Origin: Minisyncoccota bacterium
Lineage (GTDB): Bacteria > Patescibacteriota > Minisyncoccia > Phycocordibacterales > UBA2100
DNA length: 57,643 nt
Assembly: GCA_036517195.1 (NCBI GenBank)
Contig: DATDXU010000018.1
Location: forward strand, 1-57,643
Direction: 5' to 3'
The position numbers and the translations under genes were made by a program. Below the pieces are notes generated by a model, which had not been told where the DNA came from, ran no database searches, and was given only the letters and a program-made list of their open reading frames with translations. How positions within the stretch are numbered: the stretch's first letter is position 1; the number at the start of each line of letters is the position of its first letter. Positions 1-57,643 of this stretch are shown here, piece by piece.

Positions 1-105
1 TTGGGTGAGGATGGGAATCGAAAGACGGAGCGCGACGGCGCGAGTCGGGGTCGCGTGAATTTTCACCAGAAAATTACGCGTGACCGATTCCCCTCATCGC
101 CCGCA
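1..105 (+). repeat. tRNA-3'-end-mimic structured repeat, copy A (may continue left of the window)
   Basis: Positions 5-105 are identical to 142-242. It starts GTGAGGATGGGAATCGAAAG and ends GACCGATTCCCCTCATCGCCCGCA; the two ends can pair. It contains an internal hairpin CGCGT(G)AATTTT/AAAATTACGCG. Confidence 0.85.
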
Positions 106-112
106 TCTGCGA

Positions 113-139
113 AAAGAGTGCCTTTACGACACTCTTTTT
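113..139 (+). terminator. hairpin plus T-run separating repeat copies A and B
   Basis: AAAGAGTG (113-120) pairs with CACTCTTT (130-137) and is followed by TT. Confidence 0.4.
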
Positions 140-242
140 GCGTGAGGATGGGAATCGAAAGACGGAGCGCGACGGCGCGAGTCGGGGTCGCGTGAATTTT
201 CACCAGAAAATTACGCGTGACCGATTCCCCTCATCGCCCGCA
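138..242 (+). repeat. tRNA-3'-end-mimic structured repeat, copy B
   Basis: Identical to copy A, with a 137-bp period. Confidence 0.85.
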
Positions 243-249
243 GTAATAA

Positions 250-277
250 ATAAAAAACAGACCCACATGGTGGGTCC
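250..277 (-). terminator. rho-independent terminator of the small membrane ORF
   Basis: Stem GACCCAC/GTGGGTC (260-276). The A-run at 252-257 becomes a T-run on the minus strand, just downstream of the stop at 302. Confidence 0.55.
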
Positions 278-301
278 GTTGCGAGAGGTGCGATACGTTA
301 A

Positions 302-517
302 CTATTCGTGGAAGCTTCTTCCTGCCCACGTGAGTCGTGGTCCGTTTATAATCGTTGGCAATGCGCGTTGTTTGATTGCCACATACACGGTGTATGCCAT
401 TGATGGCACACACAGAATTATCACAATGCCGATGACTACGGCTATTTGATGTAGTCCCAAGACCCACAGTGCGAGTGGCGCCGCGATCATTACAGCCATA
501 AGAGCGAATGCGAGCAT
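302..517 (-). CDS. small hydrophobic membrane protein (71 aa)
   Basis: The ORF has two hydrophobic stretches (MLAFALMAVMIAAPLALWVLGL..VVIGIVIILCV) and a terminator downstream. Confidence 0.45.
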   Translation of the reverse strand: MLAFALMAVMIAAPLALWVLGLHQIAVVIGIVIILCVPSMAYTVYVAIKQRALPTIINGPRLTWAGRSFHE

Positions 518-585
518 TGGCGTTTTCCTTTTTTCATTTACCCATCACTACTGTATGCTACAAACATCGACTCGACAATGTCACT

Positions 586-1524
586 ATGAAAAAACCAATT
601 ATCGTAACTGGCGCGTGCGGGTTTATCGGATACAACATTGCGAAGTTTTTATCTGATGCGGGGCATGAGCTCATACTCGTTGATCGAAATAAGCGGGACG
701 ATATGGTACAGACACCGCACAATGCGAAGTACATAGATGCGGAAGAATTGCTGTCGGGTGAGCAGGTGAAGAACTCTTCTGTGGTGGTGCATATGGGGGC
801 GTCGGTTAACACGGGAGACACTGACCGCGCGGCGGTTATGAGCAACAATTTTGAATACAGCAAGCAACTCTTTGACATGTGCGCGAGCGCGGGCACTCGC
901 TTGATATATGCATCTTCCGCGGCGACCTATGGCGATGGTTCGCGCGGGTTTGATGATACGCGGCGCGACCTGAAGCCGCAAAATTACTATGCCGAGTCGA
1001 AACATCTTTTTGACGAATATGTGCGTGACGCCTCAAAAAAACCTCCGCAATCGGTGGGGCTCAAGTTTTTTAACGTGTATGGACCGCACGAATCTCACAA
1101 GGGGCGTATGGCATCCTCCGTGTTTTTTGCATATGAACAAGCGAAAAAAAGTGGGGTTATCACCTTGTTTCGTTCGCACAATCCACACTACGAGAACGGC
1201 GAACAGGCGCGAGATTTTGTGTATGTGGCGGACGTTGTTAGCGTCGTCAATTTTTTCATAGAACATGGGAATCTTTCGGGGATTTTCAATGTGGGAACAG
1301 GGACGGCGCGCACATTCAAAGACCTTGCGCTCTCTGTGTTCTCCGCTCTCGGGAAGGAACCGAAGATTGAATTTATTGATACGCCGGAGCAATTTCGCGC
1401 GCAGTATCAGTACTTTACTCAAGCGAATATTGAGCGATTGCGCGATGCGGGGTACTCTCTGCCGTTCAGGACGATAGAAGACGGCGTACGGGAATACGTA
1501 CAGTATCTGGAAAAGAATATCTAA
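586..1524 (+). CDS. hldD: ADP-L-glycero-D-manno-heptose 6-epimerase-like NAD-dependent epimerase
   Basis: Motifs VTGACGFIGYN (Rossmann), YASSAATYG, YAESK, FFNVYGPHESHKGRMASS, RDFVYVADV and QYQYFTQANIERLRDAGY resemble HldD/RfaD. The start is placed at the internal ATG (MKKPIIVTG). Confidence 0.8.
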   Translation: MKKPIIVTGACGFIGYNIAKFLSDAGHELILVDRNKRDDMVQTPHNAKYIDAEELLSGEQVKNSSVVVHMGASVNTGDTDRAAVMSNNFEYSKQLFDMCASAGTRLIYASSAATYGDGSRGFDDTRRDLKPQNYYAESKHLFDEYVRDASKKPPQSVGLKFFNVYGPHESHKGRMASSVFFAYEQAKKSGVITLFRSHNPHYENGEQARDFVYVADVVSVVNFFIEHGNLSGIFNVGTGTARTFKDLALSVFSALGKEPKIEFIDTPEQFRAQYQYFTQANIERLRDAGYSLPFRTIEDGVREYVQYLEKNI

Positions 1525-2411
1525 AGAGCGAGGAATTTTTTTGCTAACCGCACGGCGTCGTTTGTTTTGTTTGGCGCAAACCAACGGATGTCTTTGTTGC
1601 GTTTCCAGTAGGTGAGTTGTCGTTTTGCGTATCGGTAGATGTCGCGAGAGAGCCCGGCGTCAAATTCAGTGCGAGTAATTTGTTTTTGTAACAGGTGCGC
1701 GAGCCAACGGTATTCAAGACCAAGGTTTTCCATACGTTGGTAGGAAAGTCCATTTTTATAGAGTCGCCGAGCTTCCGCAACCATACCGAGTTTCATGCGT
1801 GCCATAAGGCGTGCGCGAATGCGTTTTCTTAAATCTTCTTTTGATGGAGAAATGCCAATCCACAGCACGTTGTAAGGAGGGTGTGTTGTTCGTGATGGCG
1901 GAGCTTTTTTAGACAAAGCAATTTCAAGGGCGCGCACGAGGCGGCGTTTGTTGTGCGTATCTATATTTTTTGCTCGACGCGGGGCGTATTTTCTAAGAAG
2001 CGCGAGTAATTGTTGGTTTGTTTTTTTGTCTAAACGCGCTCGCATTTTTTTGTTTGGAGGGACGTCAGCGAGGGATATTCTTCCCACAAGCGTGTCAATA
2101 TAAAATCCTGTTCCGCCAGAGACGATTGGGACAAGGGTGCGCTTCGTGATGTCGCGCGCCGCACGTCTCCCCTGTATTAAAAAATCGTGCGCAGTGAATG
2201 TTTTGTTGAGCGATGCGATGTCGATCATGTGATGAGGGACGCCCCGCATCTCGCGTTTTGTGATTTTCCCCGTTCCGATATCTAGTCCACGGTACACCTG
2301 GCGACTGTCGGCAGAAATCACCTCGCCGTTCAATTTTTTGGCGAGCGCCACAGCGAAAGCGCTCTTACCTGACGCGGTGGGACCCACGAGTGCGATTAGT
2401 TTGACCCGCAT
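1521..2411 (-). CDS. miaA: tRNA dimethylallyltransferase
   Basis: LIALVGPTASGKSAFAVALA (P-loop), ISADSRQVYRGLDIGTGK, VPHHMIDI. The start is placed at MRVKLIAL (ATG at 2411). Confidence 0.9.
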   Translation of the reverse strand: MRVKLIALVGPTASGKSAFAVALAKKLNGEVISADSRQVYRGLDIGTGKITKREMRGVPHHMIDIASLNKTFTAHDFLIQGRRAARDITKRTLVPIVSGGTGFYIDTLVGRISLADVPPNKKMRARLDKKTNQQLLALLRKYAPRRAKNIDTHNKRRLVRALEIALSKKAPPSRTTHPPYNVLWIGISPSKEDLRKRIRARLMARMKLGMVAEARRLYKNGLSYQRMENLGLEYRWLAHLLQKQITRTEFDAGLSRDIYRYAKRQLTYWKRNKDIRWFAPNKTNDAVRLAKKFLAL

Positions 2412-2475
2412 ATGATTGTGCGTCAGTATAGTCGAAGAACAGTAGCGAACGCTACCAAGAAAGGAACACGCAATA

Positions 2476-3186
2476 ATGCCAAACGGGAATCCTGTAGTCG
2501 CTGAACTCGTAGAGCGAATGCTCCAGTGTGGTGCTGTTTCTATTCGTGATGTGGATGCCGGTGAAGAGCCATTTTTGTATTCTTCCGGAAACAGAGGACC
2601 CGGGTACGTCATGATGAAAGGACTAGTCAGTCAGCGGAAATTGCTCACGGATTTGGTGCGTAATTTGGCGCACAAAGTGTATGCGCGCTTTCCTGATGTG
2701 GAATATGTTGCTGGAAACGCGACGGGTGGAATGATTCCGGGGTGGATTATGGCAGAACAACTGTCTCGTATTACAGGGCGCCACGTGCCGTATGTGTATG
2801 TTAGAAATACGAGAAAAATCGGCGGACACGGAGAGTCCATCACGGGAGATAAGCAAAATGCTTTTTTCAGTTCCAAGCGACGCGGACTGGTGGTTGAAGA
2901 ACTTGTGAATTTTGCCGAAACCACCGTGAACAGTGCTTCTGTGCAAAGAGATGCTGGACACACTGTGCAGTATGCGGCAACCATTCTTTTTTACGACCAT
3001 CTCAAATCTCATCTCTCACTCACGAATTCGGGAGTTAAACTCATATCTCTTATGACGTTAGCCGAGCTACTCACTGTAATAAGAGATAAAAGATTACTCG
3101 AACCTCACCTTGTTGACAGCTACATGTCGTTTCTTGCCGATCCTGTGGGCTGGCAAAAGTTTCGCAACCTCTTACCGAAGGAGTGA
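2476..3186 (+). CDS. pyrE: orotate phosphoribosyltransferase homologue (divergent PRPP loop)
   Basis: It aligns by eye with PyrE (FLYSSGNRGPGY, VAGNATGGMIPG, YVRNTRKIGGHG). The PRPP-loop position reads VVEELVNFAETT rather than the canonical D-rich/TTGG form. Confidence 0.6.
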   Translation: MPNGNPVVAELVERMLQCGAVSIRDVDAGEEPFLYSSGNRGPGYVMMKGLVSQRKLLTDLVRNLAHKVYARFPDVEYVAGNATGGMIPGWIMAEQLSRITGRHVPYVYVRNTRKIGGHGESITGDKQNAFFSSKRRGLVVEELVNFAETTVNSASVQRDAGHTVQYAATILFYDHLKSHLSLTNSGVKLISLMTLAELLTVIRDKRLLEPHLVDSYMSFLADPVGWQKFRNLLPKE

Positions 3187-3191
3187 CGCAT

Positions 3192-3962
3192 ATGCCGTAT
3201 GATGCAAACGTAAGGCAAAACGGACCATTTCTTTGGGTCGCTCTTGATGGATTGGGTGAGAACGAAAAAAAGACGCTTGCTATCGCGCAGAAACTTCATG
3301 AAGTCGGCGGACACTTTGGTTTCAAGGTAAACAACGATTGGCTTTTGAAACATGAAATCAATGCCGCTCGTCGTATGTTGCCCGACAGAGATATTTTTGC
3401 AGACACCAAGATGTGGAATGGCGCCTCAACCATGGCGCGCTCGTTTCTCACTCTGCACAATGCCGGGTTTACCCTGACGAATGCCCACGCATTGGCTGGT
3501 GGAAGTTACGAAGGCGCCGGTTCCGAACTCAAAAAGGCAATCACTATGTTTCGGAGTGGTGTGGGGAAAGGTCCGCACATGAGCATCTATGGGCTCACCA
3601 TTCTCACACATTACAATGGTGTGTATTCTCGGCGCATGTTCAAGAGCGAACTTCCTTGGATGGTTCTATCTTTAACACGAGAAGCCCTAGCCGCTGGTTG
3701 TGACGGTGTTATTGTGCCCGGGAATATGCTCTCGCGCATGTATCGGTATATGATATATCCGAAGATTGTGCCGGGCGTTCGATTCGCGGGTGAGGGTGAT
3801 CAGGAGAAAAAACACGAAGAAACTGTCACTCCGGAATCGCTTGCTGGTCGTACGGATGTGCAAGCTGTTTGCGGAAGTCCTATTATGAATAGTTCTGACC
3901 CCGTTGCTGCCTTGAAGCGTATGCTCGAGGCGCTCCATTGGGAAATGAGTACGCCCACCTAG
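3192..3962 (+). CDS. pyrF: orotidine-5'-phosphate decarboxylase homologue (non-canonical DxKxxD)
   Basis: WVALDG, FKVNND, FADTKMWN (in place of DxKxxD), NAHALAGG, GLTILTH, IVPGVR and VCGSPI align with PyrF. AAGGAG lies 8 nt before the ATG at 3192. Confidence 0.6.
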   Translation: MPYDANVRQNGPFLWVALDGLGENEKKTLAIAQKLHEVGGHFGFKVNNDWLLKHEINAARRMLPDRDIFADTKMWNGASTMARSFLTLHNAGFTLTNAHALAGGSYEGAGSELKKAITMFRSGVGKGPHMSIYGLTILTHYNGVYSRRMFKSELPWMVLSLTREALAAGCDGVIVPGNMLSRMYRYMIYPKIVPGVRFAGEGDQEKKHEETVTPESLAGRTDVQAVCGSPIMNSSDPVAALKRMLEALHWEMSTPT

Positions 3963-4005
3963 AAAGATATAGGTGGGCAATTTTTTATACAAAAAAATCG
4001 TCCCG

Positions 4006-4623
4006 CTAAAAGCGGGACGGTTTTGAGTGGGTGAGTGAGCCGTACAGATTTTTTGTTTGCAGAAGCACAAGGATGCCCACCATGAAGGCGACAATGAACG
4101 AGGCGATGGCGTCTGCCAAAATCCATCCCTTCCACAGAATGAGAATTCCCGCGCCAACGACCGCAACACTGGTCAGGAGGTCGGCAACGATGTGCCACAC
4201 TTGCCCCCAATAGGTGTGTGCTTCTTCGTGTGCGTGTTTGGTGTGATGCACAAAATAAAGTTGAAGTACATTGCCGAAAAGTCCCACGATGGCGAAGAAC
4301 AGAAGAGCTCCTGCCGGAATGTGAACGGGATTGAAGAGTCGCTCAATACCTTTTGTGCCTGCCCAATATGCAACCCACGCGAGGAACATGATGTTGCACA
4401 CTGATGTGAGACGCTCCATCGTTGTCGGGTTCTTTTGTGATTGTCGTATGAGGAATGCCCATAATCCAATAGCAAACGGGACACTGTGTCCCAGCACATG
4501 CCACGCGTCAGCATCAAGCGCGTGGCTTCCCGTAATGGAAACGCCTATTTTTTCAAACACAAAAATTGCAAGCGTAATCGCGATGAGCGCGATATACGCC
4601 CGCACTTCGCGACCCAGTGTCAT
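4006..4623 (-). CDS. cation diffusion facilitator, transmembrane domain only (205 aa)
   Basis: SHALDADAWHVLGH and VWHIVADLLTSVAVV resemble the CDF TM2/TM5 metal-site motifs. There is no C-terminal cytoplasmic domain. Confidence 0.65.
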   Translation of the reverse strand: MTLGREVRAYIALIAITLAIFVFEKIGVSITGSHALDADAWHVLGHSVPFAIGLWAFLIRQSQKNPTTMERLTSVCNIMFLAWVAYWAGTKGIERLFNPVHIPAGALLFFAIVGLFGNVLQLYFVHHTKHAHEEAHTYWGQVWHIVADLLTSVAVVGAGILILWKGWILADAIASFIVAFMVGILVLLQTKNLYGSLTHSKPSRF

Positions 4624-4735
4624 TCGGAATTCCCCTTGACCTATATTCCTGTGTGTATGCTAATGCATAATCACTAATAGTACAAGGTGCGCAGACGGTT
4701 TCGTGATGTCGTGAACGTGGGATAGAGTTCTATCC

Positions 4736-5749
4736 ATGGCTTCTTCGGGCTCTCACATTATCGGTTTTTGGCCCGTTGTTTCAGCTCTCGTGGGTAACTC
4801 ACTGGTTGCGGTTATCAAACTCGGAATAGCAAGTGTATCCGGTTCGAGCTCCATGTTTTCCGAGGGTATTCACAGTGTTGCCGATACGCTCAATCAGGGA
4901 TTTTTGTTCATCGGCTTGGTCCGTTCACGTAAAAAACCGGATGATGATTTTGGATACGGATATGGAAGGGAGCGTTTTTTTTGGGCACTTCTCTCTGCGT
5001 GCGGAATATTTTTTGTTGGCGCGGGAGTTACGCTGTATCACGGCATCATGTCCCTGTTTGAACCTTCACCAATTGAATTTAGCGTATACATATATGTAGT
5101 GCTTCTTGCTTCATTTGTCATTGAACTGTGGACGTTGTATGTGGCGGCGCGTTCCATACGGCGCATGTTTCCAGACCTATCGTGGCGAGAACGTTTAGAA
5201 CTTTCAGACCCGACGACACTTGCGGTGTATCTTGAGGATTGTGTCGCGGTTGTGGGTGTTTTGATTGCCGCTTTCAGTATCGCACTCTCGTATTACACGG
5301 GGAATTATGTATGGGATGCGCTCGGATCGCTCATCATCGGATGCATGCTTGCCGGAGTCGCAGTCCTTCTCATTATGAAAAACCGTTTCTATCTCATGGG
5401 GCGCGCTATGCCTGAGGACCTCAAAGAAGAGATTGTCGCGCTGCTTGTTAGAGACCCCGTTATTGAAAAGGTGCTGGTGTTTAAATCAACGACGCTTGAT
5501 TTCAATGTATACCGACTTTCCTGCGAGGTTGAAATAAACGGTCCATCGCTTTTGAAGGAAATGTATAAGCGCTCAACACTCCGTTCTCAATTCGATGAAA
5601 TAAAAAATGATTTCGAAGAGTTTAAGCGTTTTTGTGTTCATTATTCCGACCGCATGCCCCGCTTGATAGGGAAGCACATTGACATCGTTGAGGCGAAACT
5701 TATGAAAAAATTTCCTTCCGTTCGCCACATTGATATTGAGGTGAATTAA
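4736..5749 (+). CDS. cation diffusion facilitator family transporter (full length)
   Basis: VIKLGIASVSGSSSMFSEGIHSVADTLNQ and GYGRERFFWALLSACGIFFVGAG, with six hydrophobic segments plus a C-terminal domain. Confidence 0.75.
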   Translation: MASSGSHIIGFWPVVSALVGNSLVAVIKLGIASVSGSSSMFSEGIHSVADTLNQGFLFIGLVRSRKKPDDDFGYGYGRERFFWALLSACGIFFVGAGVTLYHGIMSLFEPSPIEFSVYIYVVLLASFVIELWTLYVAARSIRRMFPDLSWRERLELSDPTTLAVYLEDCVAVVGVLIAAFSIALSYYTGNYVWDALGSLIIGCMLAGVAVLLIMKNRFYLMGRAMPEDLKEEIVALLVRDPVIEKVLVFKSTTLDFNVYRLSCEVEINGPSLLKEMYKRSTLRSQFDEIKNDFEEFKRFCVHYSDRMPRLIGKHIDIVEAKLMKKFPSVRHIDIEVN

Positions 5750-5786
5750 AAAAGAAGACGATCCCCCCTGTGAAGGACCGTCAGCG

Positions 5787-6191
5787 TTAAGTCATTGCCC
5801 ACCTGTTTAATTTTGGTGCGCAGTAGAAAATAGTGAACGCAGAGAACAGAAGGATTCCTACTAACGTCATGGCGATGTATTCTGGAGAAAGTTCCCAGAG
5901 TGAGAAACCGACCCATTCCCTTAGTTGGTCGCCGATGAATGATTCTCTGCCGGAAATTGTTTCTGGATTGTATCTTGCTCGAAGTCCCATCTCGAGCGCG
6001 CTTAACGGACATCCTAAAAATGCGAGTTGCCCGATGGTGGTGCTCATAACAGCGACGAGATGGCAGTCTTGGAGCAACTTCCTCTTTGTATTGTATAAGA
6101 GAGAACTCGACACAAGTAACACAATCCAGAAAAGGTGGAACCAAAGGACGATGTCAGCGAGATTTTGATAGATTCCCATGACATACCCCAA
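5787..6191 (-). CDS. DUF2784-like membrane protein
   Basis: Hydrophobic ORF carrying GCPLSALEMGLRARY, which resembles the CPLT-x-E-x-LR signature of DUF2784. Confidence 0.5.
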   Translation of the reverse strand: MGYVMGIYQNLADIVLWFHLFWIVLLVSSSLLYNTKRKLLQDCHLVAVMSTTIGQLAFLGCPLSALEMGLRARYNPETISGRESFIGDQLREWVGFSLWELSPEYIAMTLVGILLFSAFTIFYCAPKLNRWAMT

Positions 6192-6278
6192 GTGTGTACG
6201 CTCCGCAGAGCAGGTTATTTACTGATAAGTATCTTAACACCTAGTTGTTACTAAGTCAAGGGGTGCACTATTTTCAAC

Positions 6279-6422
6279 GAGAGGCCTGCCTGCCGGCAGG
6301 CGGGGAGTCGGCCAAGAACGAATTTTTTCGCCGTCGCTCCAAAATTCTTCTTGGCCATGCTCGCGCGACCCCGCCTTCTGGCGTGGTACCTCGCGCTCAC
6401 TTTCGACTCCCTCTCCCAGCTA
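6279..6422 (-). repeat. tRNA-3'-end-mimic structured repeat, tRNA-Leu-distal copy
   Basis: It shares an identical block of about 56 nt (GCTCGCGCGACCCCGCCTTCTGGCGTGGTACCTCGCGCTCACTTTCGACTCCCTCT) with 6470-6617. It ends ...CTCTCCCAGC, like the tRNA-Leu acceptor. Confidence 0.85.
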
Positions 6423-6469
6423 CAAAATAATAGTCGCCAGACGCTAACGCCTCTGGCTCTTTTATTTTA

Positions 6470-6617
6470 TGCTGGGAGAGGCCTGCCGGCAGGCAGGCTG
6501 GGAGTCGGCCAAGAGCTCGTTTTATTGCCGTCGCAACAAAACTCCTCTCAGCCCTGCTCGCGCGACCCCGCCTTCTGGCGTGGTACCTCGCGCTCACTTT
6601 CGACTCCCTCTTCAGCA
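6470..6617 (-). repeat. tRNA-3'-end-mimic structured repeat, tRNA-Leu-proximal copy
   Basis: Plus-strand TGCTGGGAGAGG (6470-6481) equals the start of the tRNA-Leu reverse complement (6665-6676). A palindromic insert CCTGCCGGCAGG.. follows, then GGGAGTCGG. The far end, CTTTCGACTCCCTCTTCAGCA, is the inverted partner. Confidence 0.85.
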
Positions 6618-6664
6618 GAAAACAGTAATCGCCGAGAGATTCTCTCTCGGCTCAACTGTTTTTA

Positions 6665-6745
6665 TGCTGGGAGAGGGAGTCGAACCCTCATGAGTTGCCT
6701 CGATCGATTTTGAGTCGATTGCGTCTGCCATTCCGCCATCCCAGC
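6665..6745 (-). tRNA. tRNA-Leu (anticodon CAA), long variable arm
   Basis: Reverse complement GCTGGGATGGCGGAATGGCAGACGCAATCGACTCAAAATCGATCGAGGCAACTCATGAGGGTTCGACTCCCTCTCCCAGCA. It folds as a cloverleaf with anticodon loop CTCAAAA and T-loop TTCGACT. Confidence 0.9.
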
Positions 6746-6820
6746 GTTTTCTTAGTGTACGGCCATTTGTTGTAAACACAAATTCCCCAGATTCCTTTCT
6801 CTTGGGCGTATCTGGACTGC

Positions 6821-6828
6821 GGTATACT
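6821..6828 (+). promoter_or_regulatory. -10-like box GGTATACT, 6 nt before the parB ATG (leaderless candidate)
   Basis: GGTATACT at 6821-6828 and ATG at 6835. There is no Shine-Dalgarno sequence between them. Confidence 0.45.
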
Positions 6829-6834
6829 GTTTTT

Positions 6835-7812
6835 ATGTCCAGTGGATACTATAACGACTCTATTTTTTGGGTTGAAGTTGAACGCATAAAACCGAATCCG
6901 TTTCAACCGAGGCGCACGTTTGATGAGGCGTCACTCGCATCTTTGTCAGAATCTATTCGTCAGTATGGCATTCTTCAGCCACTTACCGTTACGCGCCATG
7001 AAATTGAGCGCCCGGGCGAAGGTGTGTTTGTTGAATATGAACTTATCGCCGGTGAGAGGCGACTACGAGCGGCAAAAATGGCAGGTATAGCGCAGGTTCC
7101 TGTGGTCATTCGGAGTTCGGAAGATACTGATGCGATGAAACTTGAACTTGCTATCATTGAGAATTTACAACGAGAAGATTTGTCTCCGATTGACAGAGCG
7201 AAGGCATTCAAACAACTGGTGGATGATTTCGGGCTCAAGCATGTGGACATTGGTAAAAAAATAGGTAAGAGCCGTGAGTATGTAAGTAACACCCTGCGCA
7301 TTTTGATGCTTCCAGAAGAGATACAAAATGCCCTTGCGTCGGGCGAAATTACAGAAGGGCATACGCGCCCGCTCCTCATGCTCGCCGAACGCCCCGAAGA
7401 ACAGCGCACTCTGTTCAAAGAAATTATTACGAAGCGACTTACGGTGCGTGATACGGAGCAGGTGGCGCGGCGTGTTGCGACAGAGCGTGTGCGCAAATTT
7501 GATTTAACGCCTGATCTGCTCGCGCTTGAACGGCAGCTTACCGAGACCTTGGGTACGCGTGTGCGCATTGAAAAGAAGGATACGGGCGGGAAGGTTCTTA
7601 TCGACTTTTTCTCACCCGATGATTTGGCACACCTGTGTATGCAACTGGCAATACAAAGTAAAAAACACCAAGTAACACCCGTGCCCGCACCCGCGACTGA
7701 AAAAGCGCCTGATGCCAGTCTGAGAGAGGAGGGAACAGAAGTTCCTTCCGCGCCTCCTCAAGAATCAGCAAACGAAGATGATACGTATTCACTCCGCAAT
7801 TTCAGCGTGTAG
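6835..7812 (+). CDS. parB: chromosome partitioning protein ParB/Spo0J
   Basis: IKPNPFQPRRTFD, GILQPLTV, ELIAGERRLRAAKMAG and an HTH region (IGKSREYVSNTLRIL). Confidence 0.9.
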   Translation: MSSGYYNDSIFWVEVERIKPNPFQPRRTFDEASLASLSESIRQYGILQPLTVTRHEIERPGEGVFVEYELIAGERRLRAAKMAGIAQVPVVIRSSEDTDAMKLELAIIENLQREDLSPIDRAKAFKQLVDDFGLKHVDIGKKIGKSREYVSNTLRILMLPEEIQNALASGEITEGHTRPLLMLAERPEEQRTLFKEIITKRLTVRDTEQVARRVATERVRKFDLTPDLLALERQLTETLGTRVRIEKKDTGGKVLIDFFSPDDLAHLCMQLAIQSKKHQVTPVPAPATEKAPDASLREEGTEVPSAPPQESANEDDTYSLRNFSV

Positions 7813-7820
7813 AGGAATGC

Positions 7821-9362
7821 TCACCGTTGTTTTTCTTTTTGCGCGGTAAGTGCCGCACGAATGTGTTTTTTTGCCATATTTGTTTTTGCCATATCCTGCC
7901 ATTTGCGCGATGGTTTTGCGGATTTTTTCGTGAGTATTTCAACAATGTCGCCGTTCTTGAGTTCTGTATCAAGGGAGGCCATTTTTCCATTTACTCTTGC
8001 TCCAGACATGGAGTTGCCGATGTCGGAGTGAATGGCGTACGCAAAGTCAACCGGAGTTGCCGCAACCGGCAGGTCTATAACATCCCCGCGCGGAGTGAAT
8101 GCGAACACGCGGTGATTAAAAAAATCAGATTTTAGTGTTTGTAGGTATTCTTCTGACGCGGTAGCGTCATCGTGGGCAAGTTCTGTAACCCACTCGGGCA
8201 CCCCATGCGCGCGGACGGAAGAAGATTCTTGTTGGCTTTCGTTAAGTCGGGGGAAAAATTGCCTGATCCAATCTAATCCGACACCTCCGCGGGATCCCTC
8301 TTTGTGCGTCCTTTGTTTTCCTTTGTAGAGGAGGTGGGAGGCAACGCCAAAGAGAGCTTCTTGGTGTTGAGATTCCGTGCGTAATTGAATTTCAAGAGCG
8401 CCCCCATCTCCCGTATACACGGTGGTATGTATGGACTGGTATCCGTTTGGTTTTGGAAACGCGATGTAATCTTTTATTTTTCCTGGAACGGGTCTCCATT
8501 GGGCGTGGATTACACCGAGCGCGGAATAACAATCGGCAATGGCGGGAAATATGATGCGGAGCGCCAGAATGTCATAAATTTGGTCGATGTTCCAGTTTTT
8601 GCGTTCTAATTTTCTGAACAAACTATATACGCCCTTAATGCGTGCCTCAGTGCGGAACGTGCGGATGCCCGATTCCGCCAGTTGGCGTTTTACGTCCCGT
8701 TCTGTTTTCTCAAGACGTTTTTCATTCTCGCGACTGCGTTCTTTCAAAAGTTCTTTGACTTTTTCATACTCTTTCGGGAGCGCGTGGGGAAATGCGGCAT
8801 CCTCAAGGTCATTTTTAAGCACACTCATGCCGAGTCGGTCTGCGATGGGCGCGTAAATTTCAAGTGTTTCTTGCGCTATGCGCGTGCGCTTCACTGCGTC
8901 CGGCACATGTTCAAGAGTTCTCGCGTTGTGCAGGCGATCCATGAGTTTTATGATGAGGATGCGAATATCTTTTGCTGTCGCCGCAAATAACTTTCGAAGA
9001 GACTCTGTATGTCTTTCTAGTCCTTGGTAACGGAGTTTTCCAAGTTTTGTCACTCCATCAACGAGCTCTAGTACGCCGATTCCAAACTGTTCTTGTACAG
9101 CTTCTCCGCTTATCTTTGCGTCTTCTACCGTGTCGTGAAGGAGTCCCGCGGCAACCGCGTCCGCGTCTACCCCTATGTCTGCCAGCAAGTATCCGACTTC
9201 TGCCGGATGTATGAAATAGGGTTCACCAGAAAATCGCGTTTGTCCTTGGTGTGCTTTTTTGGAAAATTCGTATGCTCGTGTCACGAGAGAAATGTCTCGC
9301 TCCTCCTTGCTGTGAAGGACATTGAGAATGTCAGAGAGGGGACGAATACTTGCGTTTTGCAT
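7821..9362 (-). CDS. relA: (p)ppGpp synthetase/hydrolase, RelA/SpoT homologue, short form ending after the TGS domain
   Basis: HD domain (HPAEV..LHDTVED), synthetase region (YIAFPKPNGYQSIHT) and TGS (VFAFTPRGDVIDLPVAATPVDFAYAIHSDIG). No ACT/RRM tail. Confidence 0.9.
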   Translation of the reverse strand: MQNASIRPLSDILNVLHSKEERDISLVTRAYEFSKKAHQGQTRFSGEPYFIHPAEVGYLLADIGVDADAVAAGLLHDTVEDAKISGEAVQEQFGIGVLELVDGVTKLGKLRYQGLERHTESLRKLFAATAKDIRILIIKLMDRLHNARTLEHVPDAVKRTRIAQETLEIYAPIADRLGMSVLKNDLEDAAFPHALPKEYEKVKELLKERSRENEKRLEKTERDVKRQLAESGIRTFRTEARIKGVYSLFRKLERKNWNIDQIYDILALRIIFPAIADCYSALGVIHAQWRPVPGKIKDYIAFPKPNGYQSIHTTVYTGDGGALEIQLRTESQHQEALFGVASHLLYKGKQRTHKEGSRGGVGLDWIRQFFPRLNESQQESSSVRAHGVPEWVTELAHDDATASEEYLQTLKSDFFNHRVFAFTPRGDVIDLPVAATPVDFAYAIHSDIGNSMSGARVNGKMASLDTELKNGDIVEILTKKSAKPSRKWQDMAKTNMAKKHIRAALTAQKEKQR

Positions 9363-9370
9363 ATGAAATC

Positions 9371-9380
9371 AGTATACCCC
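9371..9380 (-). promoter_or_regulatory. -10-like box GGGGTATACT, 8 nt before the relA ATG
   Basis: The reverse complement of 9371-9380 is GGGGTATACT, the same decamer as upstream of dnaX. Confidence 0.45.
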
Positions 9381-9463
9381 CACACTAATTCGATTTGCTA
9401 ATGGATTGCCGCGGTATATAGTGTAACCGGTTTGTTTGTGTCACAAAAAGGAGTACCCCGGAC

Positions 9464-9601
9464 ATGGGTTCGGTTTTCTTTGTGATTGGTTTACTTATTG
9501 CTGCTTACTTGGGAATACTTGCGGCGCCAAAGGGAAAGGGTTTGTTTGGTGCCGTCGTGCTTATGATGGTGTGGTGGATGATCTTCACGATTATTGCTTG
9601 A
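9464..9601 (+). CDS. small membrane protein (45 aa; below the ORF-track cutoff)
   Basis: AAAGGAG lies about 11 nt before the ATG at 9464. MGSVFFVIGLLIAAYLGILAAPKGKGLFGAVVLMMVWWMIFTIIA gives two hydrophobic helices. A terminator follows. Confidence 0.5.
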   Translation: MGSVFFVIGLLIAAYLGILAAPKGKGLFGAVVLMMVWWMIFTIIA

Positions 9602-9625
9602 CGCCCCCCGCGTCAAAAATTTGAA

Positions 9626-9664
9626 AGACCAGAGCTATTCTATGCTTCCTGGTCTTTTCTTTTG
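9626..9664 (+). terminator. rho-independent terminator
   Basis: AGACCAG (9626-9632) pairs with CTGGTCT (9649-9655), followed by TTTTCTTTT. Confidence 0.6.
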
Positions 9665-9702
9665 TGCGGATTATGATTTGGACACGTTTTGTTTGAACAG
9701 CG

Positions 9703-9809
9703 TTCGGGAATGGTTTTCGGTCACGGATAATTTCCTCGCCGTCGCTCGGAAGTTTCCGCGACCCCGGCTCGTGGCTCGTCCTACTGGACTCGCATCGCTC
9801 CGCCCGACC
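9703..9809 (-). repeat. degenerate orphan copy of the structured repeat family (no adjacent tRNA)
   Basis: Plus-strand GGGAATGGTTTTCGGTCACGGATAATTTCC...GCCGTCGC...CCGCGACCCCGGCTCG parallels the reverse complement of copy A (GGGGAATCGGTCACGCGTAATTTTC...CACGCGACCCCGACTCG). Confidence 0.6.
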
Positions 9810-9844
9810 AAAACGAGGGCACATGCAACGTAGGTTGCATGTTT

Positions 9845-12037
9845 CTATTTTGATTTCGTAAGTTTGTGAGGGTTATGCATCGAGCACTGTTTGTTGCTAC
9901 AACGCTCCGGTATCGTTTTGGTCCCTTGCATCATGAGAGAACCACATTCCTTGCAGAGTGCCCCCGTTGGGCGCGCCTTGATGGCGTTTTTACATGTAGG
10001 ATAATTTGAACACGAAAAGAACGGACCGAAACGCCCGCGTCGTTCCACCATCTCACCGCCTTTGCAGGTTGGGCACGCAACTCCGGTTTTAGATTTTGCT
10101 TCTTCGGCTGGGTCTTTTTTTACAAATTTACATTTTGGATATTTTGAACAGGCGATGAATTGCCCGAAGCGCCCCTCGCGTTGTATCAGTTTTCCATTCC
10201 CGTCTTTACACTCTGGGCACGCTTCGCCGATGTCTTTTGGTGGAGCGAGTTCTGTGCCGTCTTCCTTGCGCGCTCCGAGACAATCCGGAAAACGTTTGCA
10301 ACTCATAAATCTTCCGTTTCGAGAGAGTTTGTATACCATTGAGCCCTCGCATACAGGACACGGAAATTCTTTGGGGGCGTCTCCCATGTTTGTCAGCTTT
10401 TCTATTTTTGCCTTACTTTTCACCGCTTTGGTGAACGGTGTATAAAAATTCTTGAGGGTTTTTTCGTACTCACGCGTGCCTTCCGCTATTTCATCAAGAC
10501 CATTTTCCATTTCTGCCGTGAAGGTGTCGCTTATGTAGTCTGCAAAGTGTTGTTCCAGGAATGTTGAAACAACGTCGCCTGTGTAGGTGGGTATGAGCGT
10601 CCGTCCCTGCTTATCCGCGTACCCCCTGTCTTCCAGTGTTTTTATTATAGAGGCGTAGGTAGAAGGTCTTCCGATTCCTCGTTTTTCTAATTCTTTAATA
10701 AGTCCCGCTTCGCTGTATCTGGCGGGTGGTTGTGTTTCTTTGCCTTCAGAGTGTGCCTCTAGCAACCGTAACGGATCTGTATCAGCGACTTTGGGTAGTT
10801 CTACATCTTCGCCACGAGCGTCAGGATCAGCGGAGAGCCAGCCGTCGAAGAGTACACGAGAGCCTGTTATCACAAAATCGGGTATTGTGTCTTTGGGCGA
10901 CGTAACGCGCGCGCGCGCGGTAATTTTTGTCCGTAAAATTTTTGCTTCAGTCATTTGTGAAGAAAGGGCGCGCGCGCGGATGAGTGTATACAACTCTTTC
11001 TGTTCGCCGACAGCGCCGACGCTTTTCTTGTGCGCGTCAGTCGGGCGGATTGCTTCGTGCGCCTCTTGTGCCGATTTGCTCTTGGTTTTGTAGGTGCGAG
11101 CTTGGATGTATTTCTGTCCGAATTCTTTCTCGATTACGGATACCAATTGTGTCTGTGCTTCTAAGGCGAGGTTGGTGCTATCGGTACGCATGTAGGTGAT
11201 GTGTCCGGCTTCATACAGCTTTTGCGCAATGCGCATGGTGCGCGACGGGGAAAATCCCAATCTGGTTGATGCTGTTTGCTGTAGGGTGGATGTGGTGAAT
11301 GGCGCGCGCGGAAGACGGGCTGTTTCCGATTCTTCAACGGAAACAACATTCCACACTCCCGCTCGTGCCACCTCGAGAATGCGATGTGCTTCCATTTCTG
11401 TTTTCGGCTCTTCTGTGCAGGTACCAACAAATGTTTGTTTCTTCTCTGTTTCAAAATCGGCGGTGAGAACCCAAAATTTTTCAGGTATAAAAGCGCGAAT
11501 TTCGCGCTCGCGTTCCATGAGGATGCGGAGAGCGGGAGATTGTACCCGCCCCGCGGATAATCCATACCGTACCTTTTTCCAGATTAATCCAGAGAGGTCG
11601 TACCCGAACAGGCGGTCAAGTACGCGCCGTGCCTCTTGTGCGCGCCGCAAATGTTCATCTATTGTACGCGGGTGGGCGAGCGCTTCTTGGACAGCGCGCT
11701 CCGTAATTTCGTGGAACACAATGCGTTTTGGATGTTTCAACCCCATCGTTTCGGCTATATGCCACGCAATGGCTTCTCCTTCTCGGTCGGGGTCGGTCGC
11801 GAGTATCACTTCGGAAGCGGTTTTGGCGACTTCTGTAAGTTCGTCAATGACATGTTGTTTTTCTTTCACTACCTGGTAGTGGGGTATGAATCCACCCTCA
11901 ATGTCGACGGCGTCTTTATTGCTTTTTGGCAAATCACGAATGTGCCCGACTGACGCGCGTACAACAAAATCTTTGCCAAGATATTTTTCAATCGTCTTGG
12001 CTTTTGCGGGTGACTCTACTATGACAAGTTTCGTCAT
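9845..12037 (-). CDS. topA: DNA topoisomerase I with C-terminal zinc ribbons
   Basis: The Toprim start LVIVESPAKAKTIEKYLG, GHIRDLP, ITYMRTDS, and multiple CxxC...CxxC fingers at the C-terminus. Confidence 0.95.
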   Translation of the reverse strand: MTKLVIVESPAKAKTIEKYLGKDFVVRASVGHIRDLPKSNKDAVDIEGGFIPHYQVVKEKQHVIDELTEVAKTASEVILATDPDREGEAIAWHIAETMGLKHPKRIVFHEITERAVQEALAHPRTIDEHLRRAQEARRVLDRLFGYDLSGLIWKKVRYGLSAGRVQSPALRILMEREREIRAFIPEKFWVLTADFETEKKQTFVGTCTEEPKTEMEAHRILEVARAGVWNVVSVEESETARLPRAPFTTSTLQQTASTRLGFSPSRTMRIAQKLYEAGHITYMRTDSTNLALEAQTQLVSVIEKEFGQKYIQARTYKTKSKSAQEAHEAIRPTDAHKKSVGAVGEQKELYTLIRARALSSQMTEAKILRTKITARARVTSPKDTIPDFVITGSRVLFDGWLSADPDARGEDVELPKVADTDPLRLLEAHSEGKETQPPARYSEAGLIKELEKRGIGRPSTYASIIKTLEDRGYADKQGRTLIPTYTGDVVSTFLEQHFADYISDTFTAEMENGLDEIAEGTREYEKTLKNFYTPFTKAVKSKAKIEKLTNMGDAPKEFPCPVCEGSMVYKLSRNGRFMSCKRFPDCLGARKEDGTELAPPKDIGEACPECKDGNGKLIQREGRFGQFIACSKYPKCKFVKKDPAEEAKSKTGVACPTCKGGEMVERRGRFGPFFSCSNYPTCKNAIKARPTGALCKECGSLMMQGTKTIPERCSNKQCSMHNPHKLTKSK

Positions 12038-12098
12038 GACGCGTAGTGATACCTCATCAGCCTAGCATGTGTCAAGCACATATAAAATTTTATTGCGG

Positions 12099-12959
12099 TT
12101 AGCGTGCGTGTATCAGTCCGAATTTTTCTTCTATAAGCCCCTTGATTTCCATCGCTGAAAACAACATCTGTGTTTCGGAAATGGGGAGGTTAAGTTTTTC
12201 TATCAACACATCGTGCGGGCAGGGTTGTGAGAGGAGATTGAGTACTTTTTGTTCGTTATCTGAAAGGTCTGTGCGCTCGGACACGGGGCGTACCTGTGTC
12301 ACTTCGAGTGAGAGGGCACGGAGGATGTCAGCGGACTCTGTTACGGGAGTGGCGCCCAGTTTCAGAAATTGGTGTGTACCACGGCTTTCGGCGCTAAAGA
12401 TGGAGCCAGGTACGACAAGAAGTTCTCGGTTGTATTCTGCCGTCAATCGTGCCGTGATGAGTGAGCCTGATTTTTCGCGCGCCTCAACGACGAGTGTCGC
12501 GTGGCTGATTCCCGCCATAATGCGATTCCTTTGTGGGAATGTGTATAGCTGTGCGCGCATAGTGGGTTCAAATTCTGAAACGAGCGCGCCTCCCCGCGCC
12601 ACGATTTCGCGCGCGAGGGCGACGTTCGCGCGTGGGTACAGTACATCCCAGTCAAGCCCGCTTCCCGGGATTGCGACTGTTGTGAGTCCTGATTCAAGCG
12701 CCGCTTTGTGTGCCTCGGCGTCCATGCCGAATGCCAGTCCCGAAACGATGATTATCGGATATCCTCGCAGGCCCTGCAGAAGATGGCGTACCGCTTGTCT
12801 GCCGTAGGGGCTAATCGCACGGCTTCCGACAACAGCAAGCCATTTTCCCTCTGTGCTCGGGAGTGTTCCGCGCACATAGAGTTTCTTTGGAGCATCTGGA
12901 ATTTCCCGAAGCAGTGGAGGAAAATCGTGTGGAGAAAGTGTCGTCAATTCATTGTTCAT
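12099..12959 (-). CDS. dprA: DNA processing protein DprA/Smf
   Basis: LAVVGSRAISPYG, VSGLAFGMDAEAH, FPQRNRIMAG, SGSLITARLTAEYNREL. The dprA-topA synteny is the usual one. Confidence 0.9.
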   Translation of the reverse strand: MNNELTTLSPHDFPPLLREIPDAPKKLYVRGTLPSTEGKWLAVVGSRAISPYGRQAVRHLLQGLRGYPIIIVSGLAFGMDAEAHKAALESGLTTVAIPGSGLDWDVLYPRANVALAREIVARGGALVSEFEPTMRAQLYTFPQRNRIMAGISHATLVVEAREKSGSLITARLTAEYNRELLVVPGSIFSAESRGTHQFLKLGATPVTESADILRALSLEVTQVRPVSERTDLSDNEQKVLNLLSQPCPHDVLIEKLNLPISETQMLFSAMEIKGLIEEKFGLIHAR

Positions 12960-12961
12960 GG

Positions 12962-12970
12962 TGGTATATT
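12962..12970 (+). promoter_or_regulatory. extended -10 box TGGTATATT, 9 nt before the serS ATG
   Basis: TGGTATATT at 12962-12970 and ATG at 12980. No SD sequence. Confidence 0.45.
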
Positions 12971-12979
12971 GTACTCTAT

Positions 12980-14266
12980 ATGCTCGACATACGCTTCATT
13001 CGGGAACATCGTGACATTGTTGCGAAAGCGATCAAAGACAAAAAGGGGAAGCCTGTAGACCTTGACCTCGTCATACGGCTTGCCGATGAGCGCAAGGCAT
13101 TACAGCAAAGTATCGCGGAAGTGAATCAGGGGAGGAATGTCGCTCAAGCGGAACGAGATAAAGAAAAAGGGAAAGAGTTCAAAGAAAAAGCGCAAAAGTT
13201 TGAAATGGAGTTAACGCGAGTCGAAAAAGAATTTGTTGCGCTCATGATTCAGATTCCAAACATTCCTTCTCCCGACACCCCCGTGGGGCCTGACGAAAAG
13301 GCAAACAAGGTCATTCGTCAGTGGGGGGAGAAGCCACAATTTTCATTTCAACCGAAAGAGCATTGGGAGTTGGGGTACGCGCTCGGTGTTCTTGATACTG
13401 AAAAGGCCGGTCTCATTTCAGGACCGCGATTTGCGTACCTTATGGGGGACTTGGTTCTCATGCAATTTGCATTAATCAAGCTTTGTATTGAGGTGCTCAC
13501 GAACGCGGAAACGTTGAAATCGATTGCGGAAAAGGCGGGTATATCTATAAACACGAAGCCATTTATTCCGGTGTTGCCTCCAACCATAATGAAGTCGGCG
13601 GTTATGAATAGAATGGCGCGATTACAACCAATAGAAGAGCGATACTTTTTTGAAAAAGATGACCTTGTGTTTGTGGGAAGTGCGGAGCACACGTTGGGCC
13701 CGCTTCACATGGACGAAGTGATTCCTGAGTGTGATTTGCCTATACGGTATGTTGGATATTCTGTCGCATACCGTCGTGAAGCGGGCACCTATGGTAAAGA
13801 CACGAAAGGTATTTTGCGTCAGCACCAGTTTGACAAAGTGGAAATGGAAACATTTTGCATGCCAGAACATTCGTACCAAGAACAAGATTTCCTTGTTGCT
13901 ATTCAAGAACACATCATGCGCATGCTCGGTGTTCCGTATCAGGTAGTTCTCATTTCAACGGGAGATATGGGAGCTCCCGATCATCGCCAAATTGATATTG
14001 AGTGTTGGATGCCGGGGCAGGGGGTGTACAGAGAGACGCACAGCGCGGATTTGATTCAGGGATATCAAGCACGTCGTTTGAATGCGCGTGTGAAGCGTGC
14101 CGATCTGTCAATTGAACCAGTGCACATGAACGATGCCACAGTGCTCGCAATTGGCAGAACTCTGATTGCCATTATGGAGAACAATCAGCGTGCCGATGGT
14201 TCTATTTCAATCCCAGAAGTGCTTCGGGCGCACGTAGGAAAAAATGAAATTATTAAAAATAATTGA
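12980..14266 (+). CDS. serS: seryl-tRNA synthetase
   Basis: MLDIRFIREH start, coiled-coil arm, and class II motifs (RFAYLMGD, YRREAGTYGKDTKGILRQHQFDKVE, YRETHS, NDATVLAIGRTLIAIMEN). Confidence 0.9.
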   Translation: MLDIRFIREHRDIVAKAIKDKKGKPVDLDLVIRLADERKALQQSIAEVNQGRNVAQAERDKEKGKEFKEKAQKFEMELTRVEKEFVALMIQIPNIPSPDTPVGPDEKANKVIRQWGEKPQFSFQPKEHWELGYALGVLDTEKAGLISGPRFAYLMGDLVLMQFALIKLCIEVLTNAETLKSIAEKAGISINTKPFIPVLPPTIMKSAVMNRMARLQPIEERYFFEKDDLVFVGSAEHTLGPLHMDEVIPECDLPIRYVGYSVAYRREAGTYGKDTKGILRQHQFDKVEMETFCMPEHSYQEQDFLVAIQEHIMRMLGVPYQVVLISTGDMGAPDHRQIDIECWMPGQGVYRETHSADLIQGYQARRLNARVKRADLSIEPVHMNDATVLAIGRTLIAIMENNQRADGSISIPEVLRAHVGKNEIIKNN

Positions 14267-15134
14267 CTTGAGAAAAAAGAAGCCGGGTAATTCCCGCGTT
14301 GTTTCTGCGCGTACTCGGGGAGAGGGGCGCGTGTCGCCCCTGCGTCAGCGACGAAAGAAAGTAAAAATATATGTCACTGCGCTCGGGGTCGCCGTTTTTA
14401 TTCTTGTCGCTTCCCTTGCATCAGAAAGCACCTATCACCAAAAAATATCGATTGGTCCCATTTCTGTATCAGGCGTGTCTCGCATATCGCCACGGCTTGT
14501 AAAGGCGGTGTTTGAAAAAACACTTCACGACGGGATGAATCATTTTTTCTCTCGTTCCAATGTATTATGGTATCCAAAGCATGAGCTTGAGAAAGCGATT
14601 CTTTCTGGTATACCACGTACGGCGTCTGTTTCTATTACCAGGGAAGGCTTATTTGCGCAGGCGATTACCGTTACTATCGAAGAGAGAAAACGGTTCGGTT
14701 TTTGGTGTAGCGATTCGTCTCTCCAAAAAGGACAGCGTTGTTTTGAAATGGATGAAAATGGGTTTATTTTTGCAGCACTCGCGTCTGAAACTCCATTGTA
14801 TGGAATTATATTTTCAGGACCATTGTCCGCGAGTACTACCCTAATCGGACAAACGTTTATAGGCGAGCACATGTCTGGAGTGGTTGCGTTTTTAAAAAAA
14901 TTAGAGAATAAAAATTTGAAACCCATACGCGTTTCAACAACCGATATGGTGGATTACTGGGTTGAACTTCCGGAGACGGTTCTTGTGCGAGTTGCATTTG
15001 GAGCTGACCCGGAAGAAACGGCGCGCAATCTTGAGCTTGCCCTTTCTTCAGATGCTTTGCGCGGGCGCGTAGAAGAGTTGGAATATATAGACCTTAGATT
15101 TGGCAATCGTTTGTACTACAAGGTGAAACGGTAG
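14244..15134 (+). CDS. FtsQ/DivIB-like single-pass protein (POTRA-like)
   Basis: A basic N-terminus, one TM helix (IYVTALGVAVFILVASLA), then ISVSGVSRISPRLV, typical of a POTRA start. It overlaps the end of serS by 23 nt. Confidence 0.45.
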   Translation: MKLLKIIDLRKKKPGNSRVVSARTRGEGRVSPLRQRRKKVKIYVTALGVAVFILVASLASESTYHQKISIGPISVSGVSRISPRLVKAVFEKTLHDGMNHFFSRSNVLWYPKHELEKAILSGIPRTASVSITREGLFAQAITVTIEERKRFGFWCSDSSLQKGQRCFEMDENGFIFAALASETPLYGIIFSGPLSASTTLIGQTFIGEHMSGVVAFLKKLENKNLKPIRVSTTDMVDYWVELPETVLVRVAFGADPEETARNLELALSSDALRGRVEELEYIDLRFGNRLYYKVKR

Positions 15135-15186
15135 CTCTCTGGTTATTGTATGGCGCAGAGCCGTGGTTCGGGTATGGTGTATCGGT

Positions 15187-16146
15187 ATGGTTGATTTTTG
15201 GAAGACACTCACGGGGCCTTTTTTTGTGCAAGCGCCGCTTGAGGATGTAACGGACGCGGCTTTTCGGCGTCTTATTGCGGAGTATGGTAAGCCAGATGTG
15301 ATGTTTACGGAATTTACCTCAGCGGATGGTCTCGTGCTTTCGAGCGGAAATGGTAGGAAAAAAATAGAAAAGAAACTTTTATATAACGAAAGCGAACGTC
15401 CGATCGTGGCGCAATTATTTTCTGCGGTACCGAGTCATATGGAGTACGCGTCATGCGTGGTACGCGACCTGGGGTTTGATGGCATAGATATTAACATGGG
15501 ATGTCCCGATAGGGCGGTGGAGCGTGGTGGGTGTGGCGCGGCGCTCATGAAAAATCCAAAGCTCGCGCGCGAACTGATTCGCTCTGCAAAAAAATCAGGA
15601 CTTCCCGTGTCTGTCAAAACCCGCATTGGATATAACGAAGATGAGCTGGATACGTGGTTGCCGGAATTATGTGCCGAAGAATTGTCTGCAGTTAGTATTC
15701 ACGCGCGTACGCGCAAAGAAATGTCGGATGTTCCCGCGCGGTGGGATGTGATTGCCCGCGCTGTTCAATTGCGCGATAGACGTGGTGCGAGTACGCGTAT
15801 TATCGGCAATGGTGATGTGAAAGATGTGAACGATGCTCGCGCGAAAGCGCGGGAGAGCGGATGTGATGGTGTCATGCTCGGACGTGCGTTGTTTGGCACC
15901 CCGTGGCTGTTTGCGCACGAAACGTACATCCCAAACCCAAAAGAAAAACTCACAGCCCTTCTGCGACATCTGGAATTGTTTGAAACACTACTTTCTGGTA
16001 CGACCCACTATGCCGTGATGAAAAAGCATTACAAAGCATATGTATCTGGGTGGGACGGGGCGAAAGAGTTACGGATTGCGCTTATGGAAACCAGCGACGC
16101 GGACTCTGCGCGCTCGTTGGTGACGAAATATTGCAATTCTTTGTAG
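15187..16146 (+). CDS. tRNA-dihydrouridine synthase
   Basis: APLEDVTDAAFR, DGIDINMGCPDRAVERGGCGAALM, VSVKTRIGY, SIHARTR. Confidence 0.85.
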   Translation: MVDFWKTLTGPFFVQAPLEDVTDAAFRRLIAEYGKPDVMFTEFTSADGLVLSSGNGRKKIEKKLLYNESERPIVAQLFSAVPSHMEYASCVVRDLGFDGIDINMGCPDRAVERGGCGAALMKNPKLARELIRSAKKSGLPVSVKTRIGYNEDELDTWLPELCAEELSAVSIHARTRKEMSDVPARWDVIARAVQLRDRRGASTRIIGNGDVKDVNDARAKARESGCDGVMLGRALFGTPWLFAHETYIPNPKEKLTALLRHLELFETLLSGTTHYAVMKKHYKAYVSGWDGAKELRIALMETSDADSARSLVTKYCNSL

Positions 16147-16189
16147 GGGGGTATAGTGTTTGAGACGGTAGCAGAATGGGAGAAATCGC

Positions 16190-16447
16190 ATGGGTGCACG
16201 ACCTGTGGCCACTGTGGCAATCGATATGAGCAAGGCGAAGATCACTCTTCGTTTCAAGGTTACCAAGGGTGCACGCTCGAGCGAAGACACACTTAGTGTC
16301 AGTGCGTATGACAAGACCGATCCAGAGGCAGAGCATCCGATTGCTGTTGTCGTAATGAATCGGGAACAGTGGGACGAGACGCGTTCTTCCGGTGATGAAA
16401 TGATGAAAGCGCTCGCGCTCCTTGACCCACAAGACATTTATACCTGA
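16190..16447 (+). CDS. hypothetical protein (85 aa)
   Basis: ORF with GGGAGA 7 nt upstream. I recognise no motif. Confidence 0.4.
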   Translation: MGARPVATVAIDMSKAKITLRFKVTKGARSSEDTLSVSAYDKTDPEAEHPIAVVVMNREQWDETRSSGDEMMKALALLDPQDIYT

Positions 16448-16459
16448 AAGAGGTGACGC

Positions 16460-16861
16460 GTGACTCGTCGCGAAGCAGGTGAAGCACCAGTTTACCCGGG
16501 TCCGACACTGCAGGAGTTACTGAAGTCATACAAGACCTACATGAGGTTTCGTGGTCACAGTGAGCGCGTGAGTGTCATGACCGTGCTCAACATGTATTGG
16601 CGCGCGGTGGATTCGGTGAATGTTATCAGCGAAGCTCCTGTTGCAGAGCGCCAAGTGCTCACGAGGCGCGTGCATGGATTTATTGATGATGCGTGTGCGG
16701 CGCTCCAAGGAAAGAAGAGCGCGCGTGTGATACCCGCTCTCAAGTATGAGGCGGATATGATTCCGCATATACTCGTAGAAGACAAAAAGGTTTTGTTGAA
16801 GTTACTTATGGAGATGTGTAACAATCTCGAGTTTGATTTTGAGGAGAAGACAGAAGAATAG
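16460..16861 (+). CDS. hypothetical protein (133 aa, GTG start)
   Basis: AGAGGTGA precedes the GTG and a terminator follows. I recognise no motif. Confidence 0.4.
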   Translation: MTRREAGEAPVYPGPTLQELLKSYKTYMRFRGHSERVSVMTVLNMYWRAVDSVNVISEAPVAERQVLTRRVHGFIDDACAALQGKKSARVIPALKYEADMIPHILVEDKKVLLKLLMEMCNNLEFDFEEKTEE

Positions 16862-16864
16862 TTG

Positions 16865-16896
16865 AGCGCGTCTCAGGAATACGGGGCGCGCTTTTT
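16865..16896 (+). terminator. rho-independent terminator
   Basis: Stem AGCGCGTCTC/ACGGGGCGCGCT (10 bp including wobbles), followed by TTTTT. Confidence 0.6.
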
Positions 16897-17121
16897 GCTT
16901 GTCTTGCGCTGACGGGGGTATACCCCGCAGTAGATGGTGGCGAAAGAACATGCACATCACTCACGGTGTTGCCACGGTGGCGTCTAGTAACATGAGAGAT
17001 TCCAACTATTTTTTCCGTTTCTCGCATGTTCAAACACAGTGGTGTTTTGTACACTCAAATCACCGCCCTACCTTGAATGATTTTTTCCTTGTGGCGAGAA
17101 ATATCGCCACCATTCACTGAC

Positions 17122-17131
17122 GGGGTATACT
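17122..17131 (+). promoter_or_regulatory. -10-like box GGGGTATACT, 6 nt before the dnaX ATG
   Basis: GGGGTATACT at 17122-17131 and ATG at 17138. Confidence 0.45.
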
Positions 17132-17137
17132 GCCAGT

Positions 17138-18199
17138 ATGCGAAAAGAAGCGTCTACTGTTTTATATCGTACCCATCGCCCGAAGTCTTTTAAAGAGGTG
17201 CGCGGGCAAGAGCATGTGGTGCGCGTACTGGAGTCCGCACTTGAAAGTGGTCGTATATCGCATGCCTACTTGTTTGCGGGTGGACGAGGGACAGGGAAGA
17301 CAACGTTCGCTCGAATTTTGGCACGAGCACTCAAGGTGTCTGATAAAGATCTTTATGAGATGGATGCCGCGTCCCGTACAGGCGTTGATGATATTCGCGA
17401 ATTGCGCGAGGGTGTGTATGTTGTGCCGTTTGAGTCCCCATACAAGTGTTACATCATTGACGAAGCGCACATGCTCTCAAAAAGCGCGTGGAATGCGCTT
17501 CTCAAAACTCTTGAAGAACCGCCGTCTCACGTATTATTTATTCTTGCGACGACTGAGCTCGATAAAGTGCCTGACACCATTCAGTCGCGTTGCCAAGTGT
17601 TTCGATTCACGCAGCCTTCGCGGGAAGTACTTACGGACGTTGTTTCTGATGTCGCGAAAAAAGAAAAATACACGCTCGAGCGTTCGGCGGGGGAATTAAT
17701 CGCACTGCTTGCCGAGGGCTCATTTCGCGACGCTCTTTCCATGCTAGAGAAAACTTTTTCTGTTTCAAAAAATAAAAAAATCAGCGTTGCGGAAGTTGAA
17801 ATCGCTTCTGGCGCGCCCTCGGGGGACGTTGTGCGAAAGATTATTGAGGGAATTACAGTACGCGATTCAGGGGTTGCCCTTTCCGCCCTCCATTCGGCAA
17901 CGGGGGGACACATGGATATGCGTGTTCTCACGAAACTTCTTATTCATCGTATGCGAGCGGTGCTCCTGCTTCGCTTTGCGCCTGATGTGGCGAAACATGT
18001 GGCGAAAGAAATGACGGAAGCTGATATGGAATTGGCAGAACGAGTGGCAAAAAATAGGGGGGTAACATCAGATACTTTGCGCGCGTTGCTTGAAGCGTAC
18101 GCGACAATGGCATACGCCGCTCTTCCGCATCTCCCGCTGGAGCTCGCGATTATTGATATCTGCGCACAAGGCGTCGCGGAGTCACAAAAAACTGATTAG
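17138..18199 (+). CDS. dnaX: DNA polymerase III gamma/tau subunit (short, 353 aa)
   Basis: LYRTHRPKSF, HAYLFAGGRGTGKTT, YIIDEAHMLS, FILATTE, QSRCQVFRF. Confidence 0.9.
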   Translation: MRKEASTVLYRTHRPKSFKEVRGQEHVVRVLESALESGRISHAYLFAGGRGTGKTTFARILARALKVSDKDLYEMDAASRTGVDDIRELREGVYVVPFESPYKCYIIDEAHMLSKSAWNALLKTLEEPPSHVLFILATTELDKVPDTIQSRCQVFRFTQPSREVLTDVVSDVAKKEKYTLERSAGELIALLAEGSFRDALSMLEKTFSVSKNKKISVAEVEIASGAPSGDVVRKIIEGITVRDSGVALSALHSATGGHMDMRVLTKLLIHRMRAVLLLRFAPDVAKHVAKEMTEADMELAERVAKNRGVTSDTLRALLEAYATMAYAALPHLPLELAIIDICAQGVAESQKTD

Positions 18200-18271
18200 G
18201 ATAACCCATGTGGTATGTACGCTAGAAATATACACACCACTGGTCTGTTGATGCGTGATTTTTCCGTACTT

Positions 18272-18305
18272 AGTACTGTCTAATTCGCGCGAATTAGACA
18301 GTACT
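18272..18305. repeat. perfect 34-bp palindrome with core CTAATTCGCGCGAATTAG
   Basis: AGTACTGTCTAATTCGC|GCGAATTAGACAGTACT. It lies between the convergent dnaX and ArsR genes. No T-run follows on either strand. Confidence 0.9.
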
Positions 18306-18338
18306 CATGCATACAATTTCGCGTATATGATAAGTGAC

Positions 18339-18623
18339 TCACGCCGTTTTCAGCGTGGCGATGAGTATCGGGTGTCTCTGTTTTGGTAAAGAGTATTGTA
18401 CTGTTGTGCTCGTTTGTTTACTTTCAACAACGTTTGCGTGTGCAAGTATGCGCAGATGTTTTGAGGTTGATGTAAAAGAAAGTTGTATTTTTTCTGCAAC
18501 AGTTCCTACGGGTAATGAACCCTCTTTATGTAAAAGTTGCACGATGAGTAATCGGCGATTATTTCCAAGCGCTCGTAATATTCGCTCGGTCTCTGTTGTT
18601 CTTTTTTTGTCTCCAAATAACAT
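18339..18623 (-). CDS. ArsR/SmtB-family HTH transcriptional regulator
   Basis: ILRALGNNRRLLIVQLLHKEGSLPVGTVAEKIQLSFTSTSKHLRILAHANVV shows the typical ArsR winged helix. Confidence 0.8.
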   Translation of the reverse strand: MLFGDKKRTTETERILRALGNNRRLLIVQLLHKEGSLPVGTVAEKIQLSFTSTSKHLRILAHANVVESKQTSTTVQYSLPKQRHPILIATLKTA

Positions 18624-18638
18624 TGTGTTTAGTATTGT

Positions 18639-18656
18639 CTAATTCGCGCGAATTAG
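18639..18656. promoter_or_regulatory. candidate ArsR operator (core palindrome CTAATTCGCGCGAATTAG)
   Basis: An 18-bp perfect palindrome 16 nt upstream of the ArsR start codon, in the divergent region shared with tRNA-Gln. Confidence 0.45.
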
Positions 18657-18679
18657 CAAATGGTGGGGCGCGAGCTGTG

Positions 18680-18688
18680 TGGTATGAT
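18680..18688 (+). promoter_or_regulatory. extended -10 box TGGTATGAT for tRNA-Gln
   Basis: It lies 15 nt upstream of the mature tRNA 5' end. Confidence 0.45.
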
Positions 18689-18703
18689 ATTTTCACAGTA
18701 CAT

Positions 18704-18777
18704 TGGGGGATCGTCTAACGGTAGGACAGCAGCCTTTGAAGCTGTTTATCTTGGTTCGATTCCAAGTCCCCCAGCCA
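18704..18777 (+). tRNA. tRNA-Gln (anticodon TTG), CCA encoded
   Basis: TGGGGGA...TCCCCCA acceptor stem, anticodon loop CTTTGAA, T-arm CTTGGTTCGATTCCAAG, and a 3' GCCA tail. Confidence 0.9.
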
Positions 18778-18862
18778 AAAACCTTAACGAGTTTTGCTCG
18801 TTCTAGATTTTTGGTGATTCCGAGGCAAAGCCTTGGGACGAGGTTAATTTTCAAACTTTTCT

Positions 18863-20608
18863 ATGCACTATTCTACGTGGTCGTTGATGAAGGACATATA
18901 TGTTTTTCTCAAGCCTCACACCTTTCGCTTTTTTGTTGCTACTATTTTTAGGACCGTAGGGGATCTTGCTTGGTTATACCCCGCATATGCGCTTGCTGTG
19001 TTGGTAAATTTTTTGACTACCCACAGGGTGGGAGACTCCTTGCAACAGGTCTGGATTATAGTCGGTTTTGTTGCACTCGCAATTCTCACTCGGTATGGCG
19101 GGCACTATGTGGCGAAGAGGATGATGTTTTTTGTTAGCGAACGAATTGTGCTTGACGCGCAAGTCGCAAGCATCGCGCACATGTTTCAGATTGATATCGC
19201 TTGGCACGAAAACGAAAATACCGGCAACAAACTCAAGAAGATTGTTCGTGGTAGCGAGAGCCTAGATAGAATACTACGAATTTGGGTCAACAATATTATT
19301 GAGATTATCATAAATTTCGTTGGTATTACATTCGTCATAGCTCAATTTGACAAAGTCATAGCACTTCTGACACTTGTTTTTCTTGTAACATACTACATAC
19401 TCGCGCGAATACTTAGGGGACGCGCAGCACGGGCGGCGCAGATAGCAAATATTCAAGAAGAGAATGTACAGGGAATTCTGTTTGAGACACTGAATAATAT
19501 CCGCAGTGTGAAGGTTCTCGGGATGGCGGAAGCCCTTTTGAGTACCGTTGTCAGAGAGTCTGATAATCTTTTCAGTAAGATAACCAAACGGATTTTTTGG
19601 TTCCAGACTGGAAACTCTGCGCGTGGGCTTTGGGCGCAGTTTTTCCAACTCGGCATAATTATTTTTATAGTATATGGGATACTGCATGGCAAATATGAGG
19701 TTGGATTTCTTGTTCTTTTTTATGGGTACTTTGGTAGTCTCATTCAATCTGTGGCCGAATTGGCTGATATTACACAAGAGTTTATTATCGCAAAGTTTAG
19801 TGTTCAGCGTATGATGCAGATATTGGGGGAACCGATACGAATTGACAGCAAAGAAGGAAAAGTAACCTTTCCTCGCGACTGGAAAAAGATATCTTTGCAA
19901 GACGTATCATTCTCTTATGGTAATAACACTGTGCTCCGCAATGTTTCTTTTGACGTTAATCGTGGAGAGAAGGTTGGCATAGTGGGGCTTTCTGGTGCGG
20001 GCAAGTCCACCCTCTTTAAACTTCTCCTCAAGGAATATGAGTCTTATTCGGGTCGAATTTTAATAGACACCATTCCTCTTACGGATATACGTAGAGAAGA
20101 TTATTTTAAATATTCAGCTGTAGTGCTTCAGGAAACCGAAGTGTTCAACTTCAGCTTACGGGACAACGTGATTCTTGCAAATATCGTGGAAGCCGGAAAC
20201 GAAGATCTATTTGAGAAGGCGATTCGAGTATCACACGTCAAAGATTTTCTCCAAAAACTTCCGCATGGTGTTGATACTCTTATTGGGGAAAAAGGAGTCA
20301 AATTGTCTGGTGGAGAACGACAGCGCGTAGGAATCGCGCGCGCCGTTTTTAAGGATCCTCAAATTCTTCTTCTCGACGAAGCGACATCTCATCTGGATAT
20401 CGAGTCCGAGGAGAAAATTCAATCCTCACTTCACGAATTCTTTCAGAATGTAACAGCGGTCGTGATAGCGCATCGTCTCACAACGATACGGGAAATGGAT
20501 CGCATTATCGTCATTGAAGAGGGGGAACTTATCGAGGAAGGGAATTTTGATGAATTGTATGCAAAGAAGGGGAGATTTTTTGAGTTGTGGGAGAAACAAA
20601 ATCTTTAG
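18863..20608 (+). CDS. ABC exporter, fused permease/ATPase (MsbA-like)
   Basis: Six TM segments, then GIVGLSGAGKST (Walker A), LSGGERQRVGIARA (signature) and ILLLDEATSHLD (Walker B). Confidence 0.9.
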   Translation: MHYSTWSLMKDIYVFLKPHTFRFFVATIFRTVGDLAWLYPAYALAVLVNFLTTHRVGDSLQQVWIIVGFVALAILTRYGGHYVAKRMMFFVSERIVLDAQVASIAHMFQIDIAWHENENTGNKLKKIVRGSESLDRILRIWVNNIIEIIINFVGITFVIAQFDKVIALLTLVFLVTYYILARILRGRAARAAQIANIQEENVQGILFETLNNIRSVKVLGMAEALLSTVVRESDNLFSKITKRIFWFQTGNSARGLWAQFFQLGIIIFIVYGILHGKYEVGFLVLFYGYFGSLIQSVAELADITQEFIIAKFSVQRMMQILGEPIRIDSKEGKVTFPRDWKKISLQDVSFSYGNNTVLRNVSFDVNRGEKVGIVGLSGAGKSTLFKLLLKEYESYSGRILIDTIPLTDIRREDYFKYSAVVLQETEVFNFSLRDNVILANIVEAGNEDLFEKAIRVSHVKDFLQKLPHGVDTLIGEKGVKLSGGERQRVGIARAVFKDPQILLLDEATSHLDIESEEKIQSSLHEFFQNVTAVVIAHRLTTIREMDRIIVIEEGELIEEGNFDELYAKKGRFFELWEKQNL

Positions 20609-20683
20609 CATCGTATAGATATGGAAAGAAATCTCACAGAAAGAAATTGCTCGAAGGAATTTTTCGTGTATACTGCTCTCTAT

Positions 20684-20815
20684 ATGGCAAAGCGGGCGAG
20701 TCAGGACATCAAAAACAGAAAATCGCGCTCTAGAAAGACAAAAAAGCGTCTCGTGGCGAAGTTCGCAATGATTGCAGAAAAAAGGCGCATGCGGGCTCGG
20801 AACGTACACACATAA
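20684..20815 (+). CDS. candidate very basic small protein (43 aa)
   Basis: MAKRASQDIKNRKSRSRKTKKRLVAKFAMIAEKRRMRARNVHT. TATACT lies 9 nt upstream of the ATG. This could instead be the 5' UTR of the helicase gene. Confidence 0.25.
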   Translation: MAKRASQDIKNRKSRSRKTKKRLVAKFAMIAEKRRMRARNVHT

Positions 20816-20843
20816 GAACGCAGATGAAAAAACGCCAGTACTC

Positions 20844-22109
20844 ATGAGCGTGCAAGATACTTTTACGGAAGGAGGATTTTATGGTCTCGGCATTGCACCC
20901 GCGCTTCTTCAATCCATAGCAAAACTTCAATTTTCTGTGCCAACTCCAATCCAGAGCAAGACTATTCCCGCGGGTATTGAAGGAAAAGATTTGATTGGAA
21001 TTGCGCAGACGGGTTCGGGCAAGACTCTCGCGTTCGGCATCCCGATGATTCAACGGATTTTGCAAGAGGGGGCACAGGATAGCAAGGGGCTTGTGCTTGT
21101 ACCGACCAGAGAGCTCGCGCTCCAGATTGCGGAAGTATTTTCAGATATCGGCGCTTCTCTTGGGTTTCGCGCGGCGGTCTTGATCGGCGGGGCACCAATG
21201 GGTCCACAAATATCTGCTCTGAGACGCAACCCGCACGCCATCATCGCAACTCCTGGCCGCCTCAATGATCACTTGGAACAGAGAACACTTTCTTTGGGAA
21301 AAGTTAAGATTCTTGTTCTTGATGAAGCGGATCATATGCTGGACATGGGATTTCTTCCGCAAATTAAAAGAATTCTTGCTGTGCTTCCGAAAGAAAAGCA
21401 AACCATGCTTTTTTCAGCGACACTTCCCCAAGACATTATGCAGATAGCGCTGTCTACCATGAAGTTACCGCTTCGTATTGAAGTCGCGCCTCCGGGCACG
21501 ACCGTGGACTCAATATCTCAAGAGGTATTTATTGTTCGCAAGGAATCAAAGGCAGCGCTGCTTGAAAAAATTCTTTCTGAACATCGAGGTTCGACTCTTG
21601 TTTTTACGCGCATGAAATACGGCGCCAAACGAGTGGCGCACCATCTGCGTTCCCTTGGTCATACTGCGGCGGAAATTCATTCAAATCGATCACTTAATCA
21701 ACGTAAAGAGGCACTTCTCGGGTTCAAGACAGGCAAGTACCGTGTTTTGGTCGCAACCGATATTGCGGCTCGCGGCATTGACGTAAGCGGGATTGAGCTT
21801 GTTATTAATTTTGATCTTCCGATGACATCCTCCGGGTACGTGCATCGCATAGGCAGGACGGGGCGCGCTGGGCTAGAAGGTAAGGCGATTTCTTTCGCGC
21901 TTCCGGAAGAGCAGCGTGACATTAGAGATATAGAACGACTTATTAAAAAAACTCTTCGCATCTCCAAACTTCCATCGGATCTTCCGGTTCCACATATTCC
22001 GCCACCGAACACGGAGCGCTCCCTTAGGACGCCCCCCTCTCGTCACTTCGGCGCGCGTGGGTCTTCGCGGGGCGGAAGACATCAAGGACGAGGTCGCTAT
22101 TTTCGTTAA
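20844..22109 (+). CDS. DEAD-box ATP-dependent RNA helicase
   Basis: Q motif (F..LGI...TPIQ), AQTGSGKT, PTRELA, VLDEADHM, SAT, HRIGRTGRAG, and a basic RG-rich tail. Confidence 0.9.
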   Translation: MSVQDTFTEGGFYGLGIAPALLQSIAKLQFSVPTPIQSKTIPAGIEGKDLIGIAQTGSGKTLAFGIPMIQRILQEGAQDSKGLVLVPTRELALQIAEVFSDIGASLGFRAAVLIGGAPMGPQISALRRNPHAIIATPGRLNDHLEQRTLSLGKVKILVLDEADHMLDMGFLPQIKRILAVLPKEKQTMLFSATLPQDIMQIALSTMKLPLRIEVAPPGTTVDSISQEVFIVRKESKAALLEKILSEHRGSTLVFTRMKYGAKRVAHHLRSLGHTAAEIHSNRSLNQRKEALLGFKTGKYRVLVATDIAARGIDVSGIELVINFDLPMTSSGYVHRIGRTGRAGLEGKAISFALPEEQRDIRDIERLIKKTLRISKLPSDLPVPHIPPPNTERSLRTPPSRHFGARGSSRGGRHQGRGRYFR

Positions 22110-22117
22110 ACGAACAT

Positions 22118-23092
22118 ATGCTGGTAGATGAGATAACAATACGGTTTGTCGCTGGACACGGTGGCCGTGGCGCTGTTGCTTTCAATAAAATTCGCTTGGC
22201 GCAGGGGCCGACGGGAGGAGATGGGGGCACAGGCGGGAGCATATATCTTGAAGGCGTTTCTGATATTGGTGCGCTCCAACTCTATGCGAACAAAAAAGAG
22301 ATTCAGGCCGAAGACGGAAAGAATGGGCGCGGTCAGTTCATTGATGGCAGGAAAGGCGAGGACCTTATATTGAAAGTGCCGATTGGTACCACAGTCACCA
22401 ACCTTGAAACGGGGTATGCGCAAGAAATACAAAAAGTGTCGGAACGCATTCTTGTTGCGGGTGGAGGCTCGGGCGGGAAGGGGAATTTCAAATTTCGCTC
22501 GTCAACAAACACATCTCCCAAAGAATATCAGGCGGGGTTTAGTGGCGACACATCTACGTACAAGCTGGAGCTTCGCCTCATCGCCGACGTAGGGTTAGTG
22601 GGGTTGCCTAACGCCGGCAAATCAAGCTTGCTTAACGAGCTGACTGGGGCAAAAAGCAAAGTAGCGAATTATGCGTTTACAACACTTGAGGCACACCTCG
22701 GTGCCTATTATGAATTAATTATTGCCGACATTCCCGGCCTTATTGAGGGCGCACACCTCGGCCGGGGGCTTGGTGTCAAATTTCTCAAACATGTAGAACG
22801 AACGAAAATTCTTTTTCATTTGATTTCAGCTGAGTCCACCGACCTTGCGCGTGATTACGACATTGTGCGTACCGAACTGGAGAAGTACAATCCCGCACTG
22901 TTGCGCAAAGAAGAATATGTGATTTTAACCAAAATTGATATTCTTTCTCCAAAAGAGGTTGAGGAGAAATTGTCCGTGCTTAAAAAGCGTATCGCAAATT
23001 CCATCGCAGTTTCTATTCTTGATGTGGAGAGTATGGATAGGTTGAAAAAGATTCTCAACGATATTAAATCCAAAAAACTCACAGGAGTATGA
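22118..23092 (+). CDS. obg: GTPase Obg/CgtA
   Basis: Obg fold (GHGGRGAVAF..GGDGGTGG), GLVGLPNAGKSSLL, FTTL, DIPGLIEGA, TKID. Confidence 0.9.
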   Translation: MLVDEITIRFVAGHGGRGAVAFNKIRLAQGPTGGDGGTGGSIYLEGVSDIGALQLYANKKEIQAEDGKNGRGQFIDGRKGEDLILKVPIGTTVTNLETGYAQEIQKVSERILVAGGGSGGKGNFKFRSSTNTSPKEYQAGFSGDTSTYKLELRLIADVGLVGLPNAGKSSLLNELTGAKSKVANYAFTTLEAHLGAYYELIIADIPGLIEGAHLGRGLGVKFLKHVERTKILFHLISAESTDLARDYDIVRTELEKYNPALLRKEEYVILTKIDILSPKEVEEKLSVLKKRIANSIAVSILDVESMDRLKKILNDIKSKKLTGV

Positions 23093-23331
23093 AATCCAAA
23101 CTCTTTTTTTTTCACGTGTGTGCGTTTACCGCAGGCGCCGTTTTCATAGTCATATATTTCTTCCAAAAAATATCCGCACTTCCCACGGAGGGTGGTCTTG
23201 CGGTCATAGCGCTCATTCCGATTATGGTGGTGTTTGTAATTGCGTTTGGAATTGGGTGCCTCATTTTTTTTGGTGTATCTTTGCTTGTTCGACATGTGTG
23301 GAGAAAGAGAGTGGCCCATAGGGGAATATGA
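23089..23331 (+). CDS. small membrane protein (80 aa)
   Basis: Two hydrophobic helices. Its ATG overlaps the obg stop (ATGA). Confidence 0.4.
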   Translation: MKSKLFFFHVCAFTAGAVFIVIYFFQKISALPTEGGLAVIALIPIMVVFVIAFGIGCLIFFGVSLLVRHVWRKRVAHRGI

Positions 23332-23362
23332 ATAAAAAGAATATTTAAGATATACTTTCAGG

Positions 23363-23878
23363 ATGATGAGGATGGTTATTGTGAATGAAAACGATGAGGT
23401 TATTGGGAGTAAGGAGCGAGAGGACAGAAATACAACTGACATTAATCGCGTTACGGGAATGTGGCTTCTCGACGAAAACAAAAATGTTTTAATCGCACGG
23501 CGCGCTCTTGATAAATTTTATGACCCGGGGAAATGGGGTATGTCTGTCGCGGGCACTGTAGAGGAGAACGAATCGTACATACACAACATTTTGAAAGAGG
23601 TTCAGGAAGAGCTGGGGATCAAAGTGAATGAATCCTCCGTTGTTGTGGGGACAAAGCGATTTGTGGAAGCACAGCACAAATATTTTTTTCAATCATATGT
23701 TACGTATGTGCCAGAAGGGACACAGTGTGTCATTCAGAAAAGTGAAGTTGAGAGCGTACAATGGATTTCTTTTGACGCGTTGGCTGAATGGTTCGCTCGC
23801 GCGCCGCATGATTTTACGCGCGCATTTGGGCTATCTTTTGAAAACCTCAAAAGTTTTCTTTTCCAGCAACATGGATAA
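23363..23878 (+). CDS. Nudix hydrolase (IDI-like)
   Basis: Nudix box GTVEENESYIHNILKEVQEELGI. TATACT lies 6 nt before the ATG. Confidence 0.75.
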   Translation: MMRMVIVNENDEVIGSKEREDRNTTDINRVTGMWLLDENKNVLIARRALDKFYDPGKWGMSVAGTVEENESYIHNILKEVQEELGIKVNESSVVVGTKRFVEAQHKYFFQSYVTYVPEGTQCVIQKSEVESVQWISFDALAEWFARAPHDFTRAFGLSFENLKSFLFQQHG

Positions 23879-23999
23879 AGAGATGTATCAAATGGCTTTT
23901 GGTATACACGAATAGATGAACATAGTACAATTTTTGATGGATGGCACGATGTGTGCTATTTTTATTCTAGACAATAAGAATTAAAAAGGGGGGAGGTAC

Positions 24000-24437
24000 A
24001 TGGGAGTCAAGGGCAAGATGCGTGGCCGGTTTTTGGTGCGGCCGTATTTTTGGGCGATGTTCGCAACGTTTTTCGGGTGGTTTTTCGATTACGTTCCTTA
24101 TGTAAGTGCCGGGGTGTGGCTCATACCTCTTGGCGGAACATTAAATTACATTGCCGTGAAACTAAATGGAGGATCTATGCCCATTTTTATTTTGAATGAC
24201 CAGTTCAAAATACTAATACCCCTATGGGTTAAAGAAACCGAAGGCCGCCATTCAGTGCTCGATGCCAATACGCGGTGTCCCTATTTGTGTGACCGATACT
24301 ATTCTTTTTATAGAAACAAAATAGTAATAAGAAGTATCGGAGACATACTGGTTGAAGTTGGGGCACTTTGGTTTTTTTGTTGGAAGTGTCTGATGCTGTT
24401 TTTTATTGCGATCTCCCTCATTCGCTTTCTTTGGTAA
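24000..24437 (+). CDS. integral membrane protein (possibly DUF5317-like)
   Basis: Strong SD sequence (GGGGGGAGG), hydrophobic ORF, and an LNGGSMP motif. Confidence 0.45.
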   Translation: MGVKGKMRGRFLVRPYFWAMFATFFGWFFDYVPYVSAGVWLIPLGGTLNYIAVKLNGGSMPIFILNDQFKILIPLWVKETEGRHSVLDANTRCPYLCDRYYSFYRNKIVIRSIGDILVEVGALWFFCWKCLMLFFIAISLIRFLW

Positions 24438-24448
24438 GAATATATATT

Positions 24449-24480
24449 GCCCCGCTTGTGCGTGCGGGGCATTTCTTTTT
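24449..24480 (+). terminator. rho-independent terminator
   Basis: GCCCCGC/GCGGGGC followed by ATTTCTTTTT. Confidence 0.7.
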
Positions 24481-24540
24481 GCGACAGTTGAAATATTTTG
24501 TGAAAAAGCAGATGGTACTATATAGTGTCAGACAGCGTTA

Positions 24541-25011
24541 TTGCAGATGGGGTGTGTGATGGCGGAATCAGTAACGCGCTGGATGTTGCAGTTGGCAAGC
24601 GAACTCGCTATGGTCACGCCGGAAGATCTTGCGGCGAATGAACCAAAATGTTCCGTGGTTCCTGACGATGGCACGGTACTCGGTGTTGCAAGTGAGGAAC
24701 TTCAACGACTCATAGTGCTTAGACAGGGAATTCGTACGCAGTGCATGGCTCTGGCGCGTGCCGCCATACAACATCGAAACAAAAATCCGAACGATCTAAC
24801 CCCATTTACTGACACTGAACTTGAGGCGCGGGATTTAGCTGAACGATATACCGCTCTCTCTTCAGTCATGACAGAATGTCTCCGGAGAGAATTTCCACAA
24901 GCGCGAGGCGCTTTCCAGTGGGTACTTATCAGCGGGTGGAGGGTCGTTGTAATACCTTTGCCACGGATAGTTCCCCCGGGTCCTTTTGAGGACGCCGTTA
25001 CTCTTCATTGA
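24541..25011 (+). CDS. hypothetical protein (start uncertain: TTG 24541, ATG 24547 or ATG 24559)
   Basis: ORF with a terminator directly downstream. I recognise no motif. Confidence 0.4.
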   Translation: MQMGCVMAESVTRWMLQLASELAMVTPEDLAANEPKCSVVPDDGTVLGVASEELQRLIVLRQGIRTQCMALARAAIQHRNKNPNDLTPFTDTELEARDLAERYTALSSVMTECLRREFPQARGAFQWVLISGWRVVVIPLPRIVPPGPFEDAVTLH

Positions 25012-25025
25012 CGCAAACCCGACGA

Positions 25026-25056
25026 AGCCCCGTAGAAATACGGGGCTGTTCTTTTT
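25026..25056 (+). terminator. rho-independent terminator
   Basis: AGCCCCGTA-GAAA-TACGGGGCT followed by GTTCTTTTT. Confidence 0.75.
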
Positions 25057-25090
25057 GGTGTGTGGATAACTGTCTTGCGGTGGGGTATAG

Positions 25091-25099
25091 TGGTATATA
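25091..25099 (+). promoter_or_regulatory. extended -10 box TGGTATATA of the dcw/mraZ promoter
   Basis: It matches the recurrent TGGTATAnT box seen elsewhere in the window. Confidence 0.4.
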
Positions 25100-25110
25100 T
25101 CATATAAGTA

Positions 25111-25137
25111 GTGGGATAAAGTGGGATACAGGGATAT
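25111..25137 (+). promoter_or_regulatory. candidate MraZ binding repeats
   Basis: GTGGGATAAA / GTGGGATACA / GGGATAT are direct repeats with a 10-nt period that abut the mraZ ATG. MraZ operators elsewhere are phased GTGGG-type repeats. Confidence 0.5.
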
Positions 25138-25572
25138 ATGTTGATCGGAGAATACGAACATACACTAGACGAGAAGAAGCGCGTTTCGCTTCCGAAGACG
25201 TTTGCAAAAACGCTTGGGAGAAAACTCGTGATGACGCGCGGACTCGATACCTGTTTGTTTTTATTTTCACTTGACACATGGAAGCGCGTTGCTGAGAAAT
25301 TACAATCGCTTTCGTTTGCTCAAGCGGATACGCGCGGGTTCAATCGCTTCTTACTCTCCGGAGCAGTTGAAATTGAGGTGGACAGCGCGGGTAGGATTTT
25401 AATCTCCGAACATCATAAACAGTTTGCGGGGCTCAAGAAAACCGTTGTATTTGCGGGTGTATCCGATCGCGTTGAACTGTGGGACGACGTGCTTTGGAAA
25501 CAGTACAAGACGCGCATTGAACGTCAGGCAGATGCAATGGCAGAAAAATTGGGAGAGATAGGGGCCCTGTAA
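25138..25572 (+). CDS. mraZ: transcriptional regulator MraZ
   Basis: EYEHTLDEKKRVSLP, and a second SpoVT/AbrB repeat DSAGRILI. Confidence 0.9.
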   Translation: MLIGEYEHTLDEKKRVSLPKTFAKTLGRKLVMTRGLDTCLFLFSLDTWKRVAEKLQSLSFAQADTRGFNRFLLSGAVEIEVDSAGRILISEHHKQFAGLKKTVVFAGVSDRVELWDDVLWKQYKTRIERQADAMAEKLGEIGAL

Positions 25573-25578
25573 TGTTGT

Positions 25579-26535
25579 ATGAAAAAGAAATATATTCCTT
25601 CGAGTCCGTCCTCGAATAGCTCGGCACATACCGAGCTTCCAAAGACACATATCCCAGTTCTTTTACAGGAAGTTATGACCGTGCTTTCGATTGCAAAAGA
25701 CGACATTGTCGTTGACGCAACGGTCGGAGGCATGGGGCACGCGCGCGAAATCCTATCTCGTCTTGGAAAAAGGGGCATGTTCATCGGGTTTGACGCAGAC
25801 GCAAGCGCACTAGAGCGGGCACGGAATACTCTCGCCACCCCACACCACACGGTGCGTTTGGTGAATGATAATTTCCGCACACTGGACACTCATCTTAAAG
25901 AACTCGGTGTTGTGGAGATTAATAAGGCACTGTTTGACCTAGGGTGGAATTCCGAACAACTTTTTTCCGGTAGAGGATTTTCTTTTCGGACTGATGAGCC
26001 GCTTGTGATGACATACGCGTCTGGAGCAACACATGATCTTATGGCGTCTACCATTGTGAACGAATGGAGCGAAGAGTCACTTGCCGATGTGTTCTTTGGG
26101 TTCGGAGAAGAGAGATACGCGAGACGCATTGCGCGTATGATAGTTGCACGAAGAGAAGAAAAACTTTTTACAACGGCGCGTGAACTGGCGGAAGCAATTC
26201 TGGAGTGCGTACCACCTGCATCCCGGAGGGGCAGGATACATCCGGCAACACGTGTATTTCAAGCATTGCGTATTGCCACGAACGATGAGCTCGGTGCTCT
26301 AGAGCGTGGACTTACCGAGGCATGGAAAGCTCTCTCGTTGTACGGAAGGATTGCAGTCATTTCATTTCACAGCGTAGAGGATCGTCTTGTGAAGCGTCTC
26401 ATGAAGAGTTTTGTGGAAGAGGGAGGCAGACTACTTTTCAAACGTCCTCTCACCGCCTCGGACGAGGAAGTTAGAAGCAATCCTCGTTCCAGAAGCGCAA
26501 AGTTGCGCGCAATCGAAAAGGTAGTTTCGCGGTAA
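25579..26535 (+). CDS. rsmH: 16S rRNA (cytosine1402-N4)-methyltransferase
   Basis: HIPVLLQEV, VDATVGGMGHA, FDLGWNSEQL, ISFHSVEDRLVK, NPRSRSAKLR. Confidence 0.9.
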   Translation: MKKKYIPSSPSSNSSAHTELPKTHIPVLLQEVMTVLSIAKDDIVVDATVGGMGHAREILSRLGKRGMFIGFDADASALERARNTLATPHHTVRLVNDNFRTLDTHLKELGVVEINKALFDLGWNSEQLFSGRGFSFRTDEPLVMTYASGATHDLMASTIVNEWSEESLADVFFGFGEERYARRIARMIVARREEKLFTTARELAEAILECVPPASRRGRIHPATRVFQALRIATNDELGALERGLTEAWKALSLYGRIAVISFHSVEDRLVKRLMKSFVEEGGRLLFKRPLTASDEEVRSNPRSRSAKLRAIEKVVSR

Positions 26536-26551
26536 TTTTTTCAAACACTAT

Positions 26552-26908
26552 ATGAAATTAACAACATTTTCAATACATGGATATTCTCCGTTTCTATCAA
26601 GGGAGTATCAGTGGGAGCGTTTTTTGCGTCGGTGGGGAATCGGCGGCCTACTTCTTTTGGTGATTGCGTATACATATTTCGTATCAGTATCTGTGTTTCT
26701 TGTTATAGAGCGCAAAGAAGCAACTCTCAAAACAGAGCACATATCTGCCGCCACGGCTTCTTTAGAACGTGATTTATTTTCAAAAATTGAAGCTCTTACG
26801 GAAAAATCAGGAAGCTCTCTTGGGTTGACTTCGATACCACACACGACGTATGTAGAAGACATATCGTCTGTTGTGGAGGCAGGGCTTTCAAAGATACAGG
26901 GACTATAA
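26552..26908 (+). CDS. ftsL: FtsL-like single-pass membrane protein
   Basis: Its position between rsmH and ftsI, with one TM helix followed by a coiled region. Confidence 0.5.
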   Translation: MKLTTFSIHGYSPFLSREYQWERFLRRWGIGGLLLLVIAYTYFVSVSVFLVIERKEATLKTEHISAATASLERDLFSKIEALTEKSGSSLGLTSIPHTTYVEDISSVVEAGLSKIQGL

Positions 26909-26915
26909 TGGAATA

Positions 26916-28628
26916 ATGAAATCAAATATACGGATACGCGCACGAGTGCTTTCCGGTTTTTTTATTTGTATTGCCCTTGTGCTTCTCGCGCGCTTGTATG
27001 TTGTACAAATCATAGATGGAGATGAGTACACCCAACACGCGCTCGGGCAGTATATAGAGACATCGCCTACCGCGGAAGACAGGGGCAGTATTTTTTTTAC
27101 TGACAAAGACGGAAATCTCGTAGCGTCTGCCGTTATGCAAAAGGGCTGGCGTGTTGCGATACGACCAAGCGATATTGTGGATGCAGAAGCAACGTATGCA
27201 GCGCTGAATGCAATCGTGCCGATAGACCGTGAGCGATTTTCGACGAGTGTCGCAAAACAGAACGATCCGTATGAAGAAATTGCGTTTCGCGTGTCAAATG
27301 AGGACGTGGTAACAATTCGCGCGCTCGAATTACCTGGGGTTATTTTTTCCGAGGATAGGTGGCGCGTATATCCAGCGGAAAAGCTTGCCGCACACGCGAT
27401 TGGTTTTTGGGGATTTGCTGGAGATGTGCGGCGGGGGGTGTATGGTCTTGAAAAATATTTTGATGACACGTTGTCGCGAGTGCAGGGTGGTCTTTACATA
27501 AATCCGTTTGCTGAACTTTTTACAAATATTGGAGCACTTCTTACGAGTGATCCGACCGAATATGCGGGCGATATCATCACCTCAATTGAACCGACGACAG
27601 AGGCGCGGATGGAAGAAGTATTGGATTCTATTATGAAGACGTATCTTCCACGACAGGCAGGTGGCATTATTATGGACCCGAAAACGGGAGAAATTATTGC
27701 GTTTGCTGTGCGTCCCGCATTTGACCCGAATACCTACAATACCCTTGAGGACGTTGCAATTTTCAGCAATCCATTGGTAGAAAATATTTATGAAATGGGC
27801 TCCATCATGAAGCCGCTTACTATGGCTTCGGGGATAGATGCTGGCGCCATTTCTCCGGATACAACATACCGAGATGAAGGATTCATTATGAAAAGTGGCA
27901 AGAAGATTTCAAACTTTGATGGAAAGGGTAGGGGGGTTGTGTCTATGCAGGAGGTGCTCAATCAATCCCTCAACACAGGTGCCTCGTTCGTCGTTGATAC
28001 TATGGGCCATGATGTTTTTGCCACGTATATTGACGCGACGGGGTTAGGAAAGGAAACGGGTATTGATGTGCCAAACGAGGCGCGCGGGTTGCTCGGAGCA
28101 CTGTCTGAAGGTACGGATGTTGATTACGCGAGTGCTTCATTCGGGCAAGGGATTGCGACTTCTCCAATTGCAATGACACGGGCACTCGCATCACTTGCAA
28201 ATGAAGGTATGCTTCCAGAGCCGCACATCGTGCGTGCTGTTAGGTTGAAAAGTGGTATTGTACGTACAGTTTCAAGAGAGTCCCGCGAGCGTTTCGTAAC
28301 AGCAGAAACAGCAGAAACAGTAACGCGCATGCTTTCCGAAGTATTTGATGACGCGCTGTTGGGCGGTGTTTTAAAACAGCAGCATTACTCTATAGCGGCA
28401 AAAACGGGGACAGCGCAGATAGCAAACCCTTCTGGCGGAGGATATTACGCGGACCGTTTTCTCCACTCATTTTTTGGATACCTTCCTGCGTATGAGCCTC
28501 GGTTTATTGTGTTTTTATATGCGCTCGAACCTCAAAAGGAAAAATATGCGTCTGGTACGCTCGCGCGACCATTCCTAGACATTGCAAAATTTCTCATTAA
28601 TTATTACGACATACCGCCAGATAGATAA
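26916..28628 (+). CDS. ftsI: penicillin-binding protein 2 / FtsI transpeptidase
   Basis: N-terminal TM anchor, a dimerisation domain, then SIMKP (SxxK), SLN (SxN) and KTGTA (KTG). Confidence 0.9.
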   Translation: MKSNIRIRARVLSGFFICIALVLLARLYVVQIIDGDEYTQHALGQYIETSPTAEDRGSIFFTDKDGNLVASAVMQKGWRVAIRPSDIVDAEATYAALNAIVPIDRERFSTSVAKQNDPYEEIAFRVSNEDVVTIRALELPGVIFSEDRWRVYPAEKLAAHAIGFWGFAGDVRRGVYGLEKYFDDTLSRVQGGLYINPFAELFTNIGALLTSDPTEYAGDIITSIEPTTEARMEEVLDSIMKTYLPRQAGGIIMDPKTGEIIAFAVRPAFDPNTYNTLEDVAIFSNPLVENIYEMGSIMKPLTMASGIDAGAISPDTTYRDEGFIMKSGKKISNFDGKGRGVVSMQEVLNQSLNTGASFVVDTMGHDVFATYIDATGLGKETGIDVPNEARGLLGALSEGTDVDYASASFGQGIATSPIAMTRALASLANEGMLPEPHIVRAVRLKSGIVRTVSRESRERFVTAETAETVTRMLSEVFDDALLGGVLKQQHYSIAAKTGTAQIANPSGGGYYADRFLHSFFGYLPAYEPRFIVFLYALEPQKEKYASGTLARPFLDIAKFLINYYDIPPDR

Positions 28629-28655
28629 TGGATACATATAGCTTTCCAGTTACCT

Positions 28656-29945
28656 ATGAAGAACAGTATAAAAAATAGTATTGTATTTATTTTAACGCTT
28701 GAGGCGCGTCTGGTGTTGTGGCGCCACCGTCCCACAGTTATCGCGGTTACGGGTAATATCGGTAAAACAACCACCAAGGATGCTATCTATGCTGCACTTT
28801 CTGTATCCTTGTATGCGCGAAAGAGTGAAAAAAGTTACAACAGTGAGTTTGGCGTACCGCTCGCAATTCTGGGGTGTCGCAGTGGATGGAACAATCCCTT
28901 GCGCTGGGTTGAAGCCATGGCACGTGGAGTGCTTGCAGTCGTGTCTCCTCACTACCCGAAATATTTAATTGTGGAAGTCGGCGCAGACAGGCCCGGGGAT
29001 ATACGACGTATTGCGGGGTGGCTACGCCCGCATGTCGTCGTTATGACGCAAGTCCCCGCTCTGCCAGTTCATGTGGAGTTTTTTGATTCACCAGAAGCGC
29101 TCATACATGAAAAATGCGCTCTCGTGGAAGCTCTGCGACCAGGTGGGATTGTCGTTGCGAACGGAGACGATTCTCGCATGCTTTCTTTGTGCAAAGAGCG
29201 TGCTTCGAATGTAGTGACGTATGGTTTTGATGGTGTGAACGATCTACAGGGGTCACATGAAGATATTGAATATGCGCACTATGCGCCAATCGGAATCAGG
29301 TTTCGAGCCAATCGGCACGGTGCCTCTGTGCCAGTTTTTTTGCGAGAGGTTTTAGGGAGACCTGTGGCATACGCATCGTTAGCCGCAATTGCTGTCGGTG
29401 AATTGTATGGCATTGACCTTGCCTCTGCTTCAAACGCACTTTCTCTATGGCACACCCCCCCTGGGCGCATGAAAATTATCTCTGGAGTGCGCGGTTCAAC
29501 GATTATTGATGACACATACAACGCGAGTCCGGAGGCGGTGCTTTCGGCGCTCGACACATTGAAAAAAATTGAAGCGAAACGCCGTATTGTAATTGTGGGG
29601 GACATGTTGGAGCTCGGGATGCTGAGTGCCGAAGCACACGCGAATGTAGGGAAGCGCGTCGCCGGATGTGCCGACATGCTTATTACTGTGGGGTTTCGAG
29701 CTCGCAAAATTGCCGAATCCGCACTGGACGCCGGCATGAGAGATATGCAGATACAGCAGTATGAACATTCTGAAGCAGAACGCGCGGGGCGTGAAATTGA
29801 AAAAGAATTGTCAGAAGGAGATGTGGTGTTGATTAAAGGTTCACAGTCAATGCGCATGGAGCGCACGGTGTTAGAAATTATGGCAGAGCCACAGCGCGCT
29901 GAAGAATTGCTGGTGCGACAGGATGAAGAATGGCTCGCAATATAA
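28656..29945 (+). CDS. murF: UDP-N-acetylmuramoyl-tripeptide--D-alanyl-D-alanine ligase
   Basis: AVTGNIGKTTTKD, VEVGADRPGD, IDDTYNASPEA, VLIKGSQSMRME. Confidence 0.85.
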   Translation: MKNSIKNSIVFILTLEARLVLWRHRPTVIAVTGNIGKTTTKDAIYAALSVSLYARKSEKSYNSEFGVPLAILGCRSGWNNPLRWVEAMARGVLAVVSPHYPKYLIVEVGADRPGDIRRIAGWLRPHVVVMTQVPALPVHVEFFDSPEALIHEKCALVEALRPGGIVVANGDDSRMLSLCKERASNVVTYGFDGVNDLQGSHEDIEYAHYAPIGIRFRANRHGASVPVFLREVLGRPVAYASLAAIAVGELYGIDLASASNALSLWHTPPGRMKIISGVRGSTIIDDTYNASPEAVLSALDTLKKIEAKRRIVIVGDMLELGMLSAEAHANVGKRVAGCADMLITVGFRARKIAESALDAGMRDMQIQQYEHSEAERAGREIEKELSEGDVVLIKGSQSMRMERTVLEIMAEPQRAEELLVRQDEEWLAI

Positions 29946-29982
29946 ATTAAAAATATATTTCTTCCTACCAAGTTTCTGAATG

Positions 29983-30132
29983 TGACCCTACGGGGAATCG
30001 GCGCAGCTCACTAAGATTTCTGTTCGTGCTTCGCGCTCCATAAATCTAAGTGGCTCCTGCCCTGGCTCGGCGTTCCCACTCGCTTCGCTCACGGGAGCCC
30101 TGCGCCTCCGCCTTTCGATTTCCCGTAAGATC
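29983..30132 (-). repeat. tRNA-3'-end-mimic structured repeat downstream of tRNA-Glu
   Basis: 29983-30000 (TGACCCTACGGGGAATCG) is identical to 30181-30198, the 3' end of tRNA-Glu. The other end, TTCGATTTCCCGTAAGATC, is its imperfect inverted copy. The interior is GC-rich and self-complementary. Confidence 0.85.
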
Positions 30133-30180
30133 TAAAAAAATATAATCACCCAACACTTCGTGTCGGTCTCATTATTTTTT

Positions 30181-30252
30181 TGACCCTACGGGGAATCGAA
30201 CCCCGCTTTCGACCTTGAGAAGGTCGCGTCCTAGCCGATAGACGATAGGGCC
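30181..30252 (-). tRNA. tRNA-Glu (anticodon CTC)
   Basis: Reverse complement GGCCCTATCGTCTATCGGCTAGGACGCGACCTTCTCAAGGTCGAAAGCGGGGTTCGATTCCCCGTAGGGTCA. Anticodon loop TTCTCAA. Confidence 0.9.
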
Positions 30253-30328
30253 GTATTGGTGAGTATAAAATATATTTGGTTTGGCTCCAATGTTAAAAAA
30301 AGGACGGTCCTTTGCAAAAGTGTGTCAA

Positions 30329-30361
30329 CAAAAAAGAAAGTCGCCCGCAGGAGGGGCGACT
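30329..30361 (-). terminator. rho-independent terminator of the Zn-ribbon gene
   Basis: GTCGCCC/GGGCGAC stem. The A-run on plus becomes a T-run on minus. Confidence 0.6.
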
Positions 30362-30373
30362 GAGCCATCTTTT

Positions 30374-30808
30374 TCAATGTGCCACATCAGCGTAGGCGCT
30401 TAAAAGAGCGTATTCTTTCTGGTTACAGTACTTCTTATAACGCTTGAGTTTTTGTCTGGAGATTTGTCTCCATTCCGCAGGGGTCATAGCGTTTGGTTCA
30501 TTGGTGATTGCGAACGGCCGTTCCTTAGGTGTGCAAGAATGTTGCATTGTGACCATAAAGCTGTGAATCGTATCGATGTTTCCCCGAGAAAGTTTTCGCA
30601 TTTTCTGAAGTTGTCTTTTCGCAAGTTCAGTCCTTCTATACCACGCCAGATTTAACATTTCTCCTGATCGCATACCGCGAGAGATAGCATTCCTACATTT
30701 TTCACAATAGTGAGAATCAGGGAACACTTGTTCATCGGGTCGGTGGGACAGTGAATAGCAATATTTCCCACATCCATCGCAATGAATATCGGGGCGACGA
30801 TTTGTCAA
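30374..30808 (-). CDS. hypothetical zinc-ribbon protein (TTG start)
   Basis: CDGCGK...CEKC cysteine pairs. AGGAG lies 7 nt before the TTG. Confidence 0.45.
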   Translation of the reverse strand: MTNRRPDIHCDGCGKYCYSLSHRPDEQVFPDSHYCEKCRNAISRGMRSGEMLNLAWYRRTELAKRQLQKMRKLSRGNIDTIHSFMVTMQHSCTPKERPFAITNEPNAMTPAEWRQISRQKLKRYKKYCNQKEYALLSAYADVAH

Positions 30809-30889
30809 GGAGTTTCTCCTGTATGGGGTGTTTTGCCTAGAGGCAAGGTATCACAGGACGGTCCGTGCCGTCCAGTTGTTTGTTCGGTG

Positions 30890-31180
30890 CTATTTTCGCT
30901 TTTTAGTATCCCGATCATTGGGGATGTTTCCCAGAGGAATTTTTGTTGATATCCAAAGGATAAAAGTGCCGGCGCTCCCGCTTGCAACACATATCCAAAA
31001 AAGATCATGTACAAGATTATTTTCTTCGGGGATGTTCGCGTTAAATGTCATGCCAAACACGGAATGTAGTATGAGTGCAATGGCACACCCGAGAGAAAGT
31101 CCGAGAAGTGGAAAACCAAAAAGGGCTAAAAGGCAATAGAGGAGTTTGTTTTTGCCGTAGGGGTCTTCTTCGCTAAACAT
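30890..31180 (-). CDS. hypothetical membrane protein (96 aa)
   Basis: Two hydrophobic helices and a basic tail. Confidence 0.4.
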   Translation of the reverse strand: MFSEEDPYGKNKLLYCLLALFGFPLLGLSLGCAIALILHSVFGMTFNANIPEENNLVHDLFWICVASGSAGTFILWISTKIPLGNIPNDRDTKKRK

Positions 31181-31241
31181 TGTGTGACTCCGCGTGTTTT
31201 CTCATTACTCTATTTTTTAGTGTACCACGTTCACCTTCGTG

Positions 31242-31250
31242 TGCTAGAAT
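31242..31250 (+). promoter_or_regulatory. extended -10 box TGCTAGAAT of the atp operon
   Basis: It lies 12 nt before the atpB ATG. Confidence 0.4.
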
Positions 31251-31262
31251 GGCGCAATCTTT

Positions 31263-32000
31263 ATGAATGACGGGATTCATGTTGCGCTTGCGGCAGAGAA
31301 ACTGGGTACATTTCTCGGTGTTCCCATCACGAACACGCTTATTACAAGCTGGATTGTCGTCGCCCTTCTTGTCGTTCTCGCAATTTATTTCGGAAGTCGC
31401 TTGAAGATTATTCCAGGGCGCGTGCAAACAACTCTGGAATTGTTGTTCGGTTTTGTGTACGACTATATTACAGAAACGCTTGAAAGCAGAAAGTTGGCGC
31501 AGGCGTTTTTTCCTCTTCTCGTTACGCTGTTTTTATTTATTCTGACGGCAAATTTGCTTGAGTTTACCCCAGGCATCGGGTCGGTGGGATTTTTCCACGA
31601 GGAGGAATTTGCGCCACTGTTCCGCAGTGTGAATACGGACCTGAACGTAACGCTCGCGCTCGCGGCAATTGCCTTCGTTGTGATTGAGATAACCGGAGTT
31701 GTTGTGTTGGGTTTCAAAAAATATCTTGGAAAATTTTTCAATATTCATTCCGGCATCGGGTTTGTGGTTGGCATCATTGACCTTTTTAGCGAACTCGCGC
31801 GTCTCATTTCATTTTCATTTCGTCTTTTTGGCAATATTATTGCGGGAGAAATACTCATCCTTGTTGCCGTGTACTTTGTGCCCTACATTGCCCCCGTGCC
31901 CCTCATGGCGTTTGAGGTTTTCGTCGGCTTTATCCAAGCGGCAATATTTTCCGTTCTGACACTTTTCTTTATAAAACTCGCAATTGCGGAGGCGCACTAA
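31263..32000 (+). CDS. atpB: F0F1 ATP synthase subunit a
   Basis: LFILTANLLEFTPG and SFSFRLFGNIIAGEIL (conserved Arg). Confidence 0.9.
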   Translation: MNDGIHVALAAEKLGTFLGVPITNTLITSWIVVALLVVLAIYFGSRLKIIPGRVQTTLELLFGFVYDYITETLESRKLAQAFFPLLVTLFLFILTANLLEFTPGIGSVGFFHEEEFAPLFRSVNTDLNVTLALAAIAFVVIEITGVVVLGFKKYLGKFFNIHSGIGFVVGIIDLFSELARLISFSFRLFGNIIAGEILILVAVYFVPYIAPVPLMAFEVFVGFIQAAIFSVLTLFFIKLAIAEAH

Positions 32001-32001
32001 C

Positions 32002-32430
32002 CTAGTCGTTGTATTCGTTTGCTTCCAGTTTTCTCAATTTTTCGCAATACGCTTCTGCTAGCATCACAAAGTGCGGGGGGTTCGCATCCCAATTTTTTTT
32101 ATCTGAACCCTTGAGTGCTTTCATCAGCTCCATTCTTGAATACTTCGCATACTGCGCGCTGATGCGCACTATATCTTTCAGTGTAGCATCCCACGCATCG
32201 CTTTCCCGCAAAGATGCGTCCAGCAGTATATCTTTCACAATATCTTCAACTTTTTTAATTTCTGGATTGTCAGAATTAAACTTCGGAAGGTGTATTGGTG
32301 TTTCTTTTTTATTGTCGTTAGCAAAAGGTTGTTTCGGTTGTATGAACTTCCTTAAATCAACAACATTCTCTGGCGGGGTGGTTTTTTGGCGTCTGCGTCG
32401 CTCGTCATTGAAATTAATCAGGTCTCCCAT
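32002..32430 (-). CDS. hypothetical soluble protein on the opposite strand, inside the atp operon
   Basis: A 142-148 aa charged, helical-looking ORF. GAGG lies 12 nt before the ATG at 32430 (the ORF opens with GTG at 32448). It fills the atpB-atpE gap almost exactly. Confidence 0.45.
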   Translation of the reverse strand: MGDLINFNDERRRRQKTTPPENVVDLRKFIQPKQPFANDNKKETPIHLPKFNSDNPEIKKVEDIVKDILLDASLRESDAWDATLKDIVRISAQYAKYSRMELMKALKGSDKKNWDANPPHFVMLAEAYCEKLRKLEANEYND

Positions 32431-32561
32431 TGGAGAAGTATACCTCACTTGTTTGCAGAATATTGTTCAGAGTCAGATAGTGGGGGACAGCATTTGGGCA
32501 GTGTCAATACGGCGTACCACGAAAACACGTGCTAAAATTCTCACATTATTATTTATTTTAA

Positions 32562-32810
<249 letters not shown>

Positions 32811-32827
32811 GCTAGCTACTAGGGACT

Positions 32828-32848
32828 AGCTTCTAGGTTCTAGAAGCT
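32828..32848 (+). other. perfect 9-bp stem-loop in the atpE-atpF spacer
   Basis: AGCTTCTAG-GTT-CTAGAAGCT within a CTAG-rich 66-nt spacer. Confidence 0.6.
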
Positions 32849-32876
32849 GGAAACTAGAAACTGAAAACTAGAAGCT

Positions 32877-33320
32877 ATGCAAGAACTCGTTGAAACATTC
32901 GGCATCAATTGGAAACTCCTGCTCATTCAGGGAATTAATTTTGGATTGCTCATGGTTCTTTTGTGGTATTTTTTGTACCGCCCAGTATTGAACATGATAG
33001 ATGCGCGACGAGAAAAAATAGCGAGTGGTGTACGTAATGCGGAAGAGGCGAGTCGCAAGTTGAGTGTTGCGGAAAGTGAAGGAAGTGCGATTGTCGGAAA
33101 AGCGTCGCGAGATGCTGAGGATATTGTCGCGACCGCACGTGTGCGTGCAGAAGAAAAAGAGGCGTTGTTGATTAAAACGGCGGAAGAGCGCGCGGCGTCT
33201 CTCTTGTCCGAAGTCAAGGCGCGGGCAGGTGAAGAAAGGAGGCAGGTGCTTGCCTCTGCTGAACAAGATATAGCGAGAGCGGCAGTATTGGCGGCTGAGA
33301 AGATTTTAAAAAACTCATAG
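32877..33320 (+). CDS. atpF: F0F1 ATP synthase subunit b
   Basis: An N-terminal TM helix, then a long charged helix (YRPVLNMIDARREKI). Confidence 0.85.
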   Translation: MQELVETFGINWKLLLIQGINFGLLMVLLWYFLYRPVLNMIDARREKIASGVRNAEEASRKLSVAESEGSAIVGKASRDAEDIVATARVRAEEKEALLIKTAEERAASLLSEVKARAGEERRQVLASAEQDIARAAVLAAEKILKNS

Positions 33321-33331
33321 GTATGATGGAT

Positions 33332-33449
33332 CCCGTTAGAAGTCGCAGAAGTTTAGGAAATACTATGATATCGTTGGTTTTCACTATGGGTAGGACAATT
33401 ATAAGCTCTAATTTCGAGTCGGAAGCGCAAGCTTCTTACTTCTAACGGG
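33332..33449. repeat. 118-bp spacer element bounded by 12-bp inverted repeats
   Basis: CCCGTTAGAAGT (33332-33343) and ACTTCTAACGGG (33438-33449). The latter abuts the atpH ATG. Confidence 0.7.
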
Positions 33450-33833
33450 ATGGAACACGCATACGCAAAAGCATTGGTGTTTGTGATAGAGAGGGGGGGA
33501 AAGCCCCTCGCCTCTGTTCGTTCATTGGTGCGTGTGCTGGAGAGAGAGGGGCGCATGGCACTTTTGCCAAGAATCGTACACGCTTTTAAGCGTCTCGCTG
33601 CGACAGACAGCGTACGAAACTCCGTTGTTTTATCTTTTGCGAAAAAAAATACGCGCGTTAGTAGAAAAATGCGTGAAGCGTTACGTGAGCTTGGTGTTGC
33701 CAAAAAGGACGTGCGCGTTGAAGTGGATCCGACACTGATCGGCGGTTGGCGACTTGAGGGAAGGGGGACACTCGTTGATGTGAGTTACAAAAAAGCACTA
33801 CTTGATATATACAGGGCGACCGTTGCACAATAG
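33450..33833 (+). CDS. atpH: F0F1 ATP synthase subunit delta (short, 127 aa)
   Basis: C-terminal [26 protein letters not shown] is an OSCP signature. The N-terminal domain is shortened. Confidence 0.75.
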
Positions 33834-33844
33834 ACACTCTACCT

Positions 33845-35407
33845 ATGAATCCATCAACTGTTCAAAAAATAATAAAAGAAATTGAATCATATACTCCGCG
33901 CACAGCGCATGTGAGTGTGGGCACCGTGAGTGCGGTTGGGGATGGAGTTGTGACCATAGACGGACTGAAAGGCGCCGTTATGGGAGAGATGCTTCTTTTT
34001 GAAGAAACAAAAGGGAAAACTCTTGAAGAAGGAACAAAGCAAGGAGCACCTCTGTATGGGCTCATTTTAAACTTGGAAGAAGATAGTGTGCGTGCGACTC
34101 TTTTGGGGGATGTTGCACGAGTGTATGAAGGCATGACGGTGGAATCCACGGGACGTATTCTTTCTGTTCCGTCTGGCGAAGAAGTTCTTGGACGTGTTGT
34201 AAACGCGCTTGGAGAGCCGATTGACGGGAAGGGGCCTTTTAAAAAAGTAACAATGATGCCAGTCGAGCGTGAATCGTACGGCGTTATTGACCGTAAATCC
34301 GTATCGGTGCCACTCCAAACTGGCATTAAGGCAATTGACTCCATGATTCCAATCGGACGAGGTCAACGCGAGCTTATCATCGGAGACCGTGGAACAGGCA
34401 AAACGACAATCGCGATTGATACCATCATAAGCCAACGCAATGAGCCGAAAGAAAAACGTCCCGTGTGTATTTATGTCGCAATCGGACAGAAAGAATCAAA
34501 AACGGCGCGCATCGTCGCGCACTTGCGGGAAAAAGACGCACTTTCGTACACGATAGTAGTGGATGCACCCGCTTCCGCCCCCGCCGCGCTCCAGTATTTG
34601 GCACCGTTCACTGGAGCCGCAATCGGTGAATATTTTATGGACCGCGGACGCGATGTGCTTGTGATATATGACGATCTTTCAAAACAGGCAGTTGCATACC
34701 GTCAACTCTCACTTCTTCTCCGCCGTCCGCCCGGACGCGAAGCATATCCGGGAGACATTTTCTACCTCCACTCGCGTCTTTTGGAACGCGCGGCGTGTCT
34801 TTCAAAAGAAAAAGGCGGCGGCACCCTGACGGCACTTCCGATTATCGAAACGCAAGACGGTGATGTGTCCGGATATATTCCAACGAATGTCATTTCCATC
34901 ACTGACGGACAAATTTTTCTTGATACATCCTTATTCAACAAAGGCGTGCGTCCTGCAATCGATGTTGGTATTTCAGTGTCCCGCGTTGGCTCAAGCGCGC
35001 AGACAAAAGCGATGAAATCTGTTGCGGGGACACTTCGTCTTGAACTTGCGCAATTTCGCGAACTGGAGAGTTTTATGCAATTTGCGCAAGATTTGGATAA
35101 AGCGACTGCAGAGCGCATTGAGTCGGGGCGGCGCATGGTGGAGGTTTTGAAGCAGGGAAACGGTGTTCCAATGCCTCTCGCGCAGCAAGTTGTGATTTTG
35201 TATGCGGCAGTAAACAAGTTCTTTATAGAGGTACCTGTTGCGCGCGTGCGCGAGTGTGAGGCAAAACTTCTTGAATTTTTCGATGCGTCATATTCAAAAA
35301 TATTGGAGGAGATCAAAACGACAGGAGCCGTATCAGACGAACTCAAAAAAACTCTCTCGTTGGCGTTACAGAAATTTAAAGGCGCGCACGGGGAATTGTT
35401 CACATAA
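33845..35407 (+). CDS. atpA: F0F1 ATP synthase subunit alpha
   Basis: [41 protein letters not shown]. Confidence 0.95.
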
Positions 35408-35416
35408 AATCACATC

Positions 35417-37745
<2,329 letters not shown>

Positions 37746-37746
<1 letters not shown>

Positions 37747-38000
37747 TGGATATGGCGTCTAACACTTTTCATCTCACGATTGCCTCCGTTGGTGAGCAGT
37801 TGTTTGACGGCGGAGTGTCTTCGGCGACATTCCCCGGCGCAGAGGGCGAATTGACTGTTTTGGCTCACCATGAGCCCCTCGTAACGACCTTGGCAGGTGG
37901 CACCATTACTGTGCGTTCTGAAGGCGCAGAGGCACGGGAGTTTTCTGTCAAAAGTGGCATTCTTGAAATTTCCGGCAACAGAGCGGTAGTGTTGTTGTAG
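37746..38000 (+). CDS. atpC: F0F1 ATP synthase subunit epsilon, beta-sandwich domain only (84 aa)
   Basis: FPGAEGELTVLAHHEPLVTTL. There is no C-terminal helical hairpin. The start is GTG 37746 or ATG 37752. Confidence 0.8.
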
Positions 38001-38019
38001 CAACTGTGTCTCAAAATTT

Positions 38020-38028
38020 TGGTATACT
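38020..38028 (+). promoter_or_regulatory. extended -10 box TGGTATACT, 7 nt before the ATG at 38036
   Basis: It matches the recurrent box. There is no SD sequence. Confidence 0.45.
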
Positions 38029-38035
38029 GATATTC

Positions 38036-39592
38036 ATGTGGCGATGGCTTTTTGTTGTACTATTGTTTTTTGTCGTTTCGTTTTCTGAAACGTCGGTTTA
38101 TGCACAGGAGGACAGGGCAGGATTCGCATCCACTTGTCCTCCGAAGAATGTAAGACAAATTGGGAGCGCGCGTGAATTTTGGCAATATGTTTATGATTCT
38201 GAAAAGTGTTCTGATACGGATATAGGAGATACGTGGGCAAGTGCCGTGGGGGTGAAGTGTATTACAACCAGCACAGCGCAATGTCCCAGCGGTTGTGGAA
38301 AAGTAACGGTTATGAGTGATGGGAAAAAAGAAGTTATTGATAAGTGTGATCCGAAACGAGACATTGTAAAAGCGGACATATTTAGAGCCGCTGATGCTTT
38401 TGACAATAGTAAGTATGGTTCGAGACTTTCAGAGGCTGCTAGAGACAAATTAAAAGGCATAGTGAAAGGTTTACAGAGTGGAACAATTAAACCAGGATCA
38501 ATAACTGAAGATGGAAGCGTATCAATAGCGGATGTCTTTACGCCACCAACACCTCCCACTTCGGGAGGAGGAAAGGTGAGGGGATTTACACCATCACCAA
38601 CTGTTTCCCCCGCCGCACCAAGTGCACCAGCAAAACCATCACCTCAAGGGGCACAACAGACAAGCGCTCCGTCAGTGCCCCCCCAGCAACAGGCGCCATC
38701 GGCGAGCGCGTGCGCTGCGAATCAAGAGACAATCTTAAGGGATGCGCTGGTCAAAGACTTAATGGCGAAGGAGGGTTTATCGAAAGCGGAGGCAGAAGGG
38801 GGTGCGGACGAATTAATCGATTTACTGAGAATTATTAAAAGAGCGTTTTCGGGAGTGGTGGCAAAATTTGGGTGTATCACAACAAAAGATCAATTGGAGA
38901 AGGTTTTTCAAAGTTTGGATGAAGAAAAATTGATAGAACTCATAACGGGAGGTTATATCGATCCCTCAAGCATAGATTCTACCACCTTGTCTCGATTGGT
39001 GCGAAGAACACGTATACAAATTTCTCCGTCAGGTCTCGCAGAATTGAATAAAGTCATTGCCAGCAGGAGTGGTTTTGGAGGATTGGGAGGCGGAGGTGGT
39101 ATGGACTTTGGTTCCATTTTGAAAAAAGCACAAGGTATGGTTTCGCAGGGGGGCGGTGGTAGTGGGGGCGGAAGCGGGGGAGGAAGTGGCGGAGGTTTTG
39201 GGTCATCTTCACGCTCTCCTTTTGCGCCATTTTCGTATCCTCAAAACACATTTGCCCCACCCCCAACCCCGAGCGAGCGCCTTTCTCAATTTCTAAATCC
39301 AACCGCGTCAACCCCGAGCGTGGAATACACGATGATAGGGCTTATTATTGCGAATCCGAAAGAAGTGACTGTCGGGAAGCCGATTGTCGTATCGTGGGCA
39401 AGTGTCGGTACCCTCGGCGCCTCGTGCGGAGTTACGCACACGAACGCTTCTCGTAAAATCGCGTCCTCCAAGGAGGGCTCTCTACTCATTGATACAAAAG
39501 TGCTCGGCGTGGGTACGCACACGTTTGCTTTCAAGTGTACATCGGTAAGCGGCAAGGTACTTGAAAAGGAGGCCACTGTTGTAGTACGTTGA
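38036..39592 (+). CDS. secreted/surface low-complexity protein
   Basis: Signal-like MWRWLFVVLLFFVVSFSETSVYAQ, a Pro/Ser/Ala-rich linker, a GGGGSGGGSGGGSGGG tract, and a beta-rich C-terminus. Confidence 0.6.
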   Translation: MWRWLFVVLLFFVVSFSETSVYAQEDRAGFASTCPPKNVRQIGSAREFWQYVYDSEKCSDTDIGDTWASAVGVKCITTSTAQCPSGCGKVTVMSDGKKEVIDKCDPKRDIVKADIFRAADAFDNSKYGSRLSEAARDKLKGIVKGLQSGTIKPGSITEDGSVSIADVFTPPTPPTSGGGKVRGFTPSPTVSPAAPSAPAKPSPQGAQQTSAPSVPPQQQAPSASACAANQETILRDALVKDLMAKEGLSKAEAEGGADELIDLLRIIKRAFSGVVAKFGCITTKDQLEKVFQSLDEEKLIELITGGYIDPSSIDSTTLSRLVRRTRIQISPSGLAELNKVIASRSGFGGLGGGGGMDFGSILKKAQGMVSQGGGGSGGGSGGGSGGGFGSSSRSPFAPFSYPQNTFAPPPTPSERLSQFLNPTASTPSVEYTMIGLIIANPKEVTVGKPIVVSWASVGTLGASCGVTHTNASRKIASSKEGSLLIDTKVLGVGTHTFAFKCTSVSGKVLEKEATVVVR

Positions 39593-39599
39593 GGGGGTA

Positions 39600-39905
39600 A
39601 TGGCATTTATACGTCGCATAGAGTCCTTCTCGTGTGTCAATTGTGGCACTCCTGTCATTGGGGATGGGTATACAAATCATTGTCCGAAGTGCCTGTGGAG
39701 TAGGCATGTGGACAATGACCCCGGGGATAGGGCGAACATCTGTTTTGGTATGATGCGCCCGATTCGCATTGAAGGTTCTTCGCCCTCGTATCGTATTGTT
39801 CACCATTGTTCTTCGTGTGGGGTGGAGCGTATTGTGGACGCGGCGAAGGATGACGATCCTGATGCTCTCTATGCGATTATCGCCGACGTAGAGCGAGCGA
39901 CATGA
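39600..39905 (+). CDS. RNHCP domain protein (zinc ribbon)
   Basis: CVNCG...YTNHCPKCLWSRHVD...CSSCG matches the RNHCP signature. Confidence 0.7.
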   Translation: MAFIRRIESFSCVNCGTPVIGDGYTNHCPKCLWSRHVDNDPGDRANICFGMMRPIRIEGSSPSYRIVHHCSSCGVERIVDAAKDDDPDALYAIIADVERAT

Positions 39906-40013
39906 GAAAAGAGTACTTTTCTCATGTCCGAGCCGAGGATGGCGGAAAAAGGTTTAAACCCACCCGTCTTGCCCTGAGGGTTTAAATCCTTTTATTCGTG
40001 GCACAATAGAGAA

Positions 40014-40607
40014 ATGAAGAAGAAAAACATTTTAATTTTTTTAGCACATCCCGATAAGAGTGGTATGTGTGGCGCGTCTGCTGACGCGTATGAAGCGTCC
40101 GCGCGAGAAGCGGGGCATACGGTGCACCGCCTTAATGTTGGTGACATGCAGTTTGATTCTGATTTAAAGAAAGGGTACCGAGCAATCCAAGAATTGGAGC
40201 CGGATTTGAAGCAATTTCAACAGTGGGTCGAAGAATGCGATCACTTTGTTATTATTCATCCGCTATGGTGGTACGGATTGCCAGCGAAAGCGAAAGGACT
40301 CTTTGATCGCGCGTGGCTTCCGGGGTCAGCATTCCGTTACCTTAAGACGAAAACAGGGGACACAAGTATCTTTTGGCACCGTCTCTATCGAGGAAAAACC
40401 GCGCGCATCATCGTAACGTCCGGCGCGCCCGCGCTTTTGGTGCGCCTGTTGCCAGGTGGAGCCAACACACAGCTTCGATGGGGAATTTTGTGGTTTGCGG
40501 GGTTCAGTGTGCGCACAACATGGTTTGGACAGGCGGAACATTCATCGGAAGAAAAGAAAACCCGCTGGATTGCGAAAGTTCGCACCCTCGGAAAGCGGGG
40601 AGTGTAG
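40014..40607 (+). CDS. NAD(P)H dehydrogenase (quinone)-like flavodoxin-fold protein
   Basis: ILIFLAHPDKSG and HFVIIHPLWWYGLPAKAKGLFDR are typical of the Flavodoxin_2 / NQO family. Confidence 0.7.
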   Translation: MKKKNILIFLAHPDKSGMCGASADAYEASAREAGHTVHRLNVGDMQFDSDLKKGYRAIQELEPDLKQFQQWVEECDHFVIIHPLWWYGLPAKAKGLFDRAWLPGSAFRYLKTKTGDTSIFWHRLYRGKTARIIVTSGAPALLVRLLPGGANTQLRWGILWFAGFSVRTTWFGQAEHSSEEKKTRWIAKVRTLGKRGV

Positions 40608-40610
40608 CGA

Positions 40611-40663
40611 TTAACCCGTTGGGAGGTGCAACCTCCCAACGGGTTTACCTCCCAACGGGTTAA
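40611..40663 (+). terminator. long hairpin with a duplicated 3' arm
   Basis: TTAACCCGTTGGGAGGT-GCA-ACCTCCCAACGGGTT, followed by a second ACCTCCCAACGGGTTAA. Confidence 0.5.
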
Positions 40664-40684
40664 TTTGCGCCGCACATCGTGCGA

Positions 40685-40720
40685 CCTTATTTTCTAATTC
40701 GCGCGAATTAGAAAATAAGG
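40685..40720. repeat. perfect 36-bp palindrome with core CTAATTCGCGCGAATTAG
   Basis: CCTTATTTTCTAATTCGC|GCGAATTAGAAAATAAGG, between convergent genes. No T-run follows. Confidence 0.9.
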
Positions 40721-40774
40721 CCGTACAATAATAAACAAACCGCCGAGTCGCAAGGGCTCGGCGGCGAATGGGTA

Positions 40775-41260
40775 CTAGGCGCAGGTTTTCCAGAACTGCT
40801 TCGCGTCTTCGTATGGCATATGTAAAAATTTCTCCAACTTTTTTGTTTTCGGGTACCCACCACGTTCTTTTACCCATATGTCAATGTCTTTTGAGTGTGG
40901 CAGAGTGACGGGCCAAGAGTATATGGAAAAACCCCACACCTCTACCTGCATCTCTCCTTCATGGAGGCTCATCAACGCGCGTTTGGTGATGCATACATTT
41001 GGTCGCGCTTTGTCTGCCAGTAGAACGCATGCTGATGCGCATACGCCGTCAATGATAAGGTGTTTATCGTTGCGTACGATTTGGTCGGCGACCTCTAGAG
41101 CAACTGCGACATACCCACCCTCGTTGTACCGGATAAAACACGGATCGCCGCACGCCTCAAGCATTTTATTTACTTCACTAGACATCCAATATGATTCCCG
41201 CATTCTAAACGTTGCGATGGCCACAACAATACAAAGAAGAACCACGGACACACGTTGCAC
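40775..41260 (-). CDS. hypothetical membrane-anchored protein
   Basis: GGAGG lies 5 nt before the GTG at 41260 (the ORF opens with TTG at 41272). It has an N-terminal hydrophobic anchor, and IIDGVCASACVLLA is faintly ClpP/NfeD-like. Confidence 0.45.
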   Translation of the reverse strand: MQRVSVVLLCIVVAIATFRMRESYWMSSEVNKMLEACGDPCFIRYNEGGYVAVALEVADQIVRNDKHLIIDGVCASACVLLADKARPNVCITKRALMSLHEGEMQVEVWGFSIYSWPVTLPHSKDIDIWVKERGGYPKTKKLEKFLHMPYEDAKQFWKTCA

Positions 41261-41324
41261 CGAATCCTCCAATAGTTACGATGTTTGGTTTGTCTAACTG
41301 TTTTCAACATATCACACACTATCT

Positions 41325-42776
41325 TTACCATCCAAGGCGGAATCGCGCCTTGAAATGCCGAAGAGTCTTGTCTTTTCCATATGTTGGAATGGCTTTGGGA
41401 ATATGCCTACGCTCCTCGTATAGTCCTTTAATACAGTCGGCAACATAATATAAATCATCTCGCTCATATTTATTTCTTGGCACCGCCGCTCGCACGAAAT
41501 TTTTCTTTGGGAAAGTTTCTTTTTTCGTTTCTGCGTCATAGGTGCCGAATGCGAACGCGCCCAATTCACACAGTCGCACCCCCTTCAATAGCAGGAGAGC
41601 GGTTAATGAAATGCCTCCAAAATCTTCTCTGCGCATCGCTGTCCCTTTGAAAAAGCGGTCTATATCAATGTATACGGCGTGTCCACCAATTGGTTTCAAA
41701 ACAGGCACGCCGAGAGAGGAGAGATATGCGCCAAAATCTTGCACTAGTTTTATGCGCCCAGACAAATACTGTTCGGTGGTAACGTATTTCAAGCCCTCCA
41801 CGATTGACATGATGTCGCGTCCTGACATACCGCCATAGGTTGGATGCCCCTCTGTCAGTATTTGGTGGTCAGCGATGACTTCCAGCAAGTTCGGAATGAG
41901 TTTCAGAAGCGGGGCGTTTTTCTTTATCGCGAGAGCACCGCCCATATTGGCAAGTCCATCTTTTTTAAGCGAAATAGTGAACCCGTCACAGAGTGCGAAC
42001 ATTTCATGCACAATCGCAGGGATGGATTTTTTTGTGTACGGTTTTTCATGGTTGTGTATGAACCATGCATTTTCCGCAAAACGGCACGCATCAAAAAAGA
42101 GAGACGTTTTATATTGTTTGCACAGAGCGTGCGCGCCTTTGATGTTCTCCATAGACACGGGCAATCCTCCTCCTGTGTTGTTGGTGACAGTCAGGAGAAC
42201 GAGCGGAACTGATGCGGCGCGAGTTTTCAACAGTTGTTCAAGTTTTTTGAGATTTATGTTGCCTCCAAACAGCGTGTCGCTCGTGTCCTGCATATCCACT
42301 GCCTGTATGCCGTTTGCCTCCGCGTTGGCGCGCGTTGTGTCAAAAAACCCATTTGACGGCACAATTAAATTTTTGCCGAGGTGCGAATAGAGTGCGTGTT
42401 CCGCCGCGCGACCTTGGTGAAAGAAAAATATACCGTGAGTGTCGGACGAGATTCCGAATGTATTTTCAAATGCCTTAACGAGCTTGAAGTATCCCCGATT
42501 GCTTCCGTATGCTTCATCTCCTTGTATGAGGGCGGAAAGCTGGTCTAAGGTGAGTGCCGAGGTTCCTGAGTCAGATAATAAATCACCTCCCTCTAACATT
42601 TCAGAAGGGAACTGAAACACATTCCATCCGGCTTTTATCGCCGCTTTCCTCCTGTCTTCAGGAGAAAAGATATGGTGCGGACGCACAAATGCGTTTTCGT
42701 GCGGGCGGGGTTTGTGCGGAGTATTAAAATCAGTCAGCGCAAGCTCTCGTGGCGTCTCTGCTTTCTTTCGAGTCAT
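41325..42776 (-). CDS. beta-eliminating lyase (tryptophanase / tyrosine phenol-lyase family), PLP-dependent
   Basis: DLLSDSGTSA, GDEAYGSNRGY, HQGRAAEH, VPSNGFFDTTRANAE and SLKKDGLANMGGAL (PLP Lys) align with TnaA/TPL. The start is placed at MTRKK (42776). Confidence 0.8.
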   Translation of the reverse strand: MTRKKAETPRELALTDFNTPHKPRPHENAFVRPHHIFSPEDRRKAAIKAGWNVFQFPSEMLEGGDLLSDSGTSALTLDQLSALIQGDEAYGSNRGYFKLVKAFENTFGISSDTHGIFFFHQGRAAEHALYSHLGKNLIVPSNGFFDTTRANAEANGIQAVDMQDTSDTLFGGNINLKKLEQLLKTRAASVPLVLLTVTNNTGGGLPVSMENIKGAHALCKQYKTSLFFDACRFAENAWFIHNHEKPYTKKSIPAIVHEMFALCDGFTISLKKDGLANMGGALAIKKNAPLLKLIPNLLEVIADHQILTEGHPTYGGMSGRDIMSIVEGLKYVTTEQYLSGRIKLVQDFGAYLSSLGVPVLKPIGGHAVYIDIDRFFKGTAMRREDFGGISLTALLLLKGVRLCELGAFAFGTYDAETKKETFPKKNFVRAAVPRNKYERDDLYYVADCIKGLYEERRHIPKAIPTYGKDKTLRHFKARFRLGW

Positions 42777-42890
42777 TCCAAACCTTATATCACATACAGC
42801 ACGAAAGCACACCACAATTTGTGTCCCCGTGATTATAGGAGTAGGGTGAGCTAAGAAGTCACACTCTTCAGTATAAGAGAGGAGATACGC

Positions 42891-44075
42891 GTGTTCATTG
42901 ATATTTTGTATGAGGCAATCGCACAGGTATGGTTTGTACTCGTAAGGGGGTTTTTCGGAGGCAACATACTTCACTTCTTGATTCCATCGGTCTTTTTGGG
43001 TGCGCTTATTCTCTACGCCGCACCGAAAAGCCGAATGATGGGAGCGTTCTTTAAAAACGCGCGTTGGGCAGTGTGGGCGTGGGGTGGCGGGCTTACGGTT
43101 CTGTACCTTGTGTATGTACAGGTGCAGTTTTCCGTTGTCATCAATGACTGGTATGGCAACTTCTACAATTTGTTTCAAGAACCAAAGAAACATACCGTTC
43201 AGGAGTTTTGGGTCAGTTTGCGTATGTTTTTATGGATTACCATTCCGTGGGTTGTGGTATGGTCGCTCACGAAATATTTGACCAGCATTTATACACTGCG
43301 TTGGCGCGAAGCAATTACCGTTAATTATTTGCCACTCTGGTGCCCTGTTGGAGTAGATATTGAGGGCGCGAGTCAACGTATTCAGGAAGATACGCAAAAA
43401 TTTTCCGACATTCTTGAAACTCTCGGACTTGCATTCATGCGCACACTGATGACCCTCATCGTATTTTTACCTGTGCTTTGGCAGCTTTCCGAGAATATTG
43501 ATGTCCCTCTATTCATCCCCGGCACTCCAGAGATGCGCATAGTTAATGGGGTTGAGGTCACGATTAACCACATTCCCGGTGTTCTCGTGTGGCTTGCTGT
43601 CATTACGAGCGTTGGTGGAACGATACTATCTTTTCTGGTCGGTATTAAGCTTCCGGGTCTTGAGTACAATAATCAGAAAGTTGAGGCGGCGTTTCGCAAA
43701 CAGCTTGTTCTTGGGGAAGATAACAAGGTTACCTATGCCGTGTTGCCGGCACTTTTCGAACTATTCACCGGTATTCGGACAAACTATCAGTCGTTGTATC
43801 TTCACTACGGATATTTCAATGTGTGGATTGCTGCGTACGGTCAACTCATGAGCGTTGTCGCAGATGCGTTCGCGGGTCCGGGAATATTCACAGGAGCAAT
43901 CACGCTCGGTGTCCTTGTGCAGGTGAACAATGCGTTTGGAAAGGTACACTCCGGTTTTTCGTTTTTTGCAGAAAGCTGGACCACTGTTACAAAATTCTTG
44001 AGTGTTCTAAAGCGCTTGAATGAGTTTGAACGGAACCTTGGCACACAAACGAGTACGCCAACTACCGTACGATAA
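42891..44075 (+). CDS. sbmA: SbmA/BacA-family inner-membrane transporter
   Basis: NDWYGNFYNLFQ, IEGASQRIQEDTQKFSDILETLG, TLIVFLPVLWQLS, GIKLPGLEYNNQKVEAAFRKQLVLGED and SWTTVTKFLSVLKRLNEFE parallel E. coli SbmA. GTG start with a GAGGAG SD sequence. Confidence 0.85.
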   Translation: MFIDILYEAIAQVWFVLVRGFFGGNILHFLIPSVFLGALILYAAPKSRMMGAFFKNARWAVWAWGGGLTVLYLVYVQVQFSVVINDWYGNFYNLFQEPKKHTVQEFWVSLRMFLWITIPWVVVWSLTKYLTSIYTLRWREAITVNYLPLWCPVGVDIEGASQRIQEDTQKFSDILETLGLAFMRTLMTLIVFLPVLWQLSENIDVPLFIPGTPEMRIVNGVEVTINHIPGVLVWLAVITSVGGTILSFLVGIKLPGLEYNNQKVEAAFRKQLVLGEDNKVTYAVLPALFELFTGIRTNYQSLYLHYGYFNVWIAAYGQLMSVVADAFAGPGIFTGAITLGVLVQVNNAFGKVHSGFSFFAESWTTVTKFLSVLKRLNEFERNLGTQTSTPTTVR

Positions 44076-44078
44076 CGG

Positions 44079-44109
44079 GCCCTCCGCAAGATGCGGGGGG
44101 CTATTTTTT
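44079..44109 (+). terminator. rho-independent terminator
   Basis: GCCCTCCGCA/TGCGGGGGGC followed by TATTTTTT. Confidence 0.7.
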
Positions 44110-44149
44110 GTGTACACTACCTATTGGAAATACATCAAGGAGAAAAGAC

Positions 44150-44674
44150 ATGTTGAGTAAGGAAGATGCGGCGGGAATTGCTTCGCGCGCTCGAGTATTT
44201 CTTGCCATCAGAAAAACGTTGATGCTGGCAACTGCGGACATGGGGGATAGGGCAGGGAATCCGACCGCGAGCTATGCTCCATTTGTCCGAGAGGGTACAC
44301 ATTTTTATATCTATGTGAGCACACTCTCGGCACACACGCACGAACTTCGAAAAACGCGGAAAGCTGGAGTTCTGGTGATTGAGGACGAGGAAGACGCAAA
44401 GAATAACCTATTTGCCCGTACACGCATATCTTGTTTTTGTGTTGCCACTGTTGTTAAAAGAGAGGGCGAGGAATGGCAGAGAATCATGCGGGAATTCCAG
44501 ATGAAATTCGGAAAAGTATTTGACATGATTCTTCCTCTTCAAGATTTCATTCTGTTCTCTCTCACGCCATATGAAACCTTGTACATAGAGGGTTTTGGCC
44601 GCGCATATCAAATGGATGCTGATTTGAGCAATCCTGTGCACGTACGGAGGGCGGGACATACGGTCAAGAAATGA
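44150..44674 (+). CDS. pyridoxamine-5'-phosphate-oxidase-like split-barrel protein (HugZ/HutZ-like)
   Basis: AAGGAG is present upstream. LMLATADMGDRAGNPTASYAPFV and the overall size fit the PNPOx-like fold. The family assignment is tentative. Confidence 0.5.
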   Translation: MLSKEDAAGIASRARVFLAIRKTLMLATADMGDRAGNPTASYAPFVREGTHFYIYVSTLSAHTHELRKTRKAGVLVIEDEEDAKNNLFARTRISCFCVATVVKREGEEWQRIMREFQMKFGKVFDMILPLQDFILFSLTPYETLYIEGFGRAYQMDADLSNPVHVRRAGHTVKK

Positions 44675-44700
44675 GACCCTATCCCCATCGTGAGGCACGT

Positions 44701-44732
44701 AAGCCGCGGAAAAAACTGCGGCTTTTCTTTTT
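44701..44732 (+). terminator. rho-independent terminator
   Basis: AAGCCGC/GCGGCTT followed by TTCTTTTT. Confidence 0.65.
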
Positions 44733-44752
44733 CCGAGCGTCTAAGTGTACCA

Positions 44753-44781
44753 TTGACAATATATATACATTTTGATATGCT
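44753..44781 (+). promoter_or_regulatory. sigma70-type promoter of the NrtR-like gene
   Basis: TTGACA (44753-44758), a 17-nt spacer, then TATGCT (44776-44781). Confidence 0.55.
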
Positions 44782-44790
44782 GGAGACGTT

Positions 44791-45474
44791 ATGAGCAGGA
44801 ACGCGGGCCCAATCAAGTTTGCGGTGTTGGCTACAGACATTGCGCTATTTACATTCCACGAAGGGAAACTTTTGGTGCGCACGATTCCGGTCAACAGGCC
44901 GCCCTTTTTTGTAAAAGCCATAGGATTGCCCGGTGGACTGCTTGACCCTAAAGAAACCGCTGAACAAGCAGCGTTACGACTCGCTAGAGATAAAGCAGGC
45001 GTCACGCCATCAAAAATATATATGGAACAGTTGTATACATTCAGCGCGGTCAAACGGGATCCGCGCGGACGTGTCGTCGCTGTGGCGTATCTCGCACTTG
45101 TGCCATGGGAAAAACTTTCTCCATCGGAACAAAAGAGCACAGATATTGCGCGATGGGTCCTTGCGGACAGTAAAAAAAAATTCGCCTACGATCATGGACG
45201 GATTCTTACTATGGCGTTACAGAAAGTGCGCTCTCGCGCGGCGTATACCACACTCATATCAAAACTGATGCCACAAGAATTTACGTTAACAGAACTCGAA
45301 AATGTCTACAAACAAGTTCTTAATGAAAATTTGGATAAACGCAATTTTCGTAAAAAAATTCTTAAATTAAAAATAGTCACACCAGTTATTGGTAAACGAG
45401 TTCGGGGTCGTTTTCGCCCCGCGCAAGTGTATAGGTTCACGTCGAGTAGGGTAGGGGAGATAGAGGTGCTTTGA
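44791..45474 (+). CDS. nrtR: Nudix-related transcriptional regulator (NrtR-like)
   Basis: An N-terminal Nudix fold (GLPGGLLDPKETAEQAALRLARDKAG) plus a C-terminal winged helix (FTLTELENVYKQVLNENLDKRNFRKKI...FRPAQVYRF). Confidence 0.75.
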   Translation: MSRNAGPIKFAVLATDIALFTFHEGKLLVRTIPVNRPPFFVKAIGLPGGLLDPKETAEQAALRLARDKAGVTPSKIYMEQLYTFSAVKRDPRGRVVAVAYLALVPWEKLSPSEQKSTDIARWVLADSKKKFAYDHGRILTMALQKVRSRAAYTTLISKLMPQEFTLTELENVYKQVLNENLDKRNFRKKILKLKIVTPVIGKRVRGRFRPAQVYRFTSSRVGEIEVL

Positions 45475-45504
45475 ATGCAGGATTGTTTAAAGATTTTTTA
45501 TACA

Positions 45505-45530
45505 CCGCGCACAGTGCGTGGAGGATTTTT
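45505..45530 (+). terminator. hairpin plus T-run after the NrtR-like gene
   Basis: CCGCGCA-CAG-TGCGTGG followed by AGGATTTTT. Confidence 0.5.
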
Positions 45531-45606
45531 GTCGACAGTGTCCACGAATTGACAAGGTGTGTATAGTGTTGTGTATCGTTATCCACACTTGCATTCCAAA
45601 ATGAGT

Positions 45607-45625
45607 TAGTGTAATACTTACACTA
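45607..45625. promoter_or_regulatory. 19-bp palindrome TAGTGTAA-TAC-TTACACTA (candidate NrtR operator)
   Basis: Perfect 8-bp arms in the 252-nt leader of pncA, directly downstream of the regulator gene. Confidence 0.35.
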
Positions 45626-45726
45626 GGTATGGAAGATATGTTCTTTGACACCATATCTTAGGAAGCGGTTTCGGGTCTTACCGCTCTATAAAAAGACCTT
45701 CACGCCGTGCGAGAAAAGGAGAAACC

Positions 45727-46602
45727 ATGACTCGCAAGAATCTAAAAGTACACCTGCTCATTGTTGACCCCCAGAATGACTTCATGGGGAAAGACGATGG
45801 GTCGCCGCTAACGGAAAAGATGACTGACGGCACGGTGCTGTCCGCATCTCTGCCGGTTAAGGGCGGGATATCCGACATGCGTCGGGGTGCGGCACTGATC
45901 GACCGTATCGGGCGCAGGGTTGACGACATTCACGTGACGCTCGATTCGCATCACACGATGCACATTGCACATCCCGACATGTGGGTTGATGGGAACGGCA
46001 GAGCGCCGTCGCCATTCACCATGGTCAAGGCAGACGACGTGAAGAATGACATCTGGCGTCCGCGCAACCCTTCTCATCGGAAGCGCGTGATTGAATATCT
46101 GGCGAATCTCGAAGCGTCGGGCTCGTATCTTCATATGATATGGCCGCCTCATTGTCGTATCGGCACGTGGGGACACAACGTGGAAAGCACCATGGAAGCC
46201 GCGCTCACCAAATGGGAACGCACGGAAATGGGAGTCGTTGACTACATTACCAAGGGCTCCAGTGTATGGACCGAACATTTCGGCGGACTTAAGGCGCAGG
46301 TGTCGGATCCAGTTGACCCCTCAACCCAGCTCAACACGAATCTGATTAAAGTGTTGCAAGAAGCAGATATCGTCGGGTTCCTTGGAGAAGCGTCGAGCCA
46401 CTGTGTGCGGGAAACCGTGCTACAAGTGGCAGATAATATCGGAAGCGAGCATGTGAAAAAGCTCGTTCTCATTACCGACTGTATGTCTCCGGTGCCACAG
46501 GCGCCGGGTGGGCCTGATTTCCCAGCACTTGCTGCCCAGTTCTTGAAGGACATGGAAGCACGGGGCATGACGCTCTCAACGTCAAAAGAATTTCTTGCCT
46601 AA
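45727..46602 (+). CDS. pncA: nicotinamidase / isochorismatase-family cysteine hydrolase (long form, 291 aa)
   Basis: LLIVDPQNDF, TLDSHHTMHIAHP (metal-site-like D/H/H) and GEASSHCV (catalytic Cys context). Confidence 0.7.
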   Translation: MTRKNLKVHLLIVDPQNDFMGKDDGSPLTEKMTDGTVLSASLPVKGGISDMRRGAALIDRIGRRVDDIHVTLDSHHTMHIAHPDMWVDGNGRAPSPFTMVKADDVKNDIWRPRNPSHRKRVIEYLANLEASGSYLHMIWPPHCRIGTWGHNVESTMEAALTKWERTEMGVVDYITKGSSVWTEHFGGLKAQVSDPVDPSTQLNTNLIKVLQEADIVGFLGEASSHCVRETVLQVADNIGSEHVKKLVLITDCMSPVPQAPGGPDFPALAAQFLKDMEARGMTLSTSKEFLA

Positions 46603-46676
46603 TTAGGCGAGAGCATGCCGCGGGCAATCCCGCCCGCGGCATGTCCTTCCAACTTAAAGCAGAAAAGGATAAAGTC

Positions 46677-47426
46677 ATGGGACGTCTCACGGGCGACATG
46701 GACTCACACCTGATTGGTCGCGGCGGATTTGCCTTTACGGGCTTACGCTTCGACAAGTTGGGCGCCACAGAATACACATTGGTGACTGTTGCGGTTGATG
46801 TATCGGGTTCGGTGGAGTTGTTCGAAAAAGAACTGCTTTCCGCAATCAAACTCGCGGTTGACGCATGCAAGAAGTCGCCACGCTCGGATAACATTCTTGT
46901 TCGCGTACTGCTCTTCTCAACGAAGTTTCAGGGCGGAGTTTCTGAACTGCATGGGTTCAAGCCCCTCACGGATATTGATGTGGCGGCGTATCCGGCACTT
47001 CATCCTAGTGGCTCTACGCCACTGTGGGACGCGGTATATTCGTCGATTGGTGCGACAAACATCTACGCCGAATTACTTGCCAATCAAGATTATGGCGTGA
47101 ACGCAATCACGTTCGTCATCACCGATGGCGCCAACAATTCATCGACCGCGACGATGGCCATGATCAAGCATGAACTGAAAAAGGCGATATCGGGTGAAAA
47201 ACTCGAATCGATGATCAGCATCCTTGTTGGTATCAATTCTGCGGAATGTCGCACGTATCTTGAAGAGTTTCAAAAAGAGGCGGGCATGACGCATTACAAG
47301 GACATTGGCGATGCGACACCGCGGAATCTTGCGAAACTCGCGGCGTTCGTTTCTAGGTCCGTTTCCAGTCAGAGTCAAGCGCTCGGAACTGGTGTTCCAA
47401 GCAAACAGATCGCCGCTACGATCTGA
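46677..47426 (+). CDS. vWA-domain protein (TerY-like)
   Basis: MIDAS motif VAVDVSGS, then FST..SGSTPL, then VITDGANNSS. The start is placed after the GC-rich hairpin at 46613-46645, with AAGGAT upstream. Confidence 0.75.
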   Translation: MGRLTGDMDSHLIGRGGFAFTGLRFDKLGATEYTLVTVAVDVSGSVELFEKELLSAIKLAVDACKKSPRSDNILVRVLLFSTKFQGGVSELHGFKPLTDIDVAAYPALHPSGSTPLWDAVYSSIGATNIYAELLANQDYGVNAITFVITDGANNSSTATMAMIKHELKKAISGEKLESMISILVGINSAECRTYLEEFQKEAGMTHYKDIGDATPRNLAKLAAFVSRSVSSQSQALGTGVPSKQIAATI

Positions 47427-47492
47427 AAACAAAAGGGGAGAGGGCGACATCGTCTTCTCCCTATTTTTTTCACTCATACAAAGGAGAGGGTC

Positions 47493-48374
47493 ATGAAATT
47501 CCATAGCGACGACTACTTCCACATCGGACACGAACATGTGGTGGCAGGCAAACCTTGCCAAGATTATGCTCTCTCCGGACTTAGTGGGGGAGTGGCGTAC
47601 GCCACTGTTTCGGATGGATGTTCCACAGGTGGAAACACCGACGTGGGAGCACGACTTGTAGCATTGTCGGCTGCGAAAGCTATCCATACATTGGGAGACG
47701 CGGTCACAGGACCGAAACGGGACTATGCTGTAGAGGCAATTGTGTTCCATCAACAAACTATTCTAAACGAAGTTAAGACATTACTTTCTGTCACGCGAAA
47801 TGACATGTTGGCAACGTGCCTCTATGCCGTTGTATCAGAACGTGGTGGATTTGTTCATGTGCGCGGGGACGGTGTTGTCGCTTTCGTAAAGCGCAATGGA
47901 AGCATACTGCTTCATCGCTTTGATTGGGCGAACAATACTCCGTTCTATCCTGAATATCTGAACGATGACGTTTCCTCGTTTGTGGAAGCGCATGGTGGTG
48001 TAGAAGATGCGCACGCGCTTACGGAGGAAAAATGGCTCCTTACGAACAATGAATGCAAACATATCTCAACGACGACGCATTCCATTGCTCACGGAATGGG
48101 GGGTATGCTGATTGATATTAATCAAGAAGTAGTGAAAAACGAACTTGCGTATGTTGCTGTATTTACGGACGGCGTTGAGGCAGTTGATGGTATGGATTGG
48201 AAAGAAGCTGCCGCGCATCTGTTGGATTTCAAAAATACAGCAGGTGTATTCGCCAAACGGCGCATGATTCGTTTCGTGACAAAAGAAGCGACAGCGCGTG
48301 GCGTTGGTCCCTCGGATGACATCGCATACGCGGCCATTCGGGTGGAACACGAATCACAAGGAGGAGCACCATGA
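47493..48374 (+). CDS. PP2C-family protein phosphatase
   Basis: GKPCQDYA...ATVSDGCSTG...VFTDGV resembles PP2C_2-type phosphatases. AAAGGAGAGGG SD sequence. Confidence 0.7.
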   Translation: MKFHSDDYFHIGHEHVVAGKPCQDYALSGLSGGVAYATVSDGCSTGGNTDVGARLVALSAAKAIHTLGDAVTGPKRDYAVEAIVFHQQTILNEVKTLLSVTRNDMLATCLYAVVSERGGFVHVRGDGVVAFVKRNGSILLHRFDWANNTPFYPEYLNDDVSSFVEAHGGVEDAHALTEEKWLLTNNECKHISTTTHSIAHGMGGMLIDINQEVVKNELAYVAVFTDGVEAVDGMDWKEAAAHLLDFKNTAGVFAKRRMIRFVTKEATARGVGPSDDIAYAAIRVEHESQGGAP

Positions 48375-50113
48375 CCTCACGCACAGGCACCATTCATGTG
48401 GAGCTTGAGGGGCGTGGTCCCCTCACGCTTCGCGAGAGCGATTATGTTGCAAGTGGAGGAGAGGCGTCGGTATATAAAGCACACGGCACAAGCGTGAAGT
48501 TGTATACCGATTCTAAAAAAATGCGACGCGACGGAACGGCCGAAAAAATAAAGTTGCTGAAAGTGTTGCGTCATCCATTCATCATGGCGCCCGAGGGAAT
48601 TGTGCGAGATGCACAGGGGCATGAGATAGGAATCTACATGCCATACGCGGAAGGAGAACCACTCCCGCGAGTGTTCACCAACGCGTTTTGGCAGAGAGAA
48701 TCTTTCGACATCGCGCACGCGTCAACGCTTGTTGAACGCATGCGAGATACTGTTTCGTTTGCGCATAGCAATGGGGCAGTCATGGTTGACGGAAATGAAT
48801 TGAATTGGATTGCGCAAACGCGCGTGAAAAATGGCCCCGAGCCACGCACAATTGATGTGGATTCGTGGGCTATAGGGAAATTCGGAGCCACGGTTGTTAT
48901 GCCTTCCATTCGTGATTGGCATACCAAAGGGTTCACAAAAAATAGCGACTGGTTTACGTGGGGTGTTGTAACATTCCAACTATTCACGGGTATACATCCG
49001 TATCGGGGAACACGCGACGGGTATGAGAGAAATGAATTGGAGCGTCGGATGAAAGATAAAGTGTCCGTGTTCGCTCCTCGCGTACACCTGAACGCTTCGG
49101 TGCGTGATTTCAACACCATCCCGCCCGCGCTTAGGTCGTGGTACGAAGCGGTGTTTGAAAAGGGGGAGCGGACGATACCACCCTCGCCTTTTGACAAAGG
49201 TATCGCCGCAATTGCGCCGAGTGCCAGAACATACAGGGCGGTTGTAACTGCAACGGGCCAACTGGTGTTTGAGAAATTATTTGAAGTAACGGGGGACCCT
49301 GTACTTCGGGTATGGCCGTCTGGGGTGGTACTTCTTGCATCAGGAAAGATGTTTGACATTCGCTCCAAACGAATCATCAGTGTCGGTCAATCTCATGGTG
49401 CTGAAATTGTAAAAGTGCCCTGGGGCTGGCTCATCGGCGATTGGATGAATGGAAAACCCACATTTTCTTTCGTTGATGACCGCACTCTACAGCGCCAATC
49501 TCTTCCGTTCCAACTCGTAGGACACAGATTTATGCGTTTTGAAAATAGGATGTTCTTGGCAACTGACGACGCGTTGGTTGAACTTGAAGTGCTGTCCGTC
49601 GGACACGATCTTCTTTCAATCAAACAATCAACACCGATACTTGCTCCTCGCGCGACGACATGGTTTGATGGCGTCGGTGTCCAAAAAGCATTCGGCGCAA
49701 CGTTTATGATCCTGCCGTTTGACGACAATGCGTGCACGACAATTCGCGTCAAAGAGCTCGACGGGATTGAACTCGTGACAGCAAAAGCGGGCACTCGGTT
49801 TGTTGCTATGGTAGGCCTTAACTATCAGTCGGGTACCTATCAAAAATACGAACTCACGTTTACGGCGGATTACCGTTCGTACACCGTGTGGAGTGGACAC
49901 ACCGATAGCTCCGACTTGAATATCGCGATTCTGCCCAAGGGCGTGTGCGCGACCATCGTGAAAGATGGTGAGCTTTCCGTGTTCGTTCCTACAAACGGAC
50001 AGGTACATCGCGTCCTTGACCGACAGATTGCAACCGATATGCACCTTGGAAACTGGGAAGATTTGGTCGTGTATGTGTACGGTGGCGCACTCTGGAAATT
50101 GCAGATGAAATAG
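48371..50113 (+). CDS. Ser/Thr protein kinase-like protein with a C-terminal beta-rich domain of about 290 aa
   Basis: GGEASVYKA..VKLY, MVDGNELNW (catalytic-loop-like), IDVDSW (DFG-like), SDWFTWGVVTFQLFTGIHPY. Its ATG overlaps the PP2C stop (ATGA). Confidence 0.7.
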   Translation: MTSRTGTIHVELEGRGPLTLRESDYVASGGEASVYKAHGTSVKLYTDSKKMRRDGTAEKIKLLKVLRHPFIMAPEGIVRDAQGHEIGIYMPYAEGEPLPRVFTNAFWQRESFDIAHASTLVERMRDTVSFAHSNGAVMVDGNELNWIAQTRVKNGPEPRTIDVDSWAIGKFGATVVMPSIRDWHTKGFTKNSDWFTWGVVTFQLFTGIHPYRGTRDGYERNELERRMKDKVSVFAPRVHLNASVRDFNTIPPALRSWYEAVFEKGERTIPPSPFDKGIAAIAPSARTYRAVVTATGQLVFEKLFEVTGDPVLRVWPSGVVLLASGKMFDIRSKRIISVGQSHGAEIVKVPWGWLIGDWMNGKPTFSFVDDRTLQRQSLPFQLVGHRFMRFENRMFLATDDALVELEVLSVGHDLLSIKQSTPILAPRATTWFDGVGVQKAFGATFMILPFDDNACTTIRVKELDGIELVTAKAGTRFVAMVGLNYQSGTYQKYELTFTADYRSYTVWSGHTDSSDLNIAILPKGVCATIVKDGELSVFVPTNGQVHRVLDRQIATDMHLGNWEDLVVYVYGGALWKLQMK

Positions 50114-50267
50114 TCCTAAGATAGTGTTGGGGTTTGCGTAGGAACTGACGTTTCTTCACAAGCCCTCTTTGTAAGGCGCCTCGCTACACAAGGTGGGACG
50201 TCTTTAGAGAGAGTTCTTTCACAATCGTTCCGACTGTATTCGGAACATACAAAAGGAGTAGTGCGTC

Positions 50268-51566
50268 ATGAAAAATCAGGACTTTGTTGAAAGTCTGCGC
50301 GCGAGTGCAACTGAATTTACCCCACCTGTGCGCTCACTTATGGATGTGGATTTTTACAAATTCACCATGGGTCAGCTTATTTTAAGGCACCACGGGGGAA
50401 TGGAGGTCGTGTTCAAACTCATTGTGAGAGACCCGACTGCCTCCGTGGGGCACATTGTGTCTCAAACAGAGCTGCGGAAGTATCTTGATTATGCGATGGG
50501 TCTGCGTTTCAGAAAAACCGATCTCTATTATTTGCGCGGCGTAGACCTCTACGACAAATACATGTTCAAGGAAGAGTATCTTGATTTTCTGCGGGACTTC
50601 ACGTTACCCCCATACCAGCTCCGGCAGGTTGATGGGAACATTGAACTCACGTTCCGCGGACCGTGGGAAAGAGTGAGTATGTGGGAGACAATAGCGCTCG
50701 CTATCATTTCAGAGCTGTACTATCGCTCGGTGTTGGCAAAAATTCCAAAGCATGAGCTTGAGCTTGTGTATGTGCGGGCGAAAGATCGCATATATACGAA
50801 ACTGGAGACATTGCGACGTCATCCACACATTCGCTTCGCTGATTTCGGACAACGACGCCGACATAGTTTCCTTTGGCAAGAATGGGTCATTGGACTGTGT
50901 AGAGATGTTATGGAAGAGCAATTCACGGGAACTTCAAATGCGTGGATGGCGTTCCATCATGACCTTTCCCCAATTGGAACGAATGCACACGAGCTTCCTA
51001 TGGTTCTTGCGGCACTCGCCAATTCTGATGAGGAGAAGGTCGCATCTCAATACACTGTTCTCAAGGAGTGGGAAGAAATGTATGGGAAAGCGCTCCGTAT
51101 CATGCTTCCCGACACATTCTCGTCGGAGCAATTTTTCGCGAATGCACCGGAGTTTGTGGGCGAATGGCGAGGGATGCGGCAAGATTCAGGTGACCCGTTC
51201 ACTCGAGGACACCTGTACATCAACTGGCTTCGTAAACACGGTATTGACCCTCGTGAGAAGATGCTCGTTTTTTCTGACGGGCTTGATGTAGACCAGATGG
51301 TCCTGCTTCAAGAACACTTTGAGGGACAGATTAAAACGGCTTTCGGGTGGGGAACACTTCTCACCAACGATTTCCGCAACTGTCACACAGGCAACCAATA
51401 CTTGCGGCCGTTCTCTATGGTCTGCAAAGTTGTTGAAGCAAACGGTGTGCCGTGCGTGAAGTTGTCCGATAACATCAATAAGGCAACGGGACCCGTGGGA
51501 GAAGTGGAACGCTACAAAAAGATTTTTGGCGCTACTGAACGCACGAGTGAAGTTGTGCTCGTCTAG
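50268..51566 (+). CDS. pncB: nicotinate phosphoribosyltransferase
   Basis: MDVDFYKFTMGQ, FADFGQRRRHS, GTSNAW, RQDSGDP, FGWGT. Confidence 0.85.
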   Translation: MKNQDFVESLRASATEFTPPVRSLMDVDFYKFTMGQLILRHHGGMEVVFKLIVRDPTASVGHIVSQTELRKYLDYAMGLRFRKTDLYYLRGVDLYDKYMFKEEYLDFLRDFTLPPYQLRQVDGNIELTFRGPWERVSMWETIALAIISELYYRSVLAKIPKHELELVYVRAKDRIYTKLETLRRHPHIRFADFGQRRRHSFLWQEWVIGLCRDVMEEQFTGTSNAWMAFHHDLSPIGTNAHELPMVLAALANSDEEKVASQYTVLKEWEEMYGKALRIMLPDTFSSEQFFANAPEFVGEWRGMRQDSGDPFTRGHLYINWLRKHGIDPREKMLVFSDGLDVDQMVLLQEHFEGQIKTAFGWGTLLTNDFRNCHTGNQYLRPFSMVCKVVEANGVPCVKLSDNINKATGPVGEVERYKKIFGATERTSEVVLV

Positions 51567-51574
51567 TAGTATCT

Positions 51575-51617
51575 AAAAAAGGACCCCAGCGGTTATACCG
51601 CTGGGGGATTTTCTTTT
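51575..51617. terminator. bidirectional terminator between pncB and the mqo-like gene
   Basis: AAAAAAGGA-CCCCAGCGG-TTATA-CCGCTGGGG-GATTTTCTTTT. The mqo-like stop codon lies in the loop. Confidence 0.7.
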
Positions 51618-52900
51618 GAGACAACGTGTTTCTGAAAGAATTGCTGAACAATGGCGGCATCACGAGTGGCGTTTGCAAGACACACGGACGCACCGGGGGA
51701 GGGGGTTGTATTGAAGATACAGCCGTTTCCCACGATGGTCTTGTCGCCCATCTCCAGTTCACCCGTCTCAAGATCTACACTTTGGGGGCGTGTGCCTCCA
51801 GCACCTTTCCGCAGTGAAAGATCTTTGTACTGCAAGGTCGGCACGATGACCCGCGCCTCCTTTAAGAACAGAAAAGTGCCCACGAGTGGTATGTCGTACA
51901 GTACGTTTTTGCATACGTACCACAGAAGGTTCTTGTTGGCGAGAATCGTGAGCAGAACCCACAGTCCACGCAAAGACACGATTGGCAGTCGCACGAAGTC
52001 GAAAAACGTATTCAGACGATGTCTCTCCATGAGGGGTAGGGGCTTGGTCGTCGGGCCAAAACGCGTGTCGTTTTCGTTCAACACATCTGGGTCCCCGTGG
52101 ATTGCGGCGAATGGTATACCCTTTATTTGCGGGCGGTATACCTTTCCTCGAAGAAGTCGTCCCGCGGAATAGAAGTTGCCCGCGACAGGGAGAATTCCTA
52201 GATGCATAGTGTACCCGAGTTTTTGCGCGTATAGAAGTGAGTATGCGCCAGCGGCGAACACAAGTGTTGGGGCCATGTGTGTGCCTCGGTTTGTCTCAAG
52301 CACGAACCAGTTTCCCGTTTTTTTCAGGTCTGTGACTTCCGTGTCAAAAAGTACGCGTACGTTTGGATTGAACACGCGAGCATTTTCAACGAAGGATTCC
52401 GAGAGCTTCTGGTAATTAATCGCATACCCCTCGGTGCTCACCAACCCAAGTATGGGTTCGTCTTCCCGTCTGCCGAGAACAACCATCGGCTCAATGTCGG
52501 CCAATTCTTCCCGTTCCGCAAGACGCAAGTCTGGATAGAACGGCTTGAACTCTAGAAAGCGTTCCCGTAGTTCTTGTATTTCTTTCGCGCCAACCGCGAG
52601 AACCATTCTGTGTGTTTTTTTGAATAGTCCCGGGACTGCATGTTCTTCAACATACGCACGAAGTAGCACGGCGGCTTTTTGCACTTCAAGCGCATGCTTG
52701 AGTGAATAGTTTGTTTCTGTCCCGCCATCATGCGACGTTTGCGCGTTGTTGAGTGGGTGAGAGTTAACCTGTGCCACCCCCGAATATTTTTCAAGAAGTG
52801 TAATTTTTTTGATGTTCGGATGGTAGCGGCTCAATACATAGAGCAGTGCGGTTCCCGTAACCCCACCGCCCACGATAAGTACATCGTGTCTGGAGATCAT
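51593..52900 (-). CDS. mqo: FAD-dependent oxidoreductase, malate:quinone oxidoreductase-like
   Basis: DVLIVGGGVTGTAL, and VAQVNSHPLNNAQTSHDGGTETNYS resembles the MQO signature. It is shorter than typical MQO. Confidence 0.6.
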   Translation of the reverse strand: MISRHDVLIVGGGVTGTALLYVLSRYHPNIKKITLLEKYSGVAQVNSHPLNNAQTSHDGGTETNYSLKHALEVQKAAVLLRAYVEEHAVPGLFKKTHRMVLAVGAKEIQELRERFLEFKPFYPDLRLAEREELADIEPMVVLGRREDEPILGLVSTEGYAINYQKLSESFVENARVFNPNVRVLFDTEVTDLKKTGNWFVLETNRGTHMAPTLVFAAGAYSLLYAQKLGYTMHLGILPVAGNFYSAGRLLRGKVYRPQIKGIPFAAIHGDPDVLNENDTRFGPTTKPLPLMERHRLNTFFDFVRLPIVSLRGLWVLLTILANKNLLWYVCKNVLYDIPLVGTFLFLKEARVIVPTLQYKDLSLRKGAGGTRPQSVDLETGELEMGDKTIVGNGCIFNTTPSPGASVCLANATRDAAIVQQFFQKHVVSKENPPAV

Positions 52901-53010
52901 GGGTGCCTCCTGTTTTTGACCAGTATTACCTACGTTGATTTTACCATAAACGATATATAAGTCAATTTAAAAAAGAAAGCCACGCATGTGTCGTGCGTGG
53001 CCGTTGATTC

Positions 53011-54021
53011 TTATGTTCTTGAAACATCTTGAACGCCCTCAATTACCGCGCGTGTCCATTCGTTTGTTGACACGCTCGTGGTTTGATTGACACCCTTTGC
53101 GAACCATCCGTCACCAAGAGCCAAATTGATTCCGCTACGTATTCGCTGTGCATCGTCACGCATGTTTATGTGATCCAACATCATGGCAGCGGACAGCATC
53201 ATGGCGGCAGGATTCGCAACGCCCTTTCCGGCGATATCGGGTGCCGTTCCATGCACCGCTTCAAACACGGCATACTCATCACCGATATTTGCACCTGGTG
53301 CAAAACCGAGCGAGCCGTGCACGATGCCAGCGCATACATCCGAGAAGATATCCCCGAACATGTTTGTGTGCAGCATTACATCAAACTGTGATGCGTCCCT
53401 CATGAGTTGCATTCCGTAGTTGTCCACGATGAGGTCGCGACATTCGATATTCGGATGCCGTTTGGCCGCCGCATACGCCGCCGCACGAAACATGCCGTGC
53501 GAGACCTTCAAGATGTTTGCCTTGTGGACCACGCATACTCGCCTGCGTCCAGTGTGTTCTGCGTACCGAAACGCAAATTCCGCAATTCTGTCGCACCCGC
53601 GTTGCGTAATATCGTAGGTAACGCGCACTTGACCGCCCAACACTTCTTCCGTGGCGGCGTACTCGCCTTCGACGTTTTCGCGAATAATAACAAGGTCTAA
53701 ATCTTGACCATACCGTGTTCCTATGTACGGCATAGAAACGAGGGGTCGTACGTTGGCGTACAAATTAAGCTCTTGCCGTAGGCGCACGTTCAAGCTTTTG
53801 TGCCCCTCGCCAAGCGGTGTTCCGGTTGGCCCCTTGAGGGCAACTTTGTTGCGCTTCATGGATTCGAGCACAGAGGCAGGGAGAGTACCTCCCGTCTTTT
53901 CACCCAACTCATGTACCTCGAATTGCAACCCGACATTGAGAGCGTGGAGCACCCGCATGGTTGCCCCAACTACTTCGGGTCCGATTCCGTCTCCGGGGAG
54001 AACAGTGATGATTCGGGTCAT
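53011..54021 (-). CDS. isocitrate/isopropylmalate dehydrogenase family protein (NAD-IDH-like)
   Basis: LPGDGIGPEV, NLYANVRP, IIRENVEGEY, HKANILKVSHGMF, NMFGDIFSD, GSLGFAPGANIG. Confidence 0.8.
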   Translation of the reverse strand: MTRIITVLPGDGIGPEVVGATMRVLHALNVGLQFEVHELGEKTGGTLPASVLESMKRNKVALKGPTGTPLGEGHKSLNVRLRQELNLYANVRPLVSMPYIGTRYGQDLDLVIIRENVEGEYAATEEVLGGQVRVTYDITQRGCDRIAEFAFRYAEHTGRRRVCVVHKANILKVSHGMFRAAAYAAAKRHPNIECRDLIVDNYGMQLMRDASQFDVMLHTNMFGDIFSDVCAGIVHGSLGFAPGANIGDEYAVFEAVHGTAPDIAGKGVANPAAMMLSAAMMLDHINMRDDAQRIRSGINLALGDGWFAKGVNQTTSVSTNEWTRAVIEGVQDVSRT

Positions 54022-54098
54022 TTTTTCCTCTCTTTCTTTTCGTGTTTATTGCCGATATGACCGTTTGTATAATATCACAAAGTATGAAGTGCGTCAAA

Positions 54099-55427
54099 TC
54101 ATGCCGCACGTTCGTTCCGTTCCGCATATCGTTCTAGGTCCGCAACGAGTTTTGACATGTCATCAATAACGACCACGTCATTTTTTGTGTGATATCGTAT
54201 ACTCATAAATCGCATCGCTCGATCAAACGCCTCTTCAAAAACTTCGTTCGCGAGCCATCCTCCCGATCCAACTGTCCTGCCTTTGTAGTGTGTATAGATT
54301 GCTTGAATTTCTAACGCAAATTGTTCTGGGGAAAAATCTCTGTTTTCCGACGCGAGTTTTTCTTTCGCGAAGTCATACACATTTTCATTTGATACGAACC
54401 CCTGATAACGATGTATTATCGGCACTCCAGACAACAAGGACTCAATCTCTCTTCGGGCATTGGAGTGAATCCATGCGTTATGTACATAGCGCATGCAGTT
54501 CGGCTTATTTTTTCTTCCATGAAGTATTAGTTTCCCAATTTCGATATCTTCTCCAACTAATGCGTGTTCGTTATATCCGCCGATGGCAGCGTATATACCT
54601 GAACGCATCGCGCTGTTGCGTCCGTTCAACATAGGACCTCCCTGCATGCGCCGTTGAATCATTCTAAAATAATTGAGAAAACGAATCGTGGCATGCATGA
54701 GGGGAAAATGTGTGAACGATTCTATTGAGTGATCAGTGCCTCCACGAATAGCATCGATGTTCGGGTCGCTTTCAAATTTTTCGATGAGTATTTTTGCGTA
54801 CCGCGGATTGATACCCTCAAGATCTGCGTCGTTACTTGCAATAAGTATTGAATCGTCACGACCACTCGCCCGTTTTCTTTCGAGAATCGCGTCTGTCAGG
54901 TATTTTCGCACCCCCCCAATGTGCTTTTCCTCAAACGTTTTGTACAGATGAATAACGTGCACATCAGGATGTTCTTTCTGAAAACGAGTTATGTTGGCGG
55001 CGGTGTCATCGCGAGCGACTGTGTTTGGATGATTCTCGAGAATGACAACCTCAAACTCAGAATGATTCGGCATCGTTGCGTACCACGACAGGGTATTGTA
55101 TATATTTTTACCTTCTCTATACGCGGGTATCGCGATTGAAAGTTCGGTGGTTGGAGACAGTGGTGGTGCGTTCTCGATGAGTTTTTGAAGTTCTGCGCGA
55201 TATTCAGGCGACTGTTGGTTAAGGTATTCTTCTATAATTTTTCCATCTGCGCGAGACACATCCAGTTCTGGGTTGTTTTTTAAACTCGCAAGAATGTGGT
55301 CGGTGTAGGAAGATGGATCGAGAAGACCTCGCGAGTTATACAATTTCATTTTTCCGTCAAAGCCGATTCTTCTCGTTAATTTCTCGGGAGCCTTTGCGTG
55401 CGGAGAAAGCTGTTCTCGTGATTTCAT
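54099..55427 (-). CDS. family 2 glycosyltransferase-like protein
   Basis: SIAIPAYREGKNI and SNDADLEG (DxD-like). Confidence 0.55.
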   Translation of the reverse strand: MKSREQLSPHAKAPEKLTRRIGFDGKMKLYNSRGLLDPSSYTDHILASLKNNPELDVSRADGKIIEEYLNQQSPEYRAELQKLIENAPPLSPTTELSIAIPAYREGKNIYNTLSWYATMPNHSEFEVVILENHPNTVARDDTAANITRFQKEHPDVHVIHLYKTFEEKHIGGVRKYLTDAILERKRASGRDDSILIASNDADLEGINPRYAKILIEKFESDPNIDAIRGGTDHSIESFTHFPLMHATIRFLNYFRMIQRRMQGGPMLNGRNSAMRSGIYAAIGGYNEHALVGEDIEIGKLILHGRKNKPNCMRYVHNAWIHSNARREIESLLSGVPIIHRYQGFVSNENVYDFAKEKLASENRDFSPEQFALEIQAIYTHYKGRTVGSGGWLANEVFEEAFDRAMRFMSIRYHTKNDVVVIDDMSKLVADLERYAERNERAA

Positions 55428-55501
55428 AATAAAACTATACCATGTTCACTTTTCGTTTTTGGTACTGGAGTTTATATGATTTTCATGCTTTTGTTGTGTG
55501 A

Positions 55502-56602
55502 ATGTCTCTTAGTATAGGAATCGTAGGATTACCCAATGTCGGCAAATCGACGCTTTTTAATGCGCTTACCAAAAAAGGTGTGCCGGCGGAAAATTATCCT
55601 TTTTGCACCATTGACCCATCGGTGGGAGTGGTTGCGGTACCCGACGAACGATTGAGGAGGTTGAGTGCGATGTCGCACTCAATAAAAACAGTTCCTGCGG
55701 CGGTTGAGTTTGTGGATATCGCGGGGCTTGTAAAAGGCGCCTCCGAAGGGGAGGGACTTGGCAATCAGTTTCTTTCGCACATACGCGAAGTGGATGCGAT
55801 CGCACAGGTGGTGCGTATGTTTGACGACCCGGACATCAGCCACGTTCACGGCACGGTTGACCCTCTGCACGACATTGAGGTCATCAATTTAGAGCTCGTG
55901 CTTGCTGACTCGGAGAGCGCGTCAAAACAGTTTGAACGCTTGGGACATGACGCAAAGGGCGGGGACAAAGATGCCATTGCCGAACGCGATGTTTTGACGA
56001 AACTTTCTGCCGCACTTGAAATGGGAAAAATGGCGCGCACCGTCCCACTCAACGAAAAAGAAGGTGTAATTGCAAAGAAGTTTCATTTACTCACGATGAA
56101 GCCGATGTTGTATGTGTTGAATAAAAAGAGTGGGACGGTGAATGTGGACGCGGAAAATGGGGAGCGGTTTCGCACCCTCAAGAATTTTTTGCAAGAACAG
56201 AAAGCCCCGTGGGTTATTGTTGACGCGGGAGTTGAGAAAGAGCTGTCTGACGTGGGGGATCTGGAACGGGACGACTTTAGGCGAGAACTCGGTGTTTCCG
56301 AAGACGGTTTGAATGCGTTGATAAAAAAAGGATACGAAACGCTGGATCTCATTTCATTTTTCACCACAGGAGAAAAAGAAAGCCGCGCGTGGACAATTGT
56401 CTATGGTTCGACCGCGCCCTCCGCTGGCGCCGCCATTCACAGTGATTTTCGAGATAAATTTATTCGAGCAGAAGTGATTCGGTACGATGCGCTTCTAACC
56501 GTTGGCTCATACGCAAAAGCTCGCGAGCAGGGAATTCTTCGCACAGAAGGAAAAGAATACATCGTGAAAGATGGTGATGTTATGGAATTCTTACACAGCT
56601 GA
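55502..56602 (+). CDS. ychF: ribosome-binding ATPase YchF
   Basis: [40 protein letters not shown], and a TGS-like C-terminus. Confidence 0.9.
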
Positions 56603-56654
56603 TGCTATAGTATTCGTTACGTAACAATACTTATTAATAAAATATTTATACGAT

Positions 56655-57596
56655 ATGGACACACCAAAAGTTGGACCAAAAGATTTTTTTCTCTGGGCGG
56701 GAGCGATGGCGGCGTTCTACGGAAGCACAATCGCGCTTATCACATTACTATTTGAATACATAGAATATCTCTATCCGGATTCTCTTGAATATTACGTGGA
56801 CCCGTTTTCTGGAGGAATTCGGTTTGCGATGGCATCCCTCATTGTATTGATGCCCGTTACGCTATTCTTGATGCGTGCCATTAGAAACGATATTGCTCGC
56901 GCCGCGCACAAGGCGGACTTGTGGGTGAGACGCTGGGCACTTGTTTTGACGGTGTTTGTCGCGGGGATTATGGTTGTCGGTGATTTAATCGCGCTCATCA
57001 ATACATTTCTCGGCGGGGATTTGACCACGAGATTCATATTGAAAGTTGTTGTTGTTTTGGCAGTTGCGGGAATGGCGTTCTTCCACTTTCTTTTAGATTT
57101 GCGAGGATATTGGATGATACATCAGAAGCGCGCTCGCACAGTCGGATTTGGTGCGGCTGGGTTGGTGCTCGCGTCCATTGTGGCAGGATTCTTTATCATC
57201 GGAACTCCAGGTGAAGTACGCCTTCTGCGTTTTGACAGTCAGAAAGTTCAACATCTGCAAGAAATTCAATGGCAAGTAGTGCAGTATTGGCAACAAAAGC
57301 AGATTTTGCCGGCAACACTGGAAGATATGCGTGATTCGCTTGGTGGCTCCACTATTCCCGTTGACCCTCAAAGCGGGGAGTCATATGGTTACGCAGTAAC
57401 GGGAGACAAAAAATTTCAGCTGTGCGCGACATTCAACAACGAGGACGCGAACACTTCGGCAATGGGTGCCGTAATAATTCGCGAGGAAGCCCCTCGTGTT
57501 AAAAATGTCGTAGATGATACCTGGGGGCATGTGGCAGGGGACGTGTGTTTTGACCGCACCATTGATCCAGAGAGATACCCGCCGTTTAAGCAGTAA
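56655..57596 (+). CDS. multi-pass membrane protein (DUF5671-like N-terminus)
   Basis: PKDFFLWAGAMAAFYGSTIALITLLFEYI and four further TM segments, plus a soluble tail. Confidence 0.5.
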   Translation: MDTPKVGPKDFFLWAGAMAAFYGSTIALITLLFEYIEYLYPDSLEYYVDPFSGGIRFAMASLIVLMPVTLFLMRAIRNDIARAAHKADLWVRRWALVLTVFVAGIMVVGDLIALINTFLGGDLTTRFILKVVVVLAVAGMAFFHFLLDLRGYWMIHQKRARTVGFGAAGLVLASIVAGFFIIGTPGEVRLLRFDSQKVQHLQEIQWQVVQYWQQKQILPATLEDMRDSLGGSTIPVDPQSGESYGYAVTGDKKFQLCATFNNEDANTSAMGAVIIREEAPRVKNVVDDTWGHVAGDVCFDRTIDPERYPPFKQ

Positions 57597-57643
57597 CAGT
57601 TGCAAAACAATGTTTGTTTGGAACGCGCGACCGATTCTCGGTC

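Follow-up and report, generated by a model that had tools for sequence, protein, structure and literature searches.

Tandem units at a tRNA-Trp locus of a Minisyncoccota contig belong to an apparently undescribed, widespread folded element of Paceibacteria

The stretch of DNA analysed here (57,643 nt from a Minisyncoccota bacterium; hereafter the window) opens with two GC-rich units in tandem. A repeat search aligned positions 1-105 with 138-242 as a direct repeat of 99% identity and a 137-nt period, which is beyond what chance can produce, and the two copies differ at one base (G at position 4, C at 141). This agreed with an earlier note made from the sequence alone, which had pointed out identical tandem units of that period; the unit start GGTGAGGATGGGAATCGAAAG, the unit end CGATTCCCCTCATCGCCCGCA, the GC hairpin and the AT-tipped hairpin that it described are all present in the sequence. 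Copy 1 (plus strand) comprises a 5' arm at 3-22, an imperfect reverse complement of tRNA-Trp positions 54-73 in which AATCGAA (16-22) is the reverse complement of the T-loop TTCGATT; a hairpin P2 at 24-46, with a 3-bp base, a GGA/GA internal loop, a GCGC/GCGC stem and a GACG loop; a hairpin P3 at 49-85, whose 16-bp stem has a bulged A and a conserved G-U pair and is capped by the 4-nt loop ACCA (consensus AGCA); and a 3' arm at 85-105, which directly repeats tRNA-Trp C56-G73 and CA but for one additional C. Spacer S1 follows on the plus strand (106-141; a hairpin at 113-137, then a T-run), and copy 2 occupies 142-242 of the same strand (5' arm 140-159, P2 161-183, P3 186-222, 3' arm 222-242). 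The fold of the unit reached -55.7 kcal/mol on the plus strand (z = -5.8 against shuffles) and -42.6 on the minus strand. Both copies were matched at 99 bits (E ~1e-31) by the covariance model described below, at 8-93 and 145-230 of the plus strand.

Downstream of copy 2 and outside the unit lies an intrinsic terminator (256-280, minus strand) of a convergent 71-aa membrane ORF (302-517, minus strand), which was called in eight contigs. The earlier note had given each unit a following stem-loop of its own and had spoken of divergent spacers, a description that did not hold up: the stem-loop at 113-137 belongs to the spacer between tRNA-Trp and the unit in eight related contigs, where S1 is the tRNA-Trp trailer; the second stem-loop is the terminator just described; and the window has a single spacer, the sequence after copy 2 being the downstream flank. 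Spurious ORFs run over the GC-rich units (window 138-449, plus strand; 9364-9864 in the related contig L001), and a 166-aa 'gene' without a Pfam match is listed at the unit in L001-L006.

Same-species contigs from independent assemblies were fetched by means of the epimerase gene (587-1524) and the 71-aa ORF. Eight of these (L001-L006, L058, L059) have the order rpmG, tRNA-Trp(CCA), S1, one unit and the shared downstream flank. The parental tRNA that had been predicted immediately left of the window was thereby found: tRNA-Trp(CCA), at 9448-9519 of L001, has a 3' end reading ...TTCGATTCCCTCATCGCCCG, or in a longer view ...GGGGGTTCGATTCCCTCATCGCCCG. The 3' arm of the Trp unit reads CGATTCCCCTCATCGCCCG-CA, and comparison with tRNA-Trp bore out the proposal that the unit's 3' end is a copied T-loop remnant, T-stem and acceptor strand. 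Window positions 85-700 are collinear with the related contigs, copy 2 being collinear with the single unit of L001-L006, and positions 1-84 replace the tRNA body. The product of the adjoining rpmG (an L33 protein) was closest to Candidatus Kaiserbacteria. About 700 nt left of the point where the window starts, L001 contains a small GIY-YIG nuclease-like ORF (8480-8770) within a 20-nt inverted repeat, ccaccacaccttttgtcttat / ataagacaaaaggtgtggtgg, recognised by eye.

Two assemblies show the tandem state, the window and L060, a short contig that comes from another sample; the eight same-species assemblies have tRNA-Trp with one unit. Within the species the copy number is one or two. The suggestion of a recent duplication is supported. 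An artefact of assembly at the end of a contig would also give such a tandem, just as neutral, decaying duplications without function would give repeated units, and it is in line with this that the window begins 4 nt before copy 1, that the eight other assemblies have a single unit, and that units are often located at contig ends. We nevertheless consider this explanation extremely improbable. The unit-to-S1 and tRNA-to-S1 junctions have only 12 nt in common, which is too short for a k-mer misjoin, and L060 contains the unit 3' end, S1 and a unit with SNPs of its own, so that the tandem state is not private to one assembly; neutral decay is opposed by the core covariation and orthologous conservation presented below. 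As to what precedes copy 1, the TTGGG at the window start matches the tRNA 5' flank at 5/5 positions and the spacer end TTGCG at 4/5, and a metagenome scan with the exact 5' end of the Trp unit, run to read left of copy 1, gave 0 matches. The most economical reading is that the strain of the window has the order tRNA-S1-unit-S1-unit, and such a tandem could have arisen if the tRNA 3' end and the copy of it in the unit had undergone unequal exchange. A 568-bp contig of the same species (L061) has a different tRNA (T-loop TTCAAGT) whose hairpin and 5' arm are fused to the core, 3' arm and downstream gene of the Trp unit; this chimeric junction suggests recombination through the cores, or misassembly through them.

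Using a covariance model built from 42 standard units, we found six family members in the window. Besides copies 1 and 2, two members on the minus strand adjoin tRNA-Leu(CAA) (6665-6745, minus strand). The proximal one (6470-6615, model match 6499-6613, 34 bits) belongs to an expanded subtype and has a 3' arm that copies the tRNA-Leu 3' end; the distal one (6279-6424, model match 6302-6416, 41 bits) is 88% identical to it. A tRNA-free member lies downstream of topA (9711-9820, minus strand, 36 bits), and a divergent member lies downstream of tRNA-Glu(CTC) (29984-30130, model match 30039-30128, minus strand), with a weak match of 13 bits (E = 0.06). In the latter case the sequence C56-A73 of tRNA-Glu (30181-30252, minus strand) is that of the unit's 3' arm. 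The Leu and Glu loci are built like the Trp locus, as had been claimed, their 3' arms being copies of tRNA ends, and both loci are identical among assemblies of the window species. ARAGORN and the Rfam tRNA model (RF00005) called only tRNAs Leu, Gln and Glu in the window, and no unit was called a tRNA. A perfect palindrome, CTAATTCGCGCGAATTAG, occurs three times in the window (18270-18305, 18629-18661 and 40684-40717); the first two flank a 94-aa ORF with an ArsR/MarR-type HTH (18339-18623, minus strand) just upstream of tRNA-Gln, and the palindromes are probably operator sites.

Beyond the window, a scan of species-representative genomes with a pattern derived from the Trp and Leu units returned 51 loci, 48 of them in Patescibacteria/Paceibacterota MAGs, and a metagenome scan with a core-only pattern returned at least 119. 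Both collections together hold at least ~170 loci, almost all in Paceibacteria MAGs, in agreement with the further copies that the proposal of the earlier note required. Viral contigs scanned with the core gave 0 matches. An Rfam scan, which the earlier note had also suggested, matched the units to no family at either the gathering or a permissive threshold. With Rfam 15, window positions 1-600 gave only weak matches (E ~3) to a viral microRNA precursor, a snoRNA and the osmY sRNA, far below gathering, and positions 6200-9900 gave noise at the level of miRNA models over the units, with tRNA-Leu as the sole real match. Literature searches retrieved no description of this family. In view of a covarying fold that has neither an Rfam match nor a published description, we regard the family as a new RNA (or single-strand DNA) motif, and the two tandem units as genuine copies of a folded non-coding element that is widespread in Paceibacteria and apparently undescribed.

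The unit folds as a three-way junction with the order P1 (the arms), J1/2 (GAAA), P2, J2/3 (GG) and P3. P2 has a 3-bp base, the GGA/GA internal loop, a GCGC stem and a GACG loop, into which the expanded subtypes insert a hairpin of 22-25 nt; P3 has 16 bp with the bulged A, the conserved G-U pair and an AGCA loop. Among the 42 standard units, 93% of cells were paired and the covariation score was 0.41, as compared with 0.14 after shuffling; sliding the partner columns on this alignment collapsed the pairing. In a larger alignment of 75 units, changes on both sides were found in 29 of 31 pairs, a number that leans towards the model since the alignment had been fitted to it. RNAalifold independently predicted P2 and P3, and the P1 closing helix was absent from its prediction. 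The internal fold proposed in the earlier note is thus supported by covariation in both alignments and by the consensus fold, and this support applies to the core hairpins P2 and P3. As an example, the P2 pair at alignment columns 18:39 is CG in 32 units, AU in 9 and UA in 1.

The sequence of P2 is nearly invariant among standard units, about half of it (GAGCGCGA) having been fixed by the search pattern. Invariance of the core was thus imposed in part by the search patterns, and this does not apply to A59, A62, the bulged A70 and the covarying pairs. The GGA opposite GA in P2 could form tandem G-A pairs with a 1-nt bulge; in a kink-turn, two helices are joined by a 3-nt bulge and, after it, tandem sheared G-A pairs. 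With respect to the strand, P3 contained 71 G-U and 3 A-C pairs, from which it follows that the fold operates on the tRNA-sense strand; P1 contained 20 G-U pairs, 26 A-C pairs and 43 other mismatches, and its lack of a strand-specific G-U bias indicates that the outer P1 is not under such selection.

Several functional assignments for this fold were considered and dropped. A unit that ends at its own terminator was rejected, as a unit is followed by one in only 6 of 42 cases. A bistable switch, in which GCGCGAC would pair alternately with GUCGCG, was abandoned because this pairing is not kept in the Leu-type and topA-type expanded subtypes. Assignment of the P2 loop to a Guanidine-II-like ACGR hairpin had no support from Rfam, and a riboswitch-like 5' regulatory element was rejected because the downstream genes are often convergent (as at the Trp, Glu and topA units of the window).

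We also considered whether the ends of the unit form an acceptor/T minihelix, as the earlier note had proposed. The unit would then be a tRNA-like small RNA with a helix for RNase P, RNase Z, the CCA-adding enzyme or a synthetase to recognise. For the Trp unit itself the proposal holds: an 18-bp helix with two mismatches joins its ends, with the tRNA's own acceptor/T strand plus CA as its 3' strand, and a comparable picture is seen in the Leu and Glu units of the window. As a conserved feature, for which a continuous helix of ~12 bp or more would be expected across members, it does not hold: of the 42 standard units, only 6 have a closing helix of 17 bp or more, long enough to include the acceptor part, 21 have one of 9 bp or less, and the median reach is 9.5 bp. 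The consensus fold without a closing helix and the near balance of G-U and A-C pairs in P1 given above weigh in the same direction, as do the frequent decay of arms and the many units whose arms are not tRNA-derived or are missing. We therefore regard tRNA mimicry as a very unlikely property of the family.

Linkage of the units to tRNA genes was common. Of 74 model matches in 346 kb, 50 start no more than 120 nt downstream of a tRNA on the same strand and 5 more are tandem copies, covering 16 amino-acid identities; T-loop-type arms are over-represented in this sample. The core-only pattern gave 111 assessable units among the matches listed, of which 57 were linked to a tRNA and 54 were not. 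The tRNA-linked share of units is accordingly roughly half to two thirds, and since Gly and Phe are additional in the core-only set, at least 18 amino-acid identities are represented overall. Counted from the side of the tRNA genes, 50 of 89 were followed by a unit, in loci that had been chosen for holding one. Many of the tRNA-free units (L087, L094, L119, L139, L141, L144, L147, L152, L173, and L024 at 7090-7125) have a conserved 5' hairpin, GGGUGAGAAGCGAAUACUUGGAGCUUCGCAAGG, which replaces the T-loop-derived arm; a longer composite form with two P2-like modules is present in L087.

In linked units the two arms derive from the local tRNA with different limits. The 5' arm is the reverse complement of that tRNA from T54, comprising the T-loop, the T-stem and sometimes the acceptor strand, and it tracks T-loop variants: a TTCAATT loop is accompanied by AATTGAA (L015), and TTCAAGT by GCTTGAA, with one mismatch (L061). 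The 3' arm corresponds to C56-N73 plus C(C)A. A downstream copy of positions 62-72, and hence a direct repeat of the tRNA 3' segment, was found for 29 of 92 tRNAs. Exact identity began at C56 in 17 of 32 tRNA-end copies and ended 0-2 nt past N73 in most, while 4 of the 32 ran 40-59 nt into the trailer. After N73 the copies read CCA in 8 of 28 cases and CAN in 18, sometimes unlike the neighbouring gene. On the 5' side, the sequence that leads from T54 across the trailer up to the hairpin has its mirror image in the sequence leading from the hairpin to the 5' arm, at 77% identity for the tRNA portion and 70% for the trailer portion. The start at C56 and the stop at C(C)A point to a specific event at the T-loop, be it recombination, template switching or reverse transcription.

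These limits bear on a route through an RNA intermediate, in which a reverse transcriptase would start at the CCA end of a mature tRNA, stall at the modified T54/pseudouridine-55 and switch to the 3' end of a unit RNA, the resulting cDNA returning to the chromosome via the palindromic TTCGA in the T-loop of a tRNA gene. Such a route would account for the sharp left limit at C56 and for a 3' arm that stops at C(C)A in spite of a different gene trailer: the tRNA-Glu gene of the window has AAA where the copy has CAT, and at four further loci (L010, the Cys locus of L015, L048 and L055) the gene has CAA where the copy has CCA. The 5' arm, unlike the 3' arm, continues into a mirrored gene trailer. 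Units also lie inside truncated tRNA copies beside an intact copy, as seen by alignment in L041 (tRNA-Phe 1-39, unit, 42-51), in L182 (tRNA-Ser 1-17, unit, 30-44) and likewise in L175, and by eye in L105 and L171, where the break is in the D-loop. The CCA signal of the copies is weak, however, because the tRNA genes mostly carry these bases themselves: among 97 tRNA genes from the window and the fetched loci, the three bases after the discriminator were CAN in 60 and CCA in 19, which gives CA or CCA in 79 of 97, and in these genomes the 'CA' after N73 is normally encoded by the gene. Moreover, no reverse transcriptase was found near the units in 48 loci, and the route needs several unobserved steps, so that we judge it to be quite unlikely.

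Comparison of orthologous sites indicated that the units are gained or lost together with their hairpins. At the rpmG-tRNA-Trp-miaA locus, the tRNA abuts miaA without hairpin or unit in L069-71; a hairpin and an expanded unit with arms that are not T-loop-derived are present in L073; S1, a divergent unit and a second S1, with a 60-nt direct repeat, are present in L072; and S1 with one or two standard units is present in the window species. From these empty and occupied sites we conclude that hairpin and unit come and go as a block. A different picture was obtained for the tRNA-free unit downstream of topA, which is orthologous in a distant species (L007, 7687-7796) and has compensatory changes in both P1 and the P2 insert. 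Its persistence in two species with such changes points to selection on the fold that is independent of the tRNA, and orthologous conservation together with the core covariation rules out neutral decay of the core.

We clustered the ORFs within ~8 kb around 48 loci and found no recurrent integrase, transposase, recombinase or reverse transcriptase; only housekeeping synteny recurred, for example MiaA and ParB. Pfam searches of ORFs near the tRNAs of the window detected no mobile-element genes, and neither the ORF clustering in the 48 loci nor the Pfam searches of neighbouring ORFs identified a partner protein. LAGLIDADG-type homing-endonuclease ORFs occur among tRNA genes in L073 (1-635, by Pfam) and in L015 (~900-1480, by eye).

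Other short 'cargo' types were seen by eye to precede a C56-starting tRNA copy, namely a TGTAA hairpin, an AT-rich core and a 38-nt repeat. In the flanks of L011, L036 (tRNA-Gly), L045, L048 and L050, a sequence close to GGTGTACTG is followed by the TGTAA-loop hairpin, directly before such a copy. Small hairpins of the form GYGTAMTCRC, related to the TGTAA-loop type, are inserted in some 3' arms (L008, L010, L017, L024). Downstream of tRNA-Leu(TAG) in L015 (1565-1690), a 38-nt sequence that combines the tRNA's last 12 nt with a 26-nt spacer is repeated three times in tandem, without the three-way-junction core.

The units could also be miniature integrative cassettes, moved by a site-specific recombinase acting in trans with a crossover at T55/C56, so that the tRNA 3' end is restored at every insertion and a direct repeat is left behind; the substrate may be a folded single strand, as for integron attC or the CTX phage attP, in which case the arms would form the recombination hairpin and P2/P3 would be accessory structure. 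This possibility, which we rate as rather doubtful, accommodates a direct repeat that extends exactly from C56 to the tRNA end, with a 2-nt offset against the 5' arm start at T54, and also the tandem arrays, the presence or absence of hairpin and unit as a block, the unrelated 'cargo' types with the same C56 junction (by eye), and a strand-specific wobble and bulged base like those of single-stranded recombination sites. It has to contend with arms that fit at least 18 tRNA types, which makes a fixed attachment site on the element impossible, with cargo-side junction bases that vary, and with a P2 of invariant sequence where attC has a variable terminal structure. Conservation of tRNA-free units at orthologous sites, the lack of a recurrent integrase or transposase within ~8 kb of the 48 loci and the lack of a core match in viral contigs also argue against it.

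The explanation that we favour, and hold to be about evenly poised between right and wrong, is that the unit would be part of a semi-mobile, tRNA-anchored cassette whose components are a hairpin spacer, a 5' arm (reverse complement of the neighbouring tRNA from T54), the P2-P3 core, and a 3' arm of C56-N73 plus C(C)A. It builds on what was observed of family membership, fold, strand bias, tRNA linkage, sharp arm boundaries, block gain and loss, and copy-number polymorphism, and from these we infer transcription, a trans-acting partner and a recombination mechanism. The P2-P3 core would be the functional part. It would fold as a single strand in the tRNA sense, most likely as an RNA produced when transcription of the tRNA gene reads through, and a trans-acting partner would recognise the internal loop and hairpin of P2, which are near-invariant. 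The arms would not be a selected tRNA mimic; they would be by-products of recombination or template switching anchored at the T-loop sequence that tRNA genes and unit have in common. The same process might duplicate the cassette locally and let it come and go at tRNA genes, in which case the tandem of the window would be a recent duplication of spacer plus unit behind tRNA-Trp. Some observations sit less easily with this cassette proposal. Most spacers look like efficient intrinsic terminators, so that read-through into the units could be low, and the G-T wobbles and the bulged base would equally suit a folded single-stranded DNA substrate. In addition, the limits at C56 and C(C)A are sharper than simple template switching predicts, and the trailer duplication to be expected from it was found in only 4 of the 32 copies; these sharp limits keep both T-loop insertion and reverse transcription alive as rival explanations.

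If the family is as it appears, a conserved structured element accompanies many of the tRNA genes of a major lineage of ultra-small bacteria. The units also account for contig breaks in Paceibacteria, for apparent recombinant joins (L061) and for spurious ORF calls such as that at window 138-449. A more speculative extension, to which we give little weight for now, is that CPR bacteria have a tRNA-templated form of mobility, in which a structured RNA or ssDNA module is joined to the last 21 nt (C56 to CCA) of the adjoining tRNA by a reverse transcriptase acting on mature tRNA ends or by a T-loop recombinase, giving arrays of 'T-loop cassettes'. If true, this would be a new kind of system.

Considered against known systems, the family resembles att duplications, REP/MITE repeats, tRNA-adjacent ornate RNAs and folded recombination sites without having the features that define each of them. 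Like the integration sites of islands and prophages in tRNA genes, in particular those of the T-loop sublocation class, the units show a direct repeat of the tRNA 3' end that runs from the T-loop to the gene end or just past it, form tandem arrays, and vary in occupancy among strains and species. They differ from such sites in that the DNA between the repeats is only ~40-180 nt long and has no integrase, that one core stands behind at least 18 tRNA types, that an inverted copy of the tRNA end is present, and that there are conserved tRNA-free members. By the features that mark an att duplication, the direct repeat was there for 29 of 92 tRNAs, and an integrase or recombinase gene in or beside an insert of ~100-200 nt was not. 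With REP/BIME and MITE-like repeats the units have in common that they are multi-copy, structured and intergenic, lie at 3' ends of transcription units, break assemblies and mediate rearrangements. Here the differences are terminal repeats that are copied from the adjoining tRNA and hence not constant, and a core with RNA-style covariation across species; as opposed to REP elements, no association of the units with a RAYT or transposase was seen. Classification as a MITE, which calls for shared terminal inverted repeats and a short target-site duplication, was rejected, given that the arms differ by locus and track the local T-loop (TTCAATT, TTCAAGT).

The likeness to integron attC and the CTX phage attP consists in an imperfect hairpin of inverted arms with a strand-specific wobble and bulged bases, in an outer 3' arm that comes from the target, and in arrays; as distinct from these sites, the core of the units is invariant, no integron integrase or Xer context was seen, and the target would be a tRNA T-loop. 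Dual-strand guide RNAs such as the IS110 bridge RNA and TIGR-Tas offer another parallel, namely a conserved scaffold with one segment identical and one complementary to a DNA target. TIGR-Tas arrays occur in CPR bacteria and have box C (RUGAUGA), box D (CUGA), units of ~36 nt and an adjacent gene for a Nop-domain protein (PMC12045711). A TIGR array or box C/D guide was rejected for the present units, which are ~100 nt long and contain neither UGAUGA nor CUGA; compared with IS110 and TIGR systems, no Nop-domain or IS110 gene was found near the units, and their arms pair with each other. A retron non-coding RNA was dismissed as well, because a closed fold is present but no recurrent reverse transcriptase ORF was found near the units. 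Finally, ROOL and GOLLD are structured non-coding RNAs with covarying folds that often adjoin tRNA genes. The units are like them in their conserved, covarying fold and frequent tRNA adjacency, and differ from them in being far smaller (~90-150 nt), in occurring in multiple copies per genome, and in having a closing helix that comes from the tRNA's own sequence.

Follow-up and report, generated by a model that had tools for sequence, protein, structure and literature searches.

tRNA-linked repeats with a predicted three-way-junction RNA core in CPR bacteria

Introduction

The tRNA-linked repeats (TLRs) of E. coli have been known since 1978, and their function is still unexplained (Egan & Landy 1978 and Rudd 1999, as reviewed in PMC8144298). 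They lie directly downstream of a tRNA or rRNA gene on the same strand, their last 18-19 nt are identical to the 3' end of that stable RNA, and there are one to five tandem copies per locus. They include RtT RNA of the tyrT operon (Rfam RF00391) and rrA/rrB/rrF, which lie behind a first terminator and are made by read-through, and whose repeated 3' end is proposed to be the processing signal (PMC8144298). E. coli has 22 TLRs of several unrelated sequence types at 10 loci. Other elements touch tRNA genes or resemble such repeats in part. Integrative elements that use the T-loop sublocation of tRNA and tmRNA genes leave a direct repeat of the tRNA 3' end flanking the inserted DNA (Williams 2002). 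In mascRNA from MALAT1, the plant tRNA-snoRNA dicistrons and 3'ETS-leuZ (the last also mentioned in PMC8144298), a small RNA is co-transcribed with, or shaped like, a tRNA so that RNase P, RNase Z or RNase E defines its ends. Small palindromic intergenic repeats and MITEs (REP/REPIN, ERIC, Correia elements) are hairpin-forming units of ~100-150 bp, often behind genes near terminators and present in tens of copies per genome.

Here we examine two tandem repeats downstream of a tRNA-Leu gene in a Minisyncoccota bacterium (contig DATDXU010000018.1 of assembly GCA_036517195.1; the whole 57,643-nt stretch analyzed is called the window). A preliminary description made from the sequence alone proposed that the two repeats belong to a family whose core is shared between loci while the termini copy the local tRNA, and did not recognize this as a described type of element. 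We find that the repeats are members of a large, unannotated family of RNA elements, predicted to fold and located just downstream of tRNA and tmRNA genes in ultra-small (CPR/Patescibacteria) bacteria, which end in a copy of that tRNA's own 3' end, much like the TLRs of E. coli.

Results

Two tandem copies follow tRNA-Leu

All features of the locus lie on the minus strand. tRNA-Leu(CAA), called by ARAGORN and scored at 57.8 bits by the Rfam tRNA model, lies at 6745-6665, and its last ~18 nt (CGACTCCCTCTCCCAGCA) are the template for the arms of the repeats. The first spacer (6618-6664) contains a terminator-like hairpin, GCCGAGAGA/TCTCTCGGC, at 6651-6631, around which the tRNA trailer pairs with its complement (AAAACAGU / ACUGUUUU); in the predicted whole-transcript fold this pairing extends the helix between the tRNA 3' end and the 5' arm. 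Copy A1 runs from 6617 to 6470 and consists of a 5' arm (6617-6601), a junction AAAG, helices P2 and P3, and a 3' arm (6507-6470). The 3' arm reads CGACTCCC, a 19-nt hairpin insert (AGCCTGCCTGCCGGCAGGC) and CTCTCCCAGCA, which is the tRNA-Leu 3' end with an insert inside the T-stem 3' strand, so that A1 matches the tRNA over 8 + 10 nt around the insert. The second spacer (6421-6469) carries another terminator-like hairpin centered on GCCAGA/TCTGGC at about 6456-6435 (reported at 6449-6435 by the terminator scan) and a T-rich tail. Copy A2 runs from about 6420 to 6279, and its 5' arm, GCTGGGAGAGGGAGTCG, is an exact reverse complement of the tRNA-Leu 3' end; in the inverted-repeat search the arm is 88% complementary to the tRNA end over 26 nt. 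Its 3' arm is the same as that of A1 but is truncated after CTCTC. The longest block identical between the two ~145-nt copies is 57 nt (6611-6555 = 6414-6358), and although the central parts differ, both are predicted to fold, with z-scores of -5.1 (A1) and -5.9 (A2).

The observation of two tandem copies with tRNA-derived ends is therefore confirmed. Chance resemblance, assembly artefact and a known family had been named beforehand as the outcomes that would overturn it. The core pattern has 4 matches in the window against 0 in 100 shuffles. The pair recurs in five other assemblies of the same species, although not always in full: both copies appear in L001-L003 (labels of this form denote the assemblies and loci compared), L004 is cut inside copy 1, and the short contigs L005 and L006 reach only copy 2. 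Searches for a known family are described below.

Other members in the window

A covariance model of the family (R1) finds six members in the window. Because MAFFT misaligned the five window copies it was given, we replaced it with a same-length seed alignment and this covariance model. A1 scores 59.8 bits (E 2e-16) and A2 62.2 bits. Two copies at the contig start on the plus strand, B1 (1-105) and B2 (138-242), each score 73.7 bits. The 3' arm of B2, CGATTCCC(C)TCATCGCCCGCA, equals the tRNA-Trp 3' end, a match of 21 nt with one extra C; the tRNA itself lies just off the window and is seen in L001 at 5298-5369. At the position of B1, other assemblies have tRNA-Trp, and this contig end is uncertain. 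Copy D (29984-30130, minus strand; 29.9 bits, E 3e-07) follows tRNA-Glu(CTC) (30181-30252), and its 3' arm, CGATTCCCCGTAGGGTCA, equals the tRNA-Glu 3' end, matching 18/18. The sixth, copy C (9703-9822, minus strand; 80.2 bits), is an orphan downstream of topA with no tRNA, and its closing helix is not tRNA-like; orthologous copies follow topA in L166 and probably in L065.

These results modify the preliminary description in two respects. It had missed copies C and D, and it had equated a 'GGGGTCGCG' clamp in the Leu copies with the one at 1-242. The two are not at homologous positions: in the Leu copies this sequence is the 3' strand of helix P2, whereas in the copies at 1-242 it is junction J2/3 plus the 5' strand of P3.

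A family with a covariation-supported core

The model finds 136 more members in 100 species-representative loci, nearly all from Patescibacteria with a few from Elusimicrobia. All members share a three-way-junction core consisting of a closing helix P1, a junction GAAA, helix P2 with a G-N-C base and a GGA/GA internal loop, a junction RG, and helix P3 with a near-invariant GGUCG/UGACC base that includes a G.U pair. RNAalifold gives compensatory changes at 23 of 34 pairs. On the 136-sequence alignment, which was fitted to the model, 93.7% of cells are paired and 34 of 34 pairs show double changes, with a covariation score of 0.523 against 0.157 when shuffled and 0.05-0.09 when the partners are slid. 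All top mutual-information pairs are helix pairs, P1 shows covariation beyond the modeled pairs, and three unpaired positions covary as a triple. The junctions and helix bases contain near-invariant nucleotides while the outer helices vary freely. The earlier suggestion that structure is conserved while sequence varies is strongly supported. G.U pairs number 245 against 55 A.C, marking the tRNA-sense strand as the folded one. A kissing interaction between the conserved CUGC loop and GCAG loops was considered, but it is not consistent across loci.

Linkage to tRNA and tmRNA genes and matching of the arms

Of the 136 hits, 87 directly follow a tRNA and 13 are tandem, and at least four of the hits with no tRNA upstream follow tmRNA genes, so that about three quarters of members directly follow a tRNA, a tmRNA or another copy. 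The elements are encoded on the tRNA strand, typically ~50 nt downstream. In these loci 86 of 147 tRNAs carry an element, and tandem pairs occur in L128, L078, L054 and L094. In the pattern-based genome survey, 81 of 125 hits had a same-strand tRNA ending less than 150 nt upstream, and the arm often matched it 18/18. The core subtype of the Leu locus occurs after tRNA-Trp, Lys, Asp and Ala in other metagenomes; of the 16 loci returned by this metagenome scan, eleven were chance hits with no hit from the element model and no tRNA gene.

The 3' strand of P1 copies the neighboring tRNA from C56 of the T loop to just past the discriminator, and the 5' strand is its complement. Among well-preserved arms the identity mostly ends 1-3 nt after the discriminator, and it includes CCA when the gene encodes it. 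The match is perfect over 19 nt in 25 of 82 tRNA-linked loci and partial in the rest. In the other 57 loci the 3' arm differs from the tRNA end within the first 19 nt, implying that a precise tRNA-like end is not universally kept; there the 5' arm pairs better with the tRNA than with its own 3' arm in 42 loci and worse in 8. Orthologous tRNA-Trp loci show the tRNA end, the 5' arm and the 3' arm changing together, and the predicted closing helix is more stable with its own arms than with arms from other loci (-16.7 against -11.0 kcal/mol).

Since the 5' arm is complementary to both the tRNA 3' end and its copy, a read-through transcript could swap strands between tRNA and element. The minimum-energy fold of the Trp, Leu and Glu transcripts pairs the tRNA 5' strands with the distal copy, and the tRNA's own end with the 5' arm, and the same fold is predicted in 28 of 29 loci with perfect arms. 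A terminator-like hairpin, with a T run, lies between tRNA and element in 47 of 82 loci, matching the dual-terminator arrangement of E. coli rrA/B/F.

Presence also varies. Related genomes lack the element at the same tRNA or after topA, so a given copy is dispensable. In the relatives that we compared at the Leu site, tRNA-Leu is either inverted with no element (L166, L168) or the site is also filled (L169). Near-identical cores (94%) sit at different tRNAs in one genome while the arms are local, and different core types sit behind the same tRNA-Trp.

Searches for known families

Rfam 15 gave no match to the elements at gathering score, and at E <= 10 only unrelated weak hits overlapped them; nothing relevant was found, including RtT, hammerhead, hatchet, pistol, twister-sister, Y RNA and mascRNA. 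In particular, RF00391 gave no match at E <= 10 in positions 1-10000 of the window or in 7 CPR loci, where a score of 45 bits or more would be expected of a member and the E. coli units score 133-137 bits. Conversely, the CPR model gave no significant hit on the E. coli tyrT locus. Neither ARAGORN nor the Rfam tRNA model (RF00005) calls the elements; only the acceptor/T-arm-like helix P1 is tRNA-derived. In viral contigs a loose core pattern gave 38 hits, all of them chance or coding sequence and several in HNH endonuclease genes, and the strict pattern gave none in 2.9 million viral contigs; blastn against the phage and plasmid collections gave no match. Literature searches found no description of the CPR element, and the main text of Weinberg 2017 has no tRNA-linked CPR motif.

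Discussion

Our analysis shows that A1 and A2 are tandem members of a family of ~100-150-nt structured RNA elements with a conserved three-way junction, found across CPR bacteria on the tRNA strand, whose P1 arms copy and complement the neighboring tRNA end. How they work we infer by analogy with the E. coli TLRs, and transcription, read-through and cleavage are all inferred. In this view, which we hold with no more than even confidence, the element is most likely a trailer RNA of the tRNA transcription unit, made when RNA polymerase reads through the hairpin between tRNA and element. The duplicated acceptor/T-arm end would let the same enzymes that mature the tRNA (RNase Z or exonucleases, RNase P, CCA-adding enzyme) cut the element out and define its ends. 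Because the 5' arm can pair with either the real 3' end or the copy, tRNA and element would be coupled by a strand-swap, and the element probably influences 3'-end formation or the fate of read-through precursors. Tandem copies are inferred to arise by unequal recombination between the ~20-nt direct repeats, and the arms to stay matched through selection for pairing, through template-switch or gene conversion, or both. Several findings sit uneasily with this view: if the intervening hairpins are efficient terminators the elements would be poorly expressed, many 3' arms differ from the tRNA end, a given copy is dispensable, the near-identical cores at different tRNAs and the different core types behind the same tRNA-Trp both look like mobility or module exchange, and the orphan after topA shows that the core does not need a tRNA.

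The interpretation in the preliminary description is thus partly supported. Its central claim holds, within the window for Leu, Trp and Glu and across the genome survey. Its statement that the element is of no described type is too strong, given the E. coli TLRs. Among the readings it offered, processing substrates fit best, template switching remains only a plausible way in which the arms could be kept matched, and MITE-like elements fail the usual criteria, because the inverted ends follow the local tRNA and differ at every locus, the only flanking repeat is the ~18-21-nt tRNA end rather than a short fixed target-site duplication, and no transposase or integrase was found among the nearest downstream gene families inspected.

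The alternative that survives best, although we consider it unlikely, is a non-autonomous mobile DNA element that targets the T loop of tRNA and tmRNA genes, either a miniature integrative element using a trans-acting recombinase or a cassette spreading by homologous recombination or template switching through the duplicated tRNA end. The direct repeat would then be an att-type or target duplication, and the folded core would be what the mobilizing machinery recognizes, possibly as single-stranded DNA. A repeat running from the T loop to the tRNA end, with tmRNA genes also targeted, is reported to be the classical signature of integrase T-loop sites (Williams 2002), and the variable presence among relatives, the 94% identical cores with local arms, the exchange of core types at tRNA-Trp and the tandem arrays are consistent with it. 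However, the unit is only 130-200 bp and has no ORF, and among the nearest downstream genes of 93 elements no family occurs more than twice and no integrase, transposase or reverse transcriptase is among the 25 families shown, leading us to reject an integrase island. The viral, phage and plasmid searches were negative, and the inverted ends differ at every locus, unlike transposon terminal repeats. The 5' arm and the tRNA co-evolve in orthologues, which a decaying insertion scar would not do, and the strand asymmetry of G.U pairs and the strict co-orientation with the tRNA fit an RNA.

A more speculative and doubtful possibility, which our data do not exclude, is an RNA strand-exchange device placed behind most tRNA genes and the tmRNA gene of CPR bacteria. 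Its core, by binding a ligand or protein or by catalysis, would decide whether the 5' arm closes on the copy, releasing a normal pre-tRNA, or captures the tRNA's own 3' end, leaving a tRNA body joined to the distal copy with a ~140-nt T-loop insertion. If true, this would amount to genome-wide post-transcriptional control, or intron-like processing, of tRNA and tmRNA maturation.

It is also improbable that the element is an independent tRNA-minihelix-like small RNA, in which P1, sometimes with an inserted hairpin, mimics the acceptor/T-arm stack of the cognate tRNA, and which would be CCA-tailed and perhaps charged, or act as a decoy or titrator for tRNA-binding factors, with the core as a handle for a protein. 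In many loci the arm copies the whole acceptor 3' strand plus the discriminator, and CCA where the gene encodes it; in some loci a 5' acceptor-strand mimic, a hairpin and a T-stem strand are arranged like a reduced cloverleaf; and the extra covariation in P1 would fit. Against this, the acceptor part of the arm is degenerate or missing in most copies, only the T-stem part remains in tandem units such as L128, the orphan copies have no tRNA-like helix, and no tRNA model scores the elements.

Equally improbable, and resting on sequence and prediction alone, is a catalytic or ligand-sensing RNA, whether a new self-cleaving ribozyme that trims the tRNA trailer, a T-loop 'intron-like' insertion excised from the swapped fold, or an aptamer whose folding decides whether the tRNA 3' end is released. 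The near-invariant junction nucleotides, the covarying triple and the predicted bistability of whole transcripts could be read this way, but no Rfam ribozyme or riboswitch matches, even at E <= 10, and the tRNA always keeps its own intact 3' end, so splicing is unnecessary. Mapping the core by eye onto the hammerhead (CUGA..GA / GAAA / GUC) fails at the positions equivalent to 8/9 and 16.1: there is no G8-A9 equivalent and no A15.1-U16.1 pair, and the 'CUGA' is base-paired and is often GUGA. We also rejected a retroviral-type primer-binding-site reading of the 5' arm, because the complementarity runs into the gene-encoded trailer and does not cover CCA. Chance or an assembly artefact, such as collapsed or chimeric repeats, finds support only at the uncertain first 137 nt of the window and is effectively refuted for 6279-6664 by the independent assemblies, the shuffles and the hundreds of covarying homologues.

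The rule of copying the upstream tRNA's 3' end is not an enterobacterial oddity but recurs across a huge, streamlined bacterial radiation, where it comes with a strongly conserved, covariation-supported RNA core. This gives a much better comparative handle on what such elements do, the candidates being 3'-end processing, quality control of read-through precursors, or a selfish way to colonize tRNA genes. It also adds an unannotated RNA family to genomes in which, by our estimate from ~25 copies of 150 nt in a genome under 1 Mb, roughly 0.5% of the DNA may be devoted to it. In practice, these repeats probably break assemblies at tRNA loci, as at the start of this window.

Comparison with known systems

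The closest known elements are the E. coli TLRs. Like them, the CPR elements lie immediately downstream of a stable-RNA gene in the same orientation (all window copies except the orphan C), end in a copy of its 3' end, and occur in tandem. Each RtT unit is also closed by a helix between the tRNA-end copy and its upstream complement, GGGGAAGGAU / AUCCUUCCCC, the same closing-helix logic as P1, and both families contain small hairpins of the form GA-GC-loop-GC-GA. No homology is detectable in either direction, however, and the CPR family has one conserved three-way-junction core shared by loci behind essentially all tRNA types and tmRNA across many CPR lineages, occupies over half of the tRNA genes in the loci examined, and starts its repeat at C56 rather than about A58. 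The att sites of integrative elements share the direct repeat beginning in the T loop, the use of tmRNA genes and tandem accretion, but here the unit between the repeats is only ~130-200 bp, encodes no integrase, with none enriched nearby, and carries an inverted copy of the repeat and a covarying RNA-like core. mascRNA, the plant tRNA-snoRNA dicistrons and 3'ETS-leuZ are not known to copy the neighboring tRNA's own 3' end or to form a conserved multi-locus family with a common core. Finally, REP/REPIN, ERIC and Correia elements are of similar size and are likewise intergenic and hairpin-forming, but in those families the terminal repeats are conserved and the interior is less so, whereas in the CPR elements the termini are locus-specific, the interior junction is conserved, and there is strict linkage and co-orientation with tRNA and tmRNA genes.

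Tandem elements downstream of tRNA-Leu(CAA)

To examine the arrangement proposed in the preliminary description, we read the minus strand downstream of tRNA-Leu(CAA) (6745-6665, called by ARAGORN) and found, in order, a 46-nt spacer whose centre is the hairpin GCCGAGAGA/TCTCTCGGC (6651-6631), element copy A1 (6617-6470), a second spacer with a hairpin around GCCAGA/TCTGGC, and element copy A2 (about 6420-6279). A1 ends in CGACTCCC, a 19-nt hairpin insert, and CTCTCCCAGCA, which is the tRNA-Leu 3' end, CGACTCCCTCTCCCAGCA, interrupted inside the T-stem 3' strand, while A2 has the same arm but stops after CTCTC. Both copies begin with the reverse complement of that end; the arm of A2 is an exact reverse complement over 19 nt, and the pair is 88% complementary over 26 nt. 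The copies share a 57-nt identical block and differ in the next ~45 nt, yet both fold far better than shuffled sequences, with z-scores of -5.1 and -5.9. Among other assemblies of the same species, the Leu pair is present in L001-L003, which come from different samples, whereas L004 is cut inside copy A1, and L005 and L006 reach only copy A2. Therefore, the pair is not an assembly artefact, and the observation of two tandem repeats with tRNA-Leu-like ends holds.

The window contains further members of the same family. The copies at 1-105 and 138-242 lie downstream of tRNA-Trp, which is just off the window and is visible in L001, and they end in its 3' end, CGATTCCC(C)TCATCGCCCGCA. Comparison of window 1-137 with L001 5266-5402 shows that the contig starts inside an extra element copy, at the position where four other assemblies of the same species have tRNA-Trp and its upstream sequence, and this could be either a real two-copy variant or a repeat-induced chimeric contig end. 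A copy that the preliminary description had missed lies 50 nt downstream of tRNA-Glu (29984-30130, minus strand) and ends in an exact copy of the tRNA-Glu 3' end, and an orphan copy lies downstream of topA (9703-9822, minus strand). We built a covariance model from 25 relatives, and with filters off it finds exactly these six copies in the 57-kb window and nothing else significant. tRNA-Gln in the window, and tRNA-Val just outside it, have no copy. We also noticed a perfect 18-bp palindrome, CTAATTCGCGCGAATTAG, which occurs three times in the window (18274-18301, 18633-18660 and 40688-40715); two of its copies flank a small minus-strand ORF (18339-18623) just upstream of tRNA-Gln, and from the sequence it looks like an operator or protein-binding site.

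Distribution of the family

To determine how widely the family occurs, we searched with a strict core pattern, which found no hit in 2.9 million viral contigs but hit at least 120 loci in the species-representative genome set. These loci are from Saccharibacteria, from Paceibacteria/Parcubacteria lineages (Kaiser-, Nomura-, Zambryski-, Yonath-, Taylor-, Lloyd-, Wolfe-, Falkow-, Campbell- and Adlerbacteria, and Minisyncoccia), from three Elusimicrobia MAGs (four loci) and from one MAG labelled Bdellovibrionales, and they include three evident chance hits in GC-rich coding DNA. A looser version of the core pattern also hits viral loci (L017, L025, L026 and L036), but the conserved stretch that it hits reads in L036 as an HNH endonuclease coding sequence (..KGG..NL..LC.NCH..), and the other three share the pattern; this is a source of false positives for the motif. 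ParB homologues place the window itself among Kaiserbacteria.

Predicted structure of the element

RNAalifold and the model alignment give a three-way junction. P1 is formed by the arms and is followed by J1/2 (GAAA) and by P2, whose base G-N-C pairs with G-N'-C and leads into a GGA/GA internal loop and a hairpin of free length. J2/3 (R-G) then connects to P3, which has a near-invariant GGUCG/UGACC base that includes a G.U pair, followed by a variable helix often tipped by GA-GC-GACG-GC-GA, and there is no linker back to P1. On 136 sequences aligned to the model, 93.7% of cells are paired and all 34 pairs show changes on both sides, although this alignment was fitted to the structure and these pair counts lean towards it. 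The covariation score is 0.523, against 0.157 in shuffles and 0.05-0.09 for slid partners. The highest mutual-information column pairs are all helix pairs, P1 extends by two more covarying pairs, and three unpaired positions covary as a triple. G.U pairs outnumber A.C by 245 to 55, so the folded strand is the tRNA-sense strand. This is RNA-like, although single-stranded DNA cannot be formally excluded.

Additional hairpins also occur. In many lineages (for example at the loci L128 4362-4382, L141, L074 and L169 2290-2320), a small hairpin with a conserved CUGC loop and a covarying stem sits just 5' of the P1 arm and is followed by a G-U(-G) linker, implying that the transcript probably starts upstream of the modelled element. 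In one subfamily (loci L048, L056, L132, L160, L081, L096, L103, L121, L125, L145 and L119), the conserved GUGACCGA is followed by AAG plus an extra hairpin (GYG-UACU-CRC) before the tRNA-derived T-stem strand, which parallels the 19-nt hairpin insert in the arms of A1 and A2.

Linkage to tRNA and tmRNA genes

Of the 136 hits, 87 start within 150 nt downstream of a same-strand tRNA, with a typical distance of ~50 nt from the tRNA end to the modelled start, 13 follow another copy, 10 are at locus edges, and 26 had no tRNA upstream by ARAGORN. Among those 26, at least four follow tmRNA genes, and others follow unrecognised tRNA-like ends or degraded copies. The four tmRNA genes and their elements lie at 119-512 and 566-685 in L130, 7215-7607 and 7040-7160 in L055, 1569-1967 and 1368-1494 in L061, and 6299-6706 and 6756-6876 in L111, and in L111 the arms copy the tmRNA 3' end. 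In L099 (4690-4800, minus strand), an element follows a sequence with a tRNA-like T arm and acceptor 3' strand (..GGGTTCGAATCCTGATATCTTCGCA) that neither ARAGORN nor Rfam calls as a gene, and which may be a degenerate or unusual tRNA-like RNA. Nearly all isoacceptor families are represented. In these loci 86 of 147 tRNAs carry a copy, but this figure is biased upward because the loci were chosen for having one.

The arms follow the neighbouring tRNA

The 3' arm reads ..(G/C)UGAC-CGA.., after which it is the tRNA, and identity starts at C56. In the well-preserved arms identity mostly ends 1-3 nt after the discriminator and includes CCA when the gene encodes it; it is perfect over 19 nt in 25 of 82 loci and decays from the acceptor end in the others. 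The 5' arm is complementary to the T-loop/T-stem part in all copies, and further in many. Own arms pair at -16.7 kcal/mol, against -11.0 for arms taken from other loci.

Several comparisons show that the arms track the tRNA. T-loop variants are tracked on both arms: in L136, tRNA-Leu has UUCAAGU and the element has ..CUUGAAAG.. and ..CCAAGUCC... In the orthologous tRNA-Trp loci of the window and of L169, a relative of the window, an acceptor-stem change in the tRNA (CAUCGC to CAGCGC) is mirrored in the 3' arm and compensated in the 5' arm. Where the 3' arm has diverged, the 5' arm still pairs better with the tRNA's real 3' end in 42 loci and worse in 8. From T54 of the tRNA to the 5' arm, the RNA is predicted to fold as one closed, long or branched hairpin at -22 to -82 kcal/mol, which encloses a terminator-like hairpin and, in many lineages, a second small hairpin with a CUGC loop.

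Because the tRNA end and its copy are identical and the 5' arm complements both, two global folds are possible. The minimum-energy fold of the tRNA+element transcripts of the Trp, Leu and Glu loci is the swapped one, in which the tRNA 5' acceptor and T-stem strands pair with the distal copy and the tRNA's own 3' end pairs with the 5' arm, and the same fold is predicted for 28 of 29 loci with perfect arms. This is a thermodynamic prediction only, and co-transcriptional folding and fast RNase Z cleavage could prevent it.

Gain and loss of copies and apparent exchange of cores

To determine whether the copies are stable, we compared relatives with ~70% ParB identity and found that presence varies among them. 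tRNA-Leu(CAA) sits at the same syntenic position next to parB but in opposite orientation in different Kaiserbacteria: in L166/L167 and L168 (L166 2398-2480; L168 2382-2464, compared with window 6665-6745 and L169 2353-2434) it is inverted, abuts parB and has no element, while L169 has one divergent copy after tRNA-Leu. The copy after topA is present in the window, in L166 (5767-5886) and probably in L065 (7679-7798), and is absent in L168 and L169. The closing helix of this orphan is not tRNA-like, its GAAA junction is replaced, and its 5' arm (GUUUUGGUC) competes with the P3 base for the GACC segment.

Within genomes, cores behind different tRNAs can be 94% identical while the arms are local. 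In L136 the Leu-GAG and Val-UAC copies differ mostly by C-to-U changes that keep G.U pairs; in the comparison of 1140-1238 with 1509-1607 the changes are clustered and lie both in one P3 strand and in the arm (TCCC to TTTT), suggesting deamination-type mutation filtered by RNA pairing. The core subtype of the preliminary description (GAAAGUGAGCG..CGCGAGCAKGG) occurs after tRNA-Trp, Lys, Asp and Ala in other metagenomes, with local arms, and the same tRNA-Trp sequence carries one core type in L169 and another in the locus L172. Cores therefore behave as exchangeable modules, and copies are gained and lost.

Possible mechanism and alternative explanations

Our analysis establishes a conserved folded core on the tRNA strand, arms templated by the adjacent tRNA or tmRNA, tandem arrays, and a hairpin, often with a T run, between gene and element in 47 of 82 loci, whereas only 31 of 124 elements have such a hairpin within 100 nt downstream. 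The rest of the mechanism is inferred. In the explanation that we favour, and that we consider about as likely as not, the element would be a trailer RNA made by read-through, the copied acceptor/T-arm end would serve as a processing signal for the tRNA-maturing enzymes, and the 5' arm would couple the folding of the element to the tRNA's 3' end. In this view tandem copies arise by unequal recombination between the 20-nt repeats, and the arms are kept matched by selection for pairing and/or by template switching at the quasi-palindromes.

A non-autonomous mobile element that targets T loops is the leading alternative, possible but less likely. We found no phage or plasmid matches and no ORF inside the units. 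The nearest downstream genes of 93 elements fall into 85 Pfam families, none of which occurs more than twice, and no integrase, transposase or reverse transcriptase is among the 25 families shown. The inverted ends are locus-specific, unlike MITE terminal repeats. A tRNA-minihelix mimic or decoy is doubtful, and so, to a similar degree, is a ribozyme, aptamer or intron-like device; no Rfam family matches the elements at gathering score, and at E <= 10 only unrelated weak hits overlap them. An artefact is all but excluded.

Comparison with the tRNA-linked repeats of E. coli

The main generalisation of the preliminary description, that a family core is shared between loci while the termini copy the local tRNA, is right and turns out to be far more general than the window. 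Its interpretation is only partly supported, and its view that this is not a described element type is not right: the E. coli tRNA-linked repeats are a clear precedent. These repeats, of unknown function, comprise 22 units at ten loci, with one to five per locus, and the repeat is proposed to be the RNase E processing signal (PMC8144298, citing Egan & Landy 1978 and Rudd 1999).

To compare the two directly, we examined the tyrT locus of MG1655, where four RtT units score 133-137 bits with RF00391. Each unit is closed by GGGGAAGGAU pairing with the copied AUCCUUCCCC(CACCACCA), and each contains GA-GC-loop-GC-GA hairpins (locus positions 1211-1995). That module, with a loop of 3-5 nt, is shared with the CPR element tips and occurs in 50 of 124 CPR cores, at 5.4 per kb against 0.24 per kb in flanking DNA (~22-fold enrichment), and it could mark a common protein partner or distant ancestry. 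However, RF00391 does not detect the CPR elements, with no match at E <= 10 in window 1-10000 or in 7 CPR loci, and the CPR model does not detect RtT. The two are the same kind of thing by their defining features, but homology is not demonstrable. With the E. coli repeats as precedent, what is new here is a CPR-wide family with strong covariation support, one shared core behind most tRNA types and tmRNA, and a predicted strand-swap with the tRNA.

Follow-up and report, generated by a model that had tools for sequence, protein, structure and literature searches.

The 150-nt hairpin element between murF and tRNA-Glu at positions 29983-30180 of the window (the whole 57,643-nt stretch of a Minisyncoccota genome that was analysed) is one copy of a large and apparently uncatalogued family of CPR tRNA/tmRNA trailers. 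The element belongs to this family, and the family is linked to tRNA genes, is strand-biased and has a covarying fold. The best explanation, to which we give somewhat better than an even chance, is that the element is a CPR tRNA-trailer built on the plan of Escherichia coli RtT and acting as a structured RNA.

A repeat search of the window recovered the 18-nt direct repeat that a sequence-only reading of this DNA had described. Positions 29983-30000 and 30181-30198 are 100% identical and lie 198 nt apart, start to start; the 18-mer was found at just these two sites of the window, even with up to 3 mismatches, and shuffles averaged 0.02 matches. The copy at 30181-30198 is the 3' end of tRNA-Glu(CUC), tRNA positions 56-73. 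The upstream gene is MurF, as had been read, and the flanking ORFs are MurF, a PBP, ATP synthase a and one ORF without a Pfam match. The features of the locus are as follows.

30181-30252, minus strand: tRNA-Glu(CUC), no encoded CCA (ARAGORN; Rfam tRNA 54 bits)
30181-30198, minus strand: proximal direct-repeat copy, the last 18 nt of tRNA-Glu (tRNA positions 56-73)
30133-30180, minus strand: 48-nt spacer with an A-run, hairpin CCGACAC-GAA-GTGTTGG, GTGATTATA and a T-run (fold -11.3 kcal/mol)
30166-30139, minus strand: promoter-like CCGACA-16-TATATT in the spacer, with a predicted start at ~30132
30114-30132, minus strand: IR-L GATCTTACGGGAAATCGAA, imperfect inverted copy of tRNA positions 72-54; 5' strand of closing helix P1
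30064-30113, minus strand: junction AAA(G) and arm 1 (RNAalifold consensus, pair counts, single-sequence fold)
30112-30110 with 30066-30064, minus strand: arm 1 helix Pa GGC/GCC, then internal loop GGA/GA
30106-30103 with 30072-30069, minus strand: arm 1 helix Pb GGCG/CGCC, capped by variable hairpin hp1
30000-30061, minus strand: arm 2, with Pc GGC/GCC (30061-30059 with 30002-30000), then loop AGG/G(A)C
29983-30000, minus strand: IR-R CGATTCCCCGTAGGGTCA, exact distal copy of tRNA-Glu 56-73; P1 3' strand and acceptor-strand tail
29993-30124, minus strand: match of the family model R1 (95.9 bits, E 1e-29, full-length model)

The far end of the element, GATCTTACGGGAAATCGAA (30132-30114, minus strand), was found to pair with the duplicate, as the earlier reading had proposed. 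In the fold of the element alone this pairing consists of 11 bp, an A/C mismatch and 4 bp, includes two G-U pairs and reproduces a 7+4-bp acceptor/T helix. Compared with a perfect complement, the acceptor-complement part of IR-L carries two C-to-U changes, both of which keep G-U pairs, and its T-stem part carries one further difference, scored as an A/C mismatch. The far end is at the same time an inverted repeat (26 nt, 85%) of the tRNA-Glu's own 3' end with its flanking A/T runs. IR-L was assigned from the inverted repeat, from its pairing in the element fold and from the family-wide match to the T-loop/T-stem of each neighbouring tRNA. Between tRNA and element, the hairpin CCGACAC/GTGTTGG and the later T-run were present as previously read, and by its fold this spacer is a terminator-like palindrome. 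Beyond the AGG/G(A)C loop, arm 2 continues with Pd AGC/GCU, a bulged A, Pe CACU/AGUG, a U-U mismatch and a variable hairpin hp2; GCCGAG..GGGCAGGAGCCACTTA and TTAGTGAGCTG are its near-invariant motifs.

To place the element in a family, we used a covariance model (R1) built from 21 type-C elements with the window sequence left out. R1 gave 67 matches in 47 loci; 47 of the matches lie at most 130 nt downstream of a same-strand tRNA, 6 are tandem and 5 are at contig edges, and at least 2 of the 67 stand behind tmRNA. A set of 52 non-redundant tRNA-plus-element pairs came from public CPR/Patescibacteria genomes and uncharacterised metagenome contigs. In these pairs, and in the 47 tRNA-linked matches out of 67, the layout is the same: the unit begins ~45-50 nt past a same-strand tRNA or tmRNA, starts with a complement of the T-loop/T-stem and ends with a copy of positions 56-73. 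The Glu element shows this layout, with a 47-48-nt spacer, the exact 18-nt copy and IR-L, in addition to its full-length R1 match. Family elements are carried by 16 tRNA identities plus tmRNA, always in the orientation of the tRNA, and about half of the tRNA genes in the sampled loci, as well as tmRNA genes, carry one or more 100-150-nt units. All tRNA-linked matches in named genomes were in Patescibacteria MAGs. Pattern matches outside the CPR (Variovorax, Roseiarcus, Dehalococcoidia and others) turned out on inspection to be chance matches in coding or high-GC sequence, with no tRNA, and a Roseiarcus model match (22.6 bits, GC 0.71) was treated as spurious. No Rfam 15 family matched the element, either over the whole window at the gathering score or at E<=10 on three element regions, where only tRNAs and noise were returned, and a full-text literature search found no description of a CPR tRNA-linked element.

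The window holds five elements: the one after tRNA-Glu, two after tRNA-Leu(CAA) (6665-6745) and two at the window start.

6500-6609, minus strand: type B, first unit after tRNA-Leu(CAA) (R1 19.9 bits, filters off)
6303-6412, minus strand: type B, second tandem Leu unit (R1 22.1 bits, filters off)
12-92, plus strand: type A, first window-start unit (R1 34.4 bits, E 1.4e-9; compared with loci L023 and L059)
149-229, plus strand: type A, second tandem window-start unit (R1 match; interior identical to the first unit)

In full, the first Leu unit spans ~6612-6470 and has an extra hairpin (~6498-6481) inserted in IR-R. IR-L of the second, GCTGGGAGAGGGAGTCGAA, matches the reverse complement of the tRNA-Leu 3' end exactly. 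The tRNA of the first window-start unit lies upstream of the window, and the IR-R of this unit, CGATTCCCCTCATCGCCCGCA, resembles the end of tRNA-Val(GAC). The sequence-only reading was right to group the Leu and edge copies with the Glu element, but it held their interiors to be different, which the model scores do not support: a model of 21 other type-C elements matches both the edge copies and, with filters off, the Leu copies.

Comparison of loci showed how variable the units are. Presence, absence and interior type all vary behind the same tRNA in different lineages, and the same hp1 variant occurs behind at least five tRNA identities (Glu, Gly, Gln, Ile and that of L137, whose upstream gene was uncalled by ARAGORN). 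Tandem arrays also occur outside the window (L007, L108 and L135). In L133 the spacer was duplicated along with the repeat, and L141 holds a chimeric unit whose IR-L is Glu-type and whose IR-R is Arg-type. In L139, two units carrying the tRNA-Gln end flank a 1.4-kb ORF-bearing segment, the 5' half of tRNA-Glu is fused directly to a type-C interior in L117, and the units of L057 and L061 have short spacers and no acceptor complement. In the comparison with sister loci that had been suggested, the element is absent in L002 and L003, but a matched empty site was not obtained. L002 has the same tRNA-Glu and a homologous spacer without the unit, but there the tRNA faces the other way with respect to murF and the contig stops 250 nt further along, which makes the comparison an unclean one; L001 was too short to serve as a comparison locus.

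Each unit, placed about 47 nt past the 3' end of its tRNA or tmRNA, measures 100-150 nt and folds into a three-way junction whose two arms are GC-rich; in it the loops GGA/GA and AGG/G(A)C, the bulged A and the U-U mismatch are conserved, and the unpaired nucleotides of the interior are conserved as well. Among 22 type-C sequences, 94% of cells were paired (83% in shuffles, ~32% in slid controls), and 12 pairs showed double changes. For 64 distinct sequences (alignment A3) the figure was 95.5% against 70.4% in shuffles and ~30% in slid controls, a percentage inflated by an alignment fitted to the model; double changes were seen in 20 of 21 pairs, and the covariation score was 0.53 versus 0.155, with 0 of 500 shuffles as high. 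The single-sequence fold of the Glu element reproduces the consensus helices, namely the three-way junction, Pa/Pb and Pc/Pd/Pe, together with the conserved loops. The helix that had been drawn on through GGCGCAG/CTGCGCC falls outside the consensus; fold and consensus use GGC/GCC and GGCG/CGCC in arm 1 and GGC/GCC in arm 2. The fold also depends on the strand. In 42 of 46 elements the tRNA strand folds more stably than its antisense (mean -8 kcal/mol, p 1e-8). Sense-strand helices contain 99 G-U pairs and 7 A-C single mismatches; for antisense helices the counts are 66 and 21. Within the acceptor segment of the closing helix, G-U exceeds A-C by only 27 to 16, too weak for use as a test of RNA selection. 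Resemblances to K-turn, hammerhead, group II domain V, SRP and 5S RNAs were examined by eye and rejected for misfitting loop sizes or invariant triads.

The closing helix consists of a copy of the adjacent tRNA from T-loop to 3' end and the complement of that copy, and the two have different fates. The direct copy stays exact (30 of 52 family members over the acceptor segment, 22 of 52 over all 18 of 18 nt), whereas the inverted copy is eroded in its acceptor part, matching the tRNA there at only 3.1 of 7 positions and exactly in 2 of 52. Family-wide, only ~60% of acceptor-half cells are paired, and what is retained of the helix is ~10 bp from T-loop and T-stem. The 7-bp acceptor-like stem highlighted at the Glu locus appears not to be a conserved feature. 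Neither ARAGORN nor the Rfam tRNA and tmRNA models call the Glu element. Both repeat boundaries coincide with the T-loop, C56 being the first base of the direct repeat and T54 the last of the inverted copy.

The closest known system is the 178-bp repeats of E. coli tyrT and their RtT RNA (RF00391), which share the architecture of the CPR family. Both lie in tRNA operons on the tRNA strand, are often tandem and have a GC-rich, multi-branched interior. The E. coli unit ends in an exact tRNA 3'-end copy that begins inside the T-loop (AATCCTTCCCCCACCACCA, tRNA-Tyr 58-76) and starts with its complement GGGGAAGGAT, so that a stem of ~10 bp closes the unit and the acceptor strand is left as an unpaired tail; the Glu element likewise has the tRNA 3'-end copy at its end and the complement at its start. 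RefSeq annotates the E. coli units as 'processed from tyrT transcript', and their discrete release is given in the passage of PMC4986893 that cites Bosl and Kersten 1991. Members in Pasteurellaceae adjoin other tRNAs and are expressed, and Northern blots in Actinobacillus show RtT-family RNAs (PMC4986893). The function of tyrT/RtT is still not established (PMC4986893; bioRxiv 10.1101/2024.07.17.603846). Homology was rejected: RF00391 gave no match at E<=10 on three window regions, although it scored 121-134 bits on the E. coli units (gathering score 45 bits), and R1 was negative on the E. coli locus. The CPR family differs further in its three-way junction with conserved loops of its own, in a repeat that starts at C56 and lacks CCA, in the terminator-like palindrome before each unit, and in its hosts and range, being linked to at least 16 tRNA identities plus tmRNA in CPR rather than gamma-proteobacteria. 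Plant mitochondrial t-elements and mascRNA/MALAT1 offer a looser parallel, by which RNase P, RNase Z or the CCA-adding enzyme could be drawn to a tRNA-derived acceptor/T-arm mimic and set the RNA ends; however, the acceptor half of the CPR mimic appears not to be conserved, and the mascRNA model matches the real tRNA only.

If the units act as structured RNAs on the RtT plan, transcription of the element would start either at the tRNA promoter, by read-through, or at the -10-like box in the spacer. The spacer module has a modal length of 46-50 nt and a terminator-like hairpin/T-run layout in most family members, as judged across loci from the listed spacer sequences. With so strong a palindrome between tRNA and element in most loci, co-transcription requires read-through or a separate promoter. 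The transcript would then fold into the three-way junction, and the tRNA end-processing machinery may trim it into a stable small RNA, by analogy with rtT RNA from the tyrT transcript, because the last stretch of the element is the T-stem and acceptor 3' strand of that tRNA itself. Further downstream it might serve, for instance, tRNA maturation or stress signalling. Recombination or template switching within the T-loop/T-stem sequence common to all tRNAs is the probable source of new copies and of interiors exchanged between tRNA loci. In favour of the RNA explanation are the family membership and tRNA linkage, the covarying fold, the strand asymmetry and the RtT precedent, and against a mobile-element origin stands the lack of nearby mobile-element genes and of matches in phage, plasmid or viral collections. 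Several points weigh against the RNA explanation, among them the spacer palindrome, the small G-U excess in the acceptor part of the closing helix and the inflated pairing percentage. The covariation and strand bias would also be compatible with a folded single-stranded DNA form; ends matching the adjacent tRNA exactly, tandem arrays, the L141 chimera and varying interiors are hallmarks of a dynamic DNA repeat; and a generic processing role leaves the conserved tRNA-specific 3' tail unexplained.

Those hallmarks lead to the strongest alternative, in which the units are selfish or neutral DNA repeats, non-autonomous palindromes spreading among tRNA and tmRNA tails. We regard this as possible, though on the unlikely side. 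Spread would occur by ectopic recombination, unequal crossing-over or template switching through the shared T-loop/T-stem microhomology, and the fold would be conserved through a single-stranded DNA intermediate or by hitch-hiking rather than by an RNA function. Such a history would suit the junctions placed exactly at C56 and T54, the single long palindrome formed by tRNA 3' end, spacer and IR-L, and the terminator-like hairpin separating tRNA from unit. It would also suit the tandem arrays, the duplicated spacer of L133, the mixed unit of L141, the one hp1 variant behind at least five tRNA identities and the lineage-to-lineage variation behind the same tRNA. It fits poorly with an interior whose unpaired nucleotides are conserved and in which 20 of 21 pairs covary over distances as wide as Saccharibacteria to Paceibacteria, with the strand asymmetry in folding and in G-U pairs, and with an orientation that always follows the tRNA. 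An exact direct copy beside a decaying inverted one is unexpected for neutral repeats, and Pfam searches of the flanks gave no enzyme candidate.

A more doubtful proposal combines a new tRNA-templated element with a functional distal copy, which would pair with the 5' strands of its tRNA and so form an alternative, T-loop-expanded tRNA-like RNA controlling the maturation of that tRNA. Each new copy would take up the local tRNA or tmRNA 3' end in both orientations, either through fold-back or a template switch at the terminator palindrome, or via an RNA/RT route. Were this the case, RtT and the CPR family would be two cases of a general, overlooked tRNA-trailer switch.

The units could also provide an alternative 3' end, a T-loop 'intron' or a switch, which we consider very unlikely. 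If transcription reads through, the distal copy would pair with the tRNA's 5' strands of acceptor and T-stem while IR-L sequesters the proximal 3' half, producing a tRNA-like RNA with a giant T-loop insertion and a functional or regulatory part. The predicted minimum-energy fold of the whole transcript is exactly this one (-115.2 kcal/mol, versus -107.0 for tRNA, spacer and element separately), and the distal acceptor strand is kept exact, as pairing with the tRNA 5' strand would need. IR-L follows the tRNA rather than the IR-R version in its acceptor part (16 versus 7, counts biased by the procedure that locates IR-L), and the L117 fusion of a tRNA-Glu 5' half to a type-C interior points the same way. 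Against this, the proximal copy alone completes the tRNA, co-transcriptional folding favours the cloverleaf, and the short-spacer units of L057 and L061 do without the acceptor complement.

A relic of site-specific integration is the least probable of these explanations, and in its simple form it is already refuted. Here the 18-nt copies would be attL and attR, produced by entry at the T-loop and followed by deletion to ~180 bp, as in a CIME. Direct repeats running from T-loop to 3' end are typical of the T-loop class of tRNA att sites, and just such a repeat flanks the Glu element. The use of tmRNA genes as targets, the tandem accretion and the ORF-bearing segment of L139 are also in keeping with att sites or CIMEs. 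The other marks of an att pair were missing: Pfam searches found no integrase, transposase or RT in the Glu-locus flanks, no larger version occurred in any locus searched, and no distant copies of tRNA ends were found across whole loci. Phage, plasmid and viral collections gave zero matches (pattern scans of viral contigs; blastn). The units lack kb-scale cargo and add an inverted tRNA-end copy, which att remnants do not require. Their interior is a conserved structured module of ~130 nt, and independent deletions would not leave homologous interiors and folds behind 16 tRNA identities. L002, moreover, has the homologous hairpin-plus-T-run spacer behind tRNA-Glu without a unit. The sequence-only reading had itself doubted a classical attL/attR pair, a doubt these results support; the outcome it named as fatal to its own view, a decayed att site of a larger island without conserved structure, was not what we saw, since no larger island appeared and the secondary structure is conserved. 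The folded single-stranded attP of CTX-type phages (XerCD) is a related model, in which two inverted target copies could fold to mimic the duplex target. From topology, integration of such a circle would give a target copy, a hairpin tip (the spacer), an inverted copy, a body and a target copy, but the CPR unit is ~180 nt and gene-free, and its ends match many tRNAs rather than a single att specificity. A MITE or other non-autonomous transposon was rejected: one repeat copy is the right arm itself and the other lies 48 nt from the left arm, copies stand almost solely behind tRNA or tmRNA genes, and their ends differ with the tRNA.

These units mimic both att sites and tRNA fragments; they will mislead the annotation of genomic islands and pseudo-tRNAs in CPR genomes, and they look like recombination breakpoints between tRNA loci. 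CPR genomes are tiny, yet the family is sizeable in the sampled loci. The tyrT/RtT arrangement is not a one-off; its general architecture recurs in very distant bacteria, and the CPR family provides a far larger comparative data set for asking what tRNA-trailer RNAs do.

The tRNA-Glu(CUC) gene is immediately preceded by a good promoter-like site (TTAACA-16-TATATT), and is followed on the same strand by a spacer and a repeat unit, with MurF on the other side of the unit:

30181-30252, minus strand: tRNA-Glu(CUC), no encoded CCA
30180-30133, minus strand: 48-nt spacer with an A-run, a 7-bp hairpin and a T-run
30132-29983, minus strand: 150-nt Glu element, between the spacer and the MurF side

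The final 18 nt of the tRNA (positions 56-73, CGATTCCCCGTAGGGTCA) recurred exactly at 29983-30000, and no copy beyond these two was found in the window with up to 3 mismatches allowed (shuffles gave 0.02 matches). The 5' end of the element (GATCTTACGGGAAATCGAA) repeats the same tRNA end imperfectly and in inverted orientation (inverted repeat I1). The sequence-only reading had thus correctly described the duplicated tRNA 3' end, its pairing with the opposite end of the element, and the spacer hairpin with its T-run. Folded alone, the element reached -62.5 kcal/mol, with a closing stem of 11 bp, an A/C mismatch and 4 bp, and two GC-rich arms inside; the GGCGCAG/CTGCGCC helix proposed in that reading was absent from this fold and from the family consensus. 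A 144-aa ORF adjoining the tRNA gene (30374-30808, minus strand) had no Pfam match; after it comes a canonical terminator-like hairpin (30339-30361, minus strand), whose plus strand weakly matched RAGATH-25 (17.2 bits vs the 49-bit threshold).

With one mismatch allowed, the GGGARTCGAAAG motif occurred five times in the window against 0.66 expected: once at the Glu element (interior type C), twice after tRNA-Leu(CAA) (type B) and twice at the window start (type A). The five copies share one layout, running from the tRNA end through a hairpin spacer to the complement of the T-loop, T-stem and acceptor strand, and then through AAAG and a GC-rich interior to a copy of the same tRNA's 3' end. The 5' segment of the second tRNA-Leu unit, GCTGGGAGAGGGAGTCGAA, matches the reverse complement of the tRNA-Leu end exactly. 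Both Leu units carry a small GC hairpin (GCCTGCC..GGCAGGC; 6481-6498 and 6275-6300, minus strand) that interrupts the direct copy, separating the T-stem segment GACTCCC from the acceptor segment CTCTCCCAGCA and making the end branch more as a tRNA does; in the last unit the acceptor segment is lost (CTCTCGTTG). The mirror case occurs in tRNA-Glu type-A/F units of four comparison loci (L105, L110, L025 and L141), where a hairpin in the inverted copy separates the acceptor complement from the T-stem complement, e.g. TGACTCCA-[AGCACTATTCGGGGAATAGTGC]-GACGGGGAATCG. Nearly all the tRNA genes of the window and of the CPR loci lack an encoded CCA and are flanked 3' by CA and an A-run (N73-CAAAA...). 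tRNA-Gln (18704-18777), alone among the window tRNAs in having an encoded CCA, lacks a trailer element.

MurF homologues placed the window in Patescibacteria, near Kaiserbacteria. A genome scan with a degenerate pattern, covering a single genome for each species, gave 108 loci, some 20 of which were Patescibacteria MAGs (Saccharibacteria, Paceibacterota, Nomura-, Zambryski-, Campbell- and Yonath-bacteria) with the motif about 55 nt 3' of a same-strand tRNA; the rest were chance matches with no tRNA. A metagenome scan, its pattern taken from the interior of the Glu element, yielded 30 loci with that interior behind tRNAs for Cys, Gly, Glu, Lys, Arg, Phe, Asp, Gln, Ser and Ile. In total, 52 non-redundant pairs of tRNA and element were gathered, with spacers mostly of 46-50 nt and an exact distal copy of positions 56-73 in 22. 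The inverted copy tracks the T-loop of its own tRNA: GGGATTTGAA stands behind TTCAAATCCC, GGACTCGAA behind TTCGAGTCC and GGGAATTGAA behind TTCAATTCCC. The CGAYTATATTTTT box of the Glu spacer is shared with related spacers in L005, L007 and L095.

A covariance model (R1) was trained on 21 type-C elements with the window sequence left out. It matched the Glu element at 29993-30124 (95.9 bits, E 1e-29), the two window-edge copies at 34.4 bits and, with filters off, both Leu copies at 22.1 and 19.9 bits, which indicates that the three interior types form one superfamily. Over 47 loci R1 gave 67 matches: 47 lay within 130 nt downstream of a same-strand tRNA (16 amino-acid identities), 6 were in tandem behind another match and 5 at contig ends. 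Among the other 9, at least two sit about 60 nt behind a tmRNA gene:

L138 202-324, minus strand: tmRNA-linked member, behind tmRNA 389-778
L044 6516-6596, plus strand: tmRNA-linked member, behind tmRNA 6065-6456

The consensus fold is a three-way junction with AAA at the junction, closed by helix P1, which pairs the inverted with the direct copy. Arm 1 runs from Pa through a GGA/GA loop and Pb to a variable hairpin, reducible to GGCUCAGCC; arm 2 runs from Pc through an AGG/G(A)C loop, Pd, a bulged A, Pe and a U-U mismatch to another variable hairpin. Pair counts support this fold. In 22 MAFFT-aligned sequences, several of whose invariant columns were fixed by the search pattern, 94% of cells were paired (shuffled 83%, slid partners about 32%), with double changes in 12 of 26 pairs and a covariation score of 0.303 vs 0.104. 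In 64 distinct model-aligned sequences, an alignment fitted to R1, the corresponding values were 95.5% (shuffled 70.4%, slid about 30%), 20 of 21 pairs and 0.53 vs 0.155, with 0 of 500 shuffles as high.

The family conserves a T-loop/T-stem helix of about 10 bp and a 3' tail identical to the tRNA. The acceptor strand of the direct copy was exact in 30 of 52 elements (mean 5.6/7), and the acceptor segment of the inverted copy in only 2 (mean 3.1/7; p 7e-7). In most family copies, then, the acceptor-like stem noted at the Glu locus has become a decaying relic. Where the direct copy departs from the tRNA, the inverted copy tends toward the tRNA (16 vs 7 in the acceptor part, with some ascertainment bias). 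An alternative whole-transcript fold, with the tRNA 5' acceptor and T-stem strands paired to the distal copy and the proximal 3' half to the inverted copy, was predicted at -115.2 kcal/mol, whereas the three modules total -107.0 when folded one by one; this fold is regarded as a possibility.

We lean towards reading the units as candidate structured RNAs whose ends derive from the tRNA. An RNA of the same strand as the tRNA is favoured because the units always share the tRNA's orientation, in 42 of 46 elements the sense strand gave a better fold than its complement (mean difference -8 kcal/mol, p 1e-8), helices held more G-U pairs (99 vs 66) and fewer A-C single mismatches (7 vs 21) in sense than in antisense, and unpaired nucleotides are conserved. 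Counted against RNA or as neutral were the spacers, most of which are strong A-run/hairpin/T-run palindromes resembling terminators, and a promoter-like CCGACA-16-TATATT within the Glu spacer hairpin (30139-30166, minus strand; a consensus match only), whose predicted start, about 30132, is the element's first base.

The main rival, a recombination-driven DNA repeat, appears rather unlikely as the better account, and the two readings are not mutually exclusive. Interiors vary behind one tRNA: tRNA-Glu(CUC) is followed by type C (window, L141), type B (L095, L078), type A (L105, L110) or nothing (L002, L003). Conversely, one variant of the arm 1 hairpin (GGTATACAAGAC...) occurs behind Glu, Gly, Gln and Ile tRNAs, and also in L137, whose upstream gene was missed by ARAGORN. 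Two loci have chimeric units:

L141 about 8875-9250, minus strand: array behind tRNA-Glu(CUC)
L117 about 681-830, minus strand: stand-alone chimera, tRNA-Glu 5' half joined directly to a type-C interior

The L141 array includes a different small interior type containing CATGTAATG, also present in L079. Its type-C unit has a Glu-type inverted copy and a direct copy, CGATTCCTGCTGGGAGCA, matching a tRNA-Arg(GCG) end, which suggests recombination between units of different tRNA loci. The L117 chimera, where ARAGORN called no tRNA, runs from acceptor strand and D arm (GGCCCTATCGTCTAACGGTTAGGAC) through the interior to a terminal CGATTCCCCGTAGGGTA. In L133 the spacer was duplicated together with the repeat, with compensatory changes in the spacer hairpin. 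L139 (about 230-1620) has the same tRNA-Gln and type-C unit as L133, followed by a 1.4-kb segment with an acidic-repeat ORF and two more units bearing the tRNA-Gln end, one of them of a further interior type (GGAGAGGGGTCGGG...) also found behind tRNA-Asp in L125. Unit junctions C56 and T54 lie within the one sequence common to all tRNAs; through recombination or template switching at this point, interiors could pass from locus to locus and leave the locus-specific ends in place. A classical att remnant in its simple form was excluded, because the searches made found no integrase, larger relative, or phage, plasmid or viral match.

Among known systems the E. coli tyrT locus (L142) comes closest; its three RtT units carry the annotation 'processed from tyrT transcript'. 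All three end in AATCCTTCCCCCACCACCA (tRNA-Tyr 58-76) and start with the complementary GGGGAAGGAT, and the Rfam RtT consensus shows a GGGGAAGGAT/AATCCTTCCCCCACCACCA closing stem with an unpaired tail; the parts that the CPR family keeps at its ends, the T-loop/T-stem helix and the 3' tail matching the tRNA, are arranged in exactly this way. A relic of the tRNA-Tyr T-arm, AAGGTTCGACT, lies within the RtT-unit interiors (L142 1035-1641), so RtT looks assembled from tRNA-gene pieces. In Actinobacillus, RtT-family RNAs beside other tRNAs are expressed (PMC4986893); no known role is yet ascribed to them (bioRxiv 10.1101/2024.07.17.603846). RF00391 had no match on the CPR units and R1 none on RtT; the CPR units are the same kind of object as RtT, outside the RtT family. 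No Rfam 15 family matched the element, and full-text literature searches found no account of such a CPR element. The observation at the Glu locus thus stands, and the element is a member of a large CPR family of RtT-like tRNA/tmRNA-trailer elements, one that Rfam 15 does not catalogue.

Follow-up and report, generated by a model that had tools for sequence, protein, structure and literature searches.

A fixed four-gene cassette linking a nicotinamidase-like hydrolase to vWA, PP2C and kinase genes, a predicted target of NrtR in Patescibacteria

In this work we describe a fixed four-gene cassette, conserved across Patescibacteria, that encodes a pncA-like hydrolase, a vWA-fold protein, a PP2C-family phosphatase and a Ser/Thr kinase, and that lies in a 57,643-nucleotide stretch of DNA (the window) from a Minisyncoccota bacterium. 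On balance, we lean towards the reading that NrtR, a repressor responsive to ADP-ribose, has the cassette among its core targets throughout this group, and that the cassette would join ADP-ribose-induced nicotinamide deamidation to a phosphorylation layer whose mechanism we infer. The initial annotation had proposed that one locus couples a regulator of the NrtR type and genes of NAD salvage with a vWA/PP2C/kinase set; this was borne out, and a literature search found no published account of such coupling, as the annotation had suspected. Its reading of the locus stood in part: co-regulation gained support, while the insertion of a triad and the TerY-P label did not.

Results

Organization of the locus

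All six open reading frames were confirmed on the plus strand, in the order and at the positions first assigned to them. The locus comprises the following elements:

44743-44761, plus strand: weak NrtR-box-like sequence AAGTGTACCATTGACAATA over the -35 hexamer of the nrtR promoter, with 4 mismatches to the window operator
44753-44781, plus strand: nrtR promoter, TTGACA-17-TATGCT, the best sigma-70 match of the region (10/12)
44791-45474, plus strand: nrtR, regulator with a NUDIX effector domain and a winged-helix DNA-binding domain
45505-45521, plus strand: weak terminator-like hairpin 3' of nrtR, a 7-bp stem followed by AGGATTTTTG
45607-45625, plus strand: predicted NrtR operator TAGTGTAAtacTTACACTA, a perfect 8-3-8 palindrome beginning 120 bp 5' of the pncA-like ATG
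45727-46602, plus strand: pncA-like, cassette gene 1, divergent long-form (291 aa) nicotinamidase-like cysteine hydrolase
46614-46643, plus strand: GC-rich hairpin with a perfect 12-bp stem and no T-run, in the pncA-like/vWA spacer
46677-47426, plus strand: vWA-fold protein, cassette gene 2, 249 aa from ATG 46677
47435-47470, plus strand: strong intrinsic-terminator-like hairpin in the vWA/PP2C spacer, a 12-bp stem followed by ATTTTTTT, with a T7 run
47493-48374, plus strand: PP2C-family Ser/Thr phosphatase (PF13672 PP2C_2), cassette gene 3
48371-50113, plus strand: Hanks-type Ser/Thr kinase with a C-terminal beta-propeller, cassette gene 4
50268-51566, plus strand: pncB, nicotinate phosphoribosyltransferase (NAPRTase domains)
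51584-51606, both strands: bidirectional terminator ending the locus, a 10-bp stem, 8 of its pairs GC, with a T-run on each strand

Two of these elements, the T-run hairpin between vWA and PP2C and the operator at 45607-45625, had been overlooked in the first reading.

The cassette as a unit of two gene pairs

When genomes were anchored on the kinase, the pncA-like gene was immediately 5' of vWA in 60/60 of them. Independent anchoring of metagenome contigs on the pncA-like gene found vWA (67/67), PP2C (53/53) and the kinase (45/45) downstream. The pncA-like gene is thus a member of the unit, and not, as previously read, one half of a pncA-pncB pair split by a triad. The cassette was kept in many Patescibacteria lineages at 41-67% identity, and the catalytic and metal residues of its four proteins are at least 95% conserved among about 80 cellular and viral homologues.

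The natural sub-units are the pncA-like gene with vWA and PP2C with the kinase, rather than a triad. This two-pair structure follows from a hairpin 3' of vWA in 37 of 65 loci, from the pairings kept in viral loci and from a Variovorax megaplasmid carrying nrtR, the pncA-like gene and vWA without PP2C or kinase. Although gene order and spacing vary among viral loci, the pncA-like gene mostly remains with vWA and PP2C with the kinase; the pairs are not always adjacent, as in the 595-kb phage LR756511.1 the four genes lie about 2.5 kb apart. The hairpins found at the same position 3' of vWA all combine a stem with a T-run and have unrelated stem sequences; we predict that the one in the window is an internal attenuator separating the two pairs. 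The ATGA overlap of the kinase start with the PP2C stop, noted earlier, is present in the sequence. Likewise, the hairpin without a T-run reported between pncA and vWA is real; since terminator-like structures are rare in this spacer among relatives (3/62), it is probably lineage-specific and probably does not stop transcription.

The product of pncB matched NCBIfam PRK05321 (420.6 bits, cut-off 379) and TIGR01514 (281.8 bits, cut-off 269.55). This gene is a frequent neighbour of the cassette in variable position: it was located within 10 kb in 28 of 44 long loci, but in only 3 of 68 relatives does it come directly after the kinase in the same orientation. In the window, the 154-bp kinase/pncB spacer (50114-50267), one of the two leaders proposed earlier for a scan for NrtR motifs, showed no terminator-like or operator-like site, nor was an operator or a recognisable promoter found 5' of pncB; our guess is that pncB is co-transcribed with the cassette. 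The terminator that closes the locus is common to it and a convergent Mqo-like gene.

NrtR and its predicted operator

The nrtR product contains the Pfam domains NrtR_WHD (PF21906, 1e-21) and NUDIX (PF00293, 1.5e-8), and matched the NCBIfam family "ADPR responsive transcriptional repressor" at 8.9e-38, under the equivalog cut-off. The published NrtR motif, a 21-bp palindrome, has GT-N7-AC as its core, and the effector is ADP-ribose (PMC2330246). In the leader of the pncA-like gene, the scan for NrtR motifs yielded the operator at 45607-45625, of the form TAGTGTA-N5-TACACTA, which fits the published core in a matrix comparison and is the single site of the window (0.08 expected).

Of 61 genome loci, 32 have the same motif 5' of the cassette, as do 41 of 65 metagenome loci; only 50-63% of the cassette upstream regions carry a site at two mismatches or fewer. 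In 1.11 Mb of sequence 118 operator-like sites were found, versus 1 in shuffled DNA, and 41% of these were concentrated in the 1.9% of sequence immediately 5' of the cassette. The others preceded nrtR, pncB, pnuC, nadD(-like), nadE, prs, NAD kinase and ADP-ribosylglycohydrolase genes. The conservation of an NrtR-type operator 5' of the cassette in most relatives supports co-regulation, one of the two alternatives originally offered. In addition, nrtR or pncB was situated within 10 kb of the cassette in 32 of 44 long genome loci and 21 of 23 long metagenome loci. A box 27-51 bp 5' of orthologous nrtR genes in 15 of 29 loci makes the one at 44743-44761 a candidate autoregulation site.

The pncA-like hydrolase

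As in the canonical nicotinamidases PncA/Pnc1 (PDB 3pl1, 2h0r, 29iv), the pncA-like protein has an Asp-Lys-Cys catalytic triad, an Asp/His metal site and the motifs VDxQNDF, WPxHC and xHCV. The triad (D14/K176/C226) and the metal site (D73/H75/H82/H142) are at least 95% conserved in 83 homologues, and a family profile retrieved only nicotinamidases from the PDB (2.3e-5); the names given in source records are "nicotinamidase/pyrazinamidase" and "cysteine hydrolase". Unlike the canonical enzymes, of 180-216 aa, it runs to about 290 aa, contains two insertions as well as a C-terminal extension that is conserved, falls below the Pfam Isochorismatase cut-off (E=0.028) and is always encoded with a vWA partner. 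Judged by its sequence, this is a distinct long-form family and not a canonical PncA. Residue conservation leads us to assume that its substrate is nicotinamide; as the enzyme exceeds characterised nicotinamidases by about 100 residues in length and scores below the Pfam cut-off, it may act on something bigger. In two loci, L022 and L032, a second pncA-like paralogue is present, in L032 beside pncB, so the cassette copy may not be the housekeeping enzyme.

The vWA, PP2C and kinase proteins

The three domain labels of the initial annotation fared unequally in profile searches. That of PP2C was supported (PP2C_2, 1.3e-16), and its metal-binding residues D24, D41-G42, D126-G127, D226-G227 and D275-D276 are at least 95% conserved in 82 homologues. 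The kinase scored 31.5 bits, marginally below the Pfam Pkinase cut-off of 31.7; its predicted fold and conserved K43, D140, N145 and D162/D164 confirm the assignment. The kinase domain covers about residues 1-270 and a beta-propeller about residues 290-580; the C-terminal part was modelled as all-beta (pLDDT 80-90), and Foldseek matched the LRRK2 kinase-WD40 structure, bacterial Hanks kinases and 7/8-bladed propellers.

The vWA protein, alone or as a family, had no sequence match in Pfam, NCBIfam, PADLOC or the PDB, and is recognisable by its predicted fold only: the best 50 Foldseek matches of its AlphaFold model (pTM 0.78) were all vWA/integrin-I domains (top E 5e-9). The probable start is ATG 46677 rather than position 46641 of the mechanical ORF (RBS AAAGGA; homologues of 248-252 aa). 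A MIDAS-like D..S..T..D set (D41, S45, T114, D150) is conserved, as is an invariant, disordered, Ser/Thr-rich C-terminal tail, SxSSQSQALGTGxPS. Variovorax also keeps this tail although it has no gene for a cognate kinase nearby, which weakens the idea that the tail is a kinase acceptor.

Occurrence outside Patescibacteria

All four genes are present in the curated huge phages LR745208.1 and LR756511.1 (485 and 595 kb) and in 18 of 21 IMG/VR loci, a sample in which some large contigs may not be viral; several of these loci carry pncB or a full nrtR. A Bradyrhizobium copy, with the pncA-like gene beside the other three and neither pncB nor nrtR nearby, is in a prophage (9/10 flanking proteins match PHROGs). 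The NrtR link recurs beyond Patescibacteria, as a divergent nrtR adjoins cassette genes in Rhodoferax and Variovorax, and in two viral IMG/VR contigs the kinase gene and a full nrtR share 4 nt at the kinase stop codon.

Discussion

Known NrtR regulons include nrtR-pncA-pncB operons in Lactobacillus, Clostridium and Pseudomonas (Rodionov et al. 2008, PMC2330246). The one predicted here shares with them a Nudix and winged-helix regulator, a GT-N7-AC palindrome, likely autoregulation and pncA-type, pncB, nadD, nadE, prs and pnuC targets. It differs in belonging to a previously unreported lineage with its own motif, TAGTGTA-N5-TACACTA, and in its main target, which instead of a plain pncA is a pncA-like gene joined to those for vWA, PP2C and kinase; the published lists of NrtR targets contain no genes for protein phosphorylation (PMC2330246).

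Taking the operator together with the published behaviour of NrtR, cleavage of NAD+ would raise ADP-ribose, NrtR would leave 45607-45625 and transcription of the cassette would increase. Nicotinamide, the other cleavage product, could be converted to nicotinate by the hydrolase, as its conserved catalytic and metal residues suggest, and PncB, whose gene is probably transcribed in the window by read-through from the cassette, would feed nicotinate into the Preiss-Handler route to NAD+. The vWA protein may be the fixed partner of the hydrolase, since their adjacency is invariant even in the lineage lacking the kinase pair; it might serve as a regulatory or maturation subunit, probably binding via its metal-ion-dependent adhesion site. 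The pairing of the kinase and PP2C genes, their translational coupling and the hairpin conserved 3' of vWA suggest that these two proteins act as a reversible phosphorylation switch on the hydrolase/vWA pair, with the propeller as input domain, and that they would be made at a lower level owing to the attenuator. Phage and prophage copies, often with their own nrtR or pncB, might rebuild or manage NAD+ during infection.

The presence of the cassette in phages and a prophage is equally well compatible with a role in conflict. It might have been a phage-borne, ADP-ribose-inducible counter-defence, later fixed in Patescibacteria, which would remove nicotinamide and return it to NAD+ synthesis once host NADase defences act, a regulated Preiss-Handler addition to known phage NAD+ reconstitution. 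We regard this as unlikely. In its favour, besides the complete phage, IMG/VR and Bradyrhizobium sets, some with pncB or a kinase-coupled nrtR, a NUDIX gene is next downstream of a phage copy, and such reconstitution is established for NARP1 (Adps + Namat), NARP2 (Nampt + Nmnat) and NARP3 (PnuC + NadR-like) (PMC13464706; 10.1101/2024.02.11.579819). Like these, the phage cassette co-occurs with NAD genes (pncB, NUDIX, nrtR) able to use NAD+ cleavage products; unlike them, it would take the deamidated route (nicotinamidase with or without PncB) and adds an ADP-ribose-sensing repressor and a kinase/phosphatase/vWA layer. However, the Patescibacteria cassette looks like core metabolism because it shares a lineage-specific chromosomal NrtR regulon with housekeeping NAD genes, the Patescibacteria operator is absent from every viral locus examined, some large IMG/VR contigs may be non-viral, and the role of vWA, PP2C and kinase is no better explained.

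More doubtful still is an anti-phage defence of the TerY-P kind, with vWA/PP2C/kinase as sensor-switch and the hydrolase as effector, either removing nicotinamide to block phage NAD+ rebuilding or relieving product inhibition of an NADase. The TerY-P triad (Anantharaman, Iyer & Aravind 2012), whose stand-alone versions have reported anti-phage activity (Gao et al. 2020; summarised in PMC11090510), also encodes in a row a vWA protein carrying a MIDAS-like motif, a PP2C and a Hanks-type kinase, which implies a reversible switch and a metal-binding adaptor. Moreover, the kinase is weakly similar to defence-associated kinases (mad6, 9.2e-6), defence cassettes are often carried by prophages, and GmrSD_N genes adjoin the cassette in one phage. 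Nevertheless, PADLOC models did not match vWA, PP2C or hydrolase even at E<=10, tblastn against annotated TerY from 72,556 plasmids gave no match, and the vWA protein lacks detectable sequence similarity to TerY or to Pfam vWA families. The kinase ends in a propeller instead of the zinc ribbon or OB fold that characterises TerY-P kinases (PMC11090510). The TerY-P label of the initial annotation is not supported. TerY-P is a triad, whereas the cassette has four genes, begins with a hydrolase, has hydrolase and vWA as its tightest pair (also found without kinase and phosphatase), and belongs to an NAD regulon with nadD, nadE, pnuC and prs instead of adjoining restriction or ter genes. Its retention in many lineages is unlike the patchy spread of defence genes, and with no PADLOC match to three of its proteins it is not a standard defence system.

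The chance landing of a mobile vWA/PP2C/kinase triad between an ordinary pncA and pncB, as this one window might suggest, is hardly credible and is refuted by synteny, as the long-form pncA-like gene stays with the other three, Bradyrhizobium and phages included, around which pncB and nrtR change places.

In summary, our preferred reading is that of an NrtR-controlled nicotinamide-deamidation cassette with its own phosphorylation layer; in a link for which we found no description in the literature, this cassette would tie NAD salvage to protein phosphorylation in Patescibacteria.

Gene content of the locus

Six open reading frames on one strand make up the locus, at exactly the positions given in the initial annotation. 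Four of them, from the pncA-like hydrolase gene to the kinase gene, are referred to here as the cassette:

44791-45474, + strand, nrtR, upstream of the cassette
45607-45625, predicted NrtR operator
45727-50113, + strand, cassette: pncA-like hydrolase, vWA, PP2C and kinase-propeller genes
46614-46643, 12-bp-stem hairpin between the pncA-like and vWA genes
47435-47462, terminator-like hairpin between the vWA and PP2C genes
50268-51566, + strand, pncB, downstream of the cassette

The nrtR product carries an N-terminal Nudix-like domain and a C-terminal winged-helix DNA-binding domain (Pfam NUDIX, 1.5e-8; NrtR_WHD, 1e-21), and PncB shows NAPRTase domains, scoring 420.6 bits with NCBIfam PRK05321 (cut-off 379) and 281.8 bits with TIGR01514 (cut-off 269.55). 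Active sites are conserved in all four cassette proteins. The three domain assignments made previously for the vWA, PP2C and kinase proteins fared differently. The PP2C protein was confirmed by Pfam (PP2C_2, 1.3e-16) and retains the metal-binding aspartates, while the kinase was borderline by sequence (Pkinase, 31.5 bits against a cut-off of 31.7). Its structural model shows a Hanks-type domain and, after it, an all-beta domain predicted with confidence. Foldseek matches were to the LRRK2 kinase-WD40 and to 7/8-bladed propellers; the C-terminal 290 residues are a beta-propeller in this model. The vWA protein had no match in Pfam, NCBIfam, PADLOC (E up to 10) or, by phmmer, the PDB, and neither a family profile searched against the PDB nor a Pfam search of 18 family members gave one. 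As sequence searches returned nothing, we assigned it by its predicted fold only: the AlphaFold model (pTM 0.78) had vWA/integrin-I domains as all of its 50 best Foldseek matches. A MIDAS-like Asp..Ser..Thr..Asp set is conserved in the family.

The hairpin lacking a T-run that had been described between the first two cassette genes is present, and the vWA gene most likely starts at position 46677 rather than at 46641. The ATGA overlap of the PP2C and kinase genes, on which their proposed translational coupling was based, was also read in the sequence.

An SbmA/BacA-family transporter and a HutZ/HugZ-like (PNPOx-fold) haem-utilisation protein are encoded immediately upstream of nrtR (42891-44674), each gene being closed by a strong terminator (44078-44102 and 44701-44724, respectively). 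A 622-aa beta-eliminating-lyase ORF (41325-43193, - strand) overlaps the SbmA/BacA-like gene (42891-44075, + strand) by about 300 bp; its Pfam match begins only at residue 204, and its true start probably lies well downstream of the mechanical ORF start.

The hydrolase resembles nicotinamidases

The pncA-like protein (291 aa) gave a sub-threshold match to the Pfam Isochorismatase family (E=0.028, 15 bits against a cut-off of 27), and one of its homologues has a precomputed PF00857 match. A profile built from 20 sequences of the hydrolase family matched only nicotinamidases in the PDB (best 2.3e-5). The catalytic triad Asp14-Lys176-Cys226 and the metal site Asp73/His75/His82/His142 are at least 95% conserved and align to the motifs of PDB entries 2h0r and 3pl1. 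From these alignments we infer that nicotinamide would be the substrate.

A second, more divergent pncA-like paralogue was found in two genome loci, at L032:6355-7206 and L022:12889-13752 (40% and 27% identity). In the former it directly follows pncB; in the latter it follows an nrtR gene that is itself located downstream of the kinase. These cases hint that a 'plain' copy can occur alongside the one in the cassette.

A conserved unit of four genes

The vWA and kinase proteins have abundant homologues, whose existing source names are almost all Patescibacteria/Parcubacteria. We retrieved 68 kinase-anchored genome loci. In all 60 that extended far enough the pncA-like gene lies directly upstream of the vWA gene on the same strand, and these include Bradyrhizobium isolates, a Rhodoferax and a cyanobacterial bin. 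A reciprocal metagenome set anchored on the pncA-like gene, comprising the best 80 of 360 contigs, gave the same picture, with the vWA gene present in 67/67, PP2C in 53/53 and the kinase in 45/45. The unit thus has four genes and not three.

The NAD genes outside this unit are close to it but not fixed. Either pncB or nrtR, or both, occur within 10 kb in 32 of the 44 long genome loci and in 21 of the 23 long metagenome loci, a frequency well over the few percent that chance would give in genomes of about 1 Mb (one source chromosome of the set measures 0.99 Mb). Their position and strand vary, and no more than 3/68 loci have pncB as the next gene after the kinase on the same strand. The initial annotation had considered, as one of two alternatives, that a mobile triad was inserted into the salvage operon, splitting pncA from pncB. 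Since the pncA-like gene is invariant and the placement of pncB and nrtR is variable, that insertion scenario is refuted.

Several cassette contigs (L013-L068, genome loci) bear MAG labels such as Micavibrio, Rickettsiales, Methylococcaceae, Bdellovibrionales and Thermosynechococcus, some of them with the Patescibacteria operator described below. Some of these labels or bins may be wrong, a Patescibacteria-type cassette having been filed under Micavibrio, Thermosynechococcus or the like.

A predicted NrtR operator links the cassette to NAD genes

The window contains one perfect palindrome of this type, TAGTGTAAtacTTACACTA, which is unique and starts 120 bp before the pncA-like ATG. Allowing up to 2 mismatches, 118 such sites were found in 1.11 Mb of related loci, against 1 in shuffled sequence (examples are L012:11864, L009:4068, L032:4826, L045:19066 and L055:11750). 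The 350 bp ahead of the cassette hold 48 of the 118 (in 32/61 regions); 16 stand before nrtR and 10 before pncB, and the remainder are upstream of genes encoding PnuC, a NadD-like nucleotidyltransferase, a Nudix-containing NadM-like protein, NadE, Prs, NAD kinase and ADP-ribosylglycohydrolase. The independent metagenome set had a site in 41 of 65 cassette upstream regions. A matrix derived from 196 unique sites reads W-TAGTGTA-W5-TACACTA-W, with TGT/ACA invariant. Described NrtR sites are 21-bp palindromes with a GT-N7-AC core, from which the regulator is released by ADP-ribose (PMC2330246). The Patescibacteria motif fits this published palindrome, core included, and like the sites of the known regulons it stands upstream of NAD genes (PMC2330246). 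Together, the TAGTGTA-N5-TACACTA boxes, seen across loci L001-L068 and L094-L173, define a Patescibacteria NrtR regulon, consisting of a predicted operator with the cassette and NAD genes as its members. Our literature search found no paper on NrtR in Patescibacteria and no published description of such a regulon. No kinase, phosphatase or vWA gene is among the NrtR targets of Rodionov 2008 (PMC2330246), and nrtX-nrtY, the unexplained targets of that study, were ruled out as a counterpart of the cassette, being a different two-gene pair.

The suggestion that NAD genes and phosphorylation genes are co-regulated is therefore borne out by a shared predicted operator. Of the two leaders suggested for an NrtR motif scan, the one before the cassette holds a motif, and the kinase-pncB spacer (50114-50267) does not: it has no recognisable NrtR box, promoter or terminator, only an unrelated perfect 7-6-7 inverted repeat, GTTCCGA-ctgtat-TCGGAAC (50227-50246), whose end is 21 bp from the start codon of pncB. 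The window's nrtR promoter has a weaker box, lying over its -35 hexamer.

Between the NrtR box and the start of the pncA-like gene there is another perfect inverted repeat, AAGATATG-N11-CATATCTT (45633-45659), which is unrelated to the NrtR motif. At some loci the operator-containing intergenic region is shared with a divergent gene for a small predicted membrane protein (103-137 aa) without a Pfam match:

L045:6615-6926, L056:6324-6680 and L057:6674-7087, small membrane protein, in genome loci labelled Nomurabacteria, Paceibacteria and Saccharibacteria

Phage and plasmid copies

The Bradyrhizobium copy lies in a same-strand block, and 9/10 of its flanking proteins match phage families, among them exonuclease VIII, a DNA methyltransferase, a polymerase exonuclease subunit and a terminase-like protein. 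Two curated huge phages, LR745208.1 (485 kb) and LR756511.1 (595 kb), encode full-length kinase relatives (28-30% identity) together with the other three genes; in LR745208.1 a NUDIX gene follows the cassette. All four genes were present in 18 of 21 IMG/VR loci, several with pncB, and two IMG/VR loci have a complete nrtR (NUDIX + NrtR_WHD) in a 4-nt overlap with the kinase stop codon. The Patescibacteria operator was absent from every viral locus, which argues that these are not mis-binned Patescibacteria, even though some of the large IMG/VR contigs may not be viral. If the viral elements are regulated by their own NrtR, they would use another motif.

The hydrolase and vWA genes form the core

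A strong terminator-like hairpin with a T7 run separates the vWA and PP2C genes in the window. A hairpin plus T-run occupies this spacer in 37/65 loci, with unrelated stem sequences, as compared with 3/62 for the pncA-like/vWA spacer. Because too little room is left after the hairpin for a promoter, we read it as a putative attenuator that would lower PP2C and kinase expression. In viral loci the pncA-like/vWA and PP2C/kinase genes usually stay as adjacent pairs while order and spacing change; in the 595-kb phage the four are scattered across 12.5 kb of one strand. On Variovorax megaplasmids the pncA-like/vWA pair lies beside a divergent nrtR and genes for a NUDIX hydrolase, a macro-domain protein, a nucleoside-2-deoxyribosyltransferase-like protein and an NAD kinase, with no PP2C or kinase gene within 9 kb. 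An unannotated ORF after the Variovorax vWA gene is related neither to the ORF that follows vWA in the huge phage nor to PP2C. The conserved hairpin split, together with the pairing in viral loci and in Variovorax, identifies the hydrolase/vWA pair as the core and the kinase/phosphatase pair as an added layer.

Genes with a PF15891 (nucleoside-2-deoxyribosyltransferase-like) domain were seen close to cassette genes in the 485-kb phage (L093:19723-20940) and in Variovorax (L175:10406-10894), which suggests a wider ADP-ribose/nucleotide-processing neighbourhood.

The C-terminal tail of the vWA protein is Ser/Thr-rich, disordered and invariant, and would be the obvious candidate phosphoacceptor. 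Yet loci with no kinase close by conserve it as well, which weakens the case for a plain role as phosphoacceptor of the adjacent kinase; the tail may instead serve for docking.

Relation to known systems

The vWA and PP2C proteins matched no PADLOC model even at E<=10, in a database that presumably includes TerY-P models, and a tblastn search of 72,556 plasmids with the vWA protein returned the Variovorax copies only, with no match to an annotated TerY. By sequence, a TerY-like identity was not supported: the protein has the vWA fold but no match to TerY/vWA families. TerY-P systems combine a TerY-like vWA protein with a PP2C and with a kinase that bears a fused zinc ribbon or, in anti-phage versions, an OB fold (PMC11090510). 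The cassette shares with them a PP2C gene next to a vWA gene, although here a terminator-like hairpin stands between the two; its kinase ends in a predicted beta-propeller instead of a zinc ribbon or OB fold, and it includes a hydrolase. For these reasons (no PADLOC or TerY match, the propeller and the hydrolase) the 'TerY-P-type' classification did not hold: by analogy, the cassette may work like a TerY-P-style switch, but it is not a member of that family.

NARP1-3 are defined by the pairs Adps + Namat, Nampt + Nmnat, or PnuC + NadR-like (PMC13464706). None of these enzymes occurs in the cassette, which has instead a nicotinamidase-like hydrolase with or without PncB. A PncA-like gene has been noted in megaphage G, without an assigned role. 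The four-gene combination was not described in the literature searched, which did not extend to the original 2012 TerY-P paper; within that literature, the earlier statement that no coupling of NAD recycling, NrtR and such a triad had been described holds as well.

Proposed function and significance

The genome organisation and regulation of the cassette are well supported; what stands of the first description is the observation itself, the coupling and the co-regulation, and what falls is the TerY-P membership and the insertion. As a mechanism, we propose that ADP-ribose would induce the cassette through NrtR, that the vWA protein would be a MIDAS-mediated partner of the hydrolase, and that the kinase and PP2C would act on the hydrolase/vWA pair, with the propeller as a possible input domain. 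A tentative reading, which we hold to be possible but rather unlikely, is that a nicotinamidase obligately partnered by vWA, gated by the propeller kinase and PP2C and induced by ADP-ribose through NrtR, is an unrecognised, regulated entry point of NAD+ salvage in Patescibacteria and huge phages, serving phages in counter-defence and episymbionts as a main control. If so, phages would have a fourth, inducible NAD+-restoring counter-defence route, and in reduced-genome episymbionts the cassette would be the main control point of the NAD+ economy. The salvage-control and phage-conflict readings are not mutually exclusive.

To our knowledge, current accounts of NAD homeostasis in bacteria deal almost entirely with transcriptional control. 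If the proposal is true, a eukaryote-like Ser/Thr phosphorylation switch would be hard-wired to the first step of nicotinamide salvage, under a sensor of NAD+ breakdown, giving the vWA/PP2C/kinase arrangement a concrete biochemical context of one enzyme and one small-molecule pathway. Curated huge phages and a prophage carry the four-gene cassette, which makes it a new candidate player in the phage-bacteria arms race over NAD+. Furthermore, our results define an NrtR operator and regulon, both predicted, for the Patescibacteria, a large group that relies on salvage and is poorly understood.
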